Below, in pieces: positions 1 through 42,540 of a DNA stretch of 42,540 nucleotides. How positions within the stretch are numbered: the first letter of the stretch is position 1; every line of letters begins with the position of its first letter. The DNA comes from a virus. Its lineage: Duplodnaviria > Heunggongvirae > Uroviricota > Caudoviricetes. The notes beneath the pieces are model-generated. The model saw nothing but the letters and a program-made list of their open reading frames with translations, was not told where the DNA came from and made no database searches. The translations under genes and the position numbers were made by a program. The stretch lies in IMG/VR virus record IMGVR_UViG_2541047682_000006, one strand, 5' to 3'.

Positions 1-2109
1 TTACACCATACTGTTAACCTGGCCGGGTAATTCGCTAGCTGGAATACGAAAGGTATACCAGGCATAACGACAGCGTTTCCACAGGCTGGAGAAATGGAGA
101 TGATAAAGGCAATCTGCAATAATTTCGTTATCTGGATATAAAGACTCGGCAAAATGTGTCCAGCGCGCACTGAGTTTCATGTTAAACAGTTTTTCATCTT
201 CTTTGTTACCATACAGGCGCGACAAAGTAATCATTGCTTCGAGCGTACCTTTATTCGCTTCTTCTTGTACCTGTTGGAGGTGCAAATGAGCAAGTGAGAG
301 TTCTTTCACCTCAAAGATATTAAGTAAAAAAAGCCCCCATGCTTTTTCATGTCCAGCTTCATGAGCCAGAAATAAATTGTCAAGGAGATTTTTTTCATAA
401 ATAGCCCGTGTTTCTTTAGAAATTTCTTGTTTATTTAGTGCCTGGTAGCAGATAGCAATGCTAAAATAAATATTTTGTAGATCTTGTTGATGTTCGCTAT
501 AACCATAATTTTTTACCAGTGGATAAGATACCGAGCTATGGAAATTTAGGTCATCTTGAAGTATTTTAAGTGCCCGTCGAAAATACTCCAAAGCTGTAGA
601 TGGTTCATAAGGTAATTTTGTATTGTCTTCCTTATCCAAATATTCAAGAGCAACTAAATTTAATGCGGCAGGAATATTTCTTTGCTTACCAATTGTCGCA
701 AGCGGAATGAAATAATCAGAAAGGTCAAACCAACTCAAATCTTTTATTGCCGACCGCCAATTATGATTGTATTTAATGTCACTAGTTTTTTCCAGCCAAG
801 CATCGCCCTGCCCTTCATCTTTTTCAAAACCCAAAATACCCTCTCGCTGGAAAAACCCCCTATAAATAACAGGTGTAGCATAAGTTGTATTCTGTGAATT
901 TTGGCAGATAAAATTATATATCCAGAATGAATCTGGATAATAACTTAATGCAAATTTTATCGCGTACGCAGTGTAATAATTATTGAGCTTCATGTCTTCC
1001 ATCACCGCTCGCTGTATACAGCACCACAACTTATCGTGATCGTTCTGCTTGTTATAGCAGGCAAGTAACCACTCTAGGGCATTATGGCGACATTCCTGAA
1101 ATTGTGCGTACTGAGCAATATTCTCTGCTAAGTCGATTGCATATTGTTGCTCCTCGGGCGCAATGTCCTCAATGCTGACATCTCGGTAATCATCCCACCA
1201 AAGTAAGAGATCCATATAGTCATGTTCTTCGGTAGATAAGTGCTTACAGGTTACTGAATCCAGCAATTCGGAAATTTCTTTATGCGACCCTCCCCAGCGT
1301 GGCATTCGAAATGGTATATATTCAACAAAAGGATAAAAAGTGTGAGGAAAAATAGTCAGGCAAACAGAAAGCCAATATTTTTGCCCACCATCATCATCAT
1401 ACTCAGGAAGTATATTGGGGCGAGGCAAAACGGGGCATATTGCATGCTCAAACGAAAGTCCGGAATACGCCATCAACGCTTCCACTTCTTGCGGGGAGCG
1501 GCGGTGATAATTTTTCAGTGCGATCATTAATGGTATTCCTGCGACACTATCACCGTTAAGGTGTGCCGCCAGCCAGGCTGGCTGACCAAATACTTTTGAG
1601 TTGGTGCTGGTAAGTAATGCAGCCATCCATTGTCGTGGGTCACAATCAATTGCTTTAAGTGTAGCGATGACCATTTGTTCATTACATGCACCAGCACAAA
1701 GCCACATTGCATGTGTGGTATCATTTGCCCAGCCATAACTGCGATATAACCATGCACGGTGATTCCAGTATTGTGCTTCGGCAAGCCAGGCATGTGTAGA
1801 ATGAGGTCTTGCTTGCTGCCAGGTTTTAATGAGTCTTAAACCTTCTGTTCCGGCATCAACTAGCGTGTTCATATCATAAAAATAGTTGCACATTTGGGTC
1901 CAGGATAAAAAATAGCGCTTTTCAGCCTGACGAGAAGTGAAACTCTCCTGTAATACCTGGTTATAAATTTCATCTAGTTCCTGATAACGTTTTTCTTGTA
2001 ACATATAAGGAATATTTGCGATTTGCCATTTTCTCTCAAGAGTATTAAGTGGCATTTTTTGGTCACACATCTTTTGCATTGCACTGAGTAAACGAGCATC
2101 CTGTTCCAT
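1..2109 (-). CDS. Hypothetical protein (~702 aa), Trp/Tyr/Cys-rich; third gene of an AT-rich three-gene operon
   Basis: ORF track 1..2148 (stop codon is the first 3 nt of the window). ATG at 2107-2109 is preceded by an AAGGA Shine-Dalgarno and lies 10 nt after the stop of the upstream gene, so it is preferred over the ATG at 2148. No motif I can assign. Confidence 0.6.
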   Translation of the reverse strand: MEQDARLLSAMQKMCDQKMPLNTLERKWQIANIPYMLQEKRYQELDEIYNQVLQESFTSRQAEKRYFLSWTQMCNYFYDMNTLVDAGTEGLRLIKTWQQARPHSTHAWLAEAQYWNHRAWLYRSYGWANDTTHAMWLCAGACNEQMVIATLKAIDCDPRQWMAALLTSTNSKVFGQPAWLAAHLNGDSVAGIPLMIALKNYHRRSPQEVEALMAYSGLSFEHAICPVLPRPNILPEYDDDGGQKYWLSVCLTIFPHTFYPFVEYIPFRMPRWGGSHKEISELLDSVTCKHLSTEEHDYMDLLLWWDDYRDVSIEDIAPEEQQYAIDLAENIAQYAQFQECRHNALEWLLACYNKQNDHDKLWCCIQRAVMEDMKLNNYYTAYAIKFALSYYPDSFWIYNFICQNSQNTTYATPVIYRGFFQREGILGFEKDEGQGDAWLEKTSDIKYNHNWRSAIKDLSWFDLSDYFIPLATIGKQRNIPAALNLVALEYLDKEDNTKLPYEPSTALEYFRRALKILQDDLNFHSSVSYPLVKNYGYSEHQQDLQNIYFSIAICYQALNKQEISKETRAIYEKNLLDNLFLAHEAGHEKAWGLFLLNIFEVKELSLAHLHLQQVQEEANKGTLEAMITLSRLYGNKEDEKLFNMKLSARWTHFAESLYPDNEIIADCLYHLHFSSLWKRCRYAWYTFRIPASELPGQVNSMV

Positions 2110-2119
2110 AGATATCCTT

Positions 2120-2836
2120 TTAATTAGGTTCAAAAATTTTAAATTCATTCCACGGCAATTTTTTCCAGTTACTGGATGGATCTTTCAACCATGCAGTGAC
2201 TTCCTTTAAATCACGGTTCGCAGTGGCGACGGGGGTATCGTATATCATTAACCATTTTTGTCGGGCGCGAACATAAGCACTGGCATAATCTTCCCATGAA
2301 GCGAAACAATCTTGTGCTCTTTGAGCATTCAGTAATAACACTATCCAGGCCTGGTTTTCATCGCACCAGCCTAAACCGGCGATGCAACGAGTTAAAAAAG
2401 CAGTGCGCATACAGTCAAACGCCAGCCCATCCAGAACCTGGCCTTGTGCTGCCAGTTGTTCGTAAAAATCATGTGGAGAATTACCAAGCCCTGTAGCCCA
2501 GCGCTGTAATATAACGCCAATTTGTTGACGGAAATCTTCGTTGCTTTGGTAAGTTTCTGTTCCTAGCTCTTGTTTAACCTGTAGTGCAAGTTGTTGACGC
2601 TTATCATCAGTCAACTTTAAATCTAACGTGAAGCCATTTACTGACAGTCCATTACGACGAGCAACTATATCACCAATTGCTAATGCCCACTTACGTCTCT
2701 TTGTTGCTCGTCTTTTGTCCTTGATTAGATCCTTTTCTTTTTCTTTAGCAATAAAAGCATCGATTTGTGGTTTGTTTTTTTTGTATCTATAGATAAAAAT
2801 AAATATTGCGACCAGGAGAACAATGATAAGACTCAT
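2120..2836 (-). CDS. Membrane-anchored hypothetical protein (N-terminal hydrophobic helix; possibly DUF1266-like by recollection)
   Basis: 238-aa ORF. N-terminus LIIVLLVAIFIFIY is a predicted transmembrane segment followed by a basic stretch. Start ATG overlaps the stop of the upstream gene by 1 nt (TAATG), indicating translational coupling. Confidence 0.55.
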   Translation of the reverse strand: MSLIIVLLVAIFIFIYRYKKNKPQIDAFIAKEKEKDLIKDKRRATKRRKWALAIGDIVARRNGLSVNGFTLDLKLTDDKRQQLALQVKQELGTETYQSNEDFRQQIGVILQRWATGLGNSPHDFYEQLAAQGQVLDGLAFDCMRTAFLTRCIAGLGWCDENQAWIVLLLNAQRAQDCFASWEDYASAYVRARQKWLMIYDTPVATANRDLKEVTAWLKDPSSNWKKLPWNEFKIFEPN

Positions 2837-4050
2837 TATTTTTCAACCTCTGACAGGGGTAAGTAATGAGATGTCTGTAATGTCAAACTCTCTATCTCAA
2901 AGGAAATGTTGCTGATATTTTGACCTGCAAATTGCGGATGCCACTCAGCGCCAGGGAATAACATTTCCGCAGAAGTAGCAACTATAGGGTCAATAGCATT
3001 AAGATAATGTAACTTATCAGGTGCGCTGTGTAACAGTAACCACTGCAACTCCACTGAAGGATTTGTAAAATGTTCTAATAAATGAAAGTTATTATGTAGT
3101 ACGCTTAGTAAAAAACTGGTTTCGTATACTTCCGTTACATATTTCCACCCCTGATATTCAGGTGTATTTTCATAAACAATACCCATACCTTCACAATCAC
3201 TATGTCGAACTGCTTGTGGTGATAATAGTTGCAAAAGAGACAAAACATCGTCCGCATATTTTTTAACTGGATGACGATTTTGCTTACCTTTTATTTGATC
3301 AATTTCAAGTGAATCACCAACAACATTGAGAGCAATAGTAACATGAGGAATATTATTATTATCACGCAAACTGAATAACCGTAATTTATGTTGCTCAATT
3401 TGATTTGCATAATACTCACCATAACCACCGGTAAGATTTTTTCGATCATCAAACTGGCCTACGCAATGTTGCATATGCCATGATTCATAAGCCATTTCAC
3501 GACGAAGGTTCGAATGACTGGCATCAAACTCAACAATTTTTCCGTCTGGCACATCAAGTATTGACTTTACAGTATTTTGTTCACTCGGCTGCCACCCTTT
3601 CTCGCGTCGTTGAAGCATCTTTTCATGCTCTTCTTCACGCATTCTGAACGCAACGTAGCAGGTTATGCGCTGTAGTTTTGATTCCAGACGGGTACCACAT
3701 TTCCTGGAAAGAAATTCCACCAACTCCCGTTCTTTGGTTAATATTTGTTGATGATCGGTTTCGATATAATAAAGTGTCGCAGTTGATACTGAGGCAGTAT
3801 TAAACTTCGATACCAGCCATTCCGGGATTACATCATCATTTTTATTAAACAGTGAATATTCTGCAAGCGAGTTAATTTGTTGCACCATTGGAAAGTCACT
3901 AATTAGCCATCGATAAAAATGGTTGAGTAACCATTTTTGGATGGTCTCATTATCCTGGCGAAACAGACTTCTTTGCAAAATTGCTGTTTTTACTTCCGGG
4001 GCATTAATTACATCCCTTGCATTATAATTCTGGTGAATATTTCCAGTCAT
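2836..4050 (-). CDS. Hypothetical protein (404 aa), first gene of the three-gene operon
   Basis: Long ORF with ATG start at 4048-4050 and a ~480-bp AT-rich upstream region facing yegQ; no recognisable catalytic motif. Confidence 0.55.
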   Translation of the reverse strand: MTGNIHQNYNARDVINAPEVKTAILQRSLFRQDNETIQKWLLNHFYRWLISDFPMVQQINSLAEYSLFNKNDDVIPEWLVSKFNTASVSTATLYYIETDHQQILTKERELVEFLSRKCGTRLESKLQRITCYVAFRMREEEHEKMLQRREKGWQPSEQNTVKSILDVPDGKIVEFDASHSNLRREMAYESWHMQHCVGQFDDRKNLTGGYGEYYANQIEQHKLRLFSLRDNNNIPHVTIALNVVGDSLEIDQIKGKQNRHPVKKYADDVLSLLQLLSPQAVRHSDCEGMGIVYENTPEYQGWKYVTEVYETSFLLSVLHNNFHLLEHFTNPSVELQWLLLHSAPDKLHYLNAIDPIVATSAEMLFPGAEWHPQFAGQNISNISFEIESLTLQTSHYLPLSEVEK

Positions 4051-4537
4051 AACATCCGCCCGTGTTTATTATATCACTCAAAGCAATAATTGTTGACTAT
4101 AGATTTTTTATCTAAATCAGCATGGTTGCAGGTACATACTCAAGTAAGCCACTCAAGAAAATAACGTAAACTCAATAGTGGCAGCGTCACAAACTTTGGA
4201 AATTATGTCTTATATTTGCAGTTTATTTTAGTGAATAATTGAGATAAATGACATTATTTTACATCCTCAATAATTCAGGCTGTAAGAGGACGGCAAATAC
4301 ATTCATAATTATCAGGGGATGAACATTCAGGAAAGTAGTCAGTATCGTCAACTTTTTCTTTTATCACTACATGAAGATTTCGTGTAGATACTCCCATCTC
4401 TGCCACTTCTCCCCTCACATTTACACTGGAGCTAAACCCGCCGATTGCGCTACAATGCCCGCCCTTAAAGTGGGGGCACTCCCCTAACCGCTTCATCAGG
4501 TGAAGCGGCTCTGACCTGTCATCAGAACGAGAGAATT

Positions 4538-5899
4538 ATGTTTAAACCGGAACTCCTTTCCCCGGCGGGAACGCTGAAAAATATGCGTTACGCTTTCGCT
4601 TATGGCGCAGATGCTGTTTATGCGGGCCAGCCGCGTTACTCCCTGCGTGTACGCAACAACGAATTCAACCACGAAAATCTTCAGCTCGGCATCAATGAAG
4701 CCCACGCGCTGGGGAAAAAGTTTTATGTCGTGGTCAACATTGCACCGCACAACGCCAAGCTGAAAACCTTTATCCGTGACCTGAAACCGGTGGTGGAAAT
4801 GGGGCCGGATGCGCTGATTATGTCCGATCCAGGGCTGATTATGCTGGTGCGTGAACACTTCCCGGAAATGCCAATCCACCTCTCGGTACAGGCTAACGCC
4901 GTAAACTGGGCGACGGTGAAATTCTGGCAGCAAATGGGTCTGACCCGCGTGATCCTCTCTCGCGAACTGTCACTGGAAGAGATTGAAGAGATCCGCAATC
5001 AGGTGCCGGATATGGAGATCGAAATCTTCGTTCACGGCGCGCTGTGCATGGCCTACTCCGGTCGCTGCCTGCTCTCTGGCTATATCAACAAGCGCGACCC
5101 GAACCAGGGCACCTGCACCAACGCCTGCCGCTGGGAGTACAATGTCCAGGAAGGGAAAGAAGATGACGTCGGCAACATCGTACACAAGTACGAGCCGATT
5201 CCGGTGCAAAATGTTGAGCCGACGCTGGGTATCGGCGCGCCAACCGACAAAGTGTTTATGATCGAAGAAGCCCAGCGTCCGGGCGAGTATATGACCGCGT
5301 TTGAAGATGAGCACGGCACTTACATCATGAACTCGAAAGATCTGCGCGCCATCGCCCATGTTGAACGCCTGACCAAAATGGGCGTGCATTCGCTGAAAAT
5401 CGAAGGCCGTACCAAATCTTTCTACTATTGCGCACGCACCGCGCAGGTTTACCGTAAAGCTATCGATGACGCCGCTGCGGGCAAACCGTTCGATACCAGC
5501 CTGCTGGAAACGCTGGAAGGTCTGGCGCATCGTGGCTATACCGAAGGTTTCCTGCGTCGTCATACCCACGACGATTATCAGAACTACGAATACGGTTATT
5601 CGGTTTCTGACCGCCAGCAGTTTGTTGGTGAGTTTACCGGTGAGCGCAAGGGGGAGCTCGCGGCGGTAGCGGTGAAAAATAAATTCTCCGTTGGCGACAG
5701 CCTTGAGCTGATGACGCCGCAAGGCAACATTAACTTTACCCTTGAGCATATGGAAAACGCCAAAGGTGAAGCGATGCCGGTCGCACCAGGCGATGGTTAT
5801 ACTGTGTGGCTCCCGGTGCCGCAGGATCTTGAGCTAAATTACGCGCTGCTGATGCGTAATTTCTCCGGGGAAACCACGCGTAACCCCCACGGTAAGTGA
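4538..5899 (+). CDS. yegQ: U32-family peptidase-like protein YegQ (TrhP, tRNA hydroxylation)
   Basis: 453-aa ORF whose translation (MFKPELLSPAGTLKNMRYAFAYGADAVYAGQPRYSLR...) matches my recollection of E. coli YegQ; the Cys-rich segment CTNACRWEY is typical of the U32 family. Confidence 0.9.
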   Translation: MFKPELLSPAGTLKNMRYAFAYGADAVYAGQPRYSLRVRNNEFNHENLQLGINEAHALGKKFYVVVNIAPHNAKLKTFIRDLKPVVEMGPDALIMSDPGLIMLVREHFPEMPIHLSVQANAVNWATVKFWQQMGLTRVILSRELSLEEIEEIRNQVPDMEIEIFVHGALCMAYSGRCLLSGYINKRDPNQGTCTNACRWEYNVQEGKEDDVGNIVHKYEPIPVQNVEPTLGIGAPTDKVFMIEEAQRPGEYMTAFEDEHGTYIMNSKDLRAIAHVERLTKMGVHSLKIEGRTKSFYYCARTAQVYRKAIDDAAAGKPFDTSLLETLEGLAHRGYTEGFLRRHTHDDYQNYEYGYSVSDRQQFVGEFTGERKGELAAVAVKNKFSVGDSLELMTPQGNINFTLEHMENAKGEAMPVAPGDGYTVWLPVPQDLELNYALLMRNFSGETTRNPHGK

Positions 5900-5983
5900 T
5901 TAATTTCGATTATTTTTCCCGGATGGAAAATTCTTAGAAACCGATCACATACAGCTGCATTTATTAAGGTTATCATCCGTTTC

Positions 5984-6070
5984 GCTGAAAAACATAACCC
6001 ATAAAATGCTAGCTGTACCAGGAACCACCTCCTTAGCCTGTGTAATCTCCCTTACGCAGGCTTATTTTTT
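5984..6070 (+). ncRNA. cyaR: CyaR (RyeE) Hfq-dependent sRNA; its 3' terminator end overlaps the prophage attL core
   Basis: 87-nt sequence GCTGAAAAACATAACCCATAAAATGCTAGCTGTACCAGGAACCACCTCCTTAGCCTG...CTTATTTTTT matches the CyaR sRNA as I recall it, ending in a hairpin plus T-tract; position between yegQ and ogr is as in E. coli K-12. Confidence 0.8.
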
Positions 6071-6071
6071 A
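6045..6071. repeat. Prophage attL: 27-bp P2-type integration core (AATCTCCCTTACgcaGGCTTATTTTTTA)
   Basis: Repeated in direct orientation at 41869-41895 with 3 central mismatches; the two copies bracket the whole prophage (ogr side and int side). Confidence 0.7.
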
Positions 6072-6134
6072 CGCGTAACACAATGAAATAAAAGGATTTA
6101 TTTCTGGTCACGTCCACACATTGACCACATCGAC

Positions 6135-6158
6135 AAAAAAGCCCCTCGACTGAGGGGC
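6135..6158 (-). terminator. Rho-independent terminator downstream of ogr
   Basis: GCCCCTC/GAGGGGC stem with 4-nt loop at 6141-6158, followed on the minus strand by a T6 tract (A6 at 6135-6140 on plus). Confidence 0.5.
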
Positions 6159-6171
6159 TTCCTGTTTGTAA

Positions 6172-6390
6172 TTACATCCACATAATTTGCTGCCCTGACG
6201 GCAACGGGTGCGGTCTTACGGCGTGGACTTCTCCCGGCTTCACGATGTATCGCTGTACCGACTCATAAGTGATGAATGTGGCGCTGCAATTCACGTTCTG
6301 ACACTGGTGATAACGCTCTTTTGTCGTGTCAGTGATATAGCGGCTTGTACGCGCATGTGCGGCATGCTGGCATAAAGGACAATGAAACAT
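6172..6390 (-). CDS. ogr: Ogr zinc-finger late-gene transcription activator (P2 Ogr)
   Basis: 72-aa product MFHCPLCQHAAHARTSRYITDTTKERYHQCQNVNCSATF... with a C-x2-C...C-x4-C zinc finger; ATG at 6388-6390 chosen within the longer track ORF 6172..6453. Confidence 0.9.
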   Translation of the reverse strand: MFHCPLCQHAAHARTSRYITDTTKERYHQCQNVNCSATFITYESVQRYIVKPGEVHAVRPHPLPSGQQIMWM

Positions 6391-6471
6391 CGCGAGCACC
6401 TCTTCCGGTTTTGTTGATGGTGCTATTTTAGTTAATTTATCCTTATAAAACAAATAGATAAAATAAAAACA

Positions 6472-7635
6472 TCACTCATCATCTTCTGTTTCGTACTCCA
6501 CATCAGAAAGCCTGACCTCAAGCTCCAAGGACGTCGTGAAGCCGCTATTATTCAGAAAATGTGTCACCTTAGTGATTGTCCAGTCCTGCTCGTCTATGAC
6601 GCGCTTAAAGCCTGACACTTTAACCGGTGTTTCCGTGTAAATATCTGCCCGACCGGTAGCCAGGCTGATGGAGAACTCCGCAACGCCCCGTTGCAGCTTA
6701 TCCCACTTCGCCTGAGCGGCGCGCATGGCCTGCGCTTTCGTGGCATATACCGCGGTCAGGGCAAAAACATTGTCAGCCTCACCTGCCATGTATTCACCTT
6801 CGCGCGCTTCCGGTACTTTTGGCGCTTTCTTCTGCGTGACTGGTTTCGCTTTCGGGTGCTCCAGTGCGCGCAGGTGTTTCTCTTTCTTTTTGCGTTTCAG
6901 TTTTACCTTCTGCTTTTGTGGCTTCGGGTCTTTGGTGTGTAACCACTTTGCCGTTACGCCGGTATAGGCTCCACGGTCAGCAATCGCAAAATGATGGCGG
7001 TCGCCGTCGCTGCGGGTGATGGTAATCTGCGGGATTTTTTTACCGCTGGCCGTCACCCCCTGCCCCGCCTTGAGAAACAACAGTTTTCCCATTTTTACCG
7101 ACACCTCACCGCCGTTGCGTTCAGCAAGGCGGGTCAGGAATTTTGCATCAGACTCCTGCGACTGGTCGATGTGCGGGATTTTAATTCCGGCCAGTGACGG
7201 AGCGACACTGGCTTCCAGCCTGTTACGGGAGGCTATCGCTTCAACAATCGCACCGAGCGTGGTGTCATGCCAGGAGCCTTCACGGCGGGAATTGAGCGTC
7301 CCGCGAAAATCTGCACTCCGGGCGCGGATGGTGACCACATCCGGTGCGCCCCGGTGTTCAACCTCATCAACGGTAAATTTCCCTTTGCATACCAGGGCAA
7401 AACCTTTCCAGCCGATATACACCGTCAGGACAGCGCCACGAACCGGCAGCCCGACCTGCCCGTCGGCATCGTTCAGTTCAATATCAAGCTGGTCAGCCTC
7501 AAAGCCCCGGTTATCCGTCAGGGTCATGCTCATCAGACGGTCGCTGATATTGCCGGTAATATCCCTGTTGTCGAGCATCAGCATGTAATCCGGCGTCAGC
7601 GTACTGCCTGCATCAAATGTCAGTGCATCCAGCAT
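6472..7635 (-). CDS. D: P2 gpD-like tail protein (late control gene D)
   Basis: 387-aa ORF at the P2 position between U and ogr; ATG verified at 7633-7635. Confidence 0.85.
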   Translation of the reverse strand: MLDALTFDAGSTLTPDYMLMLDNRDITGNISDRLMSMTLTDNRGFEADQLDIELNDADGQVGLPVRGAVLTVYIGWKGFALVCKGKFTVDEVEHRGAPDVVTIRARSADFRGTLNSRREGSWHDTTLGAIVEAIASRNRLEASVAPSLAGIKIPHIDQSQESDAKFLTRLAERNGGEVSVKMGKLLFLKAGQGVTASGKKIPQITITRSDGDRHHFAIADRGAYTGVTAKWLHTKDPKPQKQKVKLKRKKKEKHLRALEHPKAKPVTQKKAPKVPEAREGEYMAGEADNVFALTAVYATKAQAMRAAQAKWDKLQRGVAEFSISLATGRADIYTETPVKVSGFKRVIDEQDWTITKVTHFLNNSGFTTSLELEVRLSDVEYETEDDE

Positions 7636-8114
7636 TATCCCGCCCCCGTCATATCCGTGAATTTAGTCGCCATACTGCCAGCCTTACCGATGAGCGATTC
7701 TGCCTGTTTACCGATATCGCCATAAAGCGCGGCCAGTGATTCATCAACGCGGGTGAGCGACAGCGTAAAATCAATTTTCCGGGGTGTGCCGTCTGCAAAG
7801 AAAATACTCCCTGTTTCACTCACCCTGCTGATGACATACATGCCGTAAATCATGCCGGTGCCATCCAGCAACGGCCACGCCCGGCCTTCCTCAGCCATCA
7901 GCCTGAGCGTGGTCATCGTCAGCTTGCCGCCGGTCAGTTCGGGATAAAGCACACCGGCAAGCGTGATATTTTCCTCGCCAACACCGAGAAACTGAAAGGC
8001 ATCCCGTTTGCCGATACGGGAATTTGACGCCCAGCGATAATCTGATTCACGCTGCATGGTCTGGTGTGGCAGCGTCTGGCGCATAAAAACAAACATACCT
8101 AACGCGAGCATCAT
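7635..8114 (-). CDS. U: P2 gpU-like tail protein
   Basis: 159-aa ORF between T and D, overlapping the D start by 1 nt. Confidence 0.85.
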   Translation of the reverse strand: MMLALGMFVFMRQTLPHQTMQRESDYRWASNSRIGKRDAFQFLGVGEENITLAGVLYPELTGGKLTMTTLRLMAEEGRAWPLLDGTGMIYGMYVISRVSETGSIFFADGTPRKIDFTLSLTRVDESLAALYGDIGKQAESLIGKAGSMATKFTDMTGAG

Positions 8115-8128
8115 TTTTCGTCACCTCC

Positions 8129-10576
8129 TTAACCGTCATGCATCATGCTGGCACGGGCGCGCGCACGTTTATCCCGCTCGTATTTTTCGAGCGCATCCTG
8201 TAACTGGCGGTCAAGCTGTGTCCCCGGCGCAGTACCACCCGTCAGGCTGATGTGATATTCGTTTTTACTCTGGTCCACATAAGAGCGGCCAGCCGGTGCC
8301 GTGACCGGCTGATAAGCCTGATAGCCTGCATAAGAGCTGGTCGCCGGAATATAACCACCGGTGCCATACGTGGCGGCATGAGTTCTGGCGGCGGTCTGGT
8401 CAAGTGTGTCTGACTCTTTGTTGATAACACCGAGTTTTTCCAGTACCCAGTCAATACCGCTGCGCAGTTTGTTGAACGCATTAAGCGGCAGCATCAGCGC
8501 GTCAGCCAGTGCCTGCCCGAACATGACGCCCGTGTCACGGCAACGGTTCAGGGTGTCCCGGGTGGCTTTAACCGGAGCAATCAGGTTTGTAAACCACTGC
8601 CACGCGGCCTGTAACTTTTCGCCCAGCCAGTCAAACACCGGCTTAAGTGGCGTGAACAGCTCCCCCACCGGCGCAAATGCCGCTTTCAGCCCTTCAACCA
8701 CACCGCCAAAGAATGCGCTGACAGGCTCCCAGTATTTACGGATAAGCAACGCCCCGGCGACAATGGCAGCCACCACGGCCACAACCGGCCAGCTAATCGC
8801 CCCGATGGCCGTCATAACAGCACTGCCAACCGTCGTGAAGATTGCCCCCATTGCGCCTGCTGCCGCGATAATAGCATTGATGCCGGTGATAACCGGCCAG
8901 GCTACGAGGCCAATGGCACCAATGATGCCAGTCAGCGCCAGTGCACCACCGGCAATTAGGCCAATGGTTAACGCCAGTGATTTGTTTTTCTGGATCCAGC
9001 CGTCGAGTTTTAACACATACTTTGTGGCCGTCTGCGTGAGCTTACGCAGTGCGCCTTCCTGCTGGTCAAACAGGTCAGTCCCCACCGCCTCATAAGCGGA
9101 CTGAAACTCCTTAAAGTCACCGCCGAGGTTGTCCTGCATGATATTTACCAGTTCTGCGGTCTTTCCGTCTGAGGCTTTAAACGCAGCGGTCAGTTTGTCC
9201 AGCTTTCCGGTTGAGGCGGCAGTCATCAGCACGGCGGCGGCTGAACTGGCCTCCTCCCCGAAAATGGTTTTCATGTATTCAGCCTGCTGGGCAGTACCGA
9301 GCCGGTTTTTCTCAAAACTGGCCTGCATTTCTTTCAGAATGGTAAATACTGGTCGGGTGTTTCCCTTACTGTCTGAGGTTTTCACACCAAGCTCTTTGAG
9401 TGCATCCCATGCTTTTCCCGTCGGTGCCTGCAGGCGGCTTAACACGGCACGGCTTCCCGTTCCCGCCATTGAACCGGTAATTTTTGCATCATGCAGCGCC
9501 CCGACCATTGCGGCTGTTTCTTCAATGCTGACACCGGCATTTTTTGCCACAGGTGCGGCATAGGTCAGCGCATCGCTCATACCGTCAAAATCGGCGGCGG
9601 TTTTGTTCATCGTCATGGAGAGAACATCCCCGATATGAGCGACCTTATCGTTTGAAAGCTGAAAGGCGGATTTCATCCCCATCAGCAGGGCGGCGTTTTC
9701 TTCCATCGTGCGGCGGTTCGCCAGCGCCATATTCAGCGTGACCGGCGTTGCCGCCTGAATGGCATCAACATCCCCACCGGCTTTCGCAATGATAATCTGC
9801 GCACCGGCAGCATCATCCGCCGAGGCGGCTGTGTTGTCGCCGAGCTGGCGCGCCTGTTTGCGTAGCGCGGCCATTTCGGCAGAATCTTTTGCCACACCGA
9901 GCACGGCCTGTAATTCTGAGTTTTTCTGCGCAAACTCATAACCGGGCATCAGCAGCTTAACACCGGCCATCGTTCCCGCCGCCGCAATCCCCACACCGGC
10001 AGCGCCCACTGAGGCCATATTTCCGGCCAGTTCCTTTCCGGCCTGATAACGCTGTTTGACTGCGTTAAGTTTTGCCTGTTGCGCACTGACACGCGCCAGC
10101 GCGTCACGCTGCCGGTTAAGCTGGGCGGTGGTTTCACTGATACGGTTTTTCAGTCCCTGCTCATCATGTGCAAGATTGCGGGTATTAATTCCCACAGCGG
10201 CCAGTTCCCGCTGCTGGCGTTTAACGGAATCTGTCAGGCGGTTATATTTCGCCTGTAAGTCCTCCGCCGCACGCTTTGCGGATTCCAGCACTTTCGCCTG
10301 AGCACGGGTCGGGCGTTCGGTGTTTTTAAACTGTGTGGCAAGGGCTTCGGCCTGCTGCCGTGCCTTTTCAAGTGCATGACCAGTCACGGCGAGCTGTGCA
10401 CTGGTCTTGCGGAATCCCTCAATACGGGATGCGTGACCGTTCAGCTCGCGCAGTGATTTTTGTGTTTCCCGGATATCCCCCGACAGCAACTTACTCGCTG
10501 TGCGGATGGATTTAAACGGGCGGGACGCCTGGTCAACAGCCCTGAGCAATACCTGTAATTTTACATTGTTACTCAT
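8129..10576 (-). CDS. T: Tail tape measure protein (P2 gpT-like)
   Basis: 815-aa ORF with coiled-coil-rich N-terminal half and Gly/Ala-rich hydrophobic segment, downstream of E/E'. Confidence 0.85.
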   Translation of the reverse strand: MSNNVKLQVLLRAVDQASRPFKSIRTASKLLSGDIRETQKSLRELNGHASRIEGFRKTSAQLAVTGHALEKARQQAEALATQFKNTERPTRAQAKVLESAKRAAEDLQAKYNRLTDSVKRQQRELAAVGINTRNLAHDEQGLKNRISETTAQLNRQRDALARVSAQQAKLNAVKQRYQAGKELAGNMASVGAAGVGIAAAGTMAGVKLLMPGYEFAQKNSELQAVLGVAKDSAEMAALRKQARQLGDNTAASADDAAGAQIIIAKAGGDVDAIQAATPVTLNMALANRRTMEENAALLMGMKSAFQLSNDKVAHIGDVLSMTMNKTAADFDGMSDALTYAAPVAKNAGVSIEETAAMVGALHDAKITGSMAGTGSRAVLSRLQAPTGKAWDALKELGVKTSDSKGNTRPVFTILKEMQASFEKNRLGTAQQAEYMKTIFGEEASSAAAVLMTAASTGKLDKLTAAFKASDGKTAELVNIMQDNLGGDFKEFQSAYEAVGTDLFDQQEGALRKLTQTATKYVLKLDGWIQKNKSLALTIGLIAGGALALTGIIGAIGLVAWPVITGINAIIAAAGAMGAIFTTVGSAVMTAIGAISWPVVAVVAAIVAGALLIRKYWEPVSAFFGGVVEGLKAAFAPVGELFTPLKPVFDWLGEKLQAAWQWFTNLIAPVKATRDTLNRCRDTGVMFGQALADALMLPLNAFNKLRSGIDWVLEKLGVINKESDTLDQTAARTHAATYGTGGYIPATSSYAGYQAYQPVTAPAGRSYVDQSKNEYHISLTGGTAPGTQLDRQLQDALEKYERDKRARARASMMHDG

Positions 10577-10996
10577 TCGTGTTTCCGCTTCGCCTGAGCG
10601 CCTTTTCGCGCCATGTGATGAGTTCGGTCAGGCTCATGGGATACAGTTCTGATGGCGGCCAGTGAAATATCACTGCCACATCCGCCATCAGGTCATCGAC
10701 CGACAGATTTTTCGGAAGCGTCACTGCACCGAGTTCGGCGACAAAAAACCGACCACCTTACCGGCCAGCGCCACAAGGTCAGGCAGTTCCAGCGCGGCGA
10801 CTTCCTGCTCGGTCAGCATCGGTGCCGTCATGCGCGGCAGCACCTTAATCAGTGCATCGACTTCGGAGTTCGCGACCGCAGCCAGACTGACACCGCGCAG
10901 CGTCCCGGCATTAGGTTTCATCAGCGTGACCTGTTCGATAACCTGCTCACCACGCTTGACCGGATTGTCCAGGGTAATCACATTTTCTTTGTTCAT
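10569..10996 (-). CDS. E+E': gpE+E' programmed -1 frameshift product (tail assembly chaperone)
   Basis: Slippery heptamer TTTTTTG (mRNA sense; plus 10742-10748) inside E; manual translation of the -1 frame runs to a TAA at 10569-10571, overlapping the start of T, as in P2. Confidence 0.7.
10721..10996 (-). CDS. E: Tail assembly chaperone gpE
   Basis: 91-aa ORF ending ...VVGFLSPNSVQ; contains the slippery site for E+E'. Confidence 0.85.
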   Translation of the reverse strand: MNKENVITLDNPVKRGEQVIEQVTLMKPNAGTLRGVSLAAVANSEVDALIKVLPRMTAPMLTEQEVAALELPDLVALAGKVVGFLSPNSVQ

Positions 10997-11052
10997 GGTT
11001 TTCTCACTTCTGAATCGGGGTTAACCGGTCAGCCAGGCTGACCGGATGAAAA

Positions 11053-11571
11053 TCACAGGCCGATATTGCGGCGGTGTTGCTCCAGCCGGTCGACGCCGTT
11101 CACCTTCTCAATCATGTTGATGGTGTCGATTTCGACCAGCTCCTTACCGTCCATCGTCAGCCGGAAATAGGTGCAGACCACGGAGATTTTCGACTCGGTG
11201 TCTTCTCCCTGTTTGCCCTCGCCGGTGTCGATTTCTTTCTGACGTCCACGCATGACCACCTCGACGGCCACCGTTTCGCCGGTATCGTCGCGCTGGTAAG
11301 AGCCTGCAAAACGAATCGGTACGGAATCCACACCGGTTGCGGCGTAAAGCTCCCAGATAACCGAATCCGGGAAGCCACCGAGCGACCACTCCATTGACAG
11401 CGCATCGTCATCAAGGCCGAGGTCTACCGGTGCGCTGCCGTTCATCCCCGCACCGCGATAGTTTTCGAGCTTACGGGTCAGTTTTGGTAGCGTGACGGAC
11501 TTCGCGACGCCCTGATAGCTGTAGCCGTTCAGAAAGACGTTCATTAACTTGAGTTTGCGCGGCATTGCCAT
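11053..11571 (-). CDS. FII: Tail tube protein (P2 gpFII-like)
   Basis: 172-aa ORF, ATG at 11569-11571, immediately after FI. Confidence 0.85.
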   Translation of the reverse strand: MAMPRKLKLMNVFLNGYSYQGVAKSVTLPKLTRKLENYRGAGMNGSAPVDLGLDDDALSMEWSLGGFPDSVIWELYAATGVDSVPIRFAGSYQRDDTGETVAVEVVMRGRQKEIDTGEGKQGEDTESKISVVCTYFRLTMDGKELVEIDTINMIEKVNGVDRLEQHRRNIGL

Positions 11572-12776
11572 CGGTCAGGCTCCTTATAATTGCTGTTAAC
11601 CGAGGTGACCAGATTTGCCAGGTATTTATCGGTAATACGCTGGCGCAGGGTCAGGTTTTCAAGAGGAGGCACCGGTGTATAGTCGTAGTCGATATACAGT
11701 TTTCCGGCCTTGAGGGTTTCCGCATCGTTGGATTCTTCGCTGAACCAGCAGGTCGCATCCACGATATAGCCGTTTGTTTTCAGCTCACGGAATTTGGCAT
11801 TGATGCCGTCAACGATGTCGCGAATCAGCGTTGCGGTGATGGGCTTGTCCACCGCCCACATGTGCGCCTCAGCCATCGTGTCAGCCAGTACCTGCGCGGT
11901 GCGGGTGTAGTTTTCAAAGAGGAACAGCGGGTCATCAGAGCAGGTACGGTTACCCCAGAATCGGAAACCGTCGCGGCGAATCAGCGTAGTGACGCCTGAC
12001 TCGTTAAGCAGGTCAGCATCGGTGCCGGACTCCTGCAAATCCCAGAATACAGATGCGCTGATGCCGGTAACACCGTTTACCCCGACGTTGGACAGCGTTT
12101 TATGCCAGCCCTGCTCCTGGTCGATTTTAGCGCGCAGACCCAGCGCACGGGCGGTGGCATACGCGGTAGCGGTGGTACTGGTGACCGTATCCCATGCGAG
12201 GAAATCCGGCCAGATGACCATCAGCTCACGCTGGCTGAAATTCTGGCGGTAGGCTTTCACCTCGGAAATGGTCTTACAGCCCCATGCGCTGATATATCCG
12301 AAAGCGCGCAGCTTCTGACAGACGGATGCCAGTGCAACAGCCACCTCTTTGGTATCCAGTCCCGGCACACCGAGAATACGCGGTTTAACACCGGTTACCG
12401 ACTCCGCCGCCAGCAGGGCTTTTAGTCCGGTGTACTGACCGTTTTCGTCGGTGGTGCCGATGATATTGGAAACGGTCTGCGCGAGTTTCGTTTCCTCGTC
12501 ATCACCGGTGCAGTCTTCCACGCGCACGACAACGGTGACCGGTTTTGACTGGTCAGCGATGGCCTGCAACGATGCCGCCAGCGTGCCTTTTTTACCGGCC
12601 TTTGCAATTGCGCTTTGCACATTGGTAATCAGCACCGGTTTATTGAGGGGGAAGGTTTCCGCATCCGCATCGCTGGCCGTGCAGACCATGCCGACAATGG
12701 CAGTGGATACGGTGGAAATGACGCGGGTGCCGTCGTTAATCTCCAGCACCTGCACGCCATGATGATAGTCACTCAT
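11544..12776 (-). CDS. FI: Contractile tail sheath protein (P2 gpFI-like)
   Basis: 410-aa ORF, first gene of the FI-FII-E-T-U-D block; its 3' end overlaps the FII start by 28 nt. Confidence 0.85.
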   Translation of the reverse strand: MSDYHHGVQVLEINDGTRVISTVSTAIVGMVCTASDADAETFPLNKPVLITNVQSAIAKAGKKGTLAASLQAIADQSKPVTVVVRVEDCTGDDEETKLAQTVSNIIGTTDENGQYTGLKALLAAESVTGVKPRILGVPGLDTKEVAVALASVCQKLRAFGYISAWGCKTISEVKAYRQNFSQRELMVIWPDFLAWDTVTSTTATAYATARALGLRAKIDQEQGWHKTLSNVGVNGVTGISASVFWDLQESGTDADLLNESGVTTLIRRDGFRFWGNRTCSDDPLFLFENYTRTAQVLADTMAEAHMWAVDKPITATLIRDIVDGINAKFRELKTNGYIVDATCWFSEESNDAETLKAGKLYIDYDYTPVPPLENLTLRQRITDKYLANLVTSVNSNYKEPDRWQCRANSS

Positions 12777-12871
12777 CCGTTTAACTCCGTGGTTAATGGG
12801 TACAACTATTTTCTGTTGTGCAGAGCATAAGACGCTATTTGACCTGGCTGGTCAGTGGATGAAACAACAGA

Positions 12872-12899
12872 TAAAGAAAAGGCGGGCAATTCGCCCGCC
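12872..12899 (-). terminator. Rho-independent terminator (minus strand) separating the cargo/tail-fibre transcripts from the FI operon
   Basis: GC-rich stem GGCGGGC/GCCCGCC (12881-12899, 5-nt loop) followed on the minus strand by a T-rich run (plus AGAAAA at 12875-12880). Confidence 0.5.
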
Positions 12900-12962
12900 T
12901 GTCCTGATTTGTACTCACTCATTTTCCGCCTGACAATTTACATAGCCCAAATGCTATCAAAC

Positions 12963-12974
12963 CTGACAGTCTGC
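12963..12974. repeat. 12-bp repeat CTGACAGTCTGC (copy 1), at the left edge of the AT-rich cargo island
   Basis: Exact 12-bp inverted match to 15395-15406 and 11-bp direct match to 15273-15283. Confidence 0.6.
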
Positions 12975-13106
12975 TTTGAGCGAAAAGTGGACATTAGAGT
13001 TACAAAAGCAAGTTTAAATCATCCAAAATATTACAATGTCCTTATCTATCTGATATCGTTATGATAAAAAGCTCCTGAATATAATCGATAGTAGGTGGTT
13101 ATTTCC

Positions 13107-13484
13107 ATGAAATCAATTTTAGAGGTCTTTACTCAAGGAAATACTAAAGAAAAACTGGCTGTTATCGCCGATCTCACAACCATTGCGGGAATATCGATTG
13201 CAACTATTATTGCTGGTTTGTTAACCCTAGTTGCAAAAACAGATAAACTAGATGTTGGAAATCTGTTTGGAGTTGTCATAATATCTCTGCTCGGATTGGC
13301 TGGTGTTTGCTGTTTTGTGGCCTTATTTATTTGGGTTATAACCCAAATGTCTAAACCATGGGGAACACCTCGGGGGGTTCAGCCCTTAGTTAAGTGTGCT
13401 ATTTCCCTTATCTTTATCTGTATGTTTTTGCTGGCTGTCTTTACATTTTATGAGTTTATTTCTTCGATGAGCATACGCTATTGA
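13107..13484 (+). CDS. Small hydrophobic membrane protein (~125 aa, 3-4 predicted TM helices), hypothetical
   Basis: Track ORF 13095..13484 (GTG); ATG at 13107 with an upstream AGGTGG. Hydrophobic stretches IAGISIATIIAGLLTLVA, VVIISLLGLAGVCCFVALFIWVI, ISLIFICMFLLAVFTFY. AT-rich; convergent with the recombinase gene. Confidence 0.5.
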   Translation: MKSILEVFTQGNTKEKLAVIADLTTIAGISIATIIAGLLTLVAKTDKLDVGNLFGVVIISLLGLAGVCCFVALFIWVITQMSKPWGTPRGVQPLVKCAISLIFICMFLLAVFTFYEFISSMSIRY

Positions 13485-13506
13485 ATATAAAATCAGCCCC
13501 CATAAC

Positions 13507-14091
13507 TTAAAAGAGACCTTCTATATCGACTTCAATGCCCAAATAACGGACTGTGCTTTCCAGTTTCTTATGGCCCAACAGAAGTTGGATCACCCGGAGA
13601 CTCTTGGTTTTCTTGTAGATTAAGTAAGGTTTTGTTCTTCTCATGGAATGTGTGCTGTACAGCGAATCTTCGAGACCAAGCTTTTCTACCCACCCATGAA
13701 AAATTCGGTTGTATTGCCGGGTTGATATATGGTGGTTAGTTCCGACCCGAGAGCGGAACAGGAAGCCTTTACTATGCCAGTTGCCGAGCTTTATCAATGC
13801 AGTAACCGCTTCCCTTGTCCCTTTGGTTATCTCAAATTGGACAGGGCTGCCGGTTTTCTGTTGCAACACCGTTGCTCTGCTTGAGACAGAACTGCCATAT
13901 GCAGCATCTGATACTTTGAGTTTGACCAAATCACAGCCCCGTAGCTTAGTGTCCAAAGCCATGTTGAACAGAGCTAGATCGCGTGTTTTACCTTCCAACT
14001 CAAGTCTAATCCGGATCCCCCAGATATGAAATATCTGAAGTGGCCTTTTTTGACCGATGGTACGGTCTTTATTCCACGGTGACGTTTTCAT
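13507..14091 (-). CDS. Small tyrosine site-specific recombinase (FimB/FimE-like invertase/integrase catalytic domain, ~194 aa)
   Basis: Translation carries the tyrosine-recombinase motifs in order: Arg box (ALDTKLRGCDLVKLKVSD), HSMRRT (H-x-x-R), LLGH, and RYLG (nucleophile Tyr). ATG at 14089-14091 with AGGAG Shine-Dalgarno; the track ORF starts upstream at a TTG. Confidence 0.7.
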   Translation of the reverse strand: MKTSPWNKDRTIGQKRPLQIFHIWGIRIRLELEGKTRDLALFNMALDTKLRGCDLVKLKVSDAAYGSSVSSRATVLQQKTGSPVQFEITKGTREAVTALIKLGNWHSKGFLFRSRVGTNHHISTRQYNRIFHGWVEKLGLEDSLYSTHSMRRTKPYLIYKKTKSLRVIQLLLGHKKLESTVRYLGIEVDIEGLF

Positions 14092-14197
14092 ATTCAAATC
14101 TCCTGCAATGTGGGAGATTTGAGTATGGTTGTCTCTCAAGAGCGAAAATAAGTCAACTATCACTAGTTGTTGCGCATGTACGTATTCTGTCAATTAA

Positions 14198-15040
14198 TTA
14201 TTGACAATCATCAATTCTGGAATGATCAAAATCATCATATCGAATTATAGTCTGGTTGACTGTATCTATTGTTGGTGTCATTTCTGTTATAATATCCTGA
14301 TAACCTAAAGAGTTAAATACATTTACTAAGGCCTCACACCGAAGGGCCGTAGCAATTACAAAATTATAAATTGCCAGCCGTTTATTTTCTTGTTTAACTG
14401 CAAGAATGAATTCGATAGCAGTATTTTCATCACTTTGGATTGCATTATATAGAGATACTATATTTACCATATCATCAGAGAATGTATGTATTGAATCACA
14501 AAGGGGAACGTAATGGGCATGATAGTGTGTTTCCCAGCCAATTAATTCAAAAAGTCTTCTGGTTCCTGGATATTCAGGTGTATTTGGCCACAATCTATTA
14601 AATAGATCAGTTAGTTCTTTTCCCATGCGAATCCTTTCATTTGCTGCTGGATTAGTCATTCCTTTGGATTTTAAACACTCCAGCCACCGTTTTCCATTAC
14701 TATGAACTAATTTCTTACTAGCCTTGAGTAATGCTTGTGCATTTTCGCCATCATCTATTGCTATATAAAATTGATTGGCAGCCTGTTCTATTATAACCCT
14801 AGCTAATACTTCCGATGCTGAAAAGGCTCCTATATTCAAAGAAGAGATAGCCTGATTACTAAGTTCATTCAGTACATTAAAGTACTGTAAGACCATCAAT
14901 TTTTGTTCCACACCCTTTAGGTTGTCTATTTTATTTTTATGCTCCTCAAATTTTGCATGGATATATTTATTTATCGCGGCTATTTTTTTTACATCTTCGT
15001 CAAGATCAAACGGGCAACGTCCAAACAATTCTTTTTTCAT
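14198..15040 (-). CDS. Hypothetical protein (280 aa), AT-rich cargo gene directly upstream of the recombinase
   Basis: ORF with ATG start and AGGAG Shine-Dalgarno; 4-nt gap to the recombinase ORF; preceded by a 420-bp noncoding leader containing the repeat copies. Confidence 0.6.
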   Translation of the reverse strand: MKKELFGRCPFDLDEDVKKIAAINKYIHAKFEEHKNKIDNLKGVEQKLMVLQYFNVLNELSNQAISSLNIGAFSASEVLARVIIEQAANQFYIAIDDGENAQALLKASKKLVHSNGKRWLECLKSKGMTNPAANERIRMGKELTDLFNRLWPNTPEYPGTRRLFELIGWETHYHAHYVPLCDSIHTFSDDMVNIVSLYNAIQSDENTAIEFILAVKQENKRLAIYNFVIATALRCEALVNVFNSLGYQDIITEMTPTIDTVNQTIIRYDDFDHSRIDDCQ

Positions 15041-15272
15041 ATATTTCTCCTGTTGTACAAGCTTCCATAAGTTGGCAGATTATACACTGAAGATTACCTA
15101 TAAATAGCTGTGCGGGATAGCAGATCAGTGCAAGAAGTACAACCAAGTGAACTGTGCGTATTCAGATACCTGGCCTAACGTTCGCGATAGCCGTCCCCTG
15201 CACGAAGCCATATATTAGATGTATTAGCTCAGACCTTATCTGACAGGTTGAGTAGGTAGAATCTAATCAAAG

Positions 15273-15283
15273 CTGACAGTCTG
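15273..15283. repeat. 11-bp repeat CTGACAGTCTG (copy 2, direct)
   Basis: Exact 11-bp match to 12963-12973 and inverted match to 15396-15406; lies in the leader between the 280-aa gene and G. Confidence 0.6.
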
Positions 15284-15394
15284 GTTTGGACTGTGAGTTC
15301 AACCGATGGATGCAACACACAGCGATCTACGGACATTACTAGCATAGCTGTGTATTAATCATCGGGAAGCAGGTCAGTCCGCTCCTAGCACAGA

Positions 15395-15406
15395 GCAGAC
15401 TGTCAG
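15395..15406. repeat. 12-bp repeat GCAGACTGTCAG (copy 3, inverted orientation)
   Basis: Reverse complement CTGACAGTCTGC equals 12963-12974; with copy 2 it flanks a 111-bp segment. Confidence 0.6.
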
Positions 15407-15461
15407 ATTAGGCTTTACTCTGTGCTATAGATACGTTAGCTCACTCCAGAGATCATACAAC

Positions 15462-15989
15462 TTATTGCGGCATTTCCGGCCATTCAGGATTTGCAGGATC
15501 CACACGGCTGACCAGAACACTGTAGCGTTCCCATGCTTCCAGTCGGCTACGCTCCTCATCTGTTGCCATATTCAGTCTGACAGAGCGTTCCAGTGGCTGA
15601 ATGATAGTTTCAGCTTCGGAAAGCAAAGCTGACTTCTGTAATTCCGCCAGTTGCAGCTGTTCGTCTGCCGTATAAATCCGCTTAATCACGGCACCATCCT
15701 TAAACATCCATTTACCTGAGTCATCAGCACGTCGGTTGGCGGTAATATCAGGAACCTCGACAACGCTAAAACCTTCAGGGTTGAGCGTTGAAGCATCTCT
15801 GGTGATGCCGACAATTATATTATTCTCATCGTAAACAATCTTTATCGTGTCTTCCTGAAAATTACTTACTTCCTCATACCAGTTTTTTCCCTCTTCGGAC
15901 CATAACCAGATAACATCAAAATTTTTTGTCAGTTGATATTGGGCAACAGTTTTTGGATTACCCGCAGTAATATTTTTTAAATGCTGCAT
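15462..15989 (-). CDS. G: Tail fibre assembly chaperone (P2 gpG-like)
   Basis: 175-aa ORF immediately downstream of H, at the P2 position. Confidence 0.8.
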
Positions 15990-15992
15990 AAA

Positions 15993-18722
15993 TTACACCT
16001 GTGCGACGTTATACCATGTGCCATTGATGTATTTTTGTATTGGTCTGAATACTGCGGGGTCATCACCATCGACTTCACCGACAATACCAAGCCCGGTAAT
16101 TACGTGCCCTGCTTTCTCATACATCACCCCTTTCTGCATGGTCTGGACAACACGTGTGCCAAGTCTGACATCTCTCACATAGCGGGAATCAAAGTTACCG
16201 TAATCCGAGGGATTAACACGCCCCGTAATATTTATGGTTTTATTACTTTGAACGCTTCCGGAGACAAAGCGCATAACATGGACGCTATTAGCATAAACAT
16301 CCAGATTACCATCACCATTTTGTTTAAAGCCCGTGTCATTATCACCCAAAACAATCGAATTACCGCCAAGAGCACTGGATGTTCCTATACCCAGAGCACC
16401 ATTCAATTGACCACCAGATAACGGCAGTGCACCGACATCTCCCGCTGTAGGTTTTCGCGTTGTGGTATAAAACTCAGACCAGTCAGCCTCGAATCCGTAA
16501 CCGTCACGAGCAGAACGATAAAAAATACCACCGTTCTTATAATTAACGCGAAACTGGGCGGCGGGACAACTTCCTTCCCCGATATTAAAATGAAGAATTA
16601 ACGTTGATGCCCCACCAATAGTTGCGTTATAGGCTCCGCTACTCCAGTTCCATCCAACGGCTTTATCATTCGCAACGGTGTCTCCTGTTTTTCCTGAAGC
16701 AAATGCACCAATATTTTTCGGCGTCAGGTTAATATCTGATGTTCCATCAAACGAAACGTTATTAATTTTACGGGCTGTTTTCAGCTTTGTTGCTGTCGCC
16801 GCATTGCCGGACAGTTCACCAGAAAGGCCAGCACTGAATGTCTGTTTCGCGCCCCATGTCTGGGCTTCGTCGATAATTGGCACACGTCTTGTCGTGATCG
16901 TGCGGCTTCCCGGATTTCCTGAAATACGCACCATAAAAAAGCGGTAGTTGGCTTTACTTACAGTGCTGCGCCATACATGCATTGAGCGTCCCGAACCAGA
17001 ATCATCACTCGGACCGACTGAGATGTTTATCAGGTTGCCATCAATGACGCCCCAGTCCATACCGTCGGGAATATTGGTCATGTTATCCAGCCGAACGGTT
17101 ATCAGACTGCCCGGCACAAAATCGTATGTCTGCCAGTCCAGGCTGGTGAGTTTTGCCACTGCGCCACCGATACCCAACTCTAACGGCAAAGAGTTTGAGT
17201 TATAAATCTGTCGCCACTCCCCCCACGCGTTAAATGAGCCACCAAGAAACACTCGCTCATATAAACGGTCTTTTGTAGCTGCGCTGGTTCCTGTGGTCGT
17301 GTAACGTTGCAAAACATAGACACCATCCTTGCGCCTGATGACTTCCAGAAAACCAGACTGCCCCTGGATTGGGGTGTGGGTCGCTTTGCCTGTCACACTG
17401 TAAATACCTGGAGACATCAAATCATCCAGGTCATCCTCATAGAAGGTACTACTGGTCTGATAACCAATTTGGATCCAGTCTTCCCACTGTGGATTTTCTG
17501 CATCCCATTTGGCTGTCAGGCCGCGAATATACATAGTCCCGTTACGGGTTGTATAACGCTGTGTGCGTCCATATAGCCCACCTTCGAAAATTTCCAGAAT
17601 GCCCTGCGCGTCTCCTCCCTGCTCGGGGTAATGTCGTTCAAAAGAAGCTATTGCTGAACTGCTGTTTCTCCATAGACCTAAATGTTCTGCGCCACCGAGA
17701 GAGTTAAGGTCAATGGTCGTACTTAGAGCTCGCGTTACAGCCTGAACATGGCGCCATGCTCCCCATGGTCCATCATTACCATTCCATGTTCCAATGAGTT
17801 TGCGGATATACAAATTTCCGTCACGTGTGGTATAGCGTTGCGTGCCTGCAAAATTGCCGCCAGTAAAAACCTCAAGCACACCGACAGCATTATCTTCAGG
17901 GAAGTTTTTCTCCAGTGTTGCGTTGGTGGACGTTGCTTTAGACCAGATACCTGAATAAGCCTTAACAGAACCAAACGTATTCAGATCAGCATCAACCGGC
18001 ATTTCGCCATTGTTTTTCATAAACGTCAGGCTGGTAACGCCAACATTGTCCAGAAAAGCTGATTTATCCTGGATATCTGCACCATTCTGATTTTTCGCCA
18101 GACGTGAATTTGCGTTGTCATTTGCTGCCTTGACCGCTTTTGGCGTTGCTGCCAATGACTCACTGGTGCTGTTTGTTGCACTGCTTAACTGAGTAAAACC
18201 TTTTTCTGTCAGCGTGGCGTCAGGATGGCGGCGGGACTGCTCATGCTCTGCGATTTTGTCATCGACGTAATCCTGCGTCGCCATCACTGTGCTGGCATCA
18301 ATACTCAGCTCAACGGACGCCACGTTACTGACAATAATAACCATGCGGCAGGTCTGCGCACGCCCGGAGCCTTCAGCCAGTTCTGGCTTATAGCTTTCAG
18401 CCATGTTGGATACCGCAATCAGTGTTCCGGCATCGTCATACAGACCAAGCTCACGCATCCAGAAGCCGCCCACTTCGGGCGGTACAACCAGTTCAGCCAC
18501 GATATAGTTTTTATTCTTGTTATCCACGCTGACTTTATTCAGAGCGTGACGCCAGACCTCATGCACCAGTTTCGTCTGACCGGCATCCGGCACCGGCAAT
18601 TTGCCATTACCGTCACCCACGGCCATTGCAGACAGGGTTACTTTTTTCCCGCCGGGGACAGTGGCGGCTGCCAGCTTTGCGGCTCCGGCAGTAGTGATAA
18701 CGGTTTTAAATTTCGTGCTCAT
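15993..18722 (-). CDS. H: Tail fibre protein (P2 gpH-like, extended C-terminal region)
   Basis: 909-aa ORF following I-J; N-terminus looks P2-H-like and the long C-terminal part is Gly/Ser/Thr-rich. Confidence 0.8.
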   Translation of the reverse strand: MSTKFKTVITTAGAAKLAAATVPGGKKVTLSAMAVGDGNGKLPVPDAGQTKLVHEVWRHALNKVSVDNKNKNYIVAELVVPPEVGGFWMRELGLYDDAGTLIAVSNMAESYKPELAEGSGRAQTCRMVIIVSNVASVELSIDASTVMATQDYVDDKIAEHEQSRRHPDATLTEKGFTQLSSATNSTSESLAATPKAVKAANDNANSRLAKNQNGADIQDKSAFLDNVGVTSLTFMKNNGEMPVDADLNTFGSVKAYSGIWSKATSTNATLEKNFPEDNAVGVLEVFTGGNFAGTQRYTTRDGNLYIRKLIGTWNGNDGPWGAWRHVQAVTRALSTTIDLNSLGGAEHLGLWRNSSSAIASFERHYPEQGGDAQGILEIFEGGLYGRTQRYTTRNGTMYIRGLTAKWDAENPQWEDWIQIGYQTSSTFYEDDLDDLMSPGIYSVTGKATHTPIQGQSGFLEVIRRKDGVYVLQRYTTTGTSAATKDRLYERVFLGGSFNAWGEWRQIYNSNSLPLELGIGGAVAKLTSLDWQTYDFVPGSLITVRLDNMTNIPDGMDWGVIDGNLINISVGPSDDSGSGRSMHVWRSTVSKANYRFFMVRISGNPGSRTITTRRVPIIDEAQTWGAKQTFSAGLSGELSGNAATATKLKTARKINNVSFDGTSDINLTPKNIGAFASGKTGDTVANDKAVGWNWSSGAYNATIGGASTLILHFNIGEGSCPAAQFRVNYKNGGIFYRSARDGYGFEADWSEFYTTTRKPTAGDVGALPLSGGQLNGALGIGTSSALGGNSIVLGDNDTGFKQNGDGNLDVYANSVHVMRFVSGSVQSNKTINITGRVNPSDYGNFDSRYVRDVRLGTRVVQTMQKGVMYEKAGHVITGLGIVGEVDGDDPAVFRPIQKYINGTWYNVAQV

Positions 18723-18732
18723 TGTTTCTCAC

Positions 18733-19263
18733 TTATCCGGGATAAACAGTAATAACATCACCATCACAGACCACACCGCCTGTATACAGACAGCCGGGAA
18801 TGTCCTGGATAATGTTCAGACCGATAAGGTGGCGACTTGCGGGTTTGGCATCGGCAATAAGCCGTTCCATTTCCAGATACATCTCCTCCGTGATGCCGCT
18901 TTCCAGCACACCGATATCAAGGCGAAAGGTTCCGGGCGGGTCGTTTGTCTCCCACCATTCCTTTACGTTAATGAGATAGCCGAGCGGCTCCACCACACGC
19001 CGGATTGCGCCTATAGTGCCCTTATGGCAGTGAATGAAATACGCATCGCGGATAACGGCGCGTTTTGTTGCTTCCGGCCACTTTTCATCCCACCTGTCAA
19101 CAGAAAACGCCCACGCCAGCCACGGCAGCAGATTTGCCGGACAGGTGTCCGGGTTCCACAGCTCACGAATACTGACCGGCGTTTTTTCAATTTCCGCACA
19201 GGCTTTTGCGGCGGCAACTTCAAGCGGTGATGAGCCGGTCGGCAGCAGGCGCGAATCACTCAT
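18733..19263 (-). CDS. I: Baseplate assembly protein (P2 gpI-like)
   Basis: 176-aa ORF in the conserved J-I-H order. Confidence 0.8.
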   Translation of the reverse strand: MSDSRLLPTGSSPLEVAAAKACAEIEKTPVSIRELWNPDTCPANLLPWLAWAFSVDRWDEKWPEATKRAVIRDAYFIHCHKGTIGAIRRVVEPLGYLINVKEWWETNDPPGTFRLDIGVLESGITEEMYLEMERLIADAKPASRHLIGLNIIQDIPGCLYTGGVVCDGDVITVYPG

Positions 19264-20164
19264 CAGAGCCTCCGGTCACGACGCGGTATTCGGTACAGAA
19301 AGACGCCTGCGTACTGTTGAGCACGATGTCGGCCAGCGGTGCAGTCAGTTCGACACGCTGCACGCCTTCCACATGCAAAGCGGCATAAATGGCAGACAGA
19401 CGGATGTCGCGCCCCAGCCGGTGCTGTGCCGTGATATACGCTTCCAGTTTTTTTACTGCGGCCGCGCGGATGGGTTCGCTTTCGGGACCAGGGTAAAGGT
19501 AAAGCGTGGCGTTTATCTGGTATTCAACGATGGCGGCAGACTGCACGGTCACGCGGTCAGCCACCGGCCTGACATCCTCGCCATTAAGGGCGTTACGTAC
19601 CACCGCCAGCAGGTCTTCGGATGCCACACCGTTATTCTCACGTGACAGCACAGAGATGGTGACGCAGGCCGGAGACGGACTGGTGACAGAGATATCCGCG
19701 ACACGCCCGTCGGCACTGCGGCCATGATACTGATAGGCACCCACCGACCCGGCGACGCTTAAGCCTTCAAACGCCTGCTGAATACGCAGCCGGTAATCGG
19801 TGTCAGACTCCATCACTGCCGGTGTCGGCGGGATAGTCGAATCATCTGCCGGGGTGATAATCAGGCGCGTGGTGTTGTAATTGGCACCAATCACATCAAG
19901 GTCATTACCGGCAGCACAGGCCAGCATCACCGCCCGTGCGGCCTCATTCACACGCTGACGCCAGATAAGTTCACGATAAGCATTTTCCTCCAGCAGTTTG
20001 ACGAGAGGCTCGGATTCCAGCGTCAGGGTACGGGCGACCGCCTCCTGCTGGTCTTCCGGGTAAAGGGAAATCAGTGTCGCCTTGCGTTCGGCAAGAATGG
20101 TTTCAAAGTCCAGCTCCTCGACCACATCCGGTGCGGGTAGCTGGTTCAGGTCGATAATCGGCAT
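19256..20164 (-). CDS. J: Baseplate wedge protein (P2 gpJ-like)
   Basis: 302-aa ORF, overlapping I by 8 nt. Confidence 0.8.
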   Translation of the reverse strand: MPIIDLNQLPAPDVVEELDFETILAERKATLISLYPEDQQEAVARTLTLESEPLVKLLEENAYRELIWRQRVNEAARAVMLACAAGNDLDVIGANYNTTRLIITPADDSTIPPTPAVMESDTDYRLRIQQAFEGLSVAGSVGAYQYHGRSADGRVADISVTSPSPACVTISVLSRENNGVASEDLLAVVRNALNGEDVRPVADRVTVQSAAIVEYQINATLYLYPGPESEPIRAAAVKKLEAYITAQHRLGRDIRLSAIYAALHVEGVQRVELTAPLADIVLNSTQASFCTEYRVVTGGSDE

Positions 20165-20168
20165 GGTT

Positions 20169-20516
20169 TCAACTCACAGGGATGGTTAACGAAAGTGGCT
20201 GGCCGGTGTCGTTGTGCTGACCGGTTAACGTGACCGTCATTCGCCCGTCAAAACTGCGCTCAGTGGTGACGGATGACAGGGTGACGCGGGGTTCCCATTT
20301 CAGCACCGCCATGTAACAGGCGACCTTAATCTGCAACTCAAGCGCCGGAGTCTGCGGCTGGTCAATCATTGACGCCAGCAACGAGCCGTAATCACGACGC
20401 ATCACCCGCGAGCCGACCGGTGTGCGCAGGATATCGCCGATACTCTGGCTGATATGCTCAAGGTCAGTGACAGTCAGGCCATCACTGCGATTCATTCCGA
20501 GATAACGCGCAGTCAT
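20169..20516 (-). CDS. W: Baseplate protein (P2 gpW-like, GPW/gp25 family)
   Basis: 115-aa ORF between V and J. Confidence 0.8.
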   Translation of the reverse strand: MTARYLGMNRSDGLTVTDLEHISQSIGDILRTPVGSRVMRRDYGSLLASMIDQPQTPALELQIKVACYMAVLKWEPRVTLSSVTTERSFDGRMTVTLTGQHNDTGQPLSLTIPVS

Positions 20517-21148
20517 AGAGGTCCCCCGGTTGTGCCGCCGCTGTCGCCGGGGTGTTTATGGGTATGCAGTACCTTACCGTTTGATGAGAGTTCACCGCCG
20601 GTGTGTTCAATGTTGCCGCGCATCGTCCCGCCCTTCTGCACTTCCAGCGTGCCGGTAATCAGCCTGTTGGTGCAGACCACCTCCGGTGTGTCCAGGGTGA
20701 CGCGGGTTGATGCTTTCACCATGACCACCGGCACCGTGGCAGTAACAGAATCAGAAGCCGTCACGCTGGCCGTTTTAATTCCGCTTGCCGTGAGCGCACT
20801 GGTTTCGGGTTCATACTCAATCACCGCCCCGTCAGGGAAACGGATGTACAGGGCATCCGCCGACGCAGACGGCGCGGGGTTATCACCGGAATAAATCCCC
20901 GGCAGAACGAACGCCGTGTCGAGTTCACCGCCCACGGCCAGAATCAGCACCTGTTCCCCCTCGGAAGGTGCCCACCACGTGCGCGAACGTCCGGCGCGAT
21001 GGGTCAGCCACTGAAGCCAGTCGGTGCACATGCCGCCGGTCTGCACACGGCAGCGACCGGCGTTAAGGTCGGTTTCGACGATAATGCCGGTGCGGATCAT
21101 GTTGCGCAGTGCGCGCGCGAGTTCCTGAATATTTGCGAGAGTGTTCAT
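20513..21148 (-). CDS. V: Baseplate spike / assembly protein (P2 gpV-like)
   Basis: 211-aa ORF overlapping W by 4 nt. Confidence 0.8.
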   Translation of the reverse strand: MNTLANIQELARALRNMIRTGIIVETDLNAGRCRVQTGGMCTDWLQWLTHRAGRSRTWWAPSEGEQVLILAVGGELDTAFVLPGIYSGDNPAPSASADALYIRFPDGAVIEYEPETSALTASGIKTASVTASDSVTATVPVVMVKASTRVTLDTPEVVCTNRLITGTLEVQKGGTMRGNIEHTGGELSSNGKVLHTHKHPGDSGGTTGGPL

Positions 21149-21214
21149 AACGGGAAGGATGCCGTCGGGTCATACCGGCGGCAATGTGACGATGAGGTGT
21201 CGGGAATGGCACAA

Positions 21215-21667
21215 CTAACGGTCGAGGTGAGCCAGGATAATCTCTTCAATCATCTGCACATCCTCACCGGTAAAGCCGAGCAGAGGACGCGCCGGATAAT
21301 CAATTTTCTTACCGTCTTTCCGGTTTTCTTCCGACAGACCGAACTGATGCACGCTGGCAATTTTCGGTGACTTCCCGCCGTAAAACTCCATTGATGCCTG
21401 TTCCGGGCTGGCGCGGATATGCAAAAAACGACTGGTGATAAGTTTCGCAAACATTTTTCGCTTAACGCGACCGGTCTTTTTTCTGGCGCTCTGCTGCTGG
21501 CGTGGTGCGTAGGGTGTGCCGTCCGGGGCTTTCTGTGCCATCACCCGGCGCTGCTGACTCTGCCGCAGACGTTTCGCCAGTTCGGAGCTCAGTCGCCGAC
21601 GCCCTGACGGTGACAGCGATTCAGTCAGTCCGGTCAGCCGGTCTTCAAAACGCTTAAACTCATTCAT
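21215..21667 (-). CDS. S: Tail completion protein (P2 gpS-like)
   Basis: 150-aa ORF downstream of R. Confidence 0.8.
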   Translation of the reverse strand: MNEFKRFEDRLTGLTESLSPSGRRRLSSELAKRLRQSQQRRVMAQKAPDGTPYAPRQQQSARKKTGRVKRKMFAKLITSRFLHIRASPEQASMEFYGGKSPKIASVHQFGLSEENRKDGKKIDYPARPLLGFTGEDVQMIEEIILAHLDR

Positions 21668-22127
21668 CCCACTTACTCACCAGTTCGCCATTGATATAAA
21701 GCTCCATCGGGCGGGTGACCGGCTCCGGCGGCGGAGGTTCCGGGATATTCTTCACATGCAGCGCACCGTCAACCTCACTGACCAGCGTGCGCTCGGTCAG
21801 CATCAGGCTGATGCTGATATCAAAGCTGCTGTCATTGTTGATGTCCGCATAAAACGTGAAGCCCTTTTTCTGGCCTTCGTCGGTGGTCATGATGTCGGGC
21901 TGATTTTCCCGCAGCCACGCCAGCACCGGCACGATGAGCAGGTCAAAATCACCGGTAAAGTCGGTCACAATGACATTGAGCGTGTAACGCTTTTCGAATG
22001 ACAGCGACGTCGCCAGTGTGGAGGCAATACTCCCGTTATCCACGAATATCCGCAGCATATCGGGGTTAGTTTTCAGCACCGTGACGGCATCAGTCAGCGC
22101 CCTGCGCAGGCTGTCGGGTTTGAGCAT
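21660..22127 (-). CDS. R: Tail completion protein (P2 gpR-like)
   Basis: 155-aa ORF overlapping S by 8 nt. Confidence 0.8.
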   Translation of the reverse strand: MLKPDSLRRALTDAVTVLKTNPDMLRIFVDNGSIASTLATSLSFEKRYTLNVIVTDFTGDFDLLIVPVLAWLRENQPDIMTTDEGQKKGFTFYADINNDSSFDISISLMLTERTLVSEVDGALHVKNIPEPPPPEPVTRPMELYINGELVSKWDE

Positions 22128-22380
22128 CGTTTTCGTCCTGACAGTGTTTAATCATTTTTACCTGGCTGGCACAGCGTGCCAGCGCGTTCTCAAGCTGCCG
22201 GATATCGGCACTTAAATCGCCGTTCGTCTGCGGGTCACTGCCCGGCATCGGGCAAAGGCTCACTTTCGGGCAGGCGTTGGCGACAATCACTGGCGTCAGT
22301 GCAGGCCGGACGCTGGTGCAACCGGCGCACAGCATCAGGCAGGTCAGCGCCATACCAGCGGCGAAAATCCTCGTTTTCAT
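22090..22380 (-). CDS. lysC: LysC (Rz1-like outer-membrane lipoprotein spanin), nested out of frame in lysB
   Basis: ATG at 22378-22380 gives MKTRIFAAGMALTCLMLCAGC with a lipobox (LCAGC), 96 aa, embedded in the lysB reading region. Confidence 0.65.
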   Translation of the reverse strand: MKTRIFAAGMALTCLMLCAGCTSVRPALTPVIVANACPKVSLCPMPGSDPQTNGDLSADIRQLENALARCASQVKMIKHCQDENDAQTRQPAQGAD

Positions 22381-22660
22381 TAAGTAACCTCGTGATGGTT
22401 TTCTCGCGCTGTGCTTCACGTTTCGCGGCGTTCTCCAGTTCCTGACGCAGTGCCACCTGCGCCAGCTCGTTTTTGTCTGCCCTGGTAAGGGCAACATGAA
22501 GCTGGTTTTTCAGCATGGTGATGGTCGTCTGCTGTTCACTGGCGACGTTGTTCGCCCTGTCCAGCGAGGCGCGCAGGCTGGCATTTTTATGTTTCACCAG
22601 AAACAGACCGGCCACCGCCAGCGATAACAACACGACCAGCACAATCATCAGCTTTGACAT
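22235..22660 (-). CDS. lysB: LysB (Rz-like inner-membrane spanin)
   Basis: 141-aa ORF with N-terminal TM helix (LMIVLVVLLSLAVAGLFLV) and coiled-coil remainder. Confidence 0.75.
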   Translation of the reverse strand: MSKLMIVLVVLLSLAVAGLFLVKHKNASLRASLDRANNVASEQQTTITMLKNQLHVALTRADKNELAQVALRQELENAAKREAQREKTITRLLNENEDFRRWYGADLPDAVRRLHQRPACTDASDCRQRLPESEPLPDAGQ

Positions 22661-23073
22661 AGTTCCCGCCCCTCAAGACGCTGACGACAGGCTTTACGTA
22701 TCAGCCGGAAAAACAGCGACGCCACAAGATAAATCAGCGCGGTAAAAATCCACCCGGCAGCGACCAGCGAGATAAACGTCGCCACCATCACCACCAGAGC
22801 CGCCGCCCGTCTGCGCCACGGCACCGGCTGCAAAAACAGCGACGTGACAATCTTCACGGCCAGCGATTCCGGCGGCAGCTCCCGCCCGTAGCGTTCCAGC
22901 ACATACTCCGTGGCATACACGCCGACACCACCGGCAACCACACAGATAACCGTCGCCAGAATCGCCCAGGTGGCGACAAAACTGACGGCCACGCTCTGCG
23001 GGTAAATCAGGGACAGTGCCAGCATCAGCGCCAGCGACACGTTCAGCATCAGTGAAAGGGATAATTTCTTCAT
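22648..23073 (-). CDS. lysA: LysA (lysis timing membrane protein)
   Basis: 141-aa multi-TM ORF between the endolysin and lysB. Confidence 0.75.
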   Translation of the reverse strand: MKKLSLSLMLNVSLALMLALSLIYPQSVAVSFVATWAILATVICVVAGGVGVYATEYVLERYGRELPPESLAVKIVTSLFLQPVPWRRRAAALVVMVATFISLVAAGWIFTALIYLVASLFFRLIRKACRQRLEGRELCQS

Positions 23074-23087
23074 GGTGTTTACTCCGT

Positions 23088-23585
23088 TTAAGCCGGTACG
23101 CCGCCAGCGGTACGCCAGACGGTGACCAGTTTTTCCAGTGAATGCTCACGCTGACCGTAACCGGCACCCGGCAGGGACGCCCAGATATTGCGACAGCGTG
23201 AAATGGCGCGCTCAATACGTCCCGCCCGGACGTCATCCAGTGCACCGCGTTCGCGGATCAACTGAATGGCAAGTCTGTCCTGTGACAACGGACTGAAATC
23301 CGGCAGGGCAAGCTGTTTGCGGTAATGCGGCCAGAACAGGTAAAGCTGCTGATAGCGACCGGAGGCCGTGGATTTTTCACCGCGACGGTTAAACACCTTC
23401 GCCGGTCGGCCATGCGCGAACGGGTGGTCACTGTAGTCGGTGAAAATTTCCGGCTTTCCGTCCAGTCCGGTGACTATCACGTCATAGCCCCGGTTTTTCG
23501 TCAGCGGATGGTTCGCCGTCCCTTCGGACACTGCCAGCATGTCGAGAAAGGCGGCGATATTCTGATGCGTGTTAATTACCGGCAT
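23088..23585 (-). CDS. K: Endolysin (P2 gpK-like lysozyme)
   Basis: 165-aa ORF following the holin gene. Confidence 0.8.
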   Translation of the reverse strand: MPVINTHQNIAAFLDMLAVSEGTANHPLTKNRGYDVIVTGLDGKPEIFTDYSDHPFAHGRPAKVFNRRGEKSTASGRYQQLYLFWPHYRKQLALPDFSPLSQDRLAIQLIRERGALDDVRAGRIERAISRCRNIWASLPGAGYGQREHSLEKLVTVWRTAGGVPA

Positions 23586-23866
23586 TACGGTTTCCCCCTG
23601 CCCTTAAAGCGGCGCTGAATGGCAATCTCAATCACCTGATAACCGGCGATACCCAGCATGGAGCCGATGCCGCACACCGCAGGCAGTGACAGGTCAGGAA
23701 ACTGCACCAGAACAACACCGGCAACCATCGAGACAAAACCACCGAGCAACATGCGCCCGATAAACAGACGCGGGGTGATGGGTTCACCACCGGCAAGCAC
23801 CTTGCCGACAACAATCAGCACCCCAATCATGAAAAGCGACAGGACGCTTTTTTCTTCTGCTGTCAT
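23585..23866 (-). CDS. Y: Holin (P2 gpY-like)
   Basis: 93-aa ORF with two or three hydrophobic helices, directly upstream of the endolysin. Confidence 0.8.
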   Translation of the reverse strand: MTAEEKSVLSLFMIGVLIVVGKVLAGGEPITPRLFIGRMLLGGFVSMVAGVVLVQFPDLSLPAVCGIGSMLGIAGYQVIEIAIQRRFKGRGKP

Positions 23867-23869
23867 GCG

Positions 23870-24073
23870 TTACTCCCACAGATTGACAGTTTCAGCCACG
23901 GGCGCGGTCTGAACGTCGGGCAGTTCGACGGCGGAGCCATGTGGCAGCACCGCACCCAGTTCAGCCAGTCCCGGATTTGCGGCGAGCACGGTCTCAACCA
24001 CGCCCTCAGTGCGCCCGTAATACCGGACACAAATGGCGTCGAGCGTGTCGCCCTGTAGCGCAAAGGTCTTCAT
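23870..24073 (-). CDS. X: Tail protein X (P2 gpX-like)
   Basis: 67 aa from the ATG at 24071-24073 (MKTFALQGDTLDAICVRYYG...); track ORF extends upstream in frame. Confidence 0.8.
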   Translation of the reverse strand: MKTFALQGDTLDAICVRYYGRTEGVVETVLAANPGLAELGAVLPHGSAVELPDVQTAPVAETVNLWE

Positions 24074-24582
24074 CAGATTTGACTCACGATGCAGCGCGGC
24101 TTGTCCTGGATGCGCGCCACTGCCCAGCGCATATCCCGCCACAGCTCATCAATGGTGCTGTCAATGCTGTCGGCCTTCTTGTCTCCTTTCGCACTGGCAT
24201 CCACGCCGCGGTAACGCTCATAAAGCGACGCGGTCGCCATCGCACACACGGCGCGCTCGTAGTAAAAAACTTTGATACTTTCACCGTCGATATCGTCCGC
24301 CGGAACGTCCGCCAGACGCGTAAAACCGGCGGCAATTTTCTGTTCGCGGTACTCGTACAGCTCCGCATTTGTTTCCGCCATGCCTGACTTGATGGCCTCA
24401 CGCAGACGGGCGGGGGCGACGGTCTGCTCAAGGCGCATACGTTCCCGGACGCGCTTCGGGTCGATATCGGGAAAAAAGAACGTGTTTTTAATCACCGGCT
24501 CGTCGCCTGCCGGTTGCGGGATGACCACCGTACCCTCACCGGACACGGGAGCCTCCTTTCGCGGAATAATCAGCGTCATCAT
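24073..24582 (-). CDS. L: Head completion / stabilisation protein (P2 gpL-like)
   Basis: ~169 aa from the ATG at 24580-24582 (MMTLIIPRKEAPVSGEG...); stop overlaps the X start. Confidence 0.8.
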   Translation of the reverse strand: MMTLIIPRKEAPVSGEGTVVIPQPAGDEPVIKNTFFFPDIDPKRVRERMRLEQTVAPARLREAIKSGMAETNAELYEYREQKIAAGFTRLADVPADDIDGESIKVFYYERAVCAMATASLYERYRGVDASAKGDKKADSIDSTIDELWRDMRWAVARIQDKPRCIVSQI

Positions 24583-24681
24583 GACTACCTCTGAAAAGTC
24601 GGGCGGTGGACGCCGGTGCAGTGTCAGGTGATTCACCCTCACTGACCGGCGTGCCGCCCTGGCGCGGGGCGCATTCGGTTG

Positions 24682-25425
24682 TTAACTGGCTTTCTTTTTC
24701 GGGCGTCCACGTTTTGCCGGTGTCACGCTCCGGGTCTTACGCGTGGCACGGGTGGCCGCTTTGGGTTGCGGCTCCGGCTTAGGTTTCAGCTCCCGCTCCA
24801 GTCGCTCAATCTCTTTTTTGACGCCTGCCTGACAGTCGAGCTGTGTCGCACGTTGCAGGTGAGCCAGCGCACCGGCGGCATCACCACCGTCACGCAGAAA
24901 CAGACCGGTGATTTTGTGCAGCTTTGCGCGCACTTCATCAGGCATGTCAGCAGCGGCAGTCAGTTCAAGGGTCTCCGTCAGCAGGCGGGTATCCACAGAC
25001 TCACCGGCCGCGTGGGCGCGCATGGCCGCGAGCGCGACCTCCTCGGTGAACATATACGGCGGGGTGCGGCGGTGTTTACCCGGCATGGTCAGACCGTATT
25101 TCAGGGCATAACGGGCAATCTCCAGCGCACCGGCAATATCGCCGGTATCCAGACGCCACAGCATGACCGTCATCAGAATGTCATCCTGTGCGCCTTTGCC
25201 CTGCTCCAGCACGCCGTTCACCCACGGCAACCAGAACGGCAGCAGTTCGCGCTTTTTCGCGGCCTTCAGCTCTTTTGAATAAATCGCTTTCAGTGTGCGC
25301 TGGTCTGCGGCCAGCTTGACCAGCATCTGCTCATAGACAGTTGCATGTCGCAGCGGGGCGGCTTCCCGCTGCGCGGTCATCGCTGCCGAGACCCGCATCA
25401 TGTGGCGCTGTGCGGGACTCGTCAT
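24682..25425 (-). CDS. M: Terminase small (endonuclease) subunit (P2 gpM-like)
   Basis: 247-aa ORF between N and L. Confidence 0.8.
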   Translation of the reverse strand: MTSPAQRHMMRVSAAMTAQREAAPLRHATVYEQMLVKLAADQRTLKAIYSKELKAAKKRELLPFWLPWVNGVLEQGKGAQDDILMTVMLWRLDTGDIAGALEIARYALKYGLTMPGKHRRTPPYMFTEEVALAAMRAHAAGESVDTRLLTETLELTAAADMPDEVRAKLHKITGLFLRDGGDAAGALAHLQRATQLDCQAGVKKEIERLERELKPKPEPQPKAATRATRKTRSVTPAKRGRPKKKAS

Positions 25426-25428
25426 CGG

Positions 25429-26502
25429 TTACGCTCCCGGCTCTGCGGTCGCCTTAGCCGGTGTGGAGAAATCACCGACCTTAATTTTTTCCACCAGACA
25501 ACCGGCGGCGTAGTCTTCCACCACGTAATCAATGTTCATTGACTCGTAGTTCTCCACGCGGTCGAGTTTCGGGTTTTCCACAATCACGCGGCGATGGCTG
25601 TCATCCATGTAGTAGATGGACAGGTTTTCCAGCTTCGTGATGAGCATCGCATCCGCCGGGAAGTACGGGACGCGTACCGCCGGCAGGTTACCGATGCGTT
25701 TCTGGCTGATGATGACGTCAGCGGCCAGCATTTCGCTGTTGTCCTGCTCCTTGTTAACGATGGGGAAATACTTGTCCGCCAGTAGCTGACGCCCCACAAT
25801 CACCACAAGGTCAGGGTCTTCCTGATACCACGGTTCAATCAGGTTGTTGGTCGCATCCATCACCAGTGCATCAAGGCTGGCATAATCACCGCCCTTACCC
25901 ACGCGGATGACCTCAGAGGTCGTGTGACCTTCCTCGTCAGTGACCTTGCTCATCACACGCGCCGGGGCTTCATTGCGGTATTTCTGCAGCCAGCCGACCG
26001 CCACATCCTGCAACATCGGATTACTGTTGCGGTCAGAGGTTTCTGCACGCTTCACGCCGTTAAAACCGGCCATGATGAAATCAAGGGACTGGCGTTTGAT
26101 AATGGCGTTACGGATACGGAGCTGGAAATCCTGATAACGCGCCCACAGGTCCAGCGTTTTGTAGCGGATATAAAAATCGAAGTTAATCTGGTCGCATTCG
26201 TACTTGTTAGACGCCAGCTTCGAGAAGTCCTTCGGCTGACGCTCGGTGCCACCGGCGGTGTCGGTGGTGCTGGCGATGGAGCCGGTGACACCGATACCAA
26301 TTTTTTCCCCTTTCATTTCGCTGACCGGCACAATGTTGATGCGGGTCAGAAAGTCAGAGGACTCCTGCATGGTGTTCATCAGGGTCTGGGTGACCGACGG
26401 TTCAACGGTGAATTTTTTCGACACATCACCGGCGTCGATGCCGTTCAGCTCGGCAACACGGGACAGGTAGGCATTAAATTTAAAGCGGGTTTCCTGGCGC
26501 AT
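25429..26502 (-). CDS. N: Major capsid protein (P2 gpN-like)
   Basis: 357-aa ORF downstream of O. Confidence 0.85.
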   Translation of the reverse strand: MRQETRFKFNAYLSRVAELNGIDAGDVSKKFTVEPSVTQTLMNTMQESSDFLTRINIVPVSEMKGEKIGIGVTGSIASTTDTAGGTERQPKDFSKLASNKYECDQINFDFYIRYKTLDLWARYQDFQLRIRNAIIKRQSLDFIMAGFNGVKRAETSDRNSNPMLQDVAVGWLQKYRNEAPARVMSKVTDEEGHTTSEVIRVGKGGDYASLDALVMDATNNLIEPWYQEDPDLVVIVGRQLLADKYFPIVNKEQDNSEMLAADVIISQKRIGNLPAVRVPYFPADAMLITKLENLSIYYMDDSHRRVIVENPKLDRVENYESMNIDYVVEDYAAGCLVEKIKVGDFSTPAKATAEPGA

Positions 26503-26560
26503 AGTTTTTCCTGAAATTAAGGGTTAATCGTGAAGGTTTTCCCGGACTGACTGACGCCGG

Positions 26561-27274
26561 TCAGCAGTTCGTCATCAGGGCGTCACCGCCACCACCGGTG
26601 GCCTTGCTGCGGCGCTGCTGGGTCAGACTTTCGGTGTGGTCGAGACTGTTTTTCAGGCGGGTGAATGCCTGGCTGGTTTCATCCGCCCTGTCAGTCACCT
26701 CCTGCTTAAGTGCGGAAAAGGCGGTTTCCATCTCAGCGAGGCGCTGCTCAGTGGCGCTCAGTTTTTCCTGCACATGTTCAGCAACAGCGGTCACCGCTTC
26801 ATGCACGTCATTCAGACGGGCATCATCGCTGGCCTGTTTGCGGCCAAAAATGGACTTCACCTTTTCGGTCAGGACGGTGAACACTGTTTCAGGCAGGTCT
26901 TCAAATTCCAGCTCAACAGGCGTTGCCACTGAAATCAGGTTTTCAGGGCTTAATTTGAAGCGGTTCAGGGGGTTGTGTTTTGCCGTGCGGCAGAATTCCA
27001 GGTATTCCGTGCCGAGGCTTGCCGGGTCATCGGTGACGGCCAGACCCACCAGATAACATTTGCCGGTGTTGGCAAAGTTCGGCTGAATTTCCATTGAGGT
27101 GTAGACCTTCTGCGCGGCCTTGTTCATCGCGATAAGGTCATCGGTCGGGGTGATTTTCGCAAACAGCGCCCATTTGCCTTTCAGCGCCGAATCATCGTCA
27201 ATCTTTTCGGCCTTAAGTTCGGCCACATCGCCATAACGTTTAAAAATACCGTCAGGCAGGATGCCGCGCAGATG
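26561..27274 (-). pseudogene. O: Capsid scaffold gene O, C-terminal fragment (gene interrupted by an IS element)
   Basis: Track ORF 26561..27310 matches gpO from ...HLRGILPDGIFKRYGDVAELKAEK onward; its first 12 codons (27275-27310) are read from IS sequence. Confidence 0.75.
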
Positions 27275-27360
27275 TTGCGTATTACCGTGAAGGAGATCGG
27301 TGAGTAACATCGATGGAGATCGGTTCGTGTCACTTTCACAGAACCGTTTTTAAATTACCT

Positions 27361-28110
27361 TCACTGATCTCCTTCGGTCAACGGAGATTGTATTTTCCGC
27401 ATTGATTCTCCTTTAAGTTCGATCTTGATACTGCCATGAACCAGTCGATCTAGGATGGCATCCGCATGTGTGGAGTCTCCGATCATTTTGTACCAGTTTT
27501 CCACCGGCAACTGGCTCACTACGATGATTGAGCCTCGTTGGTACATCAGATCCACTATTTCCAGCAGGTCGCTACGCTGTTCTGATGAGAGAGGTTCCAG
27601 CCCCCAGTCATCCAGAAGCAGCAGATCGCTATTATTCAGCCTGGTCAAAAGTTTGCTGTATCTTCCATCAGCATGCCCCTGATAGCACTGTTCCATCAGC
27701 GCTTTAAGGCGATAATAGTAGACCTTGTATCCCTGTCGGCAGGCATTATGACCAAGTGCACATGCCAGGAACGTTTTACCGCTGCCGGTGGCCCCGGTCA
27801 GTAAAATATTTTGTTTCAGGGTTAACCAGTTTCCCTGACTGAGTGAACGGATGAGGGCCCTGTCCAGCCCTCTATTGTTACGATAATCCAGCTTTGATAA
27901 CTCAGCATTAAGTCTGAACCGTGCATGTTTGATCAGACGCTCTGCCTTCCTGTTTTCACGGCAGGTTAGTTCTTCTGCTGTCAGTAATGACAGGCGTTCT
28001 TCGAAGCCCAGCTCCTGGTATGTGCCCGGTTGAGCAAGTTGCTTTTTAAGCGCATCACGGAAGCCGGTGAGTTTAAGTGCGGTCAGTTGTTCGTAAAGAT
28101 GATTCATCAT
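27361..28110 (-). CDS. istB: IstB-like ATP-binding transposition helper (IS21 family)
   Basis: 249-aa ORF with Walker A (GATGSGKT) and Walker B (LLLLDDWG), typical of IstB. Confidence 0.85.
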   Translation of the reverse strand: MMNHLYEQLTALKLTGFRDALKKQLAQPGTYQELGFEERLSLLTAEELTCRENRKAERLIKHARFRLNAELSKLDYRNNRGLDRALIRSLSQGNWLTLKQNILLTGATGSGKTFLACALGHNACRQGYKVYYYRLKALMEQCYQGHADGRYSKLLTRLNNSDLLLLDDWGLEPLSSEQRSDLLEIVDLMYQRGSIIVVSQLPVENWYKMIGDSTHADAILDRLVHGSIKIELKGESMRKIQSPLTEGDQ

Positions 28111-28121
28111 TGGATCCCGTA

Positions 28122-29663
28122 TCAGTGGTAATACTCACTGCCGCGTACGTTTTCGTGTTCCATCGTGGATAACAGATCTGGTTTTGGATCCTGAACAGGT
28201 TGTTTATCCAGACCTTTTTCCAGGATCGATTTAATACCTGACAGACGCCATACCTTTGTTTTCAGAGCTCTTGCACATGCTGCATTAAGTCTGGCTTTAC
28301 TGTATTTTTTATGAAGGTTCAGGAGTCCAAGGCAGAAGCGATAGCTTTGTTCCGGATGTGGACGAGAGTTCAGTATATGAAGCACATAACTATGAGTTTC
28401 ACTGCCTATGTGCCCCGCCCATTCCAGAAGACGCTCTGGCGTCCAGGTGGCATGCTGTCGATGAGCTTCAGGCATGTGCTCGTTGCGGGTACTGTAGCCA
28501 TAAGTACGCTTGCGCGGGTGCACAGCAACCTCCTGCCCCTGATTGAAGAGTCTTACCAGTTCTCCGGAGATCCATGCTTCCAGTTGCTGGCCTAACAGCG
28601 AACATGGAACCGAGTAGTAATGTTTGTCGATTTCCACGTGGTAATCGGCATGAACTCTGACTTTCTTCACCAGGGTGTAACTGTAACTGGCTTCAGGAAG
28701 AGGCTTCAGTGCGGGTTTATCAAGCTGGATGAAGAGTTCTGCACGTGAATAACCCAACTTCTGCATTATTTTGTTATTCAGTCTTTCCAGCAACTCCCGA
28801 ATGCGCTGATTAAGCGATGCAAGGCTGTAGAAGATCTCATGCCTGATTCGGGCCATGATCCAGCGTTCAACAACCTGAACGCCAACTTCAGCTTTGGCTT
28901 TATCTTTCGGTTTACGTGGCCGCGCAGGCAAAACTGCGACATTATAATGCTCAAGCATCTGCTGGTAGGTAGGGTTAACGTCAGGATCATACTTACATGC
29001 CCTGGATGTGGCGCTTTTCAGATTGTCCGGAACAACAAGTTCAGGAACGCCACCCAACCACTGGAAGCAGCGAACATGACTCATCACCCAGTCTTCAAGC
29101 TGCTGAGACCAGGTGGCCTCTGCCCATGTGTAACTTGATGCCCCGAGAACAGCTACGATGACCTGAGCAGTTCTTATTTCTCCGGTCTCAGGGTCGGTAA
29201 CGCCAACGGTAGGTCCACAGTAATCAACGAAAAGTTTTTCGCCAGCTTTATGTACCTGACGCATTGATGGTGAAGTGGTTTTGAGCCATTCACGGTACAT
29301 CCGGCAGTAATGGTTATAGCTGTAAAAACCGCCTGGATTACGCTCACAGTATTCTTCCCAGAGTAGCTGCAGCGTCACGCATTTATTACGCAGTTCCCGG
29401 TGTACTGTAGCCCAGTCAGGCAGAGAGTGCTTCTTCATCTTAACCTGGGTCTGAAGGAACGCATGTTTTAGTTTTGTATCATCCCATCCTGTAGGTAAGG
29501 GCCACTGCTTTATGCCAAGTTGAGCCGCCCGATTAGCATATCTGGATACAACGGAAGGGGAGATTGCAAGACTACGACCAATTTGTCGATGGCTGAGTCC
29601 AACACCGTATTTAAGCCTAAGAATTTCTTTAAGTTTTCTCATAGAAATTGGAACTGTTGGCAT
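28122..29663 (-). CDS. istA: IstA-like transposase (IS21 family, DDE)
   Basis: 513-aa ORF with N-terminal HTH region and a central DDE-type catalytic core, immediately upstream of istB. Confidence 0.8.
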   Translation of the reverse strand: MPTVPISMRKLKEILRLKYGVGLSHRQIGRSLAISPSVVSRYANRAAQLGIKQWPLPTGWDDTKLKHAFLQTQVKMKKHSLPDWATVHRELRNKCVTLQLLWEEYCERNPGGFYSYNHYCRMYREWLKTTSPSMRQVHKAGEKLFVDYCGPTVGVTDPETGEIRTAQVIVAVLGASSYTWAEATWSQQLEDWVMSHVRCFQWLGGVPELVVPDNLKSATSRACKYDPDVNPTYQQMLEHYNVAVLPARPRKPKDKAKAEVGVQVVERWIMARIRHEIFYSLASLNQRIRELLERLNNKIMQKLGYSRAELFIQLDKPALKPLPEASYSYTLVKKVRVHADYHVEIDKHYYSVPCSLLGQQLEAWISGELVRLFNQGQEVAVHPRKRTYGYSTRNEHMPEAHRQHATWTPERLLEWAGHIGSETHSYVLHILNSRPHPEQSYRFCLGLLNLHKKYSKARLNAACARALKTKVWRLSGIKSILEKGLDKQPVQDPKPDLLSTMEHENVRGSEYYH

Positions 29664-29852
29664 AGGTATCCTTTACCGGAATGGCAAAAGATACAGATCA
29701 ACACACCTGTGAAGTTCCAATAACATTGATGGAGATCACTGAATAACAAAATGAGTCAAAAGTGATCTCCATCGATGTTATTCAGCGATCTGTTCAAATG
29801 TTATTACCCGATCTCGATGGAAGTTATTGAGTGATCTCCTTTCATGAAAATA

Positions 29853-30001
29853 CGCAGATGTTCCAGGTTAATGCGGCAACCGTAGACACGCGGGTCAAAG
29901 GTTTCAGCCATTTCCTGAATATCCTGCGCACTGATGACACGCCCGTCACAGGTGTCACCCTCAACGCCGATACGAAAGAATTTTGAGACTTTTTTTGCCA
30001 T
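29853..30001 (-). pseudogene. O: Capsid scaffold gene O, N-terminal fragment
   Basis: Track ORF 29804..30067 contains MAKKVSKFFRIGVEGDTCDGRVISAQDIQEMAETFDPRVYGCRINLEHLR from the ATG at 29999-30001, then runs into IS sequence to a stop at 29804. Confidence 0.75.
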
Positions 30002-30174
30002 TGTCAGGAGTCCTGAATAGTGATTAGAGGAGTCACATGTCGGCATCAGTTTCCCGACGATGCGCATCCTCCGCCATCAGTCCCGGATGGCTTATCACTG
30101 ACACAACAGCACCTTAGCGAATCGCAGGGCGCGACTCAGTAGCCTTGCCGTGTATTCATCACGGCGAGGTATTC

Positions 30175-31947
30175 ATGACCATCACCACAGACACCACTCT
30201 TTTACACGACCCGCGTCGTCAGGCGGCGCTGCTGTACTGGCAGGGATTTTCCGTGCCGCAGATTGCCGCCATGTTGCAGATGAAACGCCCGACAGTGCAG
30301 AGCTGGAAACAGCGCGACGGCTGGGACAACGTTGCCCCCATCAGCCGTGTCGAAATGAGCCTGGAAGCGCGGCTGACCCAGCTCATCATCAAACCGCAGA
30401 AAACCGGCGGTGACTTCAAGGAAATTGACCTGCTGGGACGCCAGATTGAACGACTGGCACGGGTAAATCGTTACAGCCAGACCGGCAACGAGGCAGACCT
30501 TAATCCGAACGTCGCTAACCGCAACAAAGGCGGGCGGCGCAAACCGAAAAAAAATTTTTTCAGTGACGAGGCCATCGAAAAGCTGGAGCAGATTTTCTTT
30601 GAGCAGTCTTTCGACTATCAGTTGCACTGGTATCGCGCCGGGCTTGAGCACCGCATCCGCGATATCCTGAAATCCCGCCAGATTGGCGCGACGTTTTATT
30701 TTTCCCGCGAGGCGCTGCTGCGCGCCCTGAAAACCGGCCATAACCAGATTTTTCTGTCGGCCAGTAAAACGCAGGCGTATGTGTTCCGCGAATACATCAT
30801 CGCCTTTGCCCGGCTGGTTGACGTTGACCTGACCGGTGACCCGATTGTCCTGGGCAATAACGGCGCAAAACTGATTTTTCTCGGCACCAACTCCAACACC
30901 GCACAGAGCCATAACGGCGACCTGTACGTCGACGAGATTTTCTGGATCCCGAATTTTCAGGTACTGCGTAAGGTGGCATCAGGTATGGCCTCACAGAGTC
31001 ACCTGCGCTCGACCTATTTCTCCACCCCGTCCACGCTGGCGCACGACGCCTACCCGTTCTGGTCAGGTGAACTGTTCAACCGGGGACGCGCCAGCGCCGC
31101 CGAACGCGTGGAAATCGACGTCAGTCATAACGCCCTTGCCGGTGGGCTTCTCTGTGCGGACGGCCAGTGGCGGCAGATTGTCACCATTGAGGACGCCCTG
31201 AAAGGTGGCTGCACGCTGTTCGACATTGAACAGCTCAAACGCGAAAACAGCGCCGACGATTTTAAAAACCTGTTCATGTGTGAATTTGTTGACGACAAGG
31301 CGTCGGTGTTCCCGTTCGAGGAGCTGCAACGCTGCATGGTCGACACGCTGGAAGAATGGGAAGACTATGCGCCGTTTGCCGCCAATCCGTTCGGCTCCCG
31401 CCCGGTCTGGATTGGTTACGACCCGTCACACCGTGGCGACAGCGCCGGATGCGTGGTACTGGCACCGCCGGTGGTGGCCGGTGGCAAATTCAGAATACTT
31501 GAGCGTCACCAGTGGAAAGGCATGGACTTTGCCACTCAGGCGGAATCCATCCGCAAACTCACCGAAAAATACAACGTCGAATACATCGGTATTGATGCCA
31601 CCGGCCTCGGTGTCGGCGTGTTCCAGCTCGTGCGCTCGTTCTATCCCGCCGCGCGCGATATCCGCTACACGCCGGAAATGAAAACCGCAATGGTGCTCAA
31701 GGCAAAAGACGTCATCCGCCGTGGCTGTCTGGAATATGACGTCAGCGCCACCGACATCACCAGCTCGTTTATGGCTATCCGCAAGACCATGACCAGCAGC
31801 GGACGCAGCGCCACTTATGAGGCCAGCCGCAGCGAGGAAGCCAGCCACGCCGACCTCGCCTGGGCGACCATGCACGCCCTGTTAAATGAGCCACTCACCG
31901 CCGGTATCAGCACCCCGCTGACATCCACCATTCTGGAGTTTTACTGA
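30175..31947 (+). CDS. P: Terminase large (ATPase) subunit (P2 gpP-like)
   Basis: ~590 aa from the ATG at 30175 (MTITTDTTLLHDPRRQAALLYWQGFSVPQIAAM...); divergent from O across the late-promoter region. Confidence 0.85.
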   Translation: MTITTDTTLLHDPRRQAALLYWQGFSVPQIAAMLQMKRPTVQSWKQRDGWDNVAPISRVEMSLEARLTQLIIKPQKTGGDFKEIDLLGRQIERLARVNRYSQTGNEADLNPNVANRNKGGRRKPKKNFFSDEAIEKLEQIFFEQSFDYQLHWYRAGLEHRIRDILKSRQIGATFYFSREALLRALKTGHNQIFLSASKTQAYVFREYIIAFARLVDVDLTGDPIVLGNNGAKLIFLGTNSNTAQSHNGDLYVDEIFWIPNFQVLRKVASGMASQSHLRSTYFSTPSTLAHDAYPFWSGELFNRGRASAAERVEIDVSHNALAGGLLCADGQWRQIVTIEDALKGGCTLFDIEQLKRENSADDFKNLFMCEFVDDKASVFPFEELQRCMVDTLEEWEDYAPFAANPFGSRPVWIGYDPSHRGDSAGCVVLAPPVVAGGKFRILERHQWKGMDFATQAESIRKLTEKYNVEYIGIDATGLGVGVFQLVRSFYPAARDIRYTPEMKTAMVLKAKDVIRRGCLEYDVSATDITSSFMAIRKTMTSSGRSATYEASRSEEASHADLAWATMHALLNEPLTAGISTPLTSTILEFY

Positions 31948-32981
31948 TGAGCAAGAAAAAAGGGAAAACACCGCAACCTGCGGCAAAAAAAATGACCGCC
32001 AGCGCCCCGAAAATGGAGGCATTCACCTTTGGTGAGCCGGTGCCGGTACTCGACCGCCGTGACATTCTGGATTACGTCGAGTGCATCAGTAACGGCAGAT
32101 GGTATGAGCCGCCGGTCAGCTTTACCGGTCTGGCGAAAAGCCTGCGTGCTGCCGTGCATCACAGCTCACCGATTTACGTTAAACGCAATATTCTGGCCTC
32201 GACATTTATCCCGCATCCGTGGCTTTCGCAACAGGATTTCAGCCGCTTTGTGCTGGATTTTCTGGTGTTCGGTAATGCGTTTCTGGAAAAGCGTTACAGC
32301 ACCACCGGTAAGATCATCAGACTGGAAACCTCACCGGCAAAATATACCCGCCGTGGCGTGGAGGAGGATGTTTACTGGTGGGTGCCGTCCTTCAACGAGC
32401 CGACACCTTTCGCGCCCGGTTCCGTGTTTCACCTGCTGGAGCCGGATATTAATCAGGAGCTGTACGGCCTGCCGGAATATCTCAGCGCCCTTAACTCTGC
32501 CTGGCTGAATGAGTCGGCCACGCTGTTCCGCCGCAAGTATTACGAAAACGGCGCGCATGCCGGATACATCATGTACGTCACCGATGCCGTGCAGGACCGC
32601 AACGATATCGAAATGCTTCGCGAAAACATGGTGAAGTCGAAAGGCCGCAATAACTTTAAAAACCTGTTTCTCTATGCCCCACAGGGGAAAGCCGACGGCA
32701 TTAAAATTATCCCGCTCAGTGAAGTGGCGACGAAGGACGATTTTTTTAATATCAAAAAAGCCAGCGCCGTTGACCTGCTGGATGCGCACCGCATCCCCTT
32801 TCAGTTGATGGGCGGCAAGCCGGAAAACGTCGGGGCTCTGGGTGATATTGAGAAAGTGGCAAAGGTCTTTGTCCGCAATGAACTTATCCCGCTACAGGAC
32901 AGGATTCGGGAAATAAACGGCTGGCTCGGTCAGGAGGTCATCCGCTTTAAAAACTACTCACTGGACACTGACAACGGCTGA
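31947..32981 (+). CDS. Q: Portal protein (P2 gpQ-like)
   Basis: 344-aa ORF; ATG overlaps the P stop (ATGA); followed by a terminator and cos. Confidence 0.85.
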   Translation: MSKKKGKTPQPAAKKMTASAPKMEAFTFGEPVPVLDRRDILDYVECISNGRWYEPPVSFTGLAKSLRAAVHHSSPIYVKRNILASTFIPHPWLSQQDFSRFVLDFLVFGNAFLEKRYSTTGKIIRLETSPAKYTRRGVEEDVYWWVPSFNEPTPFAPGSVFHLLEPDINQELYGLPEYLSALNSAWLNESATLFRRKYYENGAHAGYIMYVTDAVQDRNDIEMLRENMVKSKGRNNFKNLFLYAPQGKADGIKIIPLSEVATKDDFFNIKKASAVDLLDAHRIPFQLMGGKPENVGALGDIEKVAKVFVRNELIPLQDRIREINGWLGQEVIRFKNYSLDTDNG

Positions 32982-32986
32982 ACATC

Positions 32987-33008
32987 GCCGCCTGCGGGCG
33001 GCTTTTTT
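32987..33008 (+). terminator. Rho-independent terminator downstream of Q
   Basis: GCCGCC/GGCGGC stem with 4-nt loop followed by TTTTTT at 33003-33008. Confidence 0.6.
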
Positions 33009-33150
33009 ACACCCCGTCATCACGCCCTCACACGCTCACCACCGCACAAAACACCCCGCAGACACACCAGCGCCTCAACGGGCAGACTAAGCGCCGTCAC
33101 GACGCGCTGAGACGCTGAAAAAATAAAATCAGCACCACCGCCAGCGCGCA

Positions 33151-33169
33151 GTGCTTTCCCCGCCTCGCC
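33151..33169. other. cos site: 19-nt P2-type cohesive end sequence
   Basis: Plus strand GTGCTTTCCCCGCCTCGCC is the exact reverse complement of the P2 cohesive end GGCGAGGCGGGGAAAGCAC as I recall it; lies next to the portal gene as in P2. Confidence 0.75.
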
Positions 33170-33484
33170 CGCCCGCTTCATGGGGCGGTTTTAATGCAGT
33201 TGCATGATGAAACTGAAATCACATCAGCACTGACCGAAACTGACAAAAAGAATAGTATCTGACACATGCAAAAACACGCACTTAATATACGCCTATCTAT
33301 AGCTCCTACAGGATTGTCAAAAAACGACCAACTCGTCATAGCGTAAACACATTTGGCTCAACGAACACTTACGTTATATGCCTCTTGAACATATCAAAGT
33401 CTTAAGGTAGATCTTTACCACTAAGTGGCTATATTAAGCTGCTTTTTTACATACAATAAAAGCTTTATCGTATGAGGCATAAAA

Positions 33485-35701
33485 ATGGAACTTAGATTAA
33501 AAAATGTTACCAGTTATAAGAAAGACGCCTTCACAATACTGAATCTTGAAAAAAGAGTAAACATACTATACGGCCAAAATGGTTGTGGCAAATCTACCAT
33601 TTCAAATTATTTCTACGACTCTACACACACAGATTATAACGAGTGTGAATGTACCCTTCTTGACAATTACAAACCTCTTGTTTACAACACTAAATTTATT
33701 GAAGATAACTTCTATAATGCACAGGAACAAAAAGGTGTTTTTACATTAAGTAAAGAAAATGCAGATATTGAAAAACAATTAATTGAAAAAGAAGCAATTA
33801 AACAGCAACTCACAGAGCAATATAGACAAAAAAAAGGAGTGTTATTGAAATTAGAAGCAGAAATGGAAAAAAAAGAAAATGAATACATCGAATCGATCTG
33901 GAAAAAAACAGAACCAATCAGAAACTCTGTACTAAAAACCTTAATGAAAGGTAAAGTTGGCTATAAAAGACCTTTTTTTGAGATGATAAAATCATCCTCA
34001 CCAATCACCTTTATTAATTTAAATGATATAGCAAAAGAATACTCTATACTATTAGAAAATAGAAACAATGAAACCGCATTAATAACTCCTTTACATCCAT
34101 ATACCCCATCAATTGATGATGTAAATACATTAGCAACACCTATAATAGATACAAGCAATAGCTATTTATCAGAAACCATTAATAAACTTCATAATCTTGA
34201 CTGGGTAAAAAAAGGTAAAGAACATTATTTAGACGGTTCTACATGTCCGTTTTGTCAGGAAAAAACTATTAGTCACGAATTTTTAAATGCCCTTAAATCA
34301 ATATTTGACGAAAGTTATTCAAAGAAAGTAAAACAGCTCTCAGATATAAAGTCAGTTTATGAGAAAAATACCATATATCATTTTAACGAAATACAAAACA
34401 ATATATCATCATGTGCACTAATCAATGAGAAAGATAAAGAGAACATTATTTCCAATATTAAAATATTGCAAAACATTGCAGAAAAAAATTTAATAAACAT
34501 TATTGATAAGATCAACAATCCATCAACATGCGTTACATTAGAAATTGATAAAGAACTAGAAAATCATGTTCAGGAAAGCATAGGCGCTGTTAACAAGAAA
34601 ATAAGAGACATAAATGATAAGGTTAAAAAACTCAAAGAGTATGAGAATAAAATCGGAAAACAAGTTTGGGGGGCTCTCCATGCTTTTTGCAGCGATGATT
34701 TAGAGAATTTATCCAAACACAAAGAAAAATTCTTTGATATCAAAAAGAAAGTTCATGATGAATTAAATAATATTGAGCAACAAGGAAAAGAAAATAATCT
34801 CACAATAAAAGCATTGCGAGATAAAATATCTAACATTGATTCTACGATAGACTCAATAAACACCCATTTAAAAAATCTAGGGATCTCTGGTTTTTGTATT
34901 GAAAAACATGCAGAAAGAAAAGATATGTACATTATATCTCGACCAGGGCATACAAAAAACCAAAATGTTTATAGATCTCTTAGCGAAGGTGAAAAAACAC
35001 TAATAACGTTTCTTTATTTTTTAGAGTGCTGTAAAGGTAAAACCGATAAAAATGATACCGATAGCAGGGATATTTTTATTGTTATTGACGATCCAATATC
35101 TAGTCTATCGCAAAACTATGTCTACGACATCGCATCAATTATTCATCACCACATTATAAAAAATGAATTAACAAAGAAGGTATTAATCCTTACTCACAAT
35201 CTTTATTTCTTTCATGAACTTATTAAGCTATCTCCTAAAAGCAGAGAAGACAAACTATTTAAGAAAAACTATTATCTAGGTAGAGTAACGAAAAATGATT
35301 TTAGTATAATTACTGAAATACAAAAAAACAGCATACAGAATGAATATCAATCTTTGTGGCAAATATTAAAAGATGCAAAAGATGGCAAAGCAAACAAAAT
35401 CATAATACCGAATATTATGAGAAACATACTAGAATATTATTTTGCATTTGTTCATAGAACAGATGCTCTACAAGATGAATTAACAAAGTTGGCACGCGAC
35501 GATAGCAACAGTGATTTCAAAGCATTCTACAGATACATTAACAGAGGTTCTCACTCTGATGCGGTAAATATTACTGATATGGGCGACATAGACCCAGATA
35601 AATACCTAAAACAATTGAGAACAATATTTTCAGCTACTGGTGACGAAATGCATTATTTAAAAATGATGGACGAACTAGAAGAGGAAAACGTTACCGCTTA
35701 G
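33485..35701 (+). CDS. RloC/PrrC-like ABC ATPase (738 aa) with coiled-coil insert carrying a CxxC motif; putative anticodon nuclease or abortive-infection ATPase
   Basis: Walker A GQNGCGKST near the N-terminus; long Lys/Glu-rich coiled-coil region containing CPFC; ABC signature-like LSEGEK, Walker B IFIVIDDP, H-loop LTHN; C-terminal MRNILE...H arrangement (R-x3-E then His). AT-rich single gene at the P2 old/tin position with AGG Shine-Dalgarno. Confidence 0.5.
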   Translation: MELRLKNVTSYKKDAFTILNLEKRVNILYGQNGCGKSTISNYFYDSTHTDYNECECTLLDNYKPLVYNTKFIEDNFYNAQEQKGVFTLSKENADIEKQLIEKEAIKQQLTEQYRQKKGVLLKLEAEMEKKENEYIESIWKKTEPIRNSVLKTLMKGKVGYKRPFFEMIKSSSPITFINLNDIAKEYSILLENRNNETALITPLHPYTPSIDDVNTLATPIIDTSNSYLSETINKLHNLDWVKKGKEHYLDGSTCPFCQEKTISHEFLNALKSIFDESYSKKVKQLSDIKSVYEKNTIYHFNEIQNNISSCALINEKDKENIISNIKILQNIAEKNLINIIDKINNPSTCVTLEIDKELENHVQESIGAVNKKIRDINDKVKKLKEYENKIGKQVWGALHAFCSDDLENLSKHKEKFFDIKKKVHDELNNIEQQGKENNLTIKALRDKISNIDSTIDSINTHLKNLGISGFCIEKHAERKDMYIISRPGHTKNQNVYRSLSEGEKTLITFLYFLECCKGKTDKNDTDSRDIFIVIDDPISSLSQNYVYDIASIIHHHIIKNELTKKVLILTHNLYFFHELIKLSPKSREDKLFKKNYYLGRVTKNDFSIITEIQKNSIQNEYQSLWQILKDAKDGKANKIIIPNIMRNILEYYFAFVHRTDALQDELTKLARDDSNSDFKAFYRYINRGSHSDAVNITDMGDIDPDKYLKQLRTIFSATGDEMHYLKMMDELEEENVTA

Positions 35702-35924
35702 GCCGCATATTATCGTTTTGGGTAAGAACGACGGTGCTTACGCACCGTCTCCCAACGCCCAAAGCGGTAGCGGTTGTACTGGCGTACATTCACCAGCTTT
35801 AACATGAGGCAATCTCCATGCCAGCACTATTGTTGCCAATAGCAGCCTTTATACCCTTTGTACAAAGCTAATACCAAGAGTAATGCAAAGTAGATGTCCC
35901 AAGCGGTAACGGGGCTATTCTATG

Positions 35925-38216
35925 TCAAACACAGAAAAAATCAAAGCGCCCTATGAATCCCCCCCAACCATCAGCGACCGGATACGTGAATTTTTTCCCG
36001 TCATAATTTACGGTCGCTCCACGCGCCAGCGCCTCAAGCTCCCATCGCTGCGGCATGATACCGTTCTGAGCAAGGTCAACGCGGATACGGGTGATTTGCA
36101 ATCGTTCAGACCTGGTCAGTCTGGCAGATGGTGCAATTTCATGCGGTTTTAACGGGCTTCCGTTTCTTTGCTGACGGTTTGGCGTTCTCAGGTCGTATTT
36201 TAATGCGCCCCTGAGCGCCCTCACGACCTCCGGTTCATTCCATTCAATAACACCGTCATCAACCAGATTAAGCACTGCTGCGGCGTGCTCAGAAGGTGTG
36301 GGAGCCGGTAACGAAGTATCACCACCGGTGAGCTTTCCACAGTTATTGACAGGACTCCGAGGCGCGGCGATGCCGCTTTTTAAAGTCAAAGGCTCAACGA
36401 CCGGAACTTTCGGCACAATGCGCCAGTCCGTCGTTCTGGTGATATGAATATGACGCGCGCCGAGATGCGGCGCGTAAATGCCGACCACTCTCTCGACTTC
36501 TTCCTCGTACTCGTTAACGTCATCCGACGGGCTACGGGCAACCCTGACAGTCTGACAATCGCGCGGGACATTTGCCCCACCCTGCGCGCTGATATACAAC
36601 GCAAAATCACCACTGTCTGCGGCAGCGCGAGCAGCCTCGACGCGTTCGTCAAACTCATCAGCAATACTGACGCCGCGAGGCAATTTGCGTAGTTCACGGT
36701 AAGCCCCCATTGTCGGCAGGCCAACCGTTTTAAATTGCGGAATTCGCCACGTTGACGCCCATGCGGTAACAGCCGCAGCAGTATCTTTCAGCGGCCTGCC
36801 GGTATCATTATCGAGCTGACCATCCAGTGCATAGCCATCGATGTTTTTTGAGATGTATTTTGCGATATACCCCGCAGCACCGCCCCGGTTAAGATGTTTT
36901 GCCTGAAAACGGTTTCGCGCGGCTCCTCTTTCGTCGCCATCCTCTTTGAGCGCATAGCGACGCATGATTTCGATAATCTGGTTACGCTGGCGTGGATTAC
37001 AAAAAAGCATCATATGCCAGTGCGGCGTTCCGTCGTGGTGTGGCTCGACGACACGCAAACCGTAGACCTGTAAATCATTATCCTTGAATGCCGTGCGCAT
37101 CAGGCTCCAGATATGGCAGAGATAACGCTGCGCATCCTTTGGATTAAATGCCTCATCGTTCCAGCCGTGATTTAGCTGGACGGTTTTACTTTCGCCTTTT
37201 CCGACCTGACGTGTCGGGTGATACTTTGACGGCGCGGTAAGCGTGATAAACATCCCCACATCACCCTCTGCGGCGGCGTAACGCTCAATACCGGCAATGG
37301 TGTTCATCAGCTCCATCCGGCGAATTTCAGGATTAGAAATACTGCCCATCACCTTACTGATAAGGTCGATGCGTTCGCCGGTTTCCCTGTTTTCAAGGTC
37401 ACACGATTTAAGAAATTCCAGATTTGCCTGGCGGCGTGCACGCACATCACGAATGGCATGTTTACTGGCATAAGGTGAACGGTCTTTATTGACCTCCCCG
37501 ACAGCAATCAGTAACGCCTCATGCCAGCGCATACGCTGGCCTTTAAGCTGACTAATCCACCACTCATCGTTAAACAGGCGGGCAATGGCAGAATATGCCT
37601 GCCTCGTGGTCATCTGTCCTTTACGGTATTTTTTCCAGTAGAGCGGGGAAATATTGAAAGCACGTGCAGCGCCAGCAACATGACCATAGAGGTGAGCCTG
37701 CGCCTCATCCGTAAACAGCGATTCTTTTTCGCCATGCGCATCCACCCAGGCATCGCAGAGTTCCTCATACATCATGAAAAGCTGCGATGAGATACGGGCG
37801 GCAAACTTTTTCAGCTCCTTATCATTCATCCCCGGCAGACGCGCATAATGGTCACGCTCTGCCAGAAACAGCAACGACGCGTCGGTGTTCATTTCATGGC
37901 GCTGATTCACACGCTCAATGCGCGGCCATAAACGACGCTGAAAAGTGGATGTGAGGAAATAAAACCCGTGCACCGGGCTTTTATTGCGCCGGATGTAGTC
38001 ATAGCGTGAAGTAAACAGCGAGCGCAAAAAGTAAGGCAGGCGGTTAATCGTGGATAAAACACCTTGCACCTGACGCATCTCGTCACGTGTAAGGGGTCTT
38101 TCGCGCCCGACGGCCTCGCGTGGCGCGTTCCATGCATAAGCACCGGTAAACGTCTTACCGGTGCCTGCGGTAAATGCTGACGGAGGGACAAAACGCCCGG
38201 AGGCTTTAACGGCCAT
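35925..38216 (-). CDS. A: Replication initiation endonuclease (P2 gpA-like, rolling-circle)
   Basis: Track ORF 35925..38258 begins at a TTG; the ATG at 38214-38216 (MAVKASGRFVPPSAF...) gives ~763 aa, close to P2 gpA; contains an H-x-H motif (HWHMMLF) typical of rolling-circle initiators. Confidence 0.8.
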   Translation of the reverse strand: MAVKASGRFVPPSAFTAGTGKTFTGAYAWNAPREAVGRERPLTRDEMRQVQGVLSTINRLPYFLRSLFTSRYDYIRRNKSPVHGFYFLTSTFQRRLWPRIERVNQRHEMNTDASLLFLAERDHYARLPGMNDKELKKFAARISSQLFMMYEELCDAWVDAHGEKESLFTDEAQAHLYGHVAGAARAFNISPLYWKKYRKGQMTTRQAYSAIARLFNDEWWISQLKGQRMRWHEALLIAVGEVNKDRSPYASKHAIRDVRARRQANLEFLKSCDLENRETGERIDLISKVMGSISNPEIRRMELMNTIAGIERYAAAEGDVGMFITLTAPSKYHPTRQVGKGESKTVQLNHGWNDEAFNPKDAQRYLCHIWSLMRTAFKDNDLQVYGLRVVEPHHDGTPHWHMMLFCNPRQRNQIIEIMRRYALKEDGDERGAARNRFQAKHLNRGGAAGYIAKYISKNIDGYALDGQLDNDTGRPLKDTAAAVTAWASTWRIPQFKTVGLPTMGAYRELRKLPRGVSIADEFDERVEAARAAADSGDFALYISAQGGANVPRDCQTVRVARSPSDDVNEYEEEVERVVGIYAPHLGARHIHITRTTDWRIVPKVPVVEPLTLKSGIAAPRSPVNNCGKLTGGDTSLPAPTPSEHAAAVLNLVDDGVIEWNEPEVVRALRGALKYDLRTPNRQQRNGSPLKPHEIAPSARLTRSERLQITRIRVDLAQNGIMPQRWELEALARGATVNYDGKKFTYPVADGWGGFIGRFDFFCV

Positions 38217-38481
38217 ATGAGCCAAAAGCCTCTGAACAACGCTTGCTGAGTTGCTCAACCTGCGCGTTTAAATCAGCAAAAGACTTTGCGCTTCCGGTCA
38301 GAATATCGTGATGCATCAGGCCGGAAACGAGCTGGCTTAATTTCGGGTAATAACCAACCACCGCCAGCCATTCCTGACCGGCGTTTTTACCGCTTTCCGC
38401 TCTCTTTTTCTCGTGGAGAATAAACTGAAAGCTGTCACTGGTAACGACATAACGTTCGCCAATTTCAATACGAATACTCAT
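38206..38481 (-). CDS. Phage hypothetical protein (P2 early-region small orf)
   Basis: 91-aa ORF with ATG start, immediately upstream of A. Confidence 0.55.
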   Translation of the reverse strand: MSIRIEIGERYVVTSDSFQFILHEKKRAESGKNAGQEWLAVVGYYPKLSQLVSGLMHHDILTGSAKSFADLNAQVEQLSKRCSEAFGSYGR

Positions 38482-38702
38482 GCCGTTCTCCGGTAATGTT
38501 TGTTTTTTGCTTCAAAGACTGACTGACAGGAAACACAACGCGTGGCTGACGGATAAGCCGCACGACGGGCAGCAGGTATTGGCGCGTCACACTCTTCGCA
38601 AACCAGCGCAGAAGCACCGCAATGTTTTACCCTTGCCGCGTTAATCTGGCGCTCCAGTAATTCAGCCTGTTGTTCCTGAATAAAATCTACGTTGTCCGGC
38701 AT
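38478..38702 (-). CDS. TraR/DksA-family C4 zinc-finger protein (phage early region)
   Basis: 74-aa ORF with CGASALVCEECDAPIP...RCVSCQ (C-x2-C ... C-x2-C). Confidence 0.6.
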   Translation of the reverse strand: MPDNVDFIQEQQAELLERQINAARVKHCGASALVCEECDAPIPAARRAAYPSATRCVSCQSVFEAKNKHYRRTA

Positions 38703-38704
38703 TA

Positions 38705-39004
38705 TCAGCTCCTTTTATCGTTAAGTTTCCTGGATACATCAGCGCAATAACTGGCAAGTTCTGTCGTTAATTTTGTCAGTTCATCCACTGAGGAAATTTG
38801 CTTGTGGAATACAGCGCGTTTAACAAGTAAATTGACCACATCAGACAGGAGGTTTAATTCATTCTGATAAATCGCGATAACAGATTCAGTGATGTCGCGT
38901 TTTTCTTTATCAAGACAAAGTTGAATAAGAGACAAATCGCCATTTTTCATAACGGCGATTTTTAAGGCGTTATTCAGTAATACAACTGAATGAGAACAGG
39001 ACAT
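38705..39004 (-). CDS. Phage hypothetical protein
   Basis: ~99 aa from the ATG at 39002-39004 (track start at 39007 is a TTG). Confidence 0.5.
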   Translation of the reverse strand: MSCSHSVVLLNNALKIAVMKNGDLSLIQLCLDKEKRDITESVIAIYQNELNLLSDVVNLLVKRAVFHKQISSVDELTKLTTELASYCADVSRKLNDKRS

Positions 39005-39228
39005 CAAAGTACCTCCCCGCGAGACAATCCGATATTGTGAAATTTTTCCGACTCCTGACTGAGCAGCTCGACTATCTCCACGCGGGATAACTCCGCCTTT
39101 GTGATATGGCGAATCATGGCGTCAAGATGAGAAGAAAAGCGCGTCGCAGCGTCGGCCTGTGCTTCGGTTCTGGCCTGTTGCAGCAGTAATGCGTATTTAC
39201 CGCACTGATTTTCAGAAACTGTATGCAT
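39004..39228 (-). CDS. Phage hypothetical protein
   Basis: 74-aa ORF with ATG start, downstream of B. Confidence 0.5.
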
Positions 39229-39291
39229 GACTTTCTCCGGGCAAAAAGAAGCCCCGCACGATTAAGCGCGTTAAAAACTCTGGTTAATTAC

Positions 39292-39798
39292 TTAATGCAG
39301 ATATTGCTCTGGTTTTACCGACGTCAGAATTGTCGGTGCATACTCAAACAGACTGAATAATTCACGTAATGCACGGAATAAAGCATCACGCCAGTAACAT
39401 GATTCCTCATTAATTCGCCAGTATGGCTGGTTAAATTCTTTTTCTGTCAGTCGTGCGTGCATAAATAAAGTGCGACGCTGACTGACTGTTAAAAAACTAA
39501 TATATGCATACTCACTTGCGCCAACCTGACGGCGTTTTGAGAATGCCCCACGCAACTCATCAATTGCACATACCAGTCGTTCACGTTCGACGTCGTTCAT
39601 TTCTTCAAAACGCATCGTTGCGTGACGCTGTTTTAACTGCGCATGAAAGCAAACCGTTAGCCGTTCGCGCTCCATCATCTGATTATAATAATCACATGTA
39701 TCCTGCCAGCGAGGAACGGCAAGATGCTTACCAATTATCCGGCGCATAGCTGCTGGCTGTTTTTCAACGAGATTGAGCGTCATCACTGTCATTTCCAT
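39292..39798 (-). CDS. B: Replication protein B (P2 gpB-like helicase loader)
   Basis: 168-aa ORF in the cox-B-A order. Confidence 0.8.
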   Translation of the reverse strand: MEMTVMTLNLVEKQPAAMRRIIGKHLAVPRWQDTCDYYNQMMERERLTVCFHAQLKQRHATMRFEEMNDVERERLVCAIDELRGAFSKRRQVGASEYAYISFLTVSQRRTLFMHARLTEKEFNQPYWRINEESCYWRDALFRALRELFSLFEYAPTILTSVKPEQYLH

Positions 39799-39983
39799 AC
39801 CCTCCGGCTTTTCAGAAAGGTCAGAGCCTTTTTTAACGGACTCTGTTTTTTGGTGCGGATAATGATTCCCTTACGCCCCTTACCGTGGGTGATGGTGAAG
39901 TCAATCGCCCTGGGGCTTTCGTTACGCAATAACTGAGCAATACAACGAGGCTCGTTCATACGGTTCTCCTTAACGTGGTTCAC
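39789..39983 (-). CDS. Small phage protein between cox and B (P2 orf78-like)
   Basis: 64-aa track ORF beginning at a non-ATG codon; an internal Met (MNEPRCIA...) is an alternative start. Confidence 0.4.
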   Translation of the reverse strand: MNHVKENRMNEPRCIAQLLRNESPRAIDFTITHGKGRKGIIIRTKKQSPLKKALTFLKSRRVWK

Positions 39984-40245
39984 CGAGACCTAACCACATC
40001 AACCAGCCGTCACGAATCTCTTTAGGGCGGCTTTCATAAGCCAGTTTTAGTCCGTTATTCCATGCCGGAAGGTATACCCAATATTCACCTGCACGACCTG
40101 AAGCTGATTGTGGATCGGTCATATCAATTACAGGCAGCTTTCCTTTATCGATCATCCGACGAACCGCTCCTGTCGATTTTCCTATTAGTTTTGCGAACTC
40201 CTGATAAGGAATCGCATCAGTCATGAGTGTTACTTGCTTGCTCAT
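39970..40245 (-). CDS. cox: Cox: excisionase / early-promoter regulator (P2 Cox-like)
   Basis: 91-aa ORF divergent from the C repressor gene. Confidence 0.85.
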   Translation of the reverse strand: MSKQVTLMTDAIPYQEFAKLIGKSTGAVRRMIDKGKLPVIDMTDPQSASGRAGEYWVYLPAWNNGLKLAYESRPKEIRDGWLMWLGLGEPR

Positions 40246-40359
40246 GTCGTCCCCCAGCCCTCATGAATTGCGTTTAATGCCTTATAATGCCTTTTAGTGC
40301 CCACATCCAAGCACTAAACAATCTACATCTAAACTAAATACTATTGAGATCTAAACACC
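40246..40359. promoter_or_regulatory. Immunity switch region (C / cox promoters and operators)
   Basis: 114-bp divergent intergenic region. Two ATCTAAAC direct repeats at 40327-40334 and 40349-40356, 22 bp centre to centre; tandem TAATGCCTT repeats at 40275-40283 and 40285-40293. Confidence 0.5.
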
Positions 40360-40659
40360 ATGTCAAACACGATAAGCGAGAAGATAGTCTTAATGCGAAA
40401 ATCAGAGTATTTGAGCAGACAACAACTTGCTGATTTAACAGGGGTTCCGTATGGCACGCTGAGTTACTATGAAAGTGGTCGTTCAACACCTCCAACAGAT
40501 GTCATGATGAACATCCTGCAGACCCCACAATTCACCAAATACACTTTATGGTTCATGACCAATCAGGTCGCTCCTGAGTCCGGGCAAATTGCGCCCGCTC
40601 TCGCACACTTTGGGCAAAACGAAACAACGTCGCCCCACTCCGGTCAAAAGACTGGTTAA
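40360..40659 (+). CDS. C: C immunity repressor (P2 C-like)
   Basis: 99-aa ORF with an N-terminal HTH-like segment (LSRQQLADLTGVPYGTLSYYESG), upstream of int. Confidence 0.85.
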   Translation: MSNTISEKIVLMRKSEYLSRQQLADLTGVPYGTLSYYESGRSTPPTDVMMNILQTPQFTKYTLWFMTNQVAPESGQIAPALAHFGQNETTSPHSGQKTG

Positions 40660-40774
40660 CAATTTATCGTGAATATATTCATCACAAGTGCCTACTATTG
40701 GTGGCTAAATTTCAGCCACCACGAAAAAAGCGATTAGTAGTAGCAAAAAAAAGTACCACTCGGAGGGTTTTCTG

Positions 40775-41788
40775 ATGGCAATCAAAAAACTCGATGATGG
40801 TCGATATGAAGTGGACATCCGCCCTACTGGACGTAACGGAAAACGCATCCGTAGGAAGTTTGATAAGAAAAGCGAAGCTGTCGCTTTCGAAAAATACACG
40901 TTGTACAACCACCACAATAAAGAATGGCTATCAAAACCAACAGACAAACGACGTCTGTCGGAACTGACACAGATCTGGTGGGATTTAAAGGGTAAACACG
41001 AAGAGCATGGGAAATCTAATCTTGGAAAAATTGAAATCTTCACAAAAATAACGAATGACCCATGCGCATTTCAAATCACGAAATCCCTTATCAGCCAGTA
41101 CTGCGCCACCCGAAGAAGCCAGGGTATTAAACCTTCGAGTATCAATCGTGATTTAACATGTATTAGCGGCATGTTTACAGCCCTGATTGAAGCGGAGTTA
41201 TTCTTTGGTGAGCACCCTATCAGAGGGACAAAGAGGCTTAAGGAGGAAAAACCAGAAACAGGCTATCTCACACAGGAAGAAATTGCCTTACTGCTTGCAG
41301 CACTTGACGGCGACAATAAAAAGATTGCGATTCTTTGCCTGAGTACAGGAGCACGTTGGGGAGAAGCAGCTCGTTTGAAAGCAGAAAATATCATCCATAA
41401 CCGCGTCACGTTTGTTAAAACGAAAACAAACAAACCACGCACCGTCCCGATTTCAGAGGCTGTTGCCAAAATGATCGCGGATAACAAACGAGGTTTTTTA
41501 TTCCCTGATGCTGATTACCCTCGCTTCAGACGAACAATGAAAGCAATAAAACCGGATTTGCCAATGGGGCAAGCCACACATGCACTAAGGCACAGCTTTG
41601 CCACTCATTTCATGATTAATGGAGGAAGTATTATCACGCTACAACGGATACTAGGTCACACGCGGATTGAGCAAACTATGGTTTACGCTCATTTTGCGCC
41701 AGAGTACCTTCAGGACGCCATTTCTCTTAATCCGCTAAGAGGTGGTACTGAGGCCGAGAGTGTCCACACAGTGTCCACAGTAGAGTAA
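40775..41788 (+). CDS. int: Tyrosine integrase (P2 Int-like)
   Basis: 337-aa ORF with GGAGG Shine-Dalgarno; catalytic motifs R...HALRHSFAT...LGH...Y; adjacent to attR. Confidence 0.9.
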   Translation: MAIKKLDDGRYEVDIRPTGRNGKRIRRKFDKKSEAVAFEKYTLYNHHNKEWLSKPTDKRRLSELTQIWWDLKGKHEEHGKSNLGKIEIFTKITNDPCAFQITKSLISQYCATRRSQGIKPSSINRDLTCISGMFTALIEAELFFGEHPIRGTKRLKEEKPETGYLTQEEIALLLAALDGDNKKIAILCLSTGARWGEAARLKAENIIHNRVTFVKTKTNKPRTVPISEAVAKMIADNKRGFLFPDADYPRFRRTMKAIKPDLPMGQATHALRHSFATHFMINGGSIITLQRILGHTRIEQTMVYAHFAPEYLQDAISLNPLRGGTEAESVHTVSTVE

Positions 41789-41868
41789 CGTTTAAGGGCT
41801 TTCAGTGGTAATTTATGCCGCTCAAACCCGCATTGTACCGTTGAAAGCCCCTACTGGTGACACCCTAA

Positions 41869-41895
41869 ATCTCCCTTACACGGGCTTATTTTTTA
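41869..41895. repeat. Prophage attR: 27-bp core copy (AATCTCCCTTACacgGGCTTATTTTTTA)
   Basis: Direct repeat of 6045-6071, ~80 bp downstream of the int stop. Confidence 0.7.
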
Positions 41896-42222
41896 TGCAT
41901 AAGCCCTATCCCTGGTCACCGTCTTCCATTGACCACATCGATAGAATCCTCCTTCATAGCACGATGCTTTTCACTTATCGACATCGTGCTCGCACAGGTT
42001 CCGGTTACGCACAGCCAGAACGCGCATGTTTGACGCTTACCAAAAAATGAACCTAAAGCATTGGAACATTTTTGACATCATTTTCTGATGGCTGCATAAA
42101 ATAAAAATTCTGCTTTAGTTTCATCTATCTGTTTGTCATTATTACTCACATTCAATAATGGTGTTGAAGAATATCCCATCACAGATAAAATAAATATGTG
42201 CATGGTAGTCTTGAATCTATTC

Positions 42223-42540
42223 TCACTCTCCACATTTGAATGTCAGACGAGCGACGCCATGTAATCCTGCACCTTCTGTCTTCAGGTCAACTATCTGCAT
42301 TTTTTTGCCCTGAGTAACACAGAAATGAACTGCATCATTTTTTACTATATTTTCTGCACCAGATATTCTACCCCTGGCTAAAGAAGCTTCGGCTTCGGTG
42401 TAGTATTGGTTATCGAGTTTACGCTGAATATTACTTTTATATGCAAGACCAAATTTACCGATACTTGTCTCATCATTATGTACAGCACACCCAGACATAA
42501 GAAAAACACTAATTAATGATATAGCAGCTATCTTTTTCAT
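42223..42540 (-). CDS. yegR: Small lipoprotein YegR-like (105 aa)
   Basis: ORF with signal peptide plus lipobox (LMSGC); sequence and position match my recollection of E. coli YegR beside the ogrK locus. Confidence 0.7.
   Translation of the reverse strand: MKKIAAISLISVFLMSGCAVHNDETSIGKFGLAYKSNIQRKLDNQYYTEAEASLARGRISGAENIVKNDAVHFCVTQGKKMQIVDLKTEGAGLHGVARLTFKCGE

Follow-up and report, generated by a model that had tools for sequence, protein, structure and literature searches.

A P2-like prophage Z/fun cargo slot bordered by RH- and LH-type recombination sites and holding a truncated tyrosine recombinase

Introduction

Inverted repeats at the Z/fun locus of P2-like phages have been described as enabling site-specific exchange with enterobacterial genomes (Nilsson, Karlsson and Haggard-Ljungquist, 2004, as summarised in PMC8987985), and a 2026 survey of thousands of P2/P4 elements found that the defence genes of the hotspots are swapped extremely fast. 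The mechanism of the swap is still to be elucidated (PMC13586616), and no statement on an enzyme acting on the Z/fun repeats was found in the literature, in which the 2004 work is represented by its summary in PMC8987985. The locus analysed here lies in a P2-like prophage, within a stretch of 42,540 nucleotides referred to as the window. According to that summary, the 2004 work shares with the present case the locus, the inverted repeats around cargo and the proposed site-specific exchange (PMC8987985). In the window, the cargo itself carries a recombinase whose family genes are flanked by the same sites, designated here RH and LH.

Among the described systems, integrons are close in architecture, and the match is one of architecture only: a tyrosine recombinase is associated with co-oriented, polar arrays in which short units of cargo alternate with composite sites of about 70 nt, each site consists of two inverted “simple sites” with AAC...GTT as outermost bases, and the cargo here is a mix of GNAT enzymes, transporters, regulators and anti-phage genes. 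In contrast to integrons, the recombinase described here reaches 17.8 bits with integron-integrase models whose cut-offs are 265 and 435, and consists of 194-200 aa with the catalytic domain only, compared with about 320 aa for IntI. The gene of the recombinase described here shares the orientation of the array and is placed within it, between LH' and RH, rather than standing at the array head; no attI or Pc was identified here, the site sequences are unrelated to attC, and the platform is carried by phages, islands and plasmids.

FimB/FimE invertases, too, are tyrosine recombinases of about 200 aa that lack a large N-terminal DNA-binding domain. The initial annotation had called the window enzyme FimB/E-like, a label that its scores do not support (22.2 bits versus a cut-off of 222 for PRK09871, and 13.8 versus 221 for PRK09870); moreover, cassette arrays are present here, not a promoter switch, and inversion was not seen in 36 genomes and 75 comparisons. 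The pdif modules of Acinetobacter plasmids are XerC/XerD-dependent, relying on the host XerCD and dif-like sites, and resemble the present arrangement in that cargo lies between inverted, unlike sites and is shuffled among replicons. The contrast with pdif would lie in the dedicated small recombinase found here and in RH and LH, which are not known to resemble dif. With the Xer models, the window recombinase scored 42.7 bits versus 335 (XerC), 25 versus 330 (XerD) and 48.6 versus 220 (XerA).

The RADS serine recombinases of Bacillota, small enzymes that mark defence genes, also place a recombinase gene beside variable defence-type cargo, and DUF5677 genes, one of which is present in the window, are enriched beside them (PMC12632615, PMC13552941). 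They differ in chemistry (serine versus tyrosine) and in host range (Bacillota versus Enterobacterales), and no slot of the RH/LH type is described for them. A full-text literature search did not find a description of the recombinase-site system reported below, which may already have been named elsewhere.

The cargo slot and its border sites

Three open reading frames lie in variable DNA of a P2-like prophage, with the sheath gene FI (11586-12776, minus) on one side and the gene for tail-fibre assembly, G (15462-15989, minus), on the other, which bears out the earlier placement at the P2 Z/fun hotspot. The three frames and their low G+C content also proved to be real, with values of 0.33-0.46 inside the segment versus 0.51-0.60 in the flanks. 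The extent required correction, from 12902-15461 to 12993-15376: homology to P2, P2_2H1, P2_4C9 and 12474II stops at 12995-12998 and restarts at 15377, and the variable DNA lies between two 24-nt sites, LH (12969-12992) and RH (15377-15400). A terminator-like hairpin is found near the slot, at 12880-12900. Among P2 relatives, identity in the flanks is 80-95%. Of 5426 complete E. coli genomes, 36 have the whole island with at least 99% identity, the type strain ATCC 11775 among them, and all 36 are collinear.

The FI-side border, site A (12969-12992, minus), reads GTCCACTTTTCGCTCAAAGCAGAC on the minus strand and shows five differences from the LH consensus. It belongs to the conserved P2 backbone, with an equivalent in P2 itself that has two differences; the chance expectation for sites of this quality is about 0.007, and P2-relative homology ends 3-6 nt past it. 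The G-side border, site C (15377-15400, minus), reads GTCTGCTCTGTGCTAGGAGCGGAC on the minus strand, with two differences from the RH consensus, and is the point at which P2-relative homology restarts exactly. Its quality corresponds to a chance expectation of 1.5e-6 in the window, where it is the sole PWM match of at least 8 bits. Sites A and C are the only two in the 42.5-kb window within 7 substitutions of either consensus; both are kept in P2 and relatives, and in about 58 IMG/VR contigs a counterpart of site C is located 60-90 nt beyond G. In phage contigs, no fewer than 34 different starts of cargo adjoin this same site.

The two slot sites face inward, RH adjoining G and LH adjoining FI, and are therefore mutually inverted. 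In both, inverted arms (GTCCGCT / AGCGGAC) surround a conserved centre of 8-10 nt, which is TGTGCCAG in RH and, as the reverse complement, TGAGCGAG in LH, which is the layout of a tyrosine-recombinase core site. A further candidate, site B (15240-15297), was rejected as a third recombination site, for it fails the RH/LH consensus and belongs to the leader of a cassette. No RH or LH sites were found in the tin/old hotspot of the same prophage, so the mechanism proposed below would be specific to Z/fun in this prophage.

The recombinase gene of the window

The recombinase gene (13507-14091, minus) encodes 194 aa, comprising the catalytic domain and a 35-aa N-terminal extension, and the assignment as a tyrosine recombinase of about this size is upheld by a PF00589 match (E 1.5e-17, 64.4 bits versus a Pfam cut-off of 27.1). 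The six catalytic residues R51, K79, H148, R151, H174 and Y183, invariant in the family, are all kept in the window copy. The profile aligns to XerD residues 131-279 only, that is, to the catalytic domain without the N-terminal core-binding domain.

As in all relatives and in RefSeq, the start is the ATG at 14091 (MKTSPWNK). The spacing of 4 nt to the DUF5677 gene given previously is true for a TTG-extended ORF of 228 aa only, whereas from the ATG start it amounts to 106 nt, and this spacer contains a degenerate site and a hairpin over the ribosome-binding site. The degenerate site, of LH' type (14131-14154, minus), lies directly upstream of the hairpin and reads GACTTATTTTCGCTCTTGAGAGAC on the minus strand, with a decayed left arm; relatives read GTCCGCTnnTCGCTCATAAGGGAC at this position, to which minus-strand PWM matches at -66 correspond in many loci. 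The hairpin (14088-14128, minus) has 15-bp arms of 93% complementarity, pairs with the Shine-Dalgarno sequence (GGAG) and the ATG, and is conserved in 33 relatives, four of its 14 predicted pairs showing compensatory changes.

At the other end of the gene, the recombinase homology of every relative stops at 13525. Relatives end in ..IEVDDALEISESIEV, while the window copy ends in ..IEVDIEGLF and has lost the conserved DDAL..ISESIEV tail. The dN/dS of the window copy versus its closest relative is 0.59, compared with 0.06-0.08 for the family. The truncation lies at the C-terminus and leaves the catalytic Tyr183 in place, in contrast to the disrupted catalytic Tyr that had been named beforehand as a refuting observation. 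The ORF is open and identical in the 36 genomes, and in ATCC 11775 this truncated copy is the only family member.

Two cassettes and a deletion junction

The membrane protein (13107-13484, plus) has 125 aa, in agreement with the size first estimated, is a three-helix protein and matches phrog_4155, a PHROG with no assigned function; its family is confined to Enterobacterales and also occurs inside a slot between RH and LH in Serratia. Two sister prophages, L112 and L114, carry the identical protein, WP_000836023.1, and no other cargo in the slot; in a third, L113, it adjoins DUF6650, and the two cassettes of L113 have a composite LH-18nt-RH site between them. The gene, together with the 5' half of its terminator hairpin, makes up the resident cassette (12993-13525, plus). 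In L112 the sequence at the terminator is AAAAGAGACCTT-CTAT-AAGGTCTCTTTT; in the window this sequence is interrupted after ..CTTCTATA, and what follows is TCGACTTCAATGCC, which in reverse complement encodes G-I-E-V-D. At this junction (13525-13526), the product of an illegitimate deletion, recombinase codon 189 is joined to the loop of the membrane-protein terminator.

The second cassette, of 1.85 kb, consists of a leader, the DUF5677 gene, the LH' site, the hairpin and the recombinase gene, and is 96.6% identical to a cassette in an array of the Buttiauxella chromosome. The sequence common to the window and Buttiauxella starts within an RH site (site C in the window), with unrelated DNA on the other side; in the comparison with L032, the shared sequence starts inside RH and extends as far as 13525, the left half of RH being different, as is all DNA upstream. 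A shared start inside RH in two unrelated contexts is the mark of site-specific insertion, and site C is the entry point of the DUF5677-recombinase cassette as well as the border of the slot.

Taken as sequence comparisons, these observations indicate that the slot holds two separate cassettes, not the one three-gene unit previously proposed: the membrane protein is the sole cargo elsewhere, and the recombinase junction is an illegitimate deletion. The membrane-protein gene is the older resident, and a later deletion of about 0.4 kb removed the conserved C-terminal tail of the recombinase and its own RH site. The membrane protein, alone in sister prophages and in a cassette of its own, lends no support to the role of partner or immunity component once suggested for it. 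The earlier idea of a self-mobile cassette is supported: the module starts exactly in a recombination site in two unrelated contexts, and its recombinase family is associated with such sites across genomes. The copy is now truncated and its own RH is lost; since the deletion removed both the tail and this site, the window cassette is probably immobile at present.

The DUF5677 gene and its leader

The 280-aa protein (14198-15040, minus), at first ascribed to no recognisable family, was placed in DUF5677 by a profile search (PF18928, E 8e-10, 39.5 bits versus a Pfam gathering cut-off of 27.1, residues 50-194), and it also matches phrog_4167. The AF2 model (pLDDT 77) is made entirely of helices; a structural-neighbour search with it gave no informative neighbours, and a PDB profile search gave no matches. 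A search for its function in PADLOC, NCBIfam and PHROGs returned “unknown” only, and none of the three proteins matched a family in PADLOC-DB v2 at E 0.1 or better.

The gene is kept in every decay variant (L002, which has a 73-nt internal deletion, L170 and the window), its dN/dS is 0.25-0.37, and it is the selected cargo of the incoming cassette. Relatives are also found without any recombinase. The designation of this protein as an exclusion or defence effector is a guess from location, and a test of a DUF5677 gene in Enterococcus did not place it among the genes active in defence. The DUF5677 and membrane-protein genes would be independent accessory genes, which may have a role in phage exclusion.

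The leader of the cassette (15041-15376, minus) has a perfect TATAAT (15084-15079, minus), a hairpin, ACAGTC-n7-GACTGT, at 15274-15292, and a stretch of 49 nt that partly repeats the backbone next to site A (direct repeat D1). It is co-conserved with the DUF5677 gene in L032 (from RH onward) and in L002 (from 15325).

The recombinase family and its arrays

The window enzyme belongs to a large family of proteins of about 200 aa that consist of the catalytic domain only, members of which occur in 942 of 5426 complete E. coli genomes (17%), including Nissle 1917 and ATCC 25922. Full-length members are exemplified by WP_001305361.1 of Nissle 1917 and by the L032 copy. The genes are found inside polar arrays of cargo between RH and LH in prophages (including lambdoid ones), islands and plasmids, and follow the grammar RH / cargo / LH-18nt-RH / cargo / LH'-recombinase-RH / cargo. 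Within 25 nt downstream of 56 family genes stands ..CAGCCCTGTGCCAGRAGCGGAC/GTT, after which the DNA is unrelated. The sites are co-oriented with the recombinase gene in 203 of 208 cases (98%) in 54 loci, compared with a chance expectation of about 0.2 sites in 1.5 Mb, obtained by arithmetic from the computed per-position probability. Thirty composite sites of the form LH-(10-19 nt)-RH were collected, mostly with an 18-nt gap, and RH and LH have different central regions. AbiGi, ars genes and GSHPx are examples of the unrelated cargo found beside family recombinases.

From these associations, a recombinase of this family most likely moves such cassettes. Most site-bearing phage hotspots are without a recombinase, so the enzyme would need to act in trans, supplied from another locus. 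Regarding the substrate, the complementarity of LH and RH from the same site is 18.43/27 versus 18.06 for partners from different sites, and 206 of 5000 permutations reach the observed value, a marginal outcome; selection for intramolecular LH-RH pairing is at most weak. The LH and RH of one site being barely more complementary than those of different sites, this comparison does not support a folded substrate of the integron kind.

Proposed explanation and alternatives

We put at about 70% the probability that the Z/fun slot has RH/LH borders on which an enzyme of this family acts, that it holds two cassettes, and that the window copy of the enzyme is disabled. Under this explanation, the P2 Z/fun locus is a cargo slot bounded by inward-facing RH and LH; the family recombinase, to judge from its association with these sites, would act on both, and cargo would move either in circular form (cargo plus site), with integration at RH, or by double exchange at unlike sites. 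The DUF5677-recombinase cassette would have entered at RH beside the resident membrane-protein cassette, and the later deletion joined the membrane-protein terminator loop to recombinase codon 189. The window recombinase would thus have arrived with its cargo and then been disabled, the DUF5677 gene being left as a fixed accessory gene. A broader proposal, to which we give somewhat less than an even chance, is that a hitherto uncharacterised integron-like platform, with a catalytic-domain-only enzyme of about 200 aa acting on paired, unlike RH and LH, serves Z/fun and hundreds of other slots for accessory genes in enterobacterial prophages, genomic islands and plasmids, and is the missing mobilisation function by which defence genes would be swapped so rapidly in these elements. 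Cargo turnover could also proceed through homologous recombination in the conserved tail genes.

The latter route is part of an unlikely alternative, in which the sites are terminators, insulators or generic P2 repeats, cargo is swapped by homologous exchange in G and FI, and the recombinase is a passenger. The identity of the flanks among P2 relatives is sufficient for such exchange, the recombinase is absent from most hotspots, and the hairpin noted near the slot is terminator-like; however, the same sites bound slots that have no P2 flanks at all, in non-phage islands, plasmids and lambdoid prophages. Their near-uniform orientation with a recombinase gene that itself sits between LH' and RH, the beginning of the window/Buttiauxella cassette inside RH with unrelated flanks, and the combination of inverted arms with a conserved centre expected of a recombinase core site all argue against generic repeats.

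More doubtful still is a cassette that remains mobile, with the truncated recombinase active on the backbone sites RH(C) and LH(A). The intact catalytic set and an ORF that is open and unchanged in all 36 genomes would favour activity, but the conserved tail is gone, the cassette's own RH is deleted and LH' is degenerate, the sites that remain are an inverted, unlike pair, all genomes seen have one and the same arrangement, and the dN/dS of the recombinase is relaxed. It is quite improbable that the three genes form a defence operon, with the membrane protein and a recombinase that acts on DNA as functional partners of DUF5677: their adjacency in a known defence hotspot and the enrichment of DUF5677 genes beside serine recombinases in Bacillota are set against a membrane protein that stands alone in sister prophages, DUF5677 relatives without a recombinase, recombinases adjoining unrelated cargo (AbiGi, ars genes, GSHPx), the decay of the recombinase while DUF5677 is retained, and zero PADLOC matches. 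A phase-variable module, in which the recombinase would flip the cargo or an internal promoter as FimB/FimE flip fimS, and for which a search for alternative orientations had been advised, is very improbable, for in spite of the small, FimB/E-sized enzyme and the mutual inversion of RH(C) and LH(A), one orientation is found in 36/36 complete genomes, 0 of 75 shared-cargo comparisons in 51 hotspots are inverted (75/75 have the same orientation), the two sites differ in their central regions, the invertase-model score is 22 bits versus a cut-off of 222, the enzyme is truncated and its own site is gone. The internal inverted repeats that were considered as possible flanks of a promoter lie inside ORFs or form the ribosome-binding-site hairpin, and no internal pair surrounds a promoter.

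Returning to the explanation based on RH, LH and the family enzyme, the island offers a testable answer to the question of how phages swap accessory and defence genes, and one grammar of enzyme and sites underlies the arrangement of accessory genes in the prophages, islands and plasmids of many Enterobacterales. Should the enzyme act on the sites, the movement of cargo between unrelated replicons without flanking homology would be explained, and a sequence rule would be at hand for finding cargo slots and hence new defence genes; the unlike pair would then constitute a cassette-exchange system of natural origin that might be useful for engineering. As a minor observation, the Rfam matches in the window consist of CyaR alone.

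Gene content and distribution of the island

The window is a segment of an E. coli chromosome that carries a P2-like prophage beside the CyaR sRNA gene. An AT-rich island separates gene FI (tail sheath; 11586-12776, minus strand) from gene G (tail-fibre assembly; 15462-15989, minus strand). Its G+C content is 0.33-0.46, against 0.51-0.60 in the surroundings, and the three open reading frames reported there by the initial annotation were recovered. They encode a 125-aa membrane protein (13107-13484, plus strand), a 194-aa tyrosine recombinase (13507-14091, minus strand, with an ATG start common to all relatives) and a 280-aa protein (14198-15040, minus strand); the last, once thought to lack a recognisable family, scores above the Pfam threshold for DUF5677 (PF18928). 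The island is real: of 5426 complete E. coli genomes, 36 contain all of it at ≥99% identity, the type strain ATCC 11775 among them. A search of 50,697 deposited phage genomes did not find it. The best reading is that of a two-cassette load, a resident membrane-protein cassette and an incoming DUF5677-recombinase module, held in a slot bounded by recombination sites, an anatomy shown by sequence comparison.

The recombinase belongs to a very large, strongly conserved family of proteins of about 200 aa, 75-96% identical across Enterobacterales and marine Gammaproteobacteria, with members in 942 of the 5426 genomes. The window protein has the complete catalytic residue set and aligns to the catalytic domain of XerD only (residues 131-279). 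It falls short of the cut-offs for all curated subfamilies (Xer, integron integrase, Fim-type invertase), and the description "FimB/E-like" is not supported. A conserved hairpin pairs with the Shine-Dalgarno sequence and start codon of the gene (14 predicted pairs, four with compensatory changes).

Borders of the slot

BLAST comparisons with P2 and three relatives revealed that backbone homology stops at 12995-12998 and restarts at 15377, and a 33-nt inverted repeat lies exactly at both end points. Two related 24-nt putative recombination sites, named RH and LH, are found here: RH at 15377-15400 (minus strand; two substitutions from consensus, chance expectation 1.5e-6) and LH at 12969-12992 (minus strand; five substitutions, 7e-3). 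In the whole window, these are the only 24-mers within seven substitutions of either consensus, and a weight matrix of the recombinase-gene 3' end has a single match of at least 8 bits in the 42.5 kb, the G-side border. Phage P2 has both RH and LH around Z/fun. The exact RH pattern was present in 72 IMG/VR contigs; in about 58 of these a G homologue lies 60-90 nt upstream of it. At least 34 distinct cargo sequences begin directly after the pattern.

Some repeats were also noted. A 49-nt direct repeat (12930-12978 and 15240-15288, 71% identical) accompanies the cassette in a lambdoid E. coli prophage (L002) and in Buttiauxella (L032); the leader of the DUF5677 cassette contains, in partial form, the backbone sequence found beside the LH site, with a small hairpin at 15274-15292. 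The first 43-46 nt of the cassette past RH (15334-15379) recur at 7998-8043 of another comparison locus, L030, where, in other E. coli genomes, they close an unrelated CBS-protein slot immediately ahead of an LH site.

Site arrays and the recombinase family

At 56 loci of the recombinase family, after the stop codon come a short hairpin and then CCCTGTGCCAGRAGCGGAC and GTT, beyond which the DNA is unrelated between different loci. The same weight matrix gave about ninety further strong matches in the 1.56 Mb of DNA surrounding family genes, almost all of them on the strand of the recombinase. The RH consensus is GTCcGCTcTGTGCCAGgAGCGGAC followed by gTT, and the LH consensus is AAc followed by GTCCGCTCCTCGCTCAtAGCgGAC; in both, inverted 7-nt arms flank a conserved centre, LH resembles the reverse complement of RH, and the two frequently lie 18 nt apart in a composite site of about 70 nt. 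Allowing up to five substitutions, 208 sites were counted in 54 loci, with about 0.2 expected by chance from per-position probabilities, and 203 are co-oriented with the recombinase gene. The arrays follow the order RH, cargo, LH-RH, cargo, LH'-recombinase-RH, cargo, in which the recombinase gene itself is flanked by an LH-type site (LH') and an RH site. From this strong association we infer a relationship between enzyme and sites.

A family member and RH-cargo-LH arrays are found together both in an island of E. coli Nissle 1917 and in a Qin-like prophage. The Nissle array (NZ_CP058217.1, 3930877-3949495) contains the intact recombinase WP_001305361.1, with slots that include an ETEC_3214-family protein and a TonB-receptor/ABC-transporter operon, and adjoins dynamin, RdcB and patatin genes. 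The P2-like hotspot of E. coli LS4 (L113, NZ_CP024717.1) is a clean natural case of the array order inside a phage.

Two cassettes, a deletion and decay

Sixty-four E. coli genomes contain the segment 12996-13524, which includes the membrane-protein gene. An identical membrane protein is the sole cargo of two sister P2-like prophages (L112 and L114), and in L113 its gene shares the slot with a DUF6650 gene, a composite LH-18 nt-RH site lying between them. In L112 a terminator hairpin follows the membrane-protein gene; the window sequence breaks in the loop of this hairpin and continues as the recombinase codons G-I-E-V-D. Recombinase homology of every relative ends at one base, 13525, and the window protein terminates in IEVDIEGLF where family proteins end in IEVDDALEISESIEV. 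The break, the common homology stop and the altered C-terminus together show an illegitimate deletion, in which the recombinase lost its last 11 codons and its RH site, and the resident cassette lost about 325 nt.

The remaining module, 13526-15400, has a counterpart of 96.6% identity in the Buttiauxella genome, where the shared sequence too starts inside an RH site. Both have the right half of RH (AGGAGCGGAC) and the entire cargo in common; the left half and all upstream DNA differ, with P2 gene G in the window versus an LH-RH composite site in Buttiauxella. Such a pattern is expected from site-specific insertion at RH, and would place the crossover inside the RH site. On the best reading, one cassette arrived with a gene from what is probably the cognate recombinase family. 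The earlier suggestion of a self-mobile cassette is supported by the start of the module inside RH in both genomes and by the tie between the recombinase family and such sites; the subsequent deletion has probably immobilised the recombinase-bearing cassette.

A copy of the module in a lambdoid E. coli prophage (87-89% identical) has a 73-nt deletion within the recombinase, and an IMG/VR variant (L170) retains DUF5677 with just 35 recombinase codons. In the window, LH' has lost its left arm. Recombinase dN/dS is 0.59 between window and Buttiauxella, from only 12 differences, and 0.06-0.08 within the family; for DUF5677 it is 0.25-0.37. Taken together, these comparisons suggest that after arrival the cargo gene is retained and the recombinase decays. 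In the lambdoid prophage (L002-L005) the module lies beside an AAA_15/AAA_21 ATPase pair and hok/rem, and in L002 an IS3 element abuts it.

The other proposal, a phase-variable invertible module, is rejected: the island is collinear in 36/36 genomes, all 75 shared-cargo comparisons at 51 hotspots with both sites have the same orientation, and the centres of RH and LH differ.

Cargo

The 59 slots, of 0.46-10.5 kb, carry defence genes (DUF4238, GmrSD, NsnA, PD-T4-2, Septu, Dsr1, Lit, restriction enzymes and a CBASS cyclase with a 4TM effector) as well as general accessory genes (MFS and LysE transporters, GNAT acetyltransferases, LysR and AraC regulators); this makes the platform a general one, defence-rich but not defence-specific. 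DUF5677 is predicted to be all-helical (pLDDT 77) and has an invariant Y-H..Y.PLCDS.H..SDD block; a structural neighbour search with it returned no informative match. Its relatives stand alone in moron positions of lambdoid prophages, adjoining defence-like genes. In Bacillota the domain is enriched beside serine recombinases, and one member that was assayed was not among the active defence genes (PMC12632615, PMC13552941). The membrane protein (phrog_4155) is confined to Enterobacterales and is present in other mobile elements too. An anti-phage or exclusion role of the cargo is at most a reasonable guess, made from its location.

Relation to known systems

Z/fun is a well-known hotspot. A passage in a 2022 review credits Nilsson et al. 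with inverted repeats around fun that enable site-specific exchange (PMC8987985), and a 2026 survey of hotspots in P2 and P4 leaves the swap mechanism open (PMC13586616). A full-text literature search, in which Nilsson et al. was covered through the review, found neither the enzyme nor the array order described. The closest analogue is the integron, with which the architecture agrees; however, the window recombinase failed the tests for integrase membership, and evidence that RH and LH act as folded-strand substrates is marginal.

Other features of the prophage

An IS21-family element (27361-29663; istB 27361-28110 and istA 28122-29663, both minus strand) separates the capsid scaffold gene O from the terminase gene P. 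For the O reading frame (26561-27310), the match to its Pfam profile begins only at position 40, and its N-terminus is therefore cut; the prophage is probably defective. At the second classic P2 hotspot, the tin/old position between Q and A (33485-35701), a 738-aa AAA_13 ATPase matches the PADLOC candidate system PDC-S06 (E 1e-254), and no RH or LH sites were found flanking it. The CyaR (RyeE) gene (5982-6067, 100 bits) adjoins the tail-gene end of the prophage, a vicinity which we take to be a known P2-type attachment region.

Follow-up and report, generated by a model that had tools for sequence, protein, structure and literature searches.

The Z/fun slot of a P2-like prophage

The window, i.e. 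the whole stretch of 42,540 nucleotides that was analysed (IMG/VR record IMGVR_UViG_2541047682_000006), contains a P2-like prophage. Its Z/fun slot is located between the tail sheath gene FI (11544–12776, minus strand, Pfam Phage_sheath_1) and the tail-fibre assembly gene G (15462–15989, minus strand, Pfam Caudo_TAP), which form the left and right backbone flanks in the same gene order as in P2. The slot is closed by a predicted intrinsic terminator at 12880–12900 (minus strand), which belongs to the backbone and is upstream of the tail sheath gene. As described in the first-pass annotation, the cargo is bracketed by a 12-mer, CTGACAGTCTGC at 12963–12974 (plus strand), and its exact reverse complement at 15395–15406 (minus strand), and all three cargo ORFs fall inside the pair. 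The pair was also considered very unlikely to arise by chance, and the counts agree: allowing at most one mismatch, four matches are seen versus 0.14 expected, and none of 100 shuffles reaches four. The one-mismatch copies are located at 15273–15284 and 36544 (both plus strand), the latter being inside a 777-aa ORF and probably a chance match.

The inverted repeat exceeds 12 nt and extends over 33 nt on each side (12960–12992 and 15377–15409) with 79% complementarity. In 38 of the 41 cargo types found at related loci, the right arm reads GCGGACTGTCAG, with GCAGAC in the window, and is only 11/12 complementary to the left one. This argues that the conserved feature is a 30-nt imperfect repeat and that the exact 12-mer identity is peculiar to the lineage of the window. 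The 12-mers are the phage-side (outer) portions of the two boundary sites of the slot.

The boundary repeat itself is a rediscovery of an already described Z/fun feature. The GenBank Z-region records AJ512683 and AJ512685 (Nilsson et al., 2004) represent the same locus and the same sequence, with 92–93% flank identity to the window. They annotate two inverted repeats, a “left” one of 113 nt and a “right” one of 91 nt, with unrelated ORFs in between; our arms lie within these repeats and are legible in both records. The records lack the window’s cargo (membrane ORF, truncated recombinase, and DUF5677), and P2 itself carries both repeats. According to the account in a 2022 review (PMC8987985), Nilsson et al. 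(2004) proposed site-specific exchange between phages and bacteria; as far as we found, the proposal names no enzyme.

Composition of the cargo

The first component, cassette A (12993–13525, plus strand), encodes a 125-aa predicted membrane protein (13107–13484, PHROG 4155). Of the complete 856-nt cassette, only the first 533 nt are present, with the break in the loop of its terminator hairpin. Complete copies are present in the P2-like locus L023 and in the non-P2 arrays L316, L288, and L252. Next to it is a tyrosine recombinase gene (13507–14094, minus strand), whose homology to a family of ~200-aa proteins extends from 13526 to 14146. The ~195-aa product retains the catalytic R, H-x-x-R, H, and Y residues (the tyrosine being Y184), while the gene is truncated at its 3' end and has IEGLF in place of the native last 11 residues.

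At the recombinase gene, a 15-bp inverted repeat with a 9-nt loop (14089–14127, minus strand) covers the Shine-Dalgarno sequence and the ATG, and it is conserved family-wide with compensating changes. Because the repeat arms span both elements and covary across the family, we read it as a hairpin that probably blocks translation of the recombinase and that is part of the gene, not of the cargo boundary. Its earlier interpretation as the recombinase’s own recombination site was dropped in favor of this masking hairpin. The adjacent segment 14131–14157 (plus strand, GAGCGA-AAAATAA-GTCAAC) is a decayed L-type site, located at the end of the DUF5677 cassette that faces the recombinase; in native family loci, TGAGCGAGGA-GCGGAC is found in this place.

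Cassette B contains the gene of a 280-aa DUF5677 protein (14198–15040, minus strand, PHROG 4167). The DUF5677 and recombinase genes form a block that is also found in a Qin-like lambdoid prophage. To the right of it is a decayed inter-cassette junction (15186–15297, plus strand), in which the motif occurs for the third time (CTGACAGTCTGG, 15273–15284) and 49 nt of the left flank are directly repeated (15240–15288). The Qin-like prophage block L232 has the same junction sequence, which is therefore a part of the block and not of P2. A 79-nt remnant (15298–15376) fills the space between the decayed junction and the right arm. PADLOC gave no match for the three cargo proteins. The window would represent a three-cassette array whose recombinase-bearing junction was later damaged by deletion. 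Given the truncation of the local gene and the decay of its own flanking sites, this recombinase copy is probably inactive at its own locus now.

Anatomy and conservation of the boundary sites

The left arm is an L-type site (12963–12992, plus strand). It is composed of the outer half CTGACA-GTCTGCTTT (12963–12977, including the 12-mer), the 6-bp core GAGCGA (12978–12983), and the inner half AAAGTGGAC (12984–12992), and the cargo begins with ATT at 12993. The right arm is an R-type site (15377–15406, plus strand), composed of the inner half GTCCGCTCC (15377–15385), the core TAGCAC (15386–15391; TGGCAC in 35/41 cargo types), and the outer half AGA-GCAGAC-TGTCAG (15392–15406, again including the 12-mer). 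Each boundary is a 24–30-bp element, in which a 6-bp core lies between inverted 9-bp half-sites, GTCYGCTYY and RRAGCGGAC, with CTGACA/TGTCAG as the phage-side extension. This 9-6-9 arrangement has the layout of a tyrosine-recombinase core site, i.e. two inverted half-sites with a core between them. The two sites form a facing inverted pair with different cores, GAGCGA versus TGGCAC (TAGCAC in the window); the reverse complement of the right core, GTGCCA, matches the left core at 4/6 positions.

We compared 93 related loci, which carry 41 unrelated cargo types between the same arms and with exact break points. The first-pass annotation would have taken absence of the repeats from homologous islands as a refutation; they are present in all of them and coincide with the exact cargo boundaries. 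The left outer half and core are near-invariant across the cargo types. The identical sequence is found in 30/41 types for the left outer half, 35/41 for the left core, 35/41 for the right core, and 38/41 for the right outer half. The inner 12 nt, by comparison, occur in 36–37 variants among the 41 types and are identical in 0.78–0.86 of the pairs within a cargo type versus 0.01 between types. The window’s left inner half has the rare GTGGAC variant, which is common to the same cassette in the non-P2 arrays L316 and L288. In all types, the sequence changes from backbone-linked to cargo-linked at the 6-bp core. As judged by this pattern, the phage retains the outer half and core, and the inner half moves along with the cargo. 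The cargo ends are RTT (32/41, 35/41, and 28/41) and AAY (28/41, 36/41, and 37/41).

The first-pass annotation associated the repeat with the nearby tyrosine recombinase. This association is not supported: the window’s cargo is the only one of the 41 types with a recombinase, Phage_integrase is represented by one of 74 cargo proteins, and none of 16 native loci of the recombinase family contains the 12-mer. A search with a synthetic left-plus-right flank query revealed no empty slot in 1426 genomes carrying the flanks.

Cassettes and junctions outside P2

Whole P2 cargos recur in arrays of other prophages and genomic islands with the same ends and inner halves but different outer halves. The recurring pairs are L003 and L316 (97%), L016 and L267 (100%), L009 and L273 (99%), and L023 and L316/L288 (95%), where L316 is a non-P2 prophage; the L009 cargo is also found in the Erwinia island L150 (92.6%). 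The P2 and non-P2 contexts have nothing in common past the ~24-bp sites, yet their cassettes and end points are identical. In the arrays, the cassettes are separated by composite junctions of ~66 bp that occur at a spacing of 1–4 kb, each consisting of two 24-bp 9-6-9 sites ~18 nt apart. The junction pattern matches 108 IMG/VR stretches, and internal sites are present in 7/41 P2 cargos. The cassettes lie in either direction and have their own promoters.

A family of small tyrosine recombinases encoded in the junctions

Genes of the widespread ~200-aa recombinase family are located within the array junctions and flanked there by the same site motifs; intact 200-aa members are encoded, for instance, at the E. 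coli loci L229 and L230. Upstream, the genes are bounded by GTCCGC-TYYT-CGCTCA and, downstream, by TGTGCCA-RRA-GCGGAC; these motifs correspond to the left and right arms in reverse complement. A generic search for the best inverted repeat near recombinase genes has a background of 10–11/14 matches, and a motif enrichment test was used instead. Among 78 species-level loci, the downstream end motif was found 35 times versus 3.5 expected (p=4e-23), and the upstream one 31 times versus 6.2 expected (p=1e-12); under the strict pattern, each end motif is seen in only ~40% of the family loci. The end motifs are retained across Gamma- and Betaproteobacteria at 62–96% protein identity and vary with the gene clade, being CGCTCA/GTGCCA in Enterobacterales and TGGCCGG in Pseudomonas. 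Some cassettes that lie directly against a family gene are also found among the P2 cargos. The closest solved relative of the family is the catalytic domain of XerD (E=2e-5).

Of 5426 E. coli genomes, 942 carry the family gene. Among 106 phage stretches bearing composite junctions, only 5 have it within the stretch, so that the recombinase would have to act in trans. One case is at odds with a strict two-site rule: a cassette end that adjoins a left-type core in the P2 locus L065 adjoins a right-type core in L158, beside the recombinase gene.

Proposed mechanism of cassette exchange

From the observed site anatomy, conservation pattern, shared cassettes, and association of gene and site, we infer with a probability of about 0.6 that the arms are cassette-exchange sites of the Z/fun slot and that the ~200-aa recombinase family is the most likely enzyme. 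Replacement of the cargo would be site-specific, with the crossover falling at the core and with the left site pairing with a left site and the right site with a right one. Through this putative double exchange, the outer half and core would be kept by the phage, and the inner half and the RTT...AAY cargo ends would go with the cassette. Tyrosine recombinases normally require identical cores in both partners, and the candidate left-with-left and right-with-right pairing would satisfy this requirement. As the two cores of the slot differ, the orientation of the cassette would be kept, and the slot would be swapped instead of being emptied or flipped.

Among the alternatives, the best surviving one, which we nevertheless consider unlikely, is that the exchange sites are real but worked by host XerCD, a phage integrase, or another protein, the ~200-aa recombinase being a frequent neighbor. 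The low number of phage arrays with a recombinase gene nearby (5/106) is consistent with this alternative, as is the diversity of the slot despite the lack of a family gene in 83% of E. coli genomes. However, the family gene occupies the junction position between the site halves and not the position of a cassette, and its end motifs are kept across two proteobacterial classes with a sequence that tracks the gene clade. To our knowledge, the arms are also unlike dif or cer.

Clearly less probable is the absence of any site-specific step. The cargos would then be exchanged by homologous recombination in the conserved flanks, and the repeat would be kept for another role, e.g. as an RNA stem or insulator of the late transcript. 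The phage flanks are ~90–100% conserved across hundreds of bases, homologous exchange is among the options in recent literature (PMC13586616), and each arm could form a small hairpin; single-strand folds of the arms and junctions are modest, with z of -0.5 to -3.2. Homologous exchange in the flanks does not account for the identical cassettes and end points in P2 and non-P2 contexts, which share the ~24-bp sites alone, nor for the break between backbone and cargo at the 6-bp core in all types. As to a role in RNA, no Rfam family matched 12700–15600 (E<=1). The terminator and promoter scan did not identify the arms as terminators; its only terminator-like sites are the backbone one at 12880–12900 and the hairpin that spans the start of the recombinase gene. 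No covariation was seen between the left and right inner halves of a locus (7.88 versus 7.68 for permuted pairs, p ~0.14), which also disfavors a long stem of RNA or single-stranded DNA that would close the cargo.

The first-pass annotation offered two further explanations, both of which we regard as very improbable. According to the first one, the arms are terminal inverted repeats of a transposon-like cassette carrying its own ends, and they are indeed inverted and located exactly at the edges of variable DNA. Nevertheless, the outer halves bearing the 12-mer stay in the backbone and the inner 9–12 nt alone move; there is no target-site duplication, the flanks ...TCAAAC and ATTAGG... having no direct repeat; and a transposase is absent from 40/41 cargo types, the sole DDE match being an IS within one cargo. 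The least probable explanation is an invertible switch, in which the neighboring recombinase flips the 2.4-kb module via the 12-mers as FimB/FimE do on fimS: a small (~195-aa), catalytic-domain-only recombinase does lie near an inverted site pair and weakly matches the NCBIfam “tyrosine-type DNA invertase” model, but its NF007371 score is only 22.9 bits where the cut-off is 222, each of the 36 E. coli genomes that carry the window’s island is colinear, no cargo occurs in both orientations and no minus-strand matches exist between cargos among the 93 loci, the arm cores differ, and the local recombinase lacks its native C-terminus. The island of E. coli ATCC 11775 / DSM 30083 is identical to that of the window.

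Relation to known systems

The preferred reading, site-specific cassette exchange, can be extended to a broader proposal, to which we give slightly less than an even chance. The Z/fun arms may be part of a natural cassette system that is integron-like but distinct, in which catalytic-domain-only recombinases encoded in junctions would swap defence cassettes among phages, other prophages, and islands by double exchange at heterospecific 9-6-9 sites (GAGCGA, TGGCAC). If true, it would account for anti-phage systems being swapped rapidly and without scars, provide a new class of cassette arrays minable for defence genes, and make the small recombinase with its heterospecific sites a possible tool. 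We found no described cassette system of this type in the literature search, and searching for the site sequences returned unrelated primers only. The site anatomy, the crossover region at the 6-bp core, the junction arrays, and the candidate recombinase family are what may be new here, with possible overlap with Nilsson et al. (2004). A 2026 survey of P2 and P4 defence hotspots (PMC13586616) describes the route by which defence systems move between the hotspots and further mobile elements as not known. The proposed mechanism offers a concrete, testable answer to this question.

One parallel is engineered cassette exchange (loxP/lox2272, FRT/F3), in which the cassette lies between two sites that have identical arms and unlike cores. 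Exchange at heterospecific sites replaces a cassette without excision or inversion and with its orientation kept, which fits the absent empty slots, absent inverted cargos, and fixed left/right polarity of the Z/fun slot. The engineered version is a laboratory design, while the mechanism proposed here is deduced from sequence comparison. We know of no natural heterospecific-site cassette-exchange system; at the Z/fun slot, recombinase-mediated cassette exchange would occur naturally. FimB/FimE-fimS also has small tyrosine recombinases of similar size adjoining inverted repeats, but a both-orientation state, an invertase score, a linked recombinase, and identical cores are all missing at the Z/fun slot.

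As in integrons, a tyrosine recombinase goes together with arrays whose cassettes hold one or two genes, end in conserved AAY...RTT triplets (AAC...GTT in attC), and are separated by imperfectly palindromic junctions; many of the cargos are anti-phage in both systems. When the attC boxes (RYYYAAC ... GTTRRRY) are compared with the cassette ends, the AAY/RTT triplets alone are kept, and the adjoining positions misfit RYYY/RRRY. The systems differ in that the recombinase here has ~200 aa without an N-terminal domain and that the window’s copy scores 18 bits on the integron integrase models TIGR02249 and NF011946 (cut-offs 265 and 435). Moreover, the junction consists of paired 24-bp 9-6-9 sites instead of attC and has the recombinase gene inside, the cassettes lie in either direction with their own promoters, and no empty acceptor site was found in the 1426 genomes.

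The pdif modules of Acinetobacter plasmids rely on 28-bp XerC-6-XerD sites worked by the host Xer system. They differ from the Z/fun slot in arm sequence and in that a dedicated recombinase family is linked to the latter. Both are alike in having small modules (resistance, toxin-antitoxin, or defence) that lie between inversely oriented recombinase core sites and are present in many replicons.

Boundary repeats of the Z/fun slot

The window is a P2-like prophage carrying the exact 12-mer CTGACAGTCTGC at 12963-12974 (plus strand) and its exact reverse complement at 15395-15406. With up to one mismatch allowed, four matches to the 12-mer are found in the window versus 0.14 expected, and none of 100 shuffles gives four, which confirms the view of the first-pass annotation that the exact inverted pair is far above chance. 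One of the near-copies, CTGACAGTCTGG at 15273-15284, lies within the bracketed region; the other, at 36544, is inside a 777-aa ORF and looks like a chance match. Twelve nucleotides understate the true extent of the inverted repeat, which spans 33 nt with 79% complementarity (12960-12992 versus 15377-15409). A 49-nt direct repeat (71%) additionally pairs 12930-12978 with 15240-15288. We refer to the boundary repeats as the left (12963-12992) and right (15377-15406) arms, each having an outer, phage-side half and an inner, cargo-side half.

The bracketed region is flanked by a tail sheath gene (11544-12776, minus strand, Phage_sheath_1) and a tail-fibre assembly gene (15462-15989, minus strand, Caudo_TAP). 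From the P2 gene order, we take it to be the place of the non-essential Z/fun gene. In P2 itself, the arms surround a 900-nt ORF. In the "proviral Z-region" records AJ512683 (P2-EC58) and AJ512685 (P2-EC67) of Nilsson, Karlsson and Haggard-Ljungquist (Mol Biol Evol 2004), an unrelated ORF is flanked by an annotated "left" and "right inverted repeat", and both sequences contain recognisable arms. Hence, the repeat flagged by the first-pass annotation is already known and annotated, and the general idea of site-specific exchange at the Z-region repeats is said to date from 2004. Megablast of the window against phage records gave matches confined to the flanks, these two Z-region records among them. 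The Z/fun position is one of two variable loci with anti-phage genes in P2-like phages (PMC9122126).

The cargo encodes a predicted membrane protein of 125 aa (PHROG 4155), a 195-aa protein in which the Phage_integrase catalytic domain (E=1e-17) is the sole domain, and a 280-aa DUF5677 protein (14198-15040). PADLOC matched none of these three proteins; a DUF5677 ORF was picked for anti-phage testing in a 2025 preprint (PMC12632615). The island is found in 36 complete E. coli genomes, including the type strain ATCC 11775. Strains GPEC128-620 and 98208 have insertion sequences inside the island at the equivalent of window position ~15235, one an IS3-family element and the other ISEc12 (IS21 family), the latter just before the third motif copy.

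Two pattern scans of IMG/VR yielded 93 loci with both flanks, whose cargos fall into 41 unrelated types of up to 5837 nt. All 41 types are bracketed by the same arms, with homology to the window lost at 12986-12996 and 15375-15388 in every one. Of 74 cargo proteins, just that of the window matches Phage_integrase; AbiGi, RES, DarT with Macro, Shedu, AAA_21/AbiEii, Lamassu LmuB, PARIS AriA, and Septu PtuA types are among the rest. The repeat therefore belongs to the phage slot, not to the window's cargo or recombinase. The shortest cargo seen is 788 nt, and the slot seems occupied in every case.

Anatomy of the arms

The left arm has the consensus CTGACA-GTCTGCTTT-GAGCGA-RRAGCGGAC, directly followed by the cargo, and the right arm, directly after the cargo, reads GTCCGCTYY-TGGCAC-AGAGCGGAC-TGTCAG. 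Each arm is thus composed of a 6-bp core between two inverted 9-bp halves. Inverted halves around a short core are the layout of a tyrosine-recombinase core site. Across the 41 types, there is a sharp break in conservation at the core. The left outer half is identical in 30 types, the cores GAGCGA and TGGCAC in 35 each, and the right outer half in 38, while the inner 12 nt on each side occur in 36-37 distinct variants. Within a cargo type, the inner 12 nt are identical in 0.78-0.86 of pairs, versus 0.01 between types. The three positions of the cargo start agree with RTT in 32, 35, and 28 of 41 types, and those of the cargo end with AAY in 28, 36, and 37 of 41. The switch from backbone to cargo hence occurs at the core, as a crossover there predicts. 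The right outer half in the window is GCAGAC instead of GCGGAC, unique among the 41 types, and it is this substitution that makes the 12-mer pair exact.

Shared cassettes and composite junctions

Whole P2 cargos reappear outside P2 as whole cassettes. The cargo of P2-like locus L003 is found at 97% identity in L316, a prophage of another kind with ImmA/IrrE and anti-repressor genes; that of L009 in L273 (99%) and in the Erwinia aeris island L150 (92.6%); that of L023 in L316, L288, and L252 (95%); and that of L016 in L267. In each pair, the cassettes end at exactly the same nucleotides and share the cores and the inner halves, including rare variants such as AAAGCGGGC and GTCTGCAAT, but have different outer halves. 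The L016 cargo (1312 nt) is 100% identical to its counterpart in L267, an unrelated phage contig, which would point to a very recent transfer.

In non-P2 contexts, a composite junction of ~66 bp lies between cassettes. In the orientation of the recombinase gene, it reads AAY followed by GTCCGC-TYYT-CGCTCA-NA-GCGGAC, about 18 nt, and GTCCGC-TNN-GTGCCA-RRA-GCGGAC followed by RTT. The junction places two 24-bp sites with palindromic arms back to back, one left-type and one right-type. A degenerate junction pattern was found in 108 IMG/VR stretches, with a few expected by chance on a rough estimate. Arrays contain up to four cassettes. Among the 41 P2 cargo types, seven hold more than one cassette and have internal sites. 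One-gene cassettes of ~0.9-1.2 kb make up arrays in L316 (2245-5310), L152, L154, L156, and L157; arrays lie in non-P2 prophages and islands, mostly with no recombinase gene nearby. At position 1318 of the cargo of P2-like locus L066, there is an internal single site, GTCCGC-TCTTCGCACGCA-GCGGAC, whose core TCGCAC is intermediate between the left- and right-type cores, as though recombination between the two sites of a composite junction had collapsed it.

Recombinase family

A protein search with the window recombinase (region 13507-14146) returned at least 8000 candidates, all with E<1e-5. The protein is thus one of a very large set of related tyrosine recombinases of ~200 aa, consisting of the catalytic domain only, with a relative encoded in 550 of 600 candidate stretches of species-representative genomes. 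The family ranges over Enterobacterales, Pseudomonas, Alteromonadales, and many Betaproteobacteria. In E. coli, a homologue is present in 942 of 5426 complete genomes. The genes sit in islands and cryptic prophages beside variable, often defence-like genes. No named group could be assigned (XerA, 49 bits versus a cut-off of 220; XerC, 43 versus 335; integron-integrase models, 18 versus 265 and 435), and among solved structures the XerD catalytic domain comes closest (E=2e-5).

Upstream of the native gene lies AAY followed by GTCCGC-TYYT-CGCTCA, and downstream a hairpin and then TGTGCCA-RRA-GCGGAC followed by RTT. On the opposite strand, these end motifs read as the left and right P2 arms. Among 78 species-level loci, the downstream motif was found 35 times versus 3.5 expected (p=4e-23) and the upstream one 31 times versus 6.2 (p=1e-12). 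The motif varies by clade, its Pseudomonas form being GTCCGCTTCTGGCCGG / CCGGCCAGAAGCGGCC. The gene thus fills a junction position, flanked by one left-type and one right-type half, and the P2 genome fills the equivalent position. Some cassettes directly abutting the gene also occur as P2 cargos: the AbiGi cassette in L143 corresponds to the right-hand one of L066, and that in L158 matches part of P2-like locus L065. From these findings, we infer that this family is the likely cognate enzyme of the sites.

Alternative readings

A different enzyme working on the same sites is a serious alternative. Three findings run counter to the family being cognate: the gene is present in only five of 106 phage stretches with junctions, strict patterns detect each end motif in only ~40% of loci, and one cassette end lies next to one core type in L065 and next to another in L158. 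The arms might instead be an RNA or insulator element with purely homologous cargo exchange. This does not fit the identical cassettes in contexts that are alike only in the ~24-bp sites; moreover, the arms have neither an Rfam match nor a terminator, and no covariation is seen between the inner halves of the two sides. The proposal that the repeats are the terminal repeats of a mobile cassette fails, as the outer halves of the arms stay put and no target duplication is present at the window flanks. Flipping of the module by the nearby recombinase, also put forward from the repeat, fails every check that was run: no cargo type occurs in both orientations (no minus-strand matches of at least 100 nt between cargos of the 93 loci), the island is colinear with the flanks in 36 of 36 complete E. 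coli genomes, the two cores differ, and the invertase model scores 22.9 bits versus a cut-off of 222. A synthetic empty-slot query had no spanning match among 1426 E. coli genomes carrying P2-type flanks. The slot contents appear to be swapped, neither flipped nor emptied.

According to the most recent survey, the mechanism of exchange with other elements is not known (PMC13586616). We did not find in the accessible literature the 9-6-9 anatomy with two different cores, the placing of the exchange point at the core, composite-junction arrays outside P2, in prophages and islands, or a tie between the sites and a specific ~200-aa recombinase family. The arms and the recombinase are a lead worth experimental follow-up.

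Proposed history of the window array

The 856-nt L023 cassette is represented in the window by its first 533 nt (12993-13525), which form the cassette of the membrane-protein ORF and carry the same rare inner half, AAAGTGGAC. Family homology of the recombinase ends at 13525/13526, 12 codons (stop included) short of the native gene end, and the ORF then runs into half of the terminator hairpin of that cassette. Its C-terminus is changed from the native DALEISESIEV to IEGLF, with the catalytic residues kept. On the 5' side, homology extends to 14145/14146, where the core of a decayed left-type site has its inner edge. A block of the recombinase gene, the DUF5677 gene, and 336 nt upstream of the latter, including the third motif copy, is also present in a Qin-like lambdoid prophage, at ~85% identity and with the native 3' end of the recombinase gene retained. 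In this copy (E. coli ESBL 15, 3532-5316 of L232), the recombinase gene is frameshifted, and the block lies beside an AAA ATPase and HNH pair and hokD/rem. The DUF5677 gene is directly upstream of the recombinase gene in two contexts.

The simplest history would be a three-cassette array damaged by deletion. The ancestral order may have been left arm, membrane-ORF cassette, recombinase-bearing junction, DUF5677 cassette, plain junction (15186-15297, now decayed), 79-nt remnant, and right arm. A later deletion of ~400 bp would have removed the end of the first cassette, one site, and the recombinase 3' end. At the recombinase start, a 15-bp inverted repeat with a 9-nt loop (14089-14127, minus strand) covers the Shine-Dalgarno sequence (GGAG) and the ATG. 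Distant relatives have compensating changes, e.g., GTCCTCC/GGAGGAC in Pseudomonas, and this hairpin probably blocks translation from read-through transcripts.

Follow-up and report, generated by a model that had tools for sequence, protein, structure and literature searches.

A DUF5677 gene as cargo of the Z/fun hotspot in a P2-like Escherichia coli prophage: a candidate phage-exclusion gene beside a small tyrosine recombinase

The window, which is the whole stretch of 42,540 nucleotides that was analysed, matches a P2-like prophage of E. coli, and the gene for a 280-residue protein of the DUF5677 family is low-GC, single-gene accessory cargo in its Z/fun hotspot. The function that we favour for this gene, and hold tentatively, is that of a single-protein phage-exclusion or abortive-infection protein having its own promoter and a conserved pocket. 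A defence role is argued here from context, and the gene is a plausible candidate for it. The gene is an already annotated hypothetical protein in an already known hotspot and is not a surprise in itself; the bigger prize would be the cassette context, which is made up of a minimal tyrosine recombinase and short inverted-repeat sites at the boundaries of the cargo.

Position, expression signals and conservation of the gene

The gene is placed between the tail-fibre assembly gene G (15462-15989, Caudo_TAP) and the tail sheath gene FI (11586-12776), which confirms the P2 Z/fun position that the original prediction had assigned to it. The AT-richness claimed along with this position was also found, the GC content of the gene being 0.342, while FI has 0.559 and the block of baseplate and tail genes 0.577, and a good Shine-Dalgarno sequence, as claimed, is present 6 nt ahead of the start codon (Table 1). 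The 2.7 kb around the gene are found with 100% identity in E. coli ATCC 11775 and in about 35 other complete genomes. The records of P2-family phages match the flanks alone, covering 12% of the query, and the cargo varies between the relatives of P2. By its location between G and FI, its variable segment, its atypical GC content and its conserved Shine-Dalgarno sequence and TATAAT (a predicted promoter), the gene has the features of a moron. The search of Rfam returned nothing within 12700-15600.

The TATAAT hexamer upstream of the start codon is a candidate promoter of the gene's own, as we infer from the sequence; it was missed by the consensus scan, where at least four matches out of six are required in both hexamers. 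The conservation of this -10 element suggests that the gene is expressed in the lysogen. Selection was estimated against the 86%-identical copy of lambdoid prophages and a dN/dS of 0.37 was obtained, and the E. coli sequences form two clusters at 90% identity, with 328 and 73 member sequences. Judged by such comparison of sequences, the open reading frame is a genuine gene under purifying selection.

Table 1. Features of the hotspot region in window coordinates
Feature	Position	Strand	Basis or remark
DUF5677 coding sequence, 280 aa, ATG start	14198..15040	-	open reading frame; Pfam PF18928; PHROG 4167; RefSeq WP_000711883.1
Shine-Dalgarno AGGAG of the DUF5677 gene	15047..15051	-	sequence; kept in lambdoid copy L006
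Candidate -10 element TATAAT, perfect, about 39 nt 5′ of the DUF5677 ATG; weak -35	15079..15084	-	sequence; kept in lambdoid copy L006
Type-A site at the G-side hotspot edge, minus strand GTCTGCTC-TGTGCTAG-GAGCGGAC	15377..15400	.	8-8-8 repeat
Degenerate B-like site GTCCGTAG-ATCGCTGT... with flank repeating backbone	15240..15346	.	travels with the DUF5677 cassette
Type-B hybrid site directly 5′ of the recombinase leader, minus strand GACTTATT-TTCGCTCT-TGAGAGAC	14131..14154	.	
15-9-15 inverted repeat over the recombinase Shine-Dalgarno and ATG	14089..14127	.	one copy per locus; near-identical in the recombinase loci examined
Tyrosine recombinase, 194 aa, catalytic domain only	13507..14091	-	PF00589, 64.4 bits; RefSeq WP_001447266.1
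Small protein with three hydrophobic segments, gene convergent with the recombinase gene	13107..13484	+	PHROG 4155
Type-B site at the FI-side hotspot edge, minus strand GTCCACTT-TTCGCTCA-AAGCAGAC	12969..12992	.	exactly 257 nt before FI
Backbone intrinsic terminator in the hotspot-FI gap	12880..12900	-	conserved in P2

The 86%-identical copy is carried by lambdoid prophages of E. coli, including those of E2348/69-type strains, near an AAA_15/AAA_21 ATPase pair and hok, and the homology of the window to these lambdoid copies begins at 15325. Relatives having 41% identity are located directly after the replication genes of lambdoid prophages, and their neighbours are either DUF4365, NADAR, PRTase-CE and GAPS4 genes or dCTP-deaminase-like and AAA_15 genes. 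Among the distant relatives several are situated in ordinary (Pseudomonas-type) chromosomal loci and others in prophages. In this survey of homologue neighbourhoods, which had been proposed earlier as a check on the defence role, the lambdoid surroundings speak for defence and the ordinary chromosomal loci against it.

Other parts of the window also carry cargo. The other P2 hotspot (the old/tin position, flanked by the replication gene and the portal side; 33485-35701, plus strand) has a GC content of 27-31% and encodes a 738-aa AAA_13 ATPase which matches the PADLOC candidate PDC-S06 (E 1e-254), with weak matches to PrrC and LmuB. Outside the tail-side end of the prophage, positions 1-4050 (minus strand) hold low-GC genes (35-45%) with DUF4034, DUF1266 and PcfJ-like products, and no PADLOC model was matched by the genes of this region.

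Family, predicted fold and conserved residues

The claim that the protein belongs to no recognisable family was wrong. It matches PF18928 (DUF5677) with an E-value of 8e-10 and 39.5 bits against a gathering cut-off of 27.1, it is matched end to end by PHROG 4167 (E 2e-202), and its RefSeq name is "DUF5677 domain-containing protein". All 46 aligned members match PF18928 and no other Pfam family recurs among them; NCBIfam gave no match for the protein. It has the same length class (270-310 aa) and the same single domain as the members of Pfam DUF5677 and PHROG 4167, although the Pfam model covers only residues 50-194 of it. DUF5677 has no assigned function, so the membership says nothing on mechanism. 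Just 51 relatives at E ≤ 1e-3 were obtained when 1.84 billion cluster representatives were searched exhaustively with HMMER, all of them single-domain proteins of about 270-330 aa, and in a profile search of a 5.8-billion protein set the relatives were without domain fusions and without informative names. No partner, toxin-antitoxin arrangement or domain fusion hinting at a mechanism was seen among the relatives searched.

The protein is soluble and acidic (32 kDa, pI 5.7), and a pore-forming or membrane protein was ruled out as it has no hydrophobic segment (maximum KD19 1.35). The AF2 model, made from the 46-sequence alignment, is all-alpha with ten helices and is very confident (pLDDT 95, pTM 0.92). 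The model was checked with Foldseek against PDB and BFVD (viral models) and nothing was obtained below E 0.09. When PDB was searched by sequence, neither the protein by itself nor the profile of 46 sequences brought up more than chance matches.

Residues R81, E85, Y173 and H185 are invariant across the 46 relatives, down to about 16% identity, and nine more columns are nearly invariant; among the conserved columns are E77, R81, E85, N89, W119, P158, F164, Y173, S183, H185, D190 and N193. Of these, E77, R81, E85 and N89 share one face of helix 3, helix 7 ends with Y173, S183 and H185, and helix 8 contributes D190 and N193; this pattern suggests a polar pocket. The protein was compared with HEPN proteins (AF0298/2hsb, TT1696/1ufb and sacsin HEPN/3o10). 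Their Rx4-6H motif is lacking in it, no histidine being located 5-7 residues past any conserved arginine among the conserved columns. None of the 46 members matched a HEPN Pfam family at E ≤ 1, Foldseek gave no support for the likeness, and a HEPN domain is about half the size of this 280-residue protein of ten helices.

The neighbouring recombinase and the repeat sites at the cargo boundaries

The recombinase gene is located 106 nt 3′ of the DUF5677 gene on the same strand, and its translation has all the catalytic residues (R, K, HxxR, H and Y, in LRGCD, QQKTG, HSMRRT and LGH...RY). No minus-strand terminator was detected between the two genes, and on sequence grounds their co-transcription is plausible. 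The recombinase has a conserved leader of about 60 nt, which is kept in loci with a divergent upstream gene, and with this leader of its own it does not depend on read-through from DUF5677. Together with the leader, the recombinase is found at about 90% identity in about 800 of 5426 complete E. coli genomes (about 15%), with neighbours that differ from locus to locus. Its copies (194-200 aa; L010, L011, L012, L115-L118) were seen in lambdoid and e14-like prophages, a plasmid and chromosomal islands. The cassettes beside it elsewhere include PD-T7-1 (E 4e-157), HEC-08 (E 1e-173) and PD-T4-3 (E 2e-140), further neighbours are two Mrr-type (Mrr_cat) nucleases, a PDC-M01B-like protein and dynamins, and the recombinase may be a useful marker for defence cargo.

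The state of the recombinase was followed in the loci which carry DUF5677. In L006-L009 the recombinase gene is broken across reading frames and DUF5677 is intact, and of ten lambdoid viral contigs nine show the same, the remaining one ending at the gene. In one P2-like viral contig (L244, 6950-7265) a deletion extends from codon 36 of the recombinase through the gene of the small membrane protein and the FI-side B site, and DUF5677 is again intact; the relatives at 23-54% identity have no recombinase nearby. As DUF5677 is intact where the recombinase is broken, deleted or absent, it is selected on its own, and by this comparison of loci the recombinase is not a functional partner of it. The membrane-protein gene is also absent from the lambdoid copies, in which DUF5677 is kept, and judged from these sequences it is separate cargo which is not needed with DUF5677. 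A 94%-identical copy of it stands alone beside a type-A site in an unrelated viral contig (L089, 2636-3013).

The 15-9-15 inverted repeat over the start of the recombinase gene is probably an element of translational control or an autoregulatory operator of the recombinase. Its use as a crossover site was also considered and was rejected, as both arms are conserved in every locus and each locus has a single copy. In one more P2-like viral contig (L077) the recombinase leader, start codon and adjoining B-type site are present in the hotspot region with no match to the recombinase protein; this looks like a remnant, and suggests that the recombinase entered P2 hotspots more than once.

A 24-nt inverted repeat, with arms and spacer of 8 bp each, is found repeatedly at the boundaries of the cargo. 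It has two spacer classes, the class A site being GTCCGCTC-TGTGCCAG-GAGCGGAC and the class B site GTCCGCTC-yTCGCTCA-arm. For the survey of these sites 38 P2-like viral contigs having both G and FI were retrieved by exact A-site arms. An A site is located at +53 or +65 nt past G in all the 38, a result which is not independent of the selection since the contigs were selected by exact A arms, and the B-type site, wherever detectable in them, is exactly 257 nt before FI. The G-FI interval of these contigs is 1.2-4.2 kb long with differing contents, and the long intervals hold extra internal sites. In the window the backbone homology to P2 begins at about 15385, and positions 15240-15288 are a direct repeat of 12930-12978 (49 nt, 71% identical), this B-site flank enclosing the block of DUF5677, recombinase and membrane-protein genes.

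A B site directly adjoins the recombinase gene in all the copies examined; the recombinase-side arm and the spacer of this site are constant and its outer arm varies with the cargo. The identity between recombinase loci breaks at or just upstream of the cargo-side arm of this site, and in the window it stops at 14145, inside the spacer. One recombinase locus (L118) is equal to another (L011) plus a 1.34-kb one-gene cassette at the A site (L011 7109-7132 against L118 8109-9495). The insertion has an A site at both ends, each copy with a single-base arm variant, one per spacer side, and this sequence footprint is as would be expected for a crossover within the 8-bp spacer. A cassette with a 314-aa gene is 99% identical in two different arrays, with A/B sites as its bounds. 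In control loci without the recombinase or the P2 hotspot none of the A/B sites was found, and a search for exact A arms in one genome per species gave, among the matches listed, mostly chance occurrences in unrelated high-GC taxa. The A site was also considered as a plain intrinsic terminator, which was rejected because it has no T-run and its conserved spacer recurs in non-P2 contexts.

The A/B sites also separate single-gene cassettes in the recombinase loci (L010 7548-7613 and 8764-8787; L011 2841-2906, 3897-3920 and 7109-7132; L116 7781-7846 and 9022-9045; L118 8109-8132 and 9472-9495), and composite A-18 nt-B junctions are seen between cassettes. The degenerate B-like site 5′ of DUF5677 is, in the lambdoid copies, also the exact end point of an IS3-family element, which stops at the spacer (L006, about 4696-4736; L251), the equivalent breakpoint of the window being 15325, and in one further hit (H21, NZ_CM160072.1) an IS3-family transposase gene is annotated inside the island. 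IS3-family elements may target the inverted-repeat sites.

Possible roles of the protein and comparison with known systems

In P2-like phages the Z/fun locus has been described as a second place of enrichment for defence genes, where fun and three validated systems reside (Vassallo 2022, PMC9519451). The earlier proposal of an exclusion or defence effector therefore keeps its argument from the hotspot position, which is stronger than was known when it was made, but nothing ties DUF5677 itself to defence. In PADLOC-DB v2.0.0 (5027 models) no family was obtained at E ≤ 1 for the protein, and the aligned set of 46 gave scattered single weak matches, none of them convincing. The sole reported test of any DUF5677 protein concerns an Enterococcus protein different from the E. 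coli one: in a preprint (PMC12632615) a DUF5677 open reading frame was chosen since the domain is enriched beside serine recombinases and was tested in E. faecalis with six phages, and it is not listed among the five protective candidates; from the main text of the published version DUF5677 is gone.

In the reading that we favour, the protein would act alone as a prophage-encoded phage-exclusion or abortive-infection protein, made in the lysogen by way of the gene's own promoter. Its effect would be exerted through the conserved polar pocket that lines helices 3, 7 and 8 (E77, R81, E85 and N89 with Y173, S183, H185, D190 and N193), which may be set in a HEPN-like helical core, and would be directed at a nucleic acid or a nucleotide, either the host's or the infecting phage's. 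Within this defence reading a HEPN-like nuclease mechanism is considerably more doubtful. The small tyrosine recombinase beside the gene is no partner of the protein and is more likely the mover of such cassettes. If the protein blocks phages, a small single-protein and structurally unassigned family would be added to the defence catalogue, and a Pfam DUF would receive its first function.

An accessory role outside defence, for example as a counter-defence factor of P2 during infection or for the fitness of the lysogen, is rather unlikely in our estimate, and it is the explanation with most to be said for it among those weighed in this and the following paragraph. The cargo of P2 hotspots is not exclusively defensive, the gene lies on the late-gene strand straight after H-G and could be read in lytic growth too, no defence model matches it, relatives are present in non-defence chromosomal loci, and the Enterococcus test was negative (PMC12632615). 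On the other side, defence genes predominate among the genes of known function in this locus and in the recombinase-linked cassettes, and the conserved -10 element of the gene points to expression in the lysogen.

Much less probable is that DUF5677 serves the adjacent recombinase as an accessory factor, in directionality or cassette mobility, and is not an effector. The arrangement of the two genes, with DUF5677 106 nt 5′ on the same strand, would fit this role, as would the enrichment of DUF5677 beside small serine recombinases in Bacillota, with which it is predicted to be co-transcribed (PMC12632615). The recombinase, however, is present without DUF5677 in the roughly 800 E. coli genomes, DUF5677 has stayed whole in loci with a frameshifted or deleted recombinase, and its relatives at 23-54% identity do without one nearby. 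Slightly more improbable still is a multi-gene system of which DUF5677 would be one part, with the small membrane protein or the recombinase or both. Membrane proteins are common effectors in defence systems, and the three genes together fill the hotspot in 36 complete E. coli genomes and five viral contigs; yet the membrane-protein gene lies on the opposite strand, is missing from all lambdoid copies and from the contig with the deletion while DUF5677 is kept, and occurs alone elsewhere (L089). Least probable of all is a hitch-hiking or decaying gene without current function. The sparseness of the subfamily (51 representatives in 1.84 billion) and the absence of any phenotype on record would agree with decay; the low dN/dS, the full-length conservation in two phage backgrounds, the polar residues invariant in 46 relatives and the very confident predicted fold argue against it.

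It is also possible, and is put forward with even more caution than the phage-exclusion role, that DUF5677 is one cassette of a natural integron-like exchange system as well as a new single-protein defence family, the 194-200 aa recombinase working on the A and B sites. The minimal tyrosine recombinase would act on both sites, which differ in their spacers, and would insert and swap single-gene cargo, much of it anti-phage, among the P2 Z/fun hotspot, lambdoid prophages, plasmids and chromosomal islands. Homologous recombination at the repeats is a live alternative and would leave the same or similar footprints. Judging by its title, a paper by Nilsson et al. (2004; cited in PMC9122126) had proposed site-specific recombination at the variable loci of P2 before, and it may already describe part of the site architecture. 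The architecture of sites and recombinase could explain the precise swapping of cargo in P2 hotspots and in other E. coli defence loci, and the recombinase together with the A/B sites could serve as a sequence signature for the mining of further unknown defence genes.

Among known systems, the P2 Z/fun cargo (fun and the three PD systems of Vassallo et al. 2022) has the same G-FI slot, low GC content, variability and single-gene form as DUF5677. In sequence, DUF5677 has no similarity to any PD system model or to the reference-type P2 cargo protein (E 8.9), and homology to the latter was ruled out.

The sites may be compared with the engineered cassette exchange at heterospecific lox/FRT sites. 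Here too two sites share their arms and differ in their 8-bp spacers, A being TGTGCCAG-like and B yTCGCTCA, and equal arms with different spacers are a layout which permits cassette swapping; the likeness is an analogy, the architecture of the present loci being read from sequence. Integrons (IntI, attI and attC, including the sedentary chromosomal ones in which defence genes are stored) likewise have a recombinase gene abutted by a site where the sequence turns variable, and single-gene cassettes, often defence genes, parted by inverted-repeat sites. The recombinase of the window, in contrast, is a minimal enzyme of 194-200 aa and not IntI: the NCBIfam models of integron integrases gave 17.8 bits against cut-offs of 265 and 435, and a protein of 194 aa is too short to accommodate the IntI-specific insertion. 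Unlike attC, the sites are short 8-8-8 repeats that fall into two spacer classes, the cassettes are present in both orientations, and the arrays are located inside prophages, plasmids and islands.

Follow-up and report, generated by a model that had tools for sequence, protein, structure and literature searches.

Gene O of a P2-type prophage is divided by an insertion sequence of the IS21 family, ISEc12, and the evidence presented below indicates that, very probably, this is an ordinary insertion event in which the element landed recently in a prophage that is otherwise intact. Events of this kind are already well understood. Viable P2 and P4 virions require gpO (PMC7552001), and we therefore infer with good support that the production of infectious particles is almost certainly lost, and the original prediction that the prophage is probably capsid-deficient is sound. 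The window analysed here is the whole 42,540-nucleotide stretch of IMG/VR virus record IMGVR_UViG_2541047682_000006, and the coordinates of its relevant features are collected in Table 1.

Table 1. Coordinates of gene O, the ISEc12 element and the surrounding prophage in the window
Feature	Coordinates	Strand	Basis
P2-type prophage	6044..41894	.	P2 attP core matches, cos, full-length P2 essential proteins
O 3' fragment	26561..27275	-	His48 codon to stop; tblastn gpO 45-284, 98.8%; PF05929 positions 40-268
Target-site duplication GATGT, left copy	27271..27275	.	junction comparison with other copies
Complete ISEc12 of the IS21 family (2581 bp, ends TG...CA)	27276..29856	-	full-length identity to copies L002-L006
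istB-proximal terminal inverted repeat	27276..27342	.	repeat search
istB, 249-aa AAA+ helper ATPase	27361..28110	-	PF01695 IstB_IS21, E=2e-67
istA, 513-aa DDE transposase	28122..29663	-	PF00665 rve, PF22483 Mu-transpos_C_2
istA-proximal terminal inverted repeat, GGAGATC-type repeats	29789..29856	.	repeat search
Target-site duplication GATGT, right copy	29857..29861	.	element ends AATACGCA in all copies, GATGT flank next
O 5' fragment	29857..30001	-	codons 1-48 plus 1 nt native; tblastn gpO 1-50, 100%; PF05929 positions 1-49
Late promoter region P_O/P_P	30041..30111	.	coordinates transferred from P2 annotation

Among the essential genes of the prophage, O alone is broken

The prophage sits between yegQ and yegR (names taken from the collinear annotation of strain CEA212U) and is bounded by att cores at 6044-6070 and 41868-41894, the first matching the P2 attP core with two mismatches and the second exactly. 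Its cos site spans 33151-33169, and its length is 35,851 bp, or 33,265 bp once the element and one copy of the target-site duplication are subtracted. Searches with P2 proteins (tblastn) reveal O as the sole broken essential gene, with the remaining essential genes full length. Indeed, 37 P2 proteins besides gpO are full length here, at identities of 84-100%, and the C protein is 99% identical to that of P2. Also full length are int, C, cox, Y, K, lysA, lysB, lysC and both cargo loci. Furthermore, int, C, cox, the lysis genes and the cargo loci do not differ from their counterparts in a relative whose O is intact, and thus the lysogeny module, lysis genes and cargo loci are intact in sequence, as predicted. 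A tblastn search with P2 gpO found no second copy of O within the window.

Two fragments that match the Phage_GPO family (PF05929) border the istA-istB element, one at 29804-30067 (E=5e-20) and the other at 26561-27310 (E=2e-85), and this confirms the earlier proposal that O is split by an IS21-family element. When the element and one GATGT are deleted, the empty site GCCGCGCAGATGTTCCAGG is restored exactly as it occurs in P2 and in CEA212U, and the rejoined gene is an unbroken 855-nt open reading frame (ORF) of 284 codons. Alignment of the joined fragments to P2 O, a check suggested with the original prediction, gives differences at 9 nucleotides and one amino acid (A181V; 283/284 residues identical), and the product matches the full PF05929 profile. 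The gene also occupies the same place as its P2 counterpart: it opens the late operon, with N following it and the divergent P-Q operon on its other side, and the promoter spacing is the same. The promoter coordinates could be mapped from P2 because the region is collinear without indels, such that the O start at 30001 and the P start at 30175 keep the P2 spacing. By this mapping, transcription of the O operon starts at about 30041 and the activator site lies at about 30081-30111. The P_O/P_P region is intact, lies upstream of the insertion and is identical to that of CEA212U. Whereas gpO of P2 is uninterrupted, the gene in the window breaks off after codon 48, within the part that encodes the protease domain.

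The element has the organization expected of an IS21-family member. Specifically, istA (with its rve domain) is followed by a co-directional istB (IstB_IS21), and both are oriented the same way as O. In an identical copy these genes are annotated as an ISEc12-family transposase (WP_001298859.1) and as WP_001016257.1. The terminal inverted repeats are imperfect, 67 nt long and bounded by TG and CA (TGCGTATT...AATACGCA), for which the repeat search pairs 27276-27291 with 29841-29856 and 27290-27342 with 29789-29841; more copies of the GGAGATC-type motif occur at 29720-29846. Over its full 2581 bp the element shows no differences from five other copies (L002-L006), and a 2578-bp query is 100% identical to copies whose RefSeq annotation reads 'IS21-like element ISEc12 family'. 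Matches are present in 1778 of 5426 complete E. coli genomes, with a median of three places per carrying genome. Among phage records none carries the element (71% coverage in two pieces). Because the element is complete, is bordered by a matching duplication, and can be removed to leave exactly the empty-site sequence, the insertion is not a chance arrangement.

The insertion appears recent and private to one strain

The same prophage is found at the same yegQ/yegR site in strain CEA212U (NZ_CP166707.1), where O is uninterrupted and the insertion sequence is absent. Between this copy and the prophage in the window there is one SNP in 32,679 bp, with none in the 20,000 bp to the left of the element and one in the 12,679 bp to its right. 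Across window 1-7656, where the left-hand host flank runs into the prophage, two SNPs occur in 7,656 bp.

A search of related strains for the uninterrupted allele, which had been recommended, also located the empty site in 1,499 of 5,426 complete E. coli genomes, and at least 10 of these matches are 100% identical over the 600-bp query. The O::ISEc12 junction was found in none of the 5,426. In the E. coli type strain ATCC 11775 (NZ_CP033092.2), O is again intact, and a copy of ISEc12 resides inside the AAA_13 cargo gene with a 6-bp duplication, GCAAAG. The 600-bp O empty site is 100% identical in ATCC 11775 and CEA212U, and the CEA212U copy, for which the flanks were compared, also shares the yegQ/yegR site. 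Together, these comparisons show an insertion that is very recent and private to the strain, in a prophage that hardly differs in any other respect from uninterrupted copies in related E. coli. The two junction sequences constitute a strain-specific marker that could serve to type the strain or to date the insertion.

Consequences for the prophage

The sequence of events can be reconstructed as follows. A transposition-competent ISEc12, encoding both the IstA DDE transposase and the IstB AAA+ helper, would have moved by cut-and-paste into codon 48/49 of O in a resident P2-type prophage, and in doing so would have duplicated the 5 bp GATGT. In gpO, residues 1-141 form the protease domain and residues 195-284 the scaffold domain, and the S107A mutant is protease-dead (PMC7552001). 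The insertion divides this N-terminal serine-protease domain such that no single ORF holds residues 1-141, S107 among them: the 5' piece encodes residues 1-48 without S107, and the 3' piece retains S107 and the scaffold domain but is without residues 1-47 and the start signals of the gene. His48, at the break, is a putative catalytic residue. The 5' frame continues into the element as far as a stop at 29804-29806, yielding a predicted 65-aa peptide, MAKKV...INLEHLRIFMKGDHSITSIEIG. If a functional scaffold/protease is absent, gpN, gpQ and gpO would remain unprocessed and proper procapsids would not be formed. The prophage would then be unable to yield infectious P2 particles or to help a P4-type satellite, and annotators can treat it as probably non-productive in both respects. 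Such a prophage would be at the first step of decay ('grounded'), rather than a product of selection on its cargo.

The effects of the insertion may extend beyond O. In the P2 annotation, O heads a late operon that also includes Y and K, and whose order is O-N-M-L-X-Y-K-lysA-lysB-R-S. Since the lysis genes lie downstream of O in one operon, the element may reduce their expression, and a 2.6-kb insert in the first gene probably lowers the expression of downstream head, lysis and tail genes alike. A scan of the element for a strong intrinsic terminator on the strand of O found none, and such polarity is therefore a prediction. Similarly, a scan of the istB-side end for an outward hybrid promoter that might serve the 3' fragment of O found none; read by eye, this end has a 4/6 match to a -35 element and no -10 element in the flank.

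Could the lesion nevertheless be silent, such that the prophage still spreads? This would be so if another P2-like prophage provided gpO in trans, or if the scaffold made from a chimeric ORF were sufficient. The chimeric ORF (26561-27310) is 249 codons long, has its ATG within the end of the element, takes codons 1-12 from it, and retains scaffold domain 195-284. It might be translated at some level, but the upstream sequence that we inspected contains no obvious Shine-Dalgarno sequence before the ATG; moreover, S107-dependent processing is required and the protease domain is split. With regard to supply in trans, O-bearing places number two in about half of the closest strains listed, but CEA212U, the closest of all, has only one. 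A P2-type lysogen is also immune to a homo-immune helper, which limits the co-residence of such a helper. Even though co-resident prophages can rescue defective ones (PMC2669165), we consider a silent lesion unlikely. Mitomycin C induction, proposed earlier as an experimental check, is unsuitable for this prophage because P2-type repressors are not cleaved in the SOS response (PMC2669165, PMC5322425).

Cargo genes and domestication

The original prediction went further by suggesting that the prophage is domesticated, with selection maintaining its cargo while its capsid genes decay. The cargo consists of an AAA_13 gene and a locus with a recombinase-like gene and a DUF5677 gene. For the AAA_13 protein, PADLOC gives a match to its candidate system PDC-S06 (E=1e-254) and a weak one to PrrC. 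PADLOC returned no hits for the recombinase-like/DUF5677 locus or for the three genes to the left of yegQ. Both cargo loci are intact, as domestication would have it, and defective P2-like elements with conserved defence genes have been described for which domestication is an open possibility (PMC13586616).

For the prophage in the window, however, domestication is improbable, because there is a single lesion in 33 kb with all other genes full length, because the prophage is nearly identical to a copy with an intact O, because the junction is missing from all 5,426 genomes, and because the same prophage in ATCC 11775 carries the insertion sequence in the cargo gene itself. A long-domesticated prophage might be expected to carry several lesions, or an old defect shared by its lineage. 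Instead, O alone is broken, and the element that breaks it is identical to copies elsewhere. ISEc12 also inserts in N, P, A and tail genes, as well as in many non-phage genes. Thus, direct comparison portrays the inactivation of this prophage as a fresh accident and not as evidence of domestication, and the case has little significance beyond annotation.

Boundaries of the element and length of the duplication

The element had been described as 2578 bp long (27275-29852), with an 8-bp target-site duplication. The 8-bp string CGCAGATG is indeed present at both junctions, at 27267 and 29853, and the full shared string is 10 bp, CGCAGATGTT, but not all of it is target duplication. All 14 other copies of ISEc12 that we compared start TGCGTATT and end AATACGCA regardless of their flanks, and therefore the duplication is the 5 bp GATGT that is found on both sides. 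The right-hand CGCA of CGCAGATG is the terminus of the element, and its agreement with the 4 bp that lie upstream of the target is fortuitous. This corrects both the boundaries of ISEc12 at the O site (to those in Table 1) and the length of its duplication. For the same reason, the native N-terminal part of gpO comprises 48 codons plus one nucleotide (29857-30001) rather than 49 codons, and residues 49-50 (L, R) of the 5' piece are a chance match from the end of the element.

Target duplications in the IS21 family range from 4 to 8 bp. The duplication is 5 bp in 10 of the 14 other copies (L005 with a mismatch), while among the remaining four (L010, L013, L016 and L017) one has 6, one has 7 and two have 8 bp; a length of 5 bp for ISEc12 has also been reported independently (PMC10711316). 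A 4-bp duplication with an element that starts TTGCG is ruled out by L008, L009 and others, in which a non-T base precedes TGCG. Across 15 sites, the target consensus shows only a weak T at duplication position 5, and a likeness between the target and the end of the element (TGCG...ACCGT, near O nt 115-125) is too weak to claim.

Alternatively, the duplication could be 8 or 9 bp, CGCAGATG(T), bordering an element from which the final 4 bp are missing. The literal strings do agree on both sides, and ISEc12 now and then produces duplications of 6-8 bp, but this arrangement requires both that a 4-bp terminal deletion removed the transposase cleavage site and that the duplication is unusually long, whereas a 1-in-256 coincidence otherwise suffices. 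Given also that every other copy ends AATACGCA and that the terminal inverted repeats start exactly with TG and finish with CA, we regard the longer duplication as highly improbable, with the two arrangements separated by parsimony and not by sequence alone. Equally far-fetched is an assembly artefact in which the element was misplaced inside O, for although ISEc12 is a multi-copy element and the junction is seen in the window alone, a misjoin would produce neither a perfect 5-bp target repeat nor O fragments that exactly abut complete termini, and finished genomes contain eight comparable insertions in O that are genuine.

Other insertions of ISEc12 and other grounded prophages

An insertion that resembles the one in O is known from E. 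coli ST131 clade C, in which ISEc12 interrupts tssM in >99% of clade C genomes (PMC10711316). In both cases the same element, with the same 5-bp duplication, splits one essential gene of a multi-gene machine. The tssM/ImcF site (GCAGT, the reverse complement of ACTGC) is represented by copy L003 in our comparison set. Whereas the tssM insertion is fixed in its clade, the insertion in O is present in no other complete genome among the 5,426. Prophage Sp4 of O157 Sakai provides a second parallel, with an insertion sequence in its terminase gene nu1 (PMC2669165). There, as here, a 'grounded' prophage that is complete in other respects carries a single element in a gene for morphogenesis or packaging, although Sp4 belongs to a different phage family and carries a different insertion sequence.

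By using matched junction queries, we observed eight independent ISEc12 insertions within P2-type O genes or a short way upstream of them, excluding the one in the window. These occur in both orientations, in different O alleles and strains, and between O nt -144 and +371, with three distinct events falling within 9 bp (nt 115-123). The same query design yields two events around N and one around P, and by our calculation the binomial probability that at least 8 of 11 events fall in one of three regions is approximately 0.009. Tentatively, then, the 5' part of P2-family O genes could be a preferred landing zone for ISEc12, an idea that we hold as doubtful. Possible causes include a local target preference of IstA/IstB, or selection for insertions close to the promoter of the late operon, where one hit would silence both capsid and lysis genes. 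The repeated arrival of ISEc12 at the start of the P2 late operon is a modest hint, which, if confirmed, would be relevant to how insertion sequences ground prophages.

Structure of the prophage

The window carries a P2-type prophage with P2 attP cores at 6044-6070 and 41868-41894. When all P2 proteins were compared with the window by tblastn, Q, P, N, M, L, X, Y, K, LysA/B/C, R, S, V, W, J, I, G, FI, FII, E, T, U, D, Ogr, Int, C, Cox, B and A were each found to be full length, mostly at 96-100% identity. The capsid scaffold/protease gpO is the sole P2 protein in two pieces; the first covers residues 1-50 (30001-29852) and the second residues 45-284 (27283-26564). The same search recovered none of the P2 accessory genes orf30, fun(Z), tin, old and orf91 in the window, and the fun(Z) and tin-old positions are occupied by other cargo. 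The tail-fibre gene H (15993-18722, minus strand) encodes a 909-amino-acid variant, longer than that of P2, that resembles gpH only over its first ~207 residues (84% identity) and last ~200 residues (52%), which would imply a receptor specificity unlike that of P2. Outside the prophage, a three-gene cluster adjoining yegQ (1-4050, minus strand) encodes PcfJ-like, DUF1266 and 715-amino-acid DUF4034 proteins.

Features of the window and ISEc12 insertions in or near P2-type O genes (for insertions, location is that of the target duplication in O coordinates and orientation is that of the IS relative to O)
Feature	Location	Strand or orientation	Duplication	Remarks
yegQ	4538-5899			Host gene flanking prophage; name from collinear CEA212U annotation
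Cargo at fun(Z) position	13095-15040			Three parts, below
Small divergent hypothetical ORF	13095-13484
Short tyrosine-recombinase-like protein	13507-14193			CEA212U annotates 194 aa
DUF5677 protein	14198-15040
cos	33151
AAA_13 ATPase, 738 aa	33485-35701	+		Single cargo at gpQ-gpA hotspot; PADLOC PDC-S06, E=1e-254
yegR	42223-42540			Host gene flanking prophage; name from collinear CEA212U annotation
98207	O nt -144..-140	same	5 bp
EC45	O nt 34-38	same	5 bp
4114	O nt 50-54	same	5 bp
Ec-U18	O nt 115-121	opposite	7 bp
NMBU-W13E19	O nt 116-123	opposite	8 bp
GIMC1409	O nt 118-122	opposite	5 bp
Window	O nt 141-145	same	5 bp
OkiPb01716	O nt 249-256	same	8 bp
30859_5#12	O nt 367-371	opposite	5 bp

Identity and boundaries of the inserted element

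Between the two O pieces, and on the same strand, lie ORFs for a 513-amino-acid protein with an rve integrase core and a Mu-transposase C-terminal domain and for a 249-amino-acid IstB_IS21 ATPase (E=2e-67). The 2578-bp stretch originally delimited here matches, at 100% identity, many E. coli sequences annotated "IS21-like element ISEc12", an element carried by 1778 of 5426 complete genomes. Thus, an IS21-family istA-istB element does divide O, as the original prediction held, although its junctions were mis-parsed.

The true ends emerge from comparison with other ISEc12 copies. The first five reside in unrelated contexts (lom, tssM/ImcF, DUF5983, mliC and a P2-type A gene), and all five run four bases beyond the predicted right boundary (…AAAATACGCA) and start with TGCGTATT on the left. 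Nine further copies brought the comparison to 14 others. Because the base preceding TGCG is T, G or C among these copies, the element starts at TG. ISEc12 is therefore 2581 bp with TG…CA ends and occupies 27276-29856; over this whole length, the window's copy is identical to five others. The outer limits of its terminal inverted repeats (27276-27342 and 29789-29856), which bear repeated GGAGATC-type motifs as expected for the IS21 family, coincide exactly with these ends.

With the ends so placed, the target duplication is GATGT, 5 bp (27271-27275 and 29857-29861), rather than the 8 bp first proposed. The string CGCAGATG is genuinely repeated, and the full identical string is CGCAGATGTT (10 bp; 27267-27276 and 29853-29862). 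This longer repeat arises because CGCA upstream of the duplication equals by chance the last four bases of the IS, to whose terminus the 14-copy comparison assigns it, and because the T after the duplication equals the first base of the IS. Such chance identity is a trap when duplications are called by eye. Among the 14 other copies, duplications are 5 bp in ten (one imperfect), 6 bp in one, 7 bp in one and 8 bp in two, and a 5-bp duplication was reported for ISEc12 in tssM at one of the same sites compared here (PMC10711316).

Reality and age of the insertion

Rejoining the O fragments by removing 27276-29856 and one GATGT, a check proposed with the original prediction, yields an 855-nt ORF of 284 codons with 9 nucleotide differences from P2 O and a single amino-acid change (A181V). 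The empty-site sequence GCCGCGCAGATGTTCCAGG matches both P2 and E. coli CEA212U (NZ_CP166707.1), a related strain in which the same prophage occupies the same chromosomal site with its GPO gene annotated at 855 nt. The complete element, perfect duplication and exact gene restoration strongly oppose an assembly artefact.

Base by base, the window differs from CEA212U nowhere in the 20,000 bp of 7276-27275 and once in the 12,679 bp of 29862-42540, at intergenic position 35794. The left host flank and prophage left end (1-7656) contain two differences, both in host sequence within the PcfJ-like gene (3329 and 3820). Of 5,426 complete genomes, 1,499 carry the uninterrupted O site, with at least 10 matches reaching 100% identity across the 600-bp empty-site query, and neither junction of the window's insertion occurs in any of the 5,426 genomes; the IS was not found in any phage record searched. 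Near-identity to CEA212U, unique junctions and the identity of the IS to other copies together show that the insertion happened very recently and is confined to the source strain.

Consequences for gpO and the phage

The His48 codon lies within the duplication. The 5′ fragment encodes residues 1-48, then L49 and R50 by coincidence and 15 IS-encoded residues before a stop at 29804-29806. The 3′ ORF opens at an ATG at 27310 inside the IS end, preceded by no Shine-Dalgarno sequence, and adds 12 foreign residues to H48-C284. No ORF at the split gene holds the entire protease domain. In P2, gpO residues 1-141 form a protease, abolished by S107A, that cleaves gpN, gpO itself and presumably gpQ, residues 195-284 form the internal scaffold needed for P2-size procapsids, and neither P2 nor P4 forms viable virions without gpO (PMC7552001). 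Since no intact protease domain remains and gpO is essential, we infer that the prophage is unable to produce infectious particles or to support a P4-type satellite. The original functional prediction is reasonable to this extent, but the statement that capsids cannot be built is slightly too strong, given that the chimeric 3′ ORF, if translated, would retain the scaffold domain.

In the P2 annotation, O heads a late operon followed by N, M, L, X, Y (holin), K (endolysin), lysA, lysB, R and S. Because neither a strong intrinsic terminator on the O strand inside the IS nor an outward hybrid promoter at the IS was found, the 2.6-kb insert may, rather than must, lower expression of these downstream genes. 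Mitomycin C induction, suggested earlier as an assay, would tell nothing here, because P2 is the prototype non-inducible phage with a repressor that has no RecA-cleavage motif (PMC5322425, PMC2669165), and the window's C protein is 99% identical to P2 C.

Cargo genes and the question of domestication

Both cargo loci are intact, as predicted. The AAA_13 ATPase, located at a hotspot described by Rousset et al. (PMC9122126), matches a candidate system in the PADLOC defence-system profiles and, weakly, the C-terminal portion of PrrC, an anticodon nuclease (E=1e-12). None of the three proteins at the fun(Z) position has a PADLOC match; this locus may be an accessory or defence module that has yet to be characterised.

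The original prediction saw in this arrangement a domesticated prophage retained for its cargo. However, intact cargo is silent on selection because uninterrupted relatives have intact cargo equally, and the prophage, virtually identical to intact copies, bears only one lesion, and that lesion is unshared. Moreover, the E. coli type strain ATCC 11775 (NZ_CP033092.2) has this prophage with an intact O, and there ISEc12 (8530-11110 of that locus, L013) splits the AAA_13 cargo gene and is flanked by a 6-bp duplication, GCAAAG. ISEc12 also resides in the A, N, P and tail genes of P2-type phages, P4 psu, lom, tssM, cbtA-linked genes and plasmid tra genes. Domestication is therefore not supported, and the simplest reading is that an abundant, active IS inserted haphazardly in DNA that is dispensable. 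Conserved defence genes do occur in defective P2-like elements, whose domestication is treated in the literature as an open question (PMC13586616) that this O locus does not inform. In the O insertion, a known element has acted in a known way on a known gene.

Other ISEc12 insertions around O

Eight other complete E. coli genomes have ISEc12 either within P2-type O or a short distance upstream of it, and both orientations occur. These alleles are independent, as each gives a 284-codon O once the IS and one duplication copy are removed. Junction queries of the same design anchored in N and P served as controls and recovered two independent events in N, one of which four strains share, S88 and MS7163 among them, and a single event in P, common to four near-identical strains. 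By our calculation, the binomial probability of at least 8 of 11 events in one of three equal bins is ~0.009, with small event numbers and only roughly equal detection ranges. No target consensus was found among the compared insertion sites. The O region may be a local ISEc12 hot zone, or selection may favor promoter-proximal hits in the late operon; we regard this as a lead rather than a finding. Three different events fall within 9 bp (O nt 115-123), which is unlikely by chance. In window coordinates, the O-region insertions (L007-L010 and L015-L018) span 29857-30146 and 27040-27170.

Follow-up and report, generated by a model that had tools for sequence, protein, structure and literature searches.

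The window analysed here is the whole 42,540-nt stretch of viral DNA in IMG/VR record IMGVR_UViG_2541047682_000006 (Caudoviricetes), an otherwise P2-like prophage with variable DNA between the cohesive-end site (cos) and replication gene A. This DNA holds a large ORF read from the cos side, and its position and direction are those of cargo in the P2 old/tin hotspot. The features of the locus are:

33151..33169, - strand: P2 cos cohesive-end 19-mer GGCGAGGCGGGGAAAGCAC, left anchor of the hotspot (exact match)
33199..35954, no strand assigned: variable AT-rich cargo cassette of the P2 old/tin hotspot (loss of P2 similarity, drop in G+C)
33385..33413, + strand: weak, inferred candidate promoter, TTGAAC-17 nt-TAGATC (hexamers and spacing common to L002, see below)
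33474..33477, + strand: Shine-Dalgarno sequence GAGG, 7 nt before the ATG (read in the sequence; conserved in L002)
33485..35701, + strand: gene for a 738-aa member of AAA_13, in which a helical insert bearing CxxC interrupts the ABC ATPase and a HEPN domain forms the C-terminus (ORF, profile matches)
33572..33598, + strand: Walker A / P-loop GQNGCGKST, aa 30-38, with K36 (motif reading)
33752..34879, + strand: helical (coiled-coil type) insert in the ATPase, aa ~90-465 (AlphaFold model)
34244..34255, + strand: CPFC, aa 254-257, putative zinc hook (motif reading)
34979..34996, + strand: ABC signature LSEGEK, aa 499-504 (motif reading)
35078..35095, + strand: Walker B and start of the D-loop, IVIDDP, aa 532-537 (motif reading)
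35192..35200, + strand: H-loop THN, aa 570-572 (motif reading)
35318..35668, + strand: C-terminal HEPN-like domain, aa 612-728, predicted RNase
35420..35434, + strand: R646-x3-E650 (N643-x-M-R-N-I-L-E), predicted catalytic triad (alignment A1)
35552..35554, + strand: H690 (N-R-G-S-H, aa 686-690), predicted catalytic triad (alignment)
35730..35749, no strand assigned: 8-bp G+C-rich hairpin GACGGTGC-TTAC-GCACCGTC, between the convergent ORF and gene A (read in the sequence)
35925..38258, - strand: P2 replication gene A, right anchor of the hotspot (ORF; matches P2 gpA)

The cos 19-mer, of which no copies are expected in shuffled sequence, corresponds to cosR of P2; the terminase (P) and portal (Q) ORFs occupy 30145..32981 (+), and gene A is annotated as a replication endonuclease in APEC O1. 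In reference P2 the same cos-A interval is filled by A, orf91, tin, old and cosR, with old-tin transcribed from the cos side towards A, the direction also taken by the 738-codon ORF. The sequence-only reading had placed the insert between cos and gene A, where P2 has old and tin, and the exact cos match, the gpA ORF and the comparison with P2 all bear this out. Identity to P2 ends after TTTTAATGCA (33189-33198), and around the cassette P2-like phages match the window only at 33000-33272 and 35955-36200; because similarity stops near 33198-33272 and restarts near 35955, the cassette is about 2.7 kb long. Its G+C content is 0.28-0.31, as against 0.50-0.59 outside.

The 738-codon ORF (33485..35701, +) is intact and begins with ATG. 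Its G+C content is 0.297, compared with 0.546 in the flanking P, Q and A genes, and at its own base composition 738 stop-free codons have a probability of ~1e-28. No second credible gene is present in the cassette: the stretches on either side of the gene, from cos to the ATG and from the stop codon to gene A, hold only small ORFs of 20-53 codons, and these were rejected as partner genes for want of any support. The hotspot tables of Rousset 2022 put a “hypothetical” beside the accession of this protein (PMC9122126 supplement); no counterpart of it was identified among the cassette ORFs. In this prophage the P2 old/tin hotspot thus carries a single cargo gene, the 738-aa ORF, in keeping with the AT-rich, single-gene insert originally described. 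The same slot in another P2-like prophage (L002) is occupied by a 58%-identical allele. Elsewhere in the prophage, scaffold gene O is disrupted by an IS21-family element; the 738-aa ORF is still intact.

The TTGAAC and TAGATC hexamers and their spacing also occur upstream of the L002 allele, and a generic promoter scan of the AT-rich cassette DNA was not above chance (13 sites, 11.4 expected). The hairpin at 35730..35749, which has no T run, is a possible terminator; it was not called in a terminator scan. Another hairpin, in the 5' leader (33423-33444), was dropped as a regulatory element: its stability is no better than that of shuffled sequences, and it is absent from the L002 allele (z = -0.9 and +0.6). 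H-NS is reported to silence AT-rich cargo of a P2-like prophage.

By profile comparison the 738-aa protein is a member of AAA_13, the RloC/PrrC-type ABC-HEPN family. Pfam AAA_13 (PF13166) matches aa 17-716 on model positions 11-713 of 713 (E=2e-111; 374.3 bits against a cutoff of 36), PADLOC PDC-S06 matches the full length (E=1.3e-254, best sub-model PDLC04886), as does PHROG 2801, and the last 138 aa alone match the AAA_13 C-terminus (E=1.7e-20). The PADLOC PrrC model gives 43.2 bits on aa 480-600 and 54.4 bits once aa 601-738 are added; starting at the signature motif, its alignment reaches model position 353 of 372, with some 11 bits coming from aa 601-738, and the C-terminal domain alone has no match to it. 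An RloC/PrrC-like identity, proposed earlier from motifs, has therefore been checked against profiles, with AAA_13 matching both the full length and the isolated C-terminus, and the PrrC model aligning into the C-terminal domain. TOPRIM and OLD families, the latter comprising P2 Old and Gabija GajA, are absent from the Pfam, NCBIfam and PADLOC matches. An Old-like reading was rejected on the lack of a TOPRIM match, and the earlier statement that this is not an Old homologue stands.

Conservation was assessed in an alignment (A1) of 51 homologues with identities down to 18%, including proteins of ~795 aa from a clade called “wobble nucleotide-excising tRNase” in sources. Invariant positions include G30, G35 and K36 of Walker A, G502 and E503 of the signature, D535, D536 and P537 of Walker B, and T570 and H571 of the H-loop, so that the full ABC ATPase set (K36, G502/E503, D535/D536, H571) is present. 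Walker A and the signature are 460 aa apart. CPFC, the sole CxxC in the protein, has invariant cysteines (C254, C257), with P255 and F256 kept in at least 90% of the homologues, and in the AlphaFold model (mean pLDDT 83.5) it lies in a loop joining helices. Long helices span 90-141 and 403-447, and the part between them is also helical. Reading the motifs confirmed Walker A, CPFC, LSEGEK, IVIDDP and THN as the kinds of element they had been taken for. A coiled-coil insert of ~450 residues had also been claimed: the helical insert is there, and its length was slightly overstated, since the helical part of the model covers only aa ~90-465 (~375 aa). Among PDB structures, the full-length model comes closest to the coiled-coil-bearing heads of Rad50, SMC/condensin and Lamassu LmuB, and to phage gp46-like proteins, which agrees with the Rad50/SMC-like layout first suggested. 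A PDB sequence search found no relative of the whole protein, and its full-length profile retrieved from the PDB only SMC, Rad50 and AriA heads. The ABC ATPase head of the protein is Rad50-like and intact, and the helical insert that divides it carries an invariant CxxC.

The C-terminal region carries an R-x3-E...H arrangement that had been likened to the PrrC/RloC anticodon-nuclease triad, and across the 51 homologues it does prove to be a conserved family triad: N643 and R646 are found in 51 of 51, E650 in 49 (Asp in the other two), H690 in 50 and S689 in 49. The flanking motifs N-x-M-R-x-I-L-E and S-H are also found in the RloC-size clade, and the Arg-Glu-His triad is essential by mutagenesis in RloC of Geobacillus kaustophilus (GkaRloC) and PrrC of E. 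coli (EcoPrrC) (PMC2610378). Structure prediction of the C-terminus, suggested earlier as a check, gives an all-helical, HEPN-like fold for the last 127 residues on comparison of structure models, with pLDDT below 50 at aa 689-698, the loop bearing H690; a profile of the domain searched against the PDB returned a chance-level RhoGAP match only (E=0.008). The 738-aa protein thus has a HEPN-fold C-terminal domain with a conserved Arg-x3-Glu...His triad, one of the features by which the ABC-HEPN superfamily is recognised. The suggestion that the nuclease might be “divergent” did not hold up: this is the ordinary C-terminal domain of a family with ~2,500 clusters at 50% identity. Support for an RloC/PrrC-like reading comes from the profile matches, from a triad colinear with that of GkaRloC, and from the Rad50/SMC- and HEPN-like models.

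The protein itself is not new. It is 100% identical to E. coli APEC O1 WP_000423308, and the same protein (99-100% identical) occurs in 44 complete E. coli genomes, APEC O1 among them. A prophage-borne ABC-HEPN group (APECO1_4465) with a predicted HEPN RNase was described by Anantharaman 2013 (PMC3710099); because the ABC-HEPN gene lies in an APEC O1 prophage and the gi number roughly agrees with its place in the genome, we infer that WP_000423308 is very probably APECO1_4465 (gi 117623091), the ABC-HEPN prototype of that study. The APECO1_4465 group, PDC-S06 and PHROG 2801 share its architecture and prophage location, and its sequence differs in nothing from WP_000423308. The accession is entered in the P2-hotspot tables of Rousset 2022 with the note “RloC-like” (PMC9122126 supplement), and single-gene AAA_13 is the fifth commonest P2-hotspot system there, with 420 occurrences (Table S5B, PMC9122126). 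Protein, family assignment and P2-hotspot place are therefore already in the literature and in defence-system databases, and the proposal of a new variant has to be withdrawn. The searchable literature yielded no experimental work on this protein or on close relatives of it, and there is no test of this system in the Vassallo 2022 selection, the Rousset 2022 main text, the 2026 P2/P4 hotspot paper or the PDC-S06 papers. In one preprint an E. coli PDC-S06 ATPase called by PADLOC is presented as outside DefenseFinder coverage, which suggests that the PDC-S06 clade falls outside the RloC profile used in DefenseFinder.

We give a probability of roughly 0.65 to the reading that the gene encodes a prophage-borne, single-polypeptide abortive-infection nuclease of the RloC/PrrC/APECO1_4465 ABC-HEPN family. 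By analogy, it would most likely be an ATPase-gated anticodon nuclease that aborts infection, and its probable role is a suicidal defence against other phages; its substrate, trigger, cleavage chemistry and phage phenotype are carried over from a relative only ~20% identical. On the model of GkaRloC, it would form a dimer through its ATPase heads and CxxC hooks and stay silent in the lysogen. The HEPN domain would then be freed by ATP hydrolysis combined with a DNA signal, either DNA ends or phage DNA that is damaged or being replicated, and would cut tRNA anticodon loops, so that translation stops and the infected cell yields no phage. H-NS would probably damp this gene too, as with other AT-rich cargo of P2-like prophages.

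Other functions can be envisaged. The gene may specify an ATPase-gated defence HEPN RNase that either cuts something other than an anticodon (mRNA, rRNA or another part of tRNA) or responds to something other than DNA ends. This we regard as unlikely: the triad and its flanking N-x-M-R-x-I-L-E and S-H motifs are common to the RloC-size clade, and the superfamily has only two characterised members, each an anticodon nuclease (PMC2610378). The cargo of a defective prophage might also be intact yet silent or decaying, and currently functionless in this strain. The IS21-family element that breaks scaffold gene O, the low G+C content (29.7%, making the gene a likely H-NS target) and the chance-level promoter scan would all fit such a state, which is nevertheless very unlikely given 738 codons kept open in stop-rich, AT-rich DNA (P ~1e-28), 99-100% identity across 44 complete genomes, and every catalytic motif intact.

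Slightly more improbable again is a toxin that stabilises the prophage or cassette, of addiction type or simply selfish, with no protection against other phages. An AT-rich mobile cargo in a recombination hotspot, in a cassette with no antitoxin or partner gene, could be of this kind, and RloC and PrrC are toxic when over-expressed (PMC2610378); against this, the slot in P2-like phages holds verified defence systems (old, tin, PARIS, others), and a single gene without a labile antidote offers no obvious addiction mechanism. The resemblance of the full-length model to Rad50, SMC and phage gp46-like structures raises the further idea of a Rad50/SbcC-like ATPase for DNA repair or recombination, used by P2 or by its host, whose C-terminal helical domain would be a binding module lacking catalysis; some HEPN domains are non-catalytic (PMC3710099). 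We consider this the least probable of the alternatives, and barely credible: no Mre11/SbcD-type nuclease partner is present in the cassette, the Arg-Glu-His triad is kept family-wide, which would be unexpected for a mere binding module, and P2 growth does not depend on the slot, old and tin being non-essential.

A bolder and distinctly tentative extension of the abortive-infection nuclease reading is that the P2-hotspot AAA_13 clade forms a functionally distinct branch of RloC/PrrC, an antiphage HEPN RNase with its own trigger and possibly its own RNA target or cleavage pattern. Candidate triggers would include intermediates of phage replication and the DNA ends that RecBCD inhibition exposes, as proposed for Old. 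RloC-type enzymes are widespread, yet a phage-defence phenotype is undemonstrated and the natural trigger is not known; a distinct branch, if real, would provide the first natural phage-defence phenotype for such enzymes, in a tractable E. coli system. With its own upstream region, no partner gene, and the slot of the characterised old, tin and PARIS, the gene would be a convenient model for two questions. What activates a Rad50-like ATPase/HEPN tRNase in infection? Do phages escape by tRNA repair, or by tRNAs of their own?

Among characterised proteins, GkaRloC is laid out alike, from Walker A through a helical CxxC insert, the signature, Walker B and the H-loop to Arg-x3-Glu in the C-terminal domain and a His about 40 residues further on. 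Residues mutated in GkaRloC include K44, C291, D572, R692, E696 and H737 (PMC2610378, PMC3458546); K36 corresponds to K44 and R646/E650 to R692/E696, an equivalence based on published numbering, spacing and profile matches. The distance from the first CxxC cysteine to the Walker B aspartate is 281 aa in both (C291/D572 in GkaRloC), and that from E650 to H690 is 40 residues, compared with 41 from E696 to H737. As in RloC in the sense of Davidov and Kaufmann 2008, the CxxC insert lies within the ATPase domain, here as a putative zinc hook. Both proteins lack restriction-modification linkage and belong to the same Pfam family, and in one source the exact sequence already bears the name “wobble nucleotide-excising tRNase”. 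The differences are of size and lineage: 738 aa here, some 60 residues less than the ~790-810 aa of the RloC-size clade, with an insert whose N-terminal arm is ~30 aa shorter and a Walker B-to-nuclease linker that is ~10 aa shorter; identity to the ~795-aa clade of only 18-22%; a different best PDC-S06 sub-model (PDLC04886 here, PDLC04887 in that clade); and carriage by a prophage, unlike GkaRloC. Five ~795-aa proteins used as search seeds retrieved more than 1,277 relatives, among them many under the name “wobble nucleotide-excising tRNase”; the 120 matches listed include no Geobacillus protein. Anantharaman 2013 sets the APECO1_4465 group apart from RloC-like proteins (PMC3710099). The hallmarks of RloC are excision of the wobble nucleotide and an anticodon nuclease switched on through a DNA-dependent ATPase and modulated by zinc (PMC2610378, PMC3458546), and it has never been shown to be phage-protective in its native host (PMC3458546).

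With PrrC the shared elements are the ABC ATPase N-domain and a C-terminal HEPN domain, here a predicted nuclease, with an Arg-Glu-His triad, R320/E324 of EcoPrrC being the counterparts of R646/E650 (PMC2610378; published numbering). PrrC is compact (~400 aa) and has no coiled-coil/CxxC insert, in contrast to the 738 aa and ~375-aa insert seen here. It is always found within type Ic hsdMSR genes (EcoprrI), is triggered by T4 Stp, and acts as a tRNA-Lys anticodon nuclease; the cassette holds no restriction-modification genes, and the prophage no ORFs of hsd size.

The usual occupant of the slot, P2 Old, joins an ABC ATPase to a TOPRIM domain and lacks the long helical CxxC insert carried by the ATPase of the 738-aa protein, whose effector has the HEPN fold; in comparisons with P2-like phages, no sequence match was seen between the 738-aa gene and old. 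According to a 2026 preprint, P2 Old is an ABC-ATPase-gated abortive tRNase responding to DNA defects. If the P2-hotspot AAA_13 clade is indeed a distinct branch, the old slot would be one into which ABC-ATPase-gated tRNases are drawn time after time, their nuclease folds being unrelated (TOPRIM for Old and PARIS, HEPN in the present case).

A single gene fills the old/tin hotspot of this P2-type prophage. It and its surroundings are laid out as follows:

30145..31947: P2 terminase gene P, left of the AAA_13 gene
31947..32981: P2 portal gene Q, left of the AAA_13 gene
33151..33169: P2 cohesive-end 19-mer (cos), an exact copy
33474..33477 (+): Shine-Dalgarno sequence GAGG, 7 nt before the ATG, read from the sequence
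33485..35701 (+): predicted AAA_13 ORF of 738 codons, ATG start
35730..35749: perfect 8-bp G+C-rich hairpin, GACGGTGC TTAC GCACCGTC, between the AAA_13 and gene A stops
35925..38258: replication gene A, right of the AAA_13 gene and convergent with it

The ORF has 29.7% G+C, compared with 54.6% in the neighboring P, Q, and A genes; at its own composition, a 738-codon frame would be free of stops by chance with P ~1e-28. P2 identity stops at ~33198, directly past the hairpin adjoining cos, and matches to P2-like phages begin again at ~35955, giving a cargo cassette of ~2.7 kb, within which no second credible gene was found. The sequence-only reading had described an AT-rich insert at the old/tin position (33200-35701) encoding one 738-aa protein; the description holds, and its limits are close to those measured. 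In reference P2, orf91, tin, and old fill the same cos-A interval, and old-tin transcription begins at the cos side and proceeds in the direction of A; the AAA_13 gene thus matches old in both position and orientation.

The same slot in another P2-like prophage region (L002) holds a 58%-identical allele. Upstream DNA of the two alleles has in common TTGAA(C/T)-17 nt-TAGATC (window 33385..33413) and a GAGG-ATAAAA-ATG start region (window 33474..33477 onward; ~5880..6000 in L002), and does not share the P2 old promoter region, so the cassette seems, to judge from these sequences, to bring its own expression signals. Neither strand of the hairpin at 35730..35749 carries a T run; the element may serve as a terminator in both directions or mark a recombination boundary.

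The protein belongs to the AAA_13 ABC-HEPN superfamily. Pfam AAA_13 matches aa 17-716 over the whole model (E=2e-111), the PADLOC candidate single-gene system PDC-S06 matches full-length (E=1.3e-254), and the PADLOC PrrC model matches aa 490-730 (E=1e-12), supporting the RloC/PrrC-like family originally suggested; there is also an end-to-end match to PHROG 2801 (labeled unknown function), and no relevant match in an NCBIfam profile search. No TOPRIM or OLD model from the Pfam and PADLOC profiles matched, so the protein was correctly judged not to be an Old homologue. The C-terminal domain, suspected of being a divergent nuclease, has turned out to be the regular one of AAA_13: the last 138 residues alone match positions 599-713 of 713 (E=1.7e-20). 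This domain by itself does not match the PrrC model, but it adds score, which rises from 43.2 bits on aa 480-600 to 54.4 bits on aa 480-738, reaching position 353 of 372. Profile search with the domain returned 2,467 clusters at 50% identity (1,030 at E <=1e-10), almost always at the C-terminal end of 720-760-residue proteins, indicating that domain and architecture travel together.

Every motif named in the sequence-only reading is present:

aa 30-38: Walker A, GQNGCGKST
aa 254-257: CPFC, the sole CxxC of the protein
aa 499-504: ABC signature, LSEGEK
aa 532-537: Walker B, IVIDDP
aa 570-572: H-loop, THN
aa 646-650: RNILE
aa 686-690: NRGSH

A homologue search in 5.8 billion proteins gave 118 relatives, 51 of which were aligned (lowest identity 18%). 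Invariant among these 51 are G30, G35, K36, C254, C257, G502, E503, D535, D536, P537, T570, H571, N643, and R646; E650, S689, and H690 are at least 90% conserved, with E650 replaced only by Asp (2/51) and H690 absent from a single sequence. One 681-aa metagenomic relative (P0071; 46% identity across 70% of the query) has an extra Pfam PF04976 match before its AAA_13 part, which might reflect either a true fusion or an error in gene calling. In the AlphaFold model (mean pLDDT 83.5), the first 610 residues contribute their two ends to the ABC head; the model further shows two long helices (aa 90-141 and 403-447), a helical middle part with the CPFC loop, and an all-helical C-terminal domain. Best fold matches to the full model were Rad50, condensin/SMC heads, Lamassu LmuB, AriA, and PtuA in the PDB, where no PrrC or RloC structure was found, and gp46/SbcC-type proteins in the viral library.

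Elsewhere in the prophage, the P2 gene for the capsid scaffold, O, is broken into 26561..27310 (-) and 29804..30067 (-) by an IS21-family element at 27361..29663 (-). The element encodes a 513-aa transposase, in which rve and Mu-transposase C-terminal domains were recognised, and an IstB ATPase of 249 aa (E=2e-67). On the GPO model the two fragments span positions 1-49 and 40-268; gene O is intact in APEC O1. This prophage is probably unable to make capsids, while its AAA_13 gene is intact. The second P2 variable locus, Z/fun, placed by gene order between tail genes G and FI (13507..15040, -), encodes a 280-aa DUF5677 protein and a 228-aa short tyrosine-recombinase-like protein (Phage_integrase, E=1.5e-17); PADLOC models matched neither, and the pair may be uncharacterised cargo. 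Host flank to the left (1..5899) carries minus-strand ORFs with DUF4034 (715 aa), DUF1266 (238 aa), and PcfJ-like (404 aa) domains, followed by a peptidase U32 gene (4538..5899, +), again with no PADLOC match; the prophage integrase is at the opposite end (40775..41788, +).

The idea of a new variant is not borne out, since protein and hotspot context are already catalogued. The cassette is 99-100% identical across 44 complete E. coli genomes, including APEC O1 (100%), under the annotation "AAA family ATPase" (WP_000423308); ~72 further genomes have alleles ~70% identical in DNA, and a 32%-identical Pseudomonas relative adjoins an integrase gene. One source labels the exact sequence "wobble nucleotide-excising tRNase." Anantharaman et al. 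(2013; PMC3710099) grouped "PrrC/RloC/APECO1_4465" as ABC-ATPase-HEPN fusions, the APECO1_4465 group, from avian pathogenic E. coli, being prophage-borne; from genome, architecture, prophage location, and gi-implied position, we infer that the tag denotes the gene described here. Rousset et al. (2022; PMC9122126) list a single AAA_13 gene as P2-hotspot system no. 5 (Table S5B; 420 occurrences, "RloC-like"), with 13 entries for WP_000423308 in their locus table. No experimental test of this clade was found in the searchable literature.

The gene combines intact catalytic motifs and a HEPN fold with an ABC-ATPase architecture and a hotspot location. By analogy, a role as an RloC-type tRNase defence appears likely, at roughly two chances in three. 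In the RloC of Geobacillus kaustophilus (GkaRloC), the nuclease is activated by ATP hydrolysis and DNA, best with ends, and hook mutations unleash it (PMC3458546). The AAA_13 protein would likewise be a latent dimer, activated during infection when it meets DNA that is abnormal or foreign; it would then cut tRNA anticodon loops, aborting the infection. Other possibilities are that the protein has a different RNA target or trigger, that it is a selfish toxin or a repair ATPase, or that the gene is silent cargo. The tRNase defence model is consistent with P2 Old, in the same slot, being described as an ABC-ATPase-gated abortive tRNase responding to DNA defects (2026 preprint), and with a recent report that H-NS silences AT-rich cargo of a P2-like prophage.

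Among the known systems, PrrC is ruled out by the presence of the ATPase insert and the lack of hsd linkage, and Old by the absence of a TOPRIM domain. Compared with the RloC-size clade, the AAA_13 protein is shorter, only 18-22% identical, and differs in its best PDC-S06 sub-model, making it a possible rather than a clear RloC orthologue in the strict sense. Mutagenesis of GkaRloC has addressed K44 (Walker A), C291 (zinc hook), D572 (Walker B), and the triad R692/E696/H737, matched to R320/E324/H356 of E. coli PrrC (PMC2610378, PMC3458546); by the published numbering, these landmarks line up in order with K36, C254, D535, R646, E650, and H690 of the AAA_13 protein. From the first Cys to the Walker B Asp the distance is 281 in the AAA_13 protein, in GkaRloC, and in a 793-aa homologue (P0128); Arg to Glu is 4 in both the AAA_13 protein and GkaRloC, and Glu to His 40 versus 41. 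As far as sequence can tell, the AAA_13 protein works like RloC.
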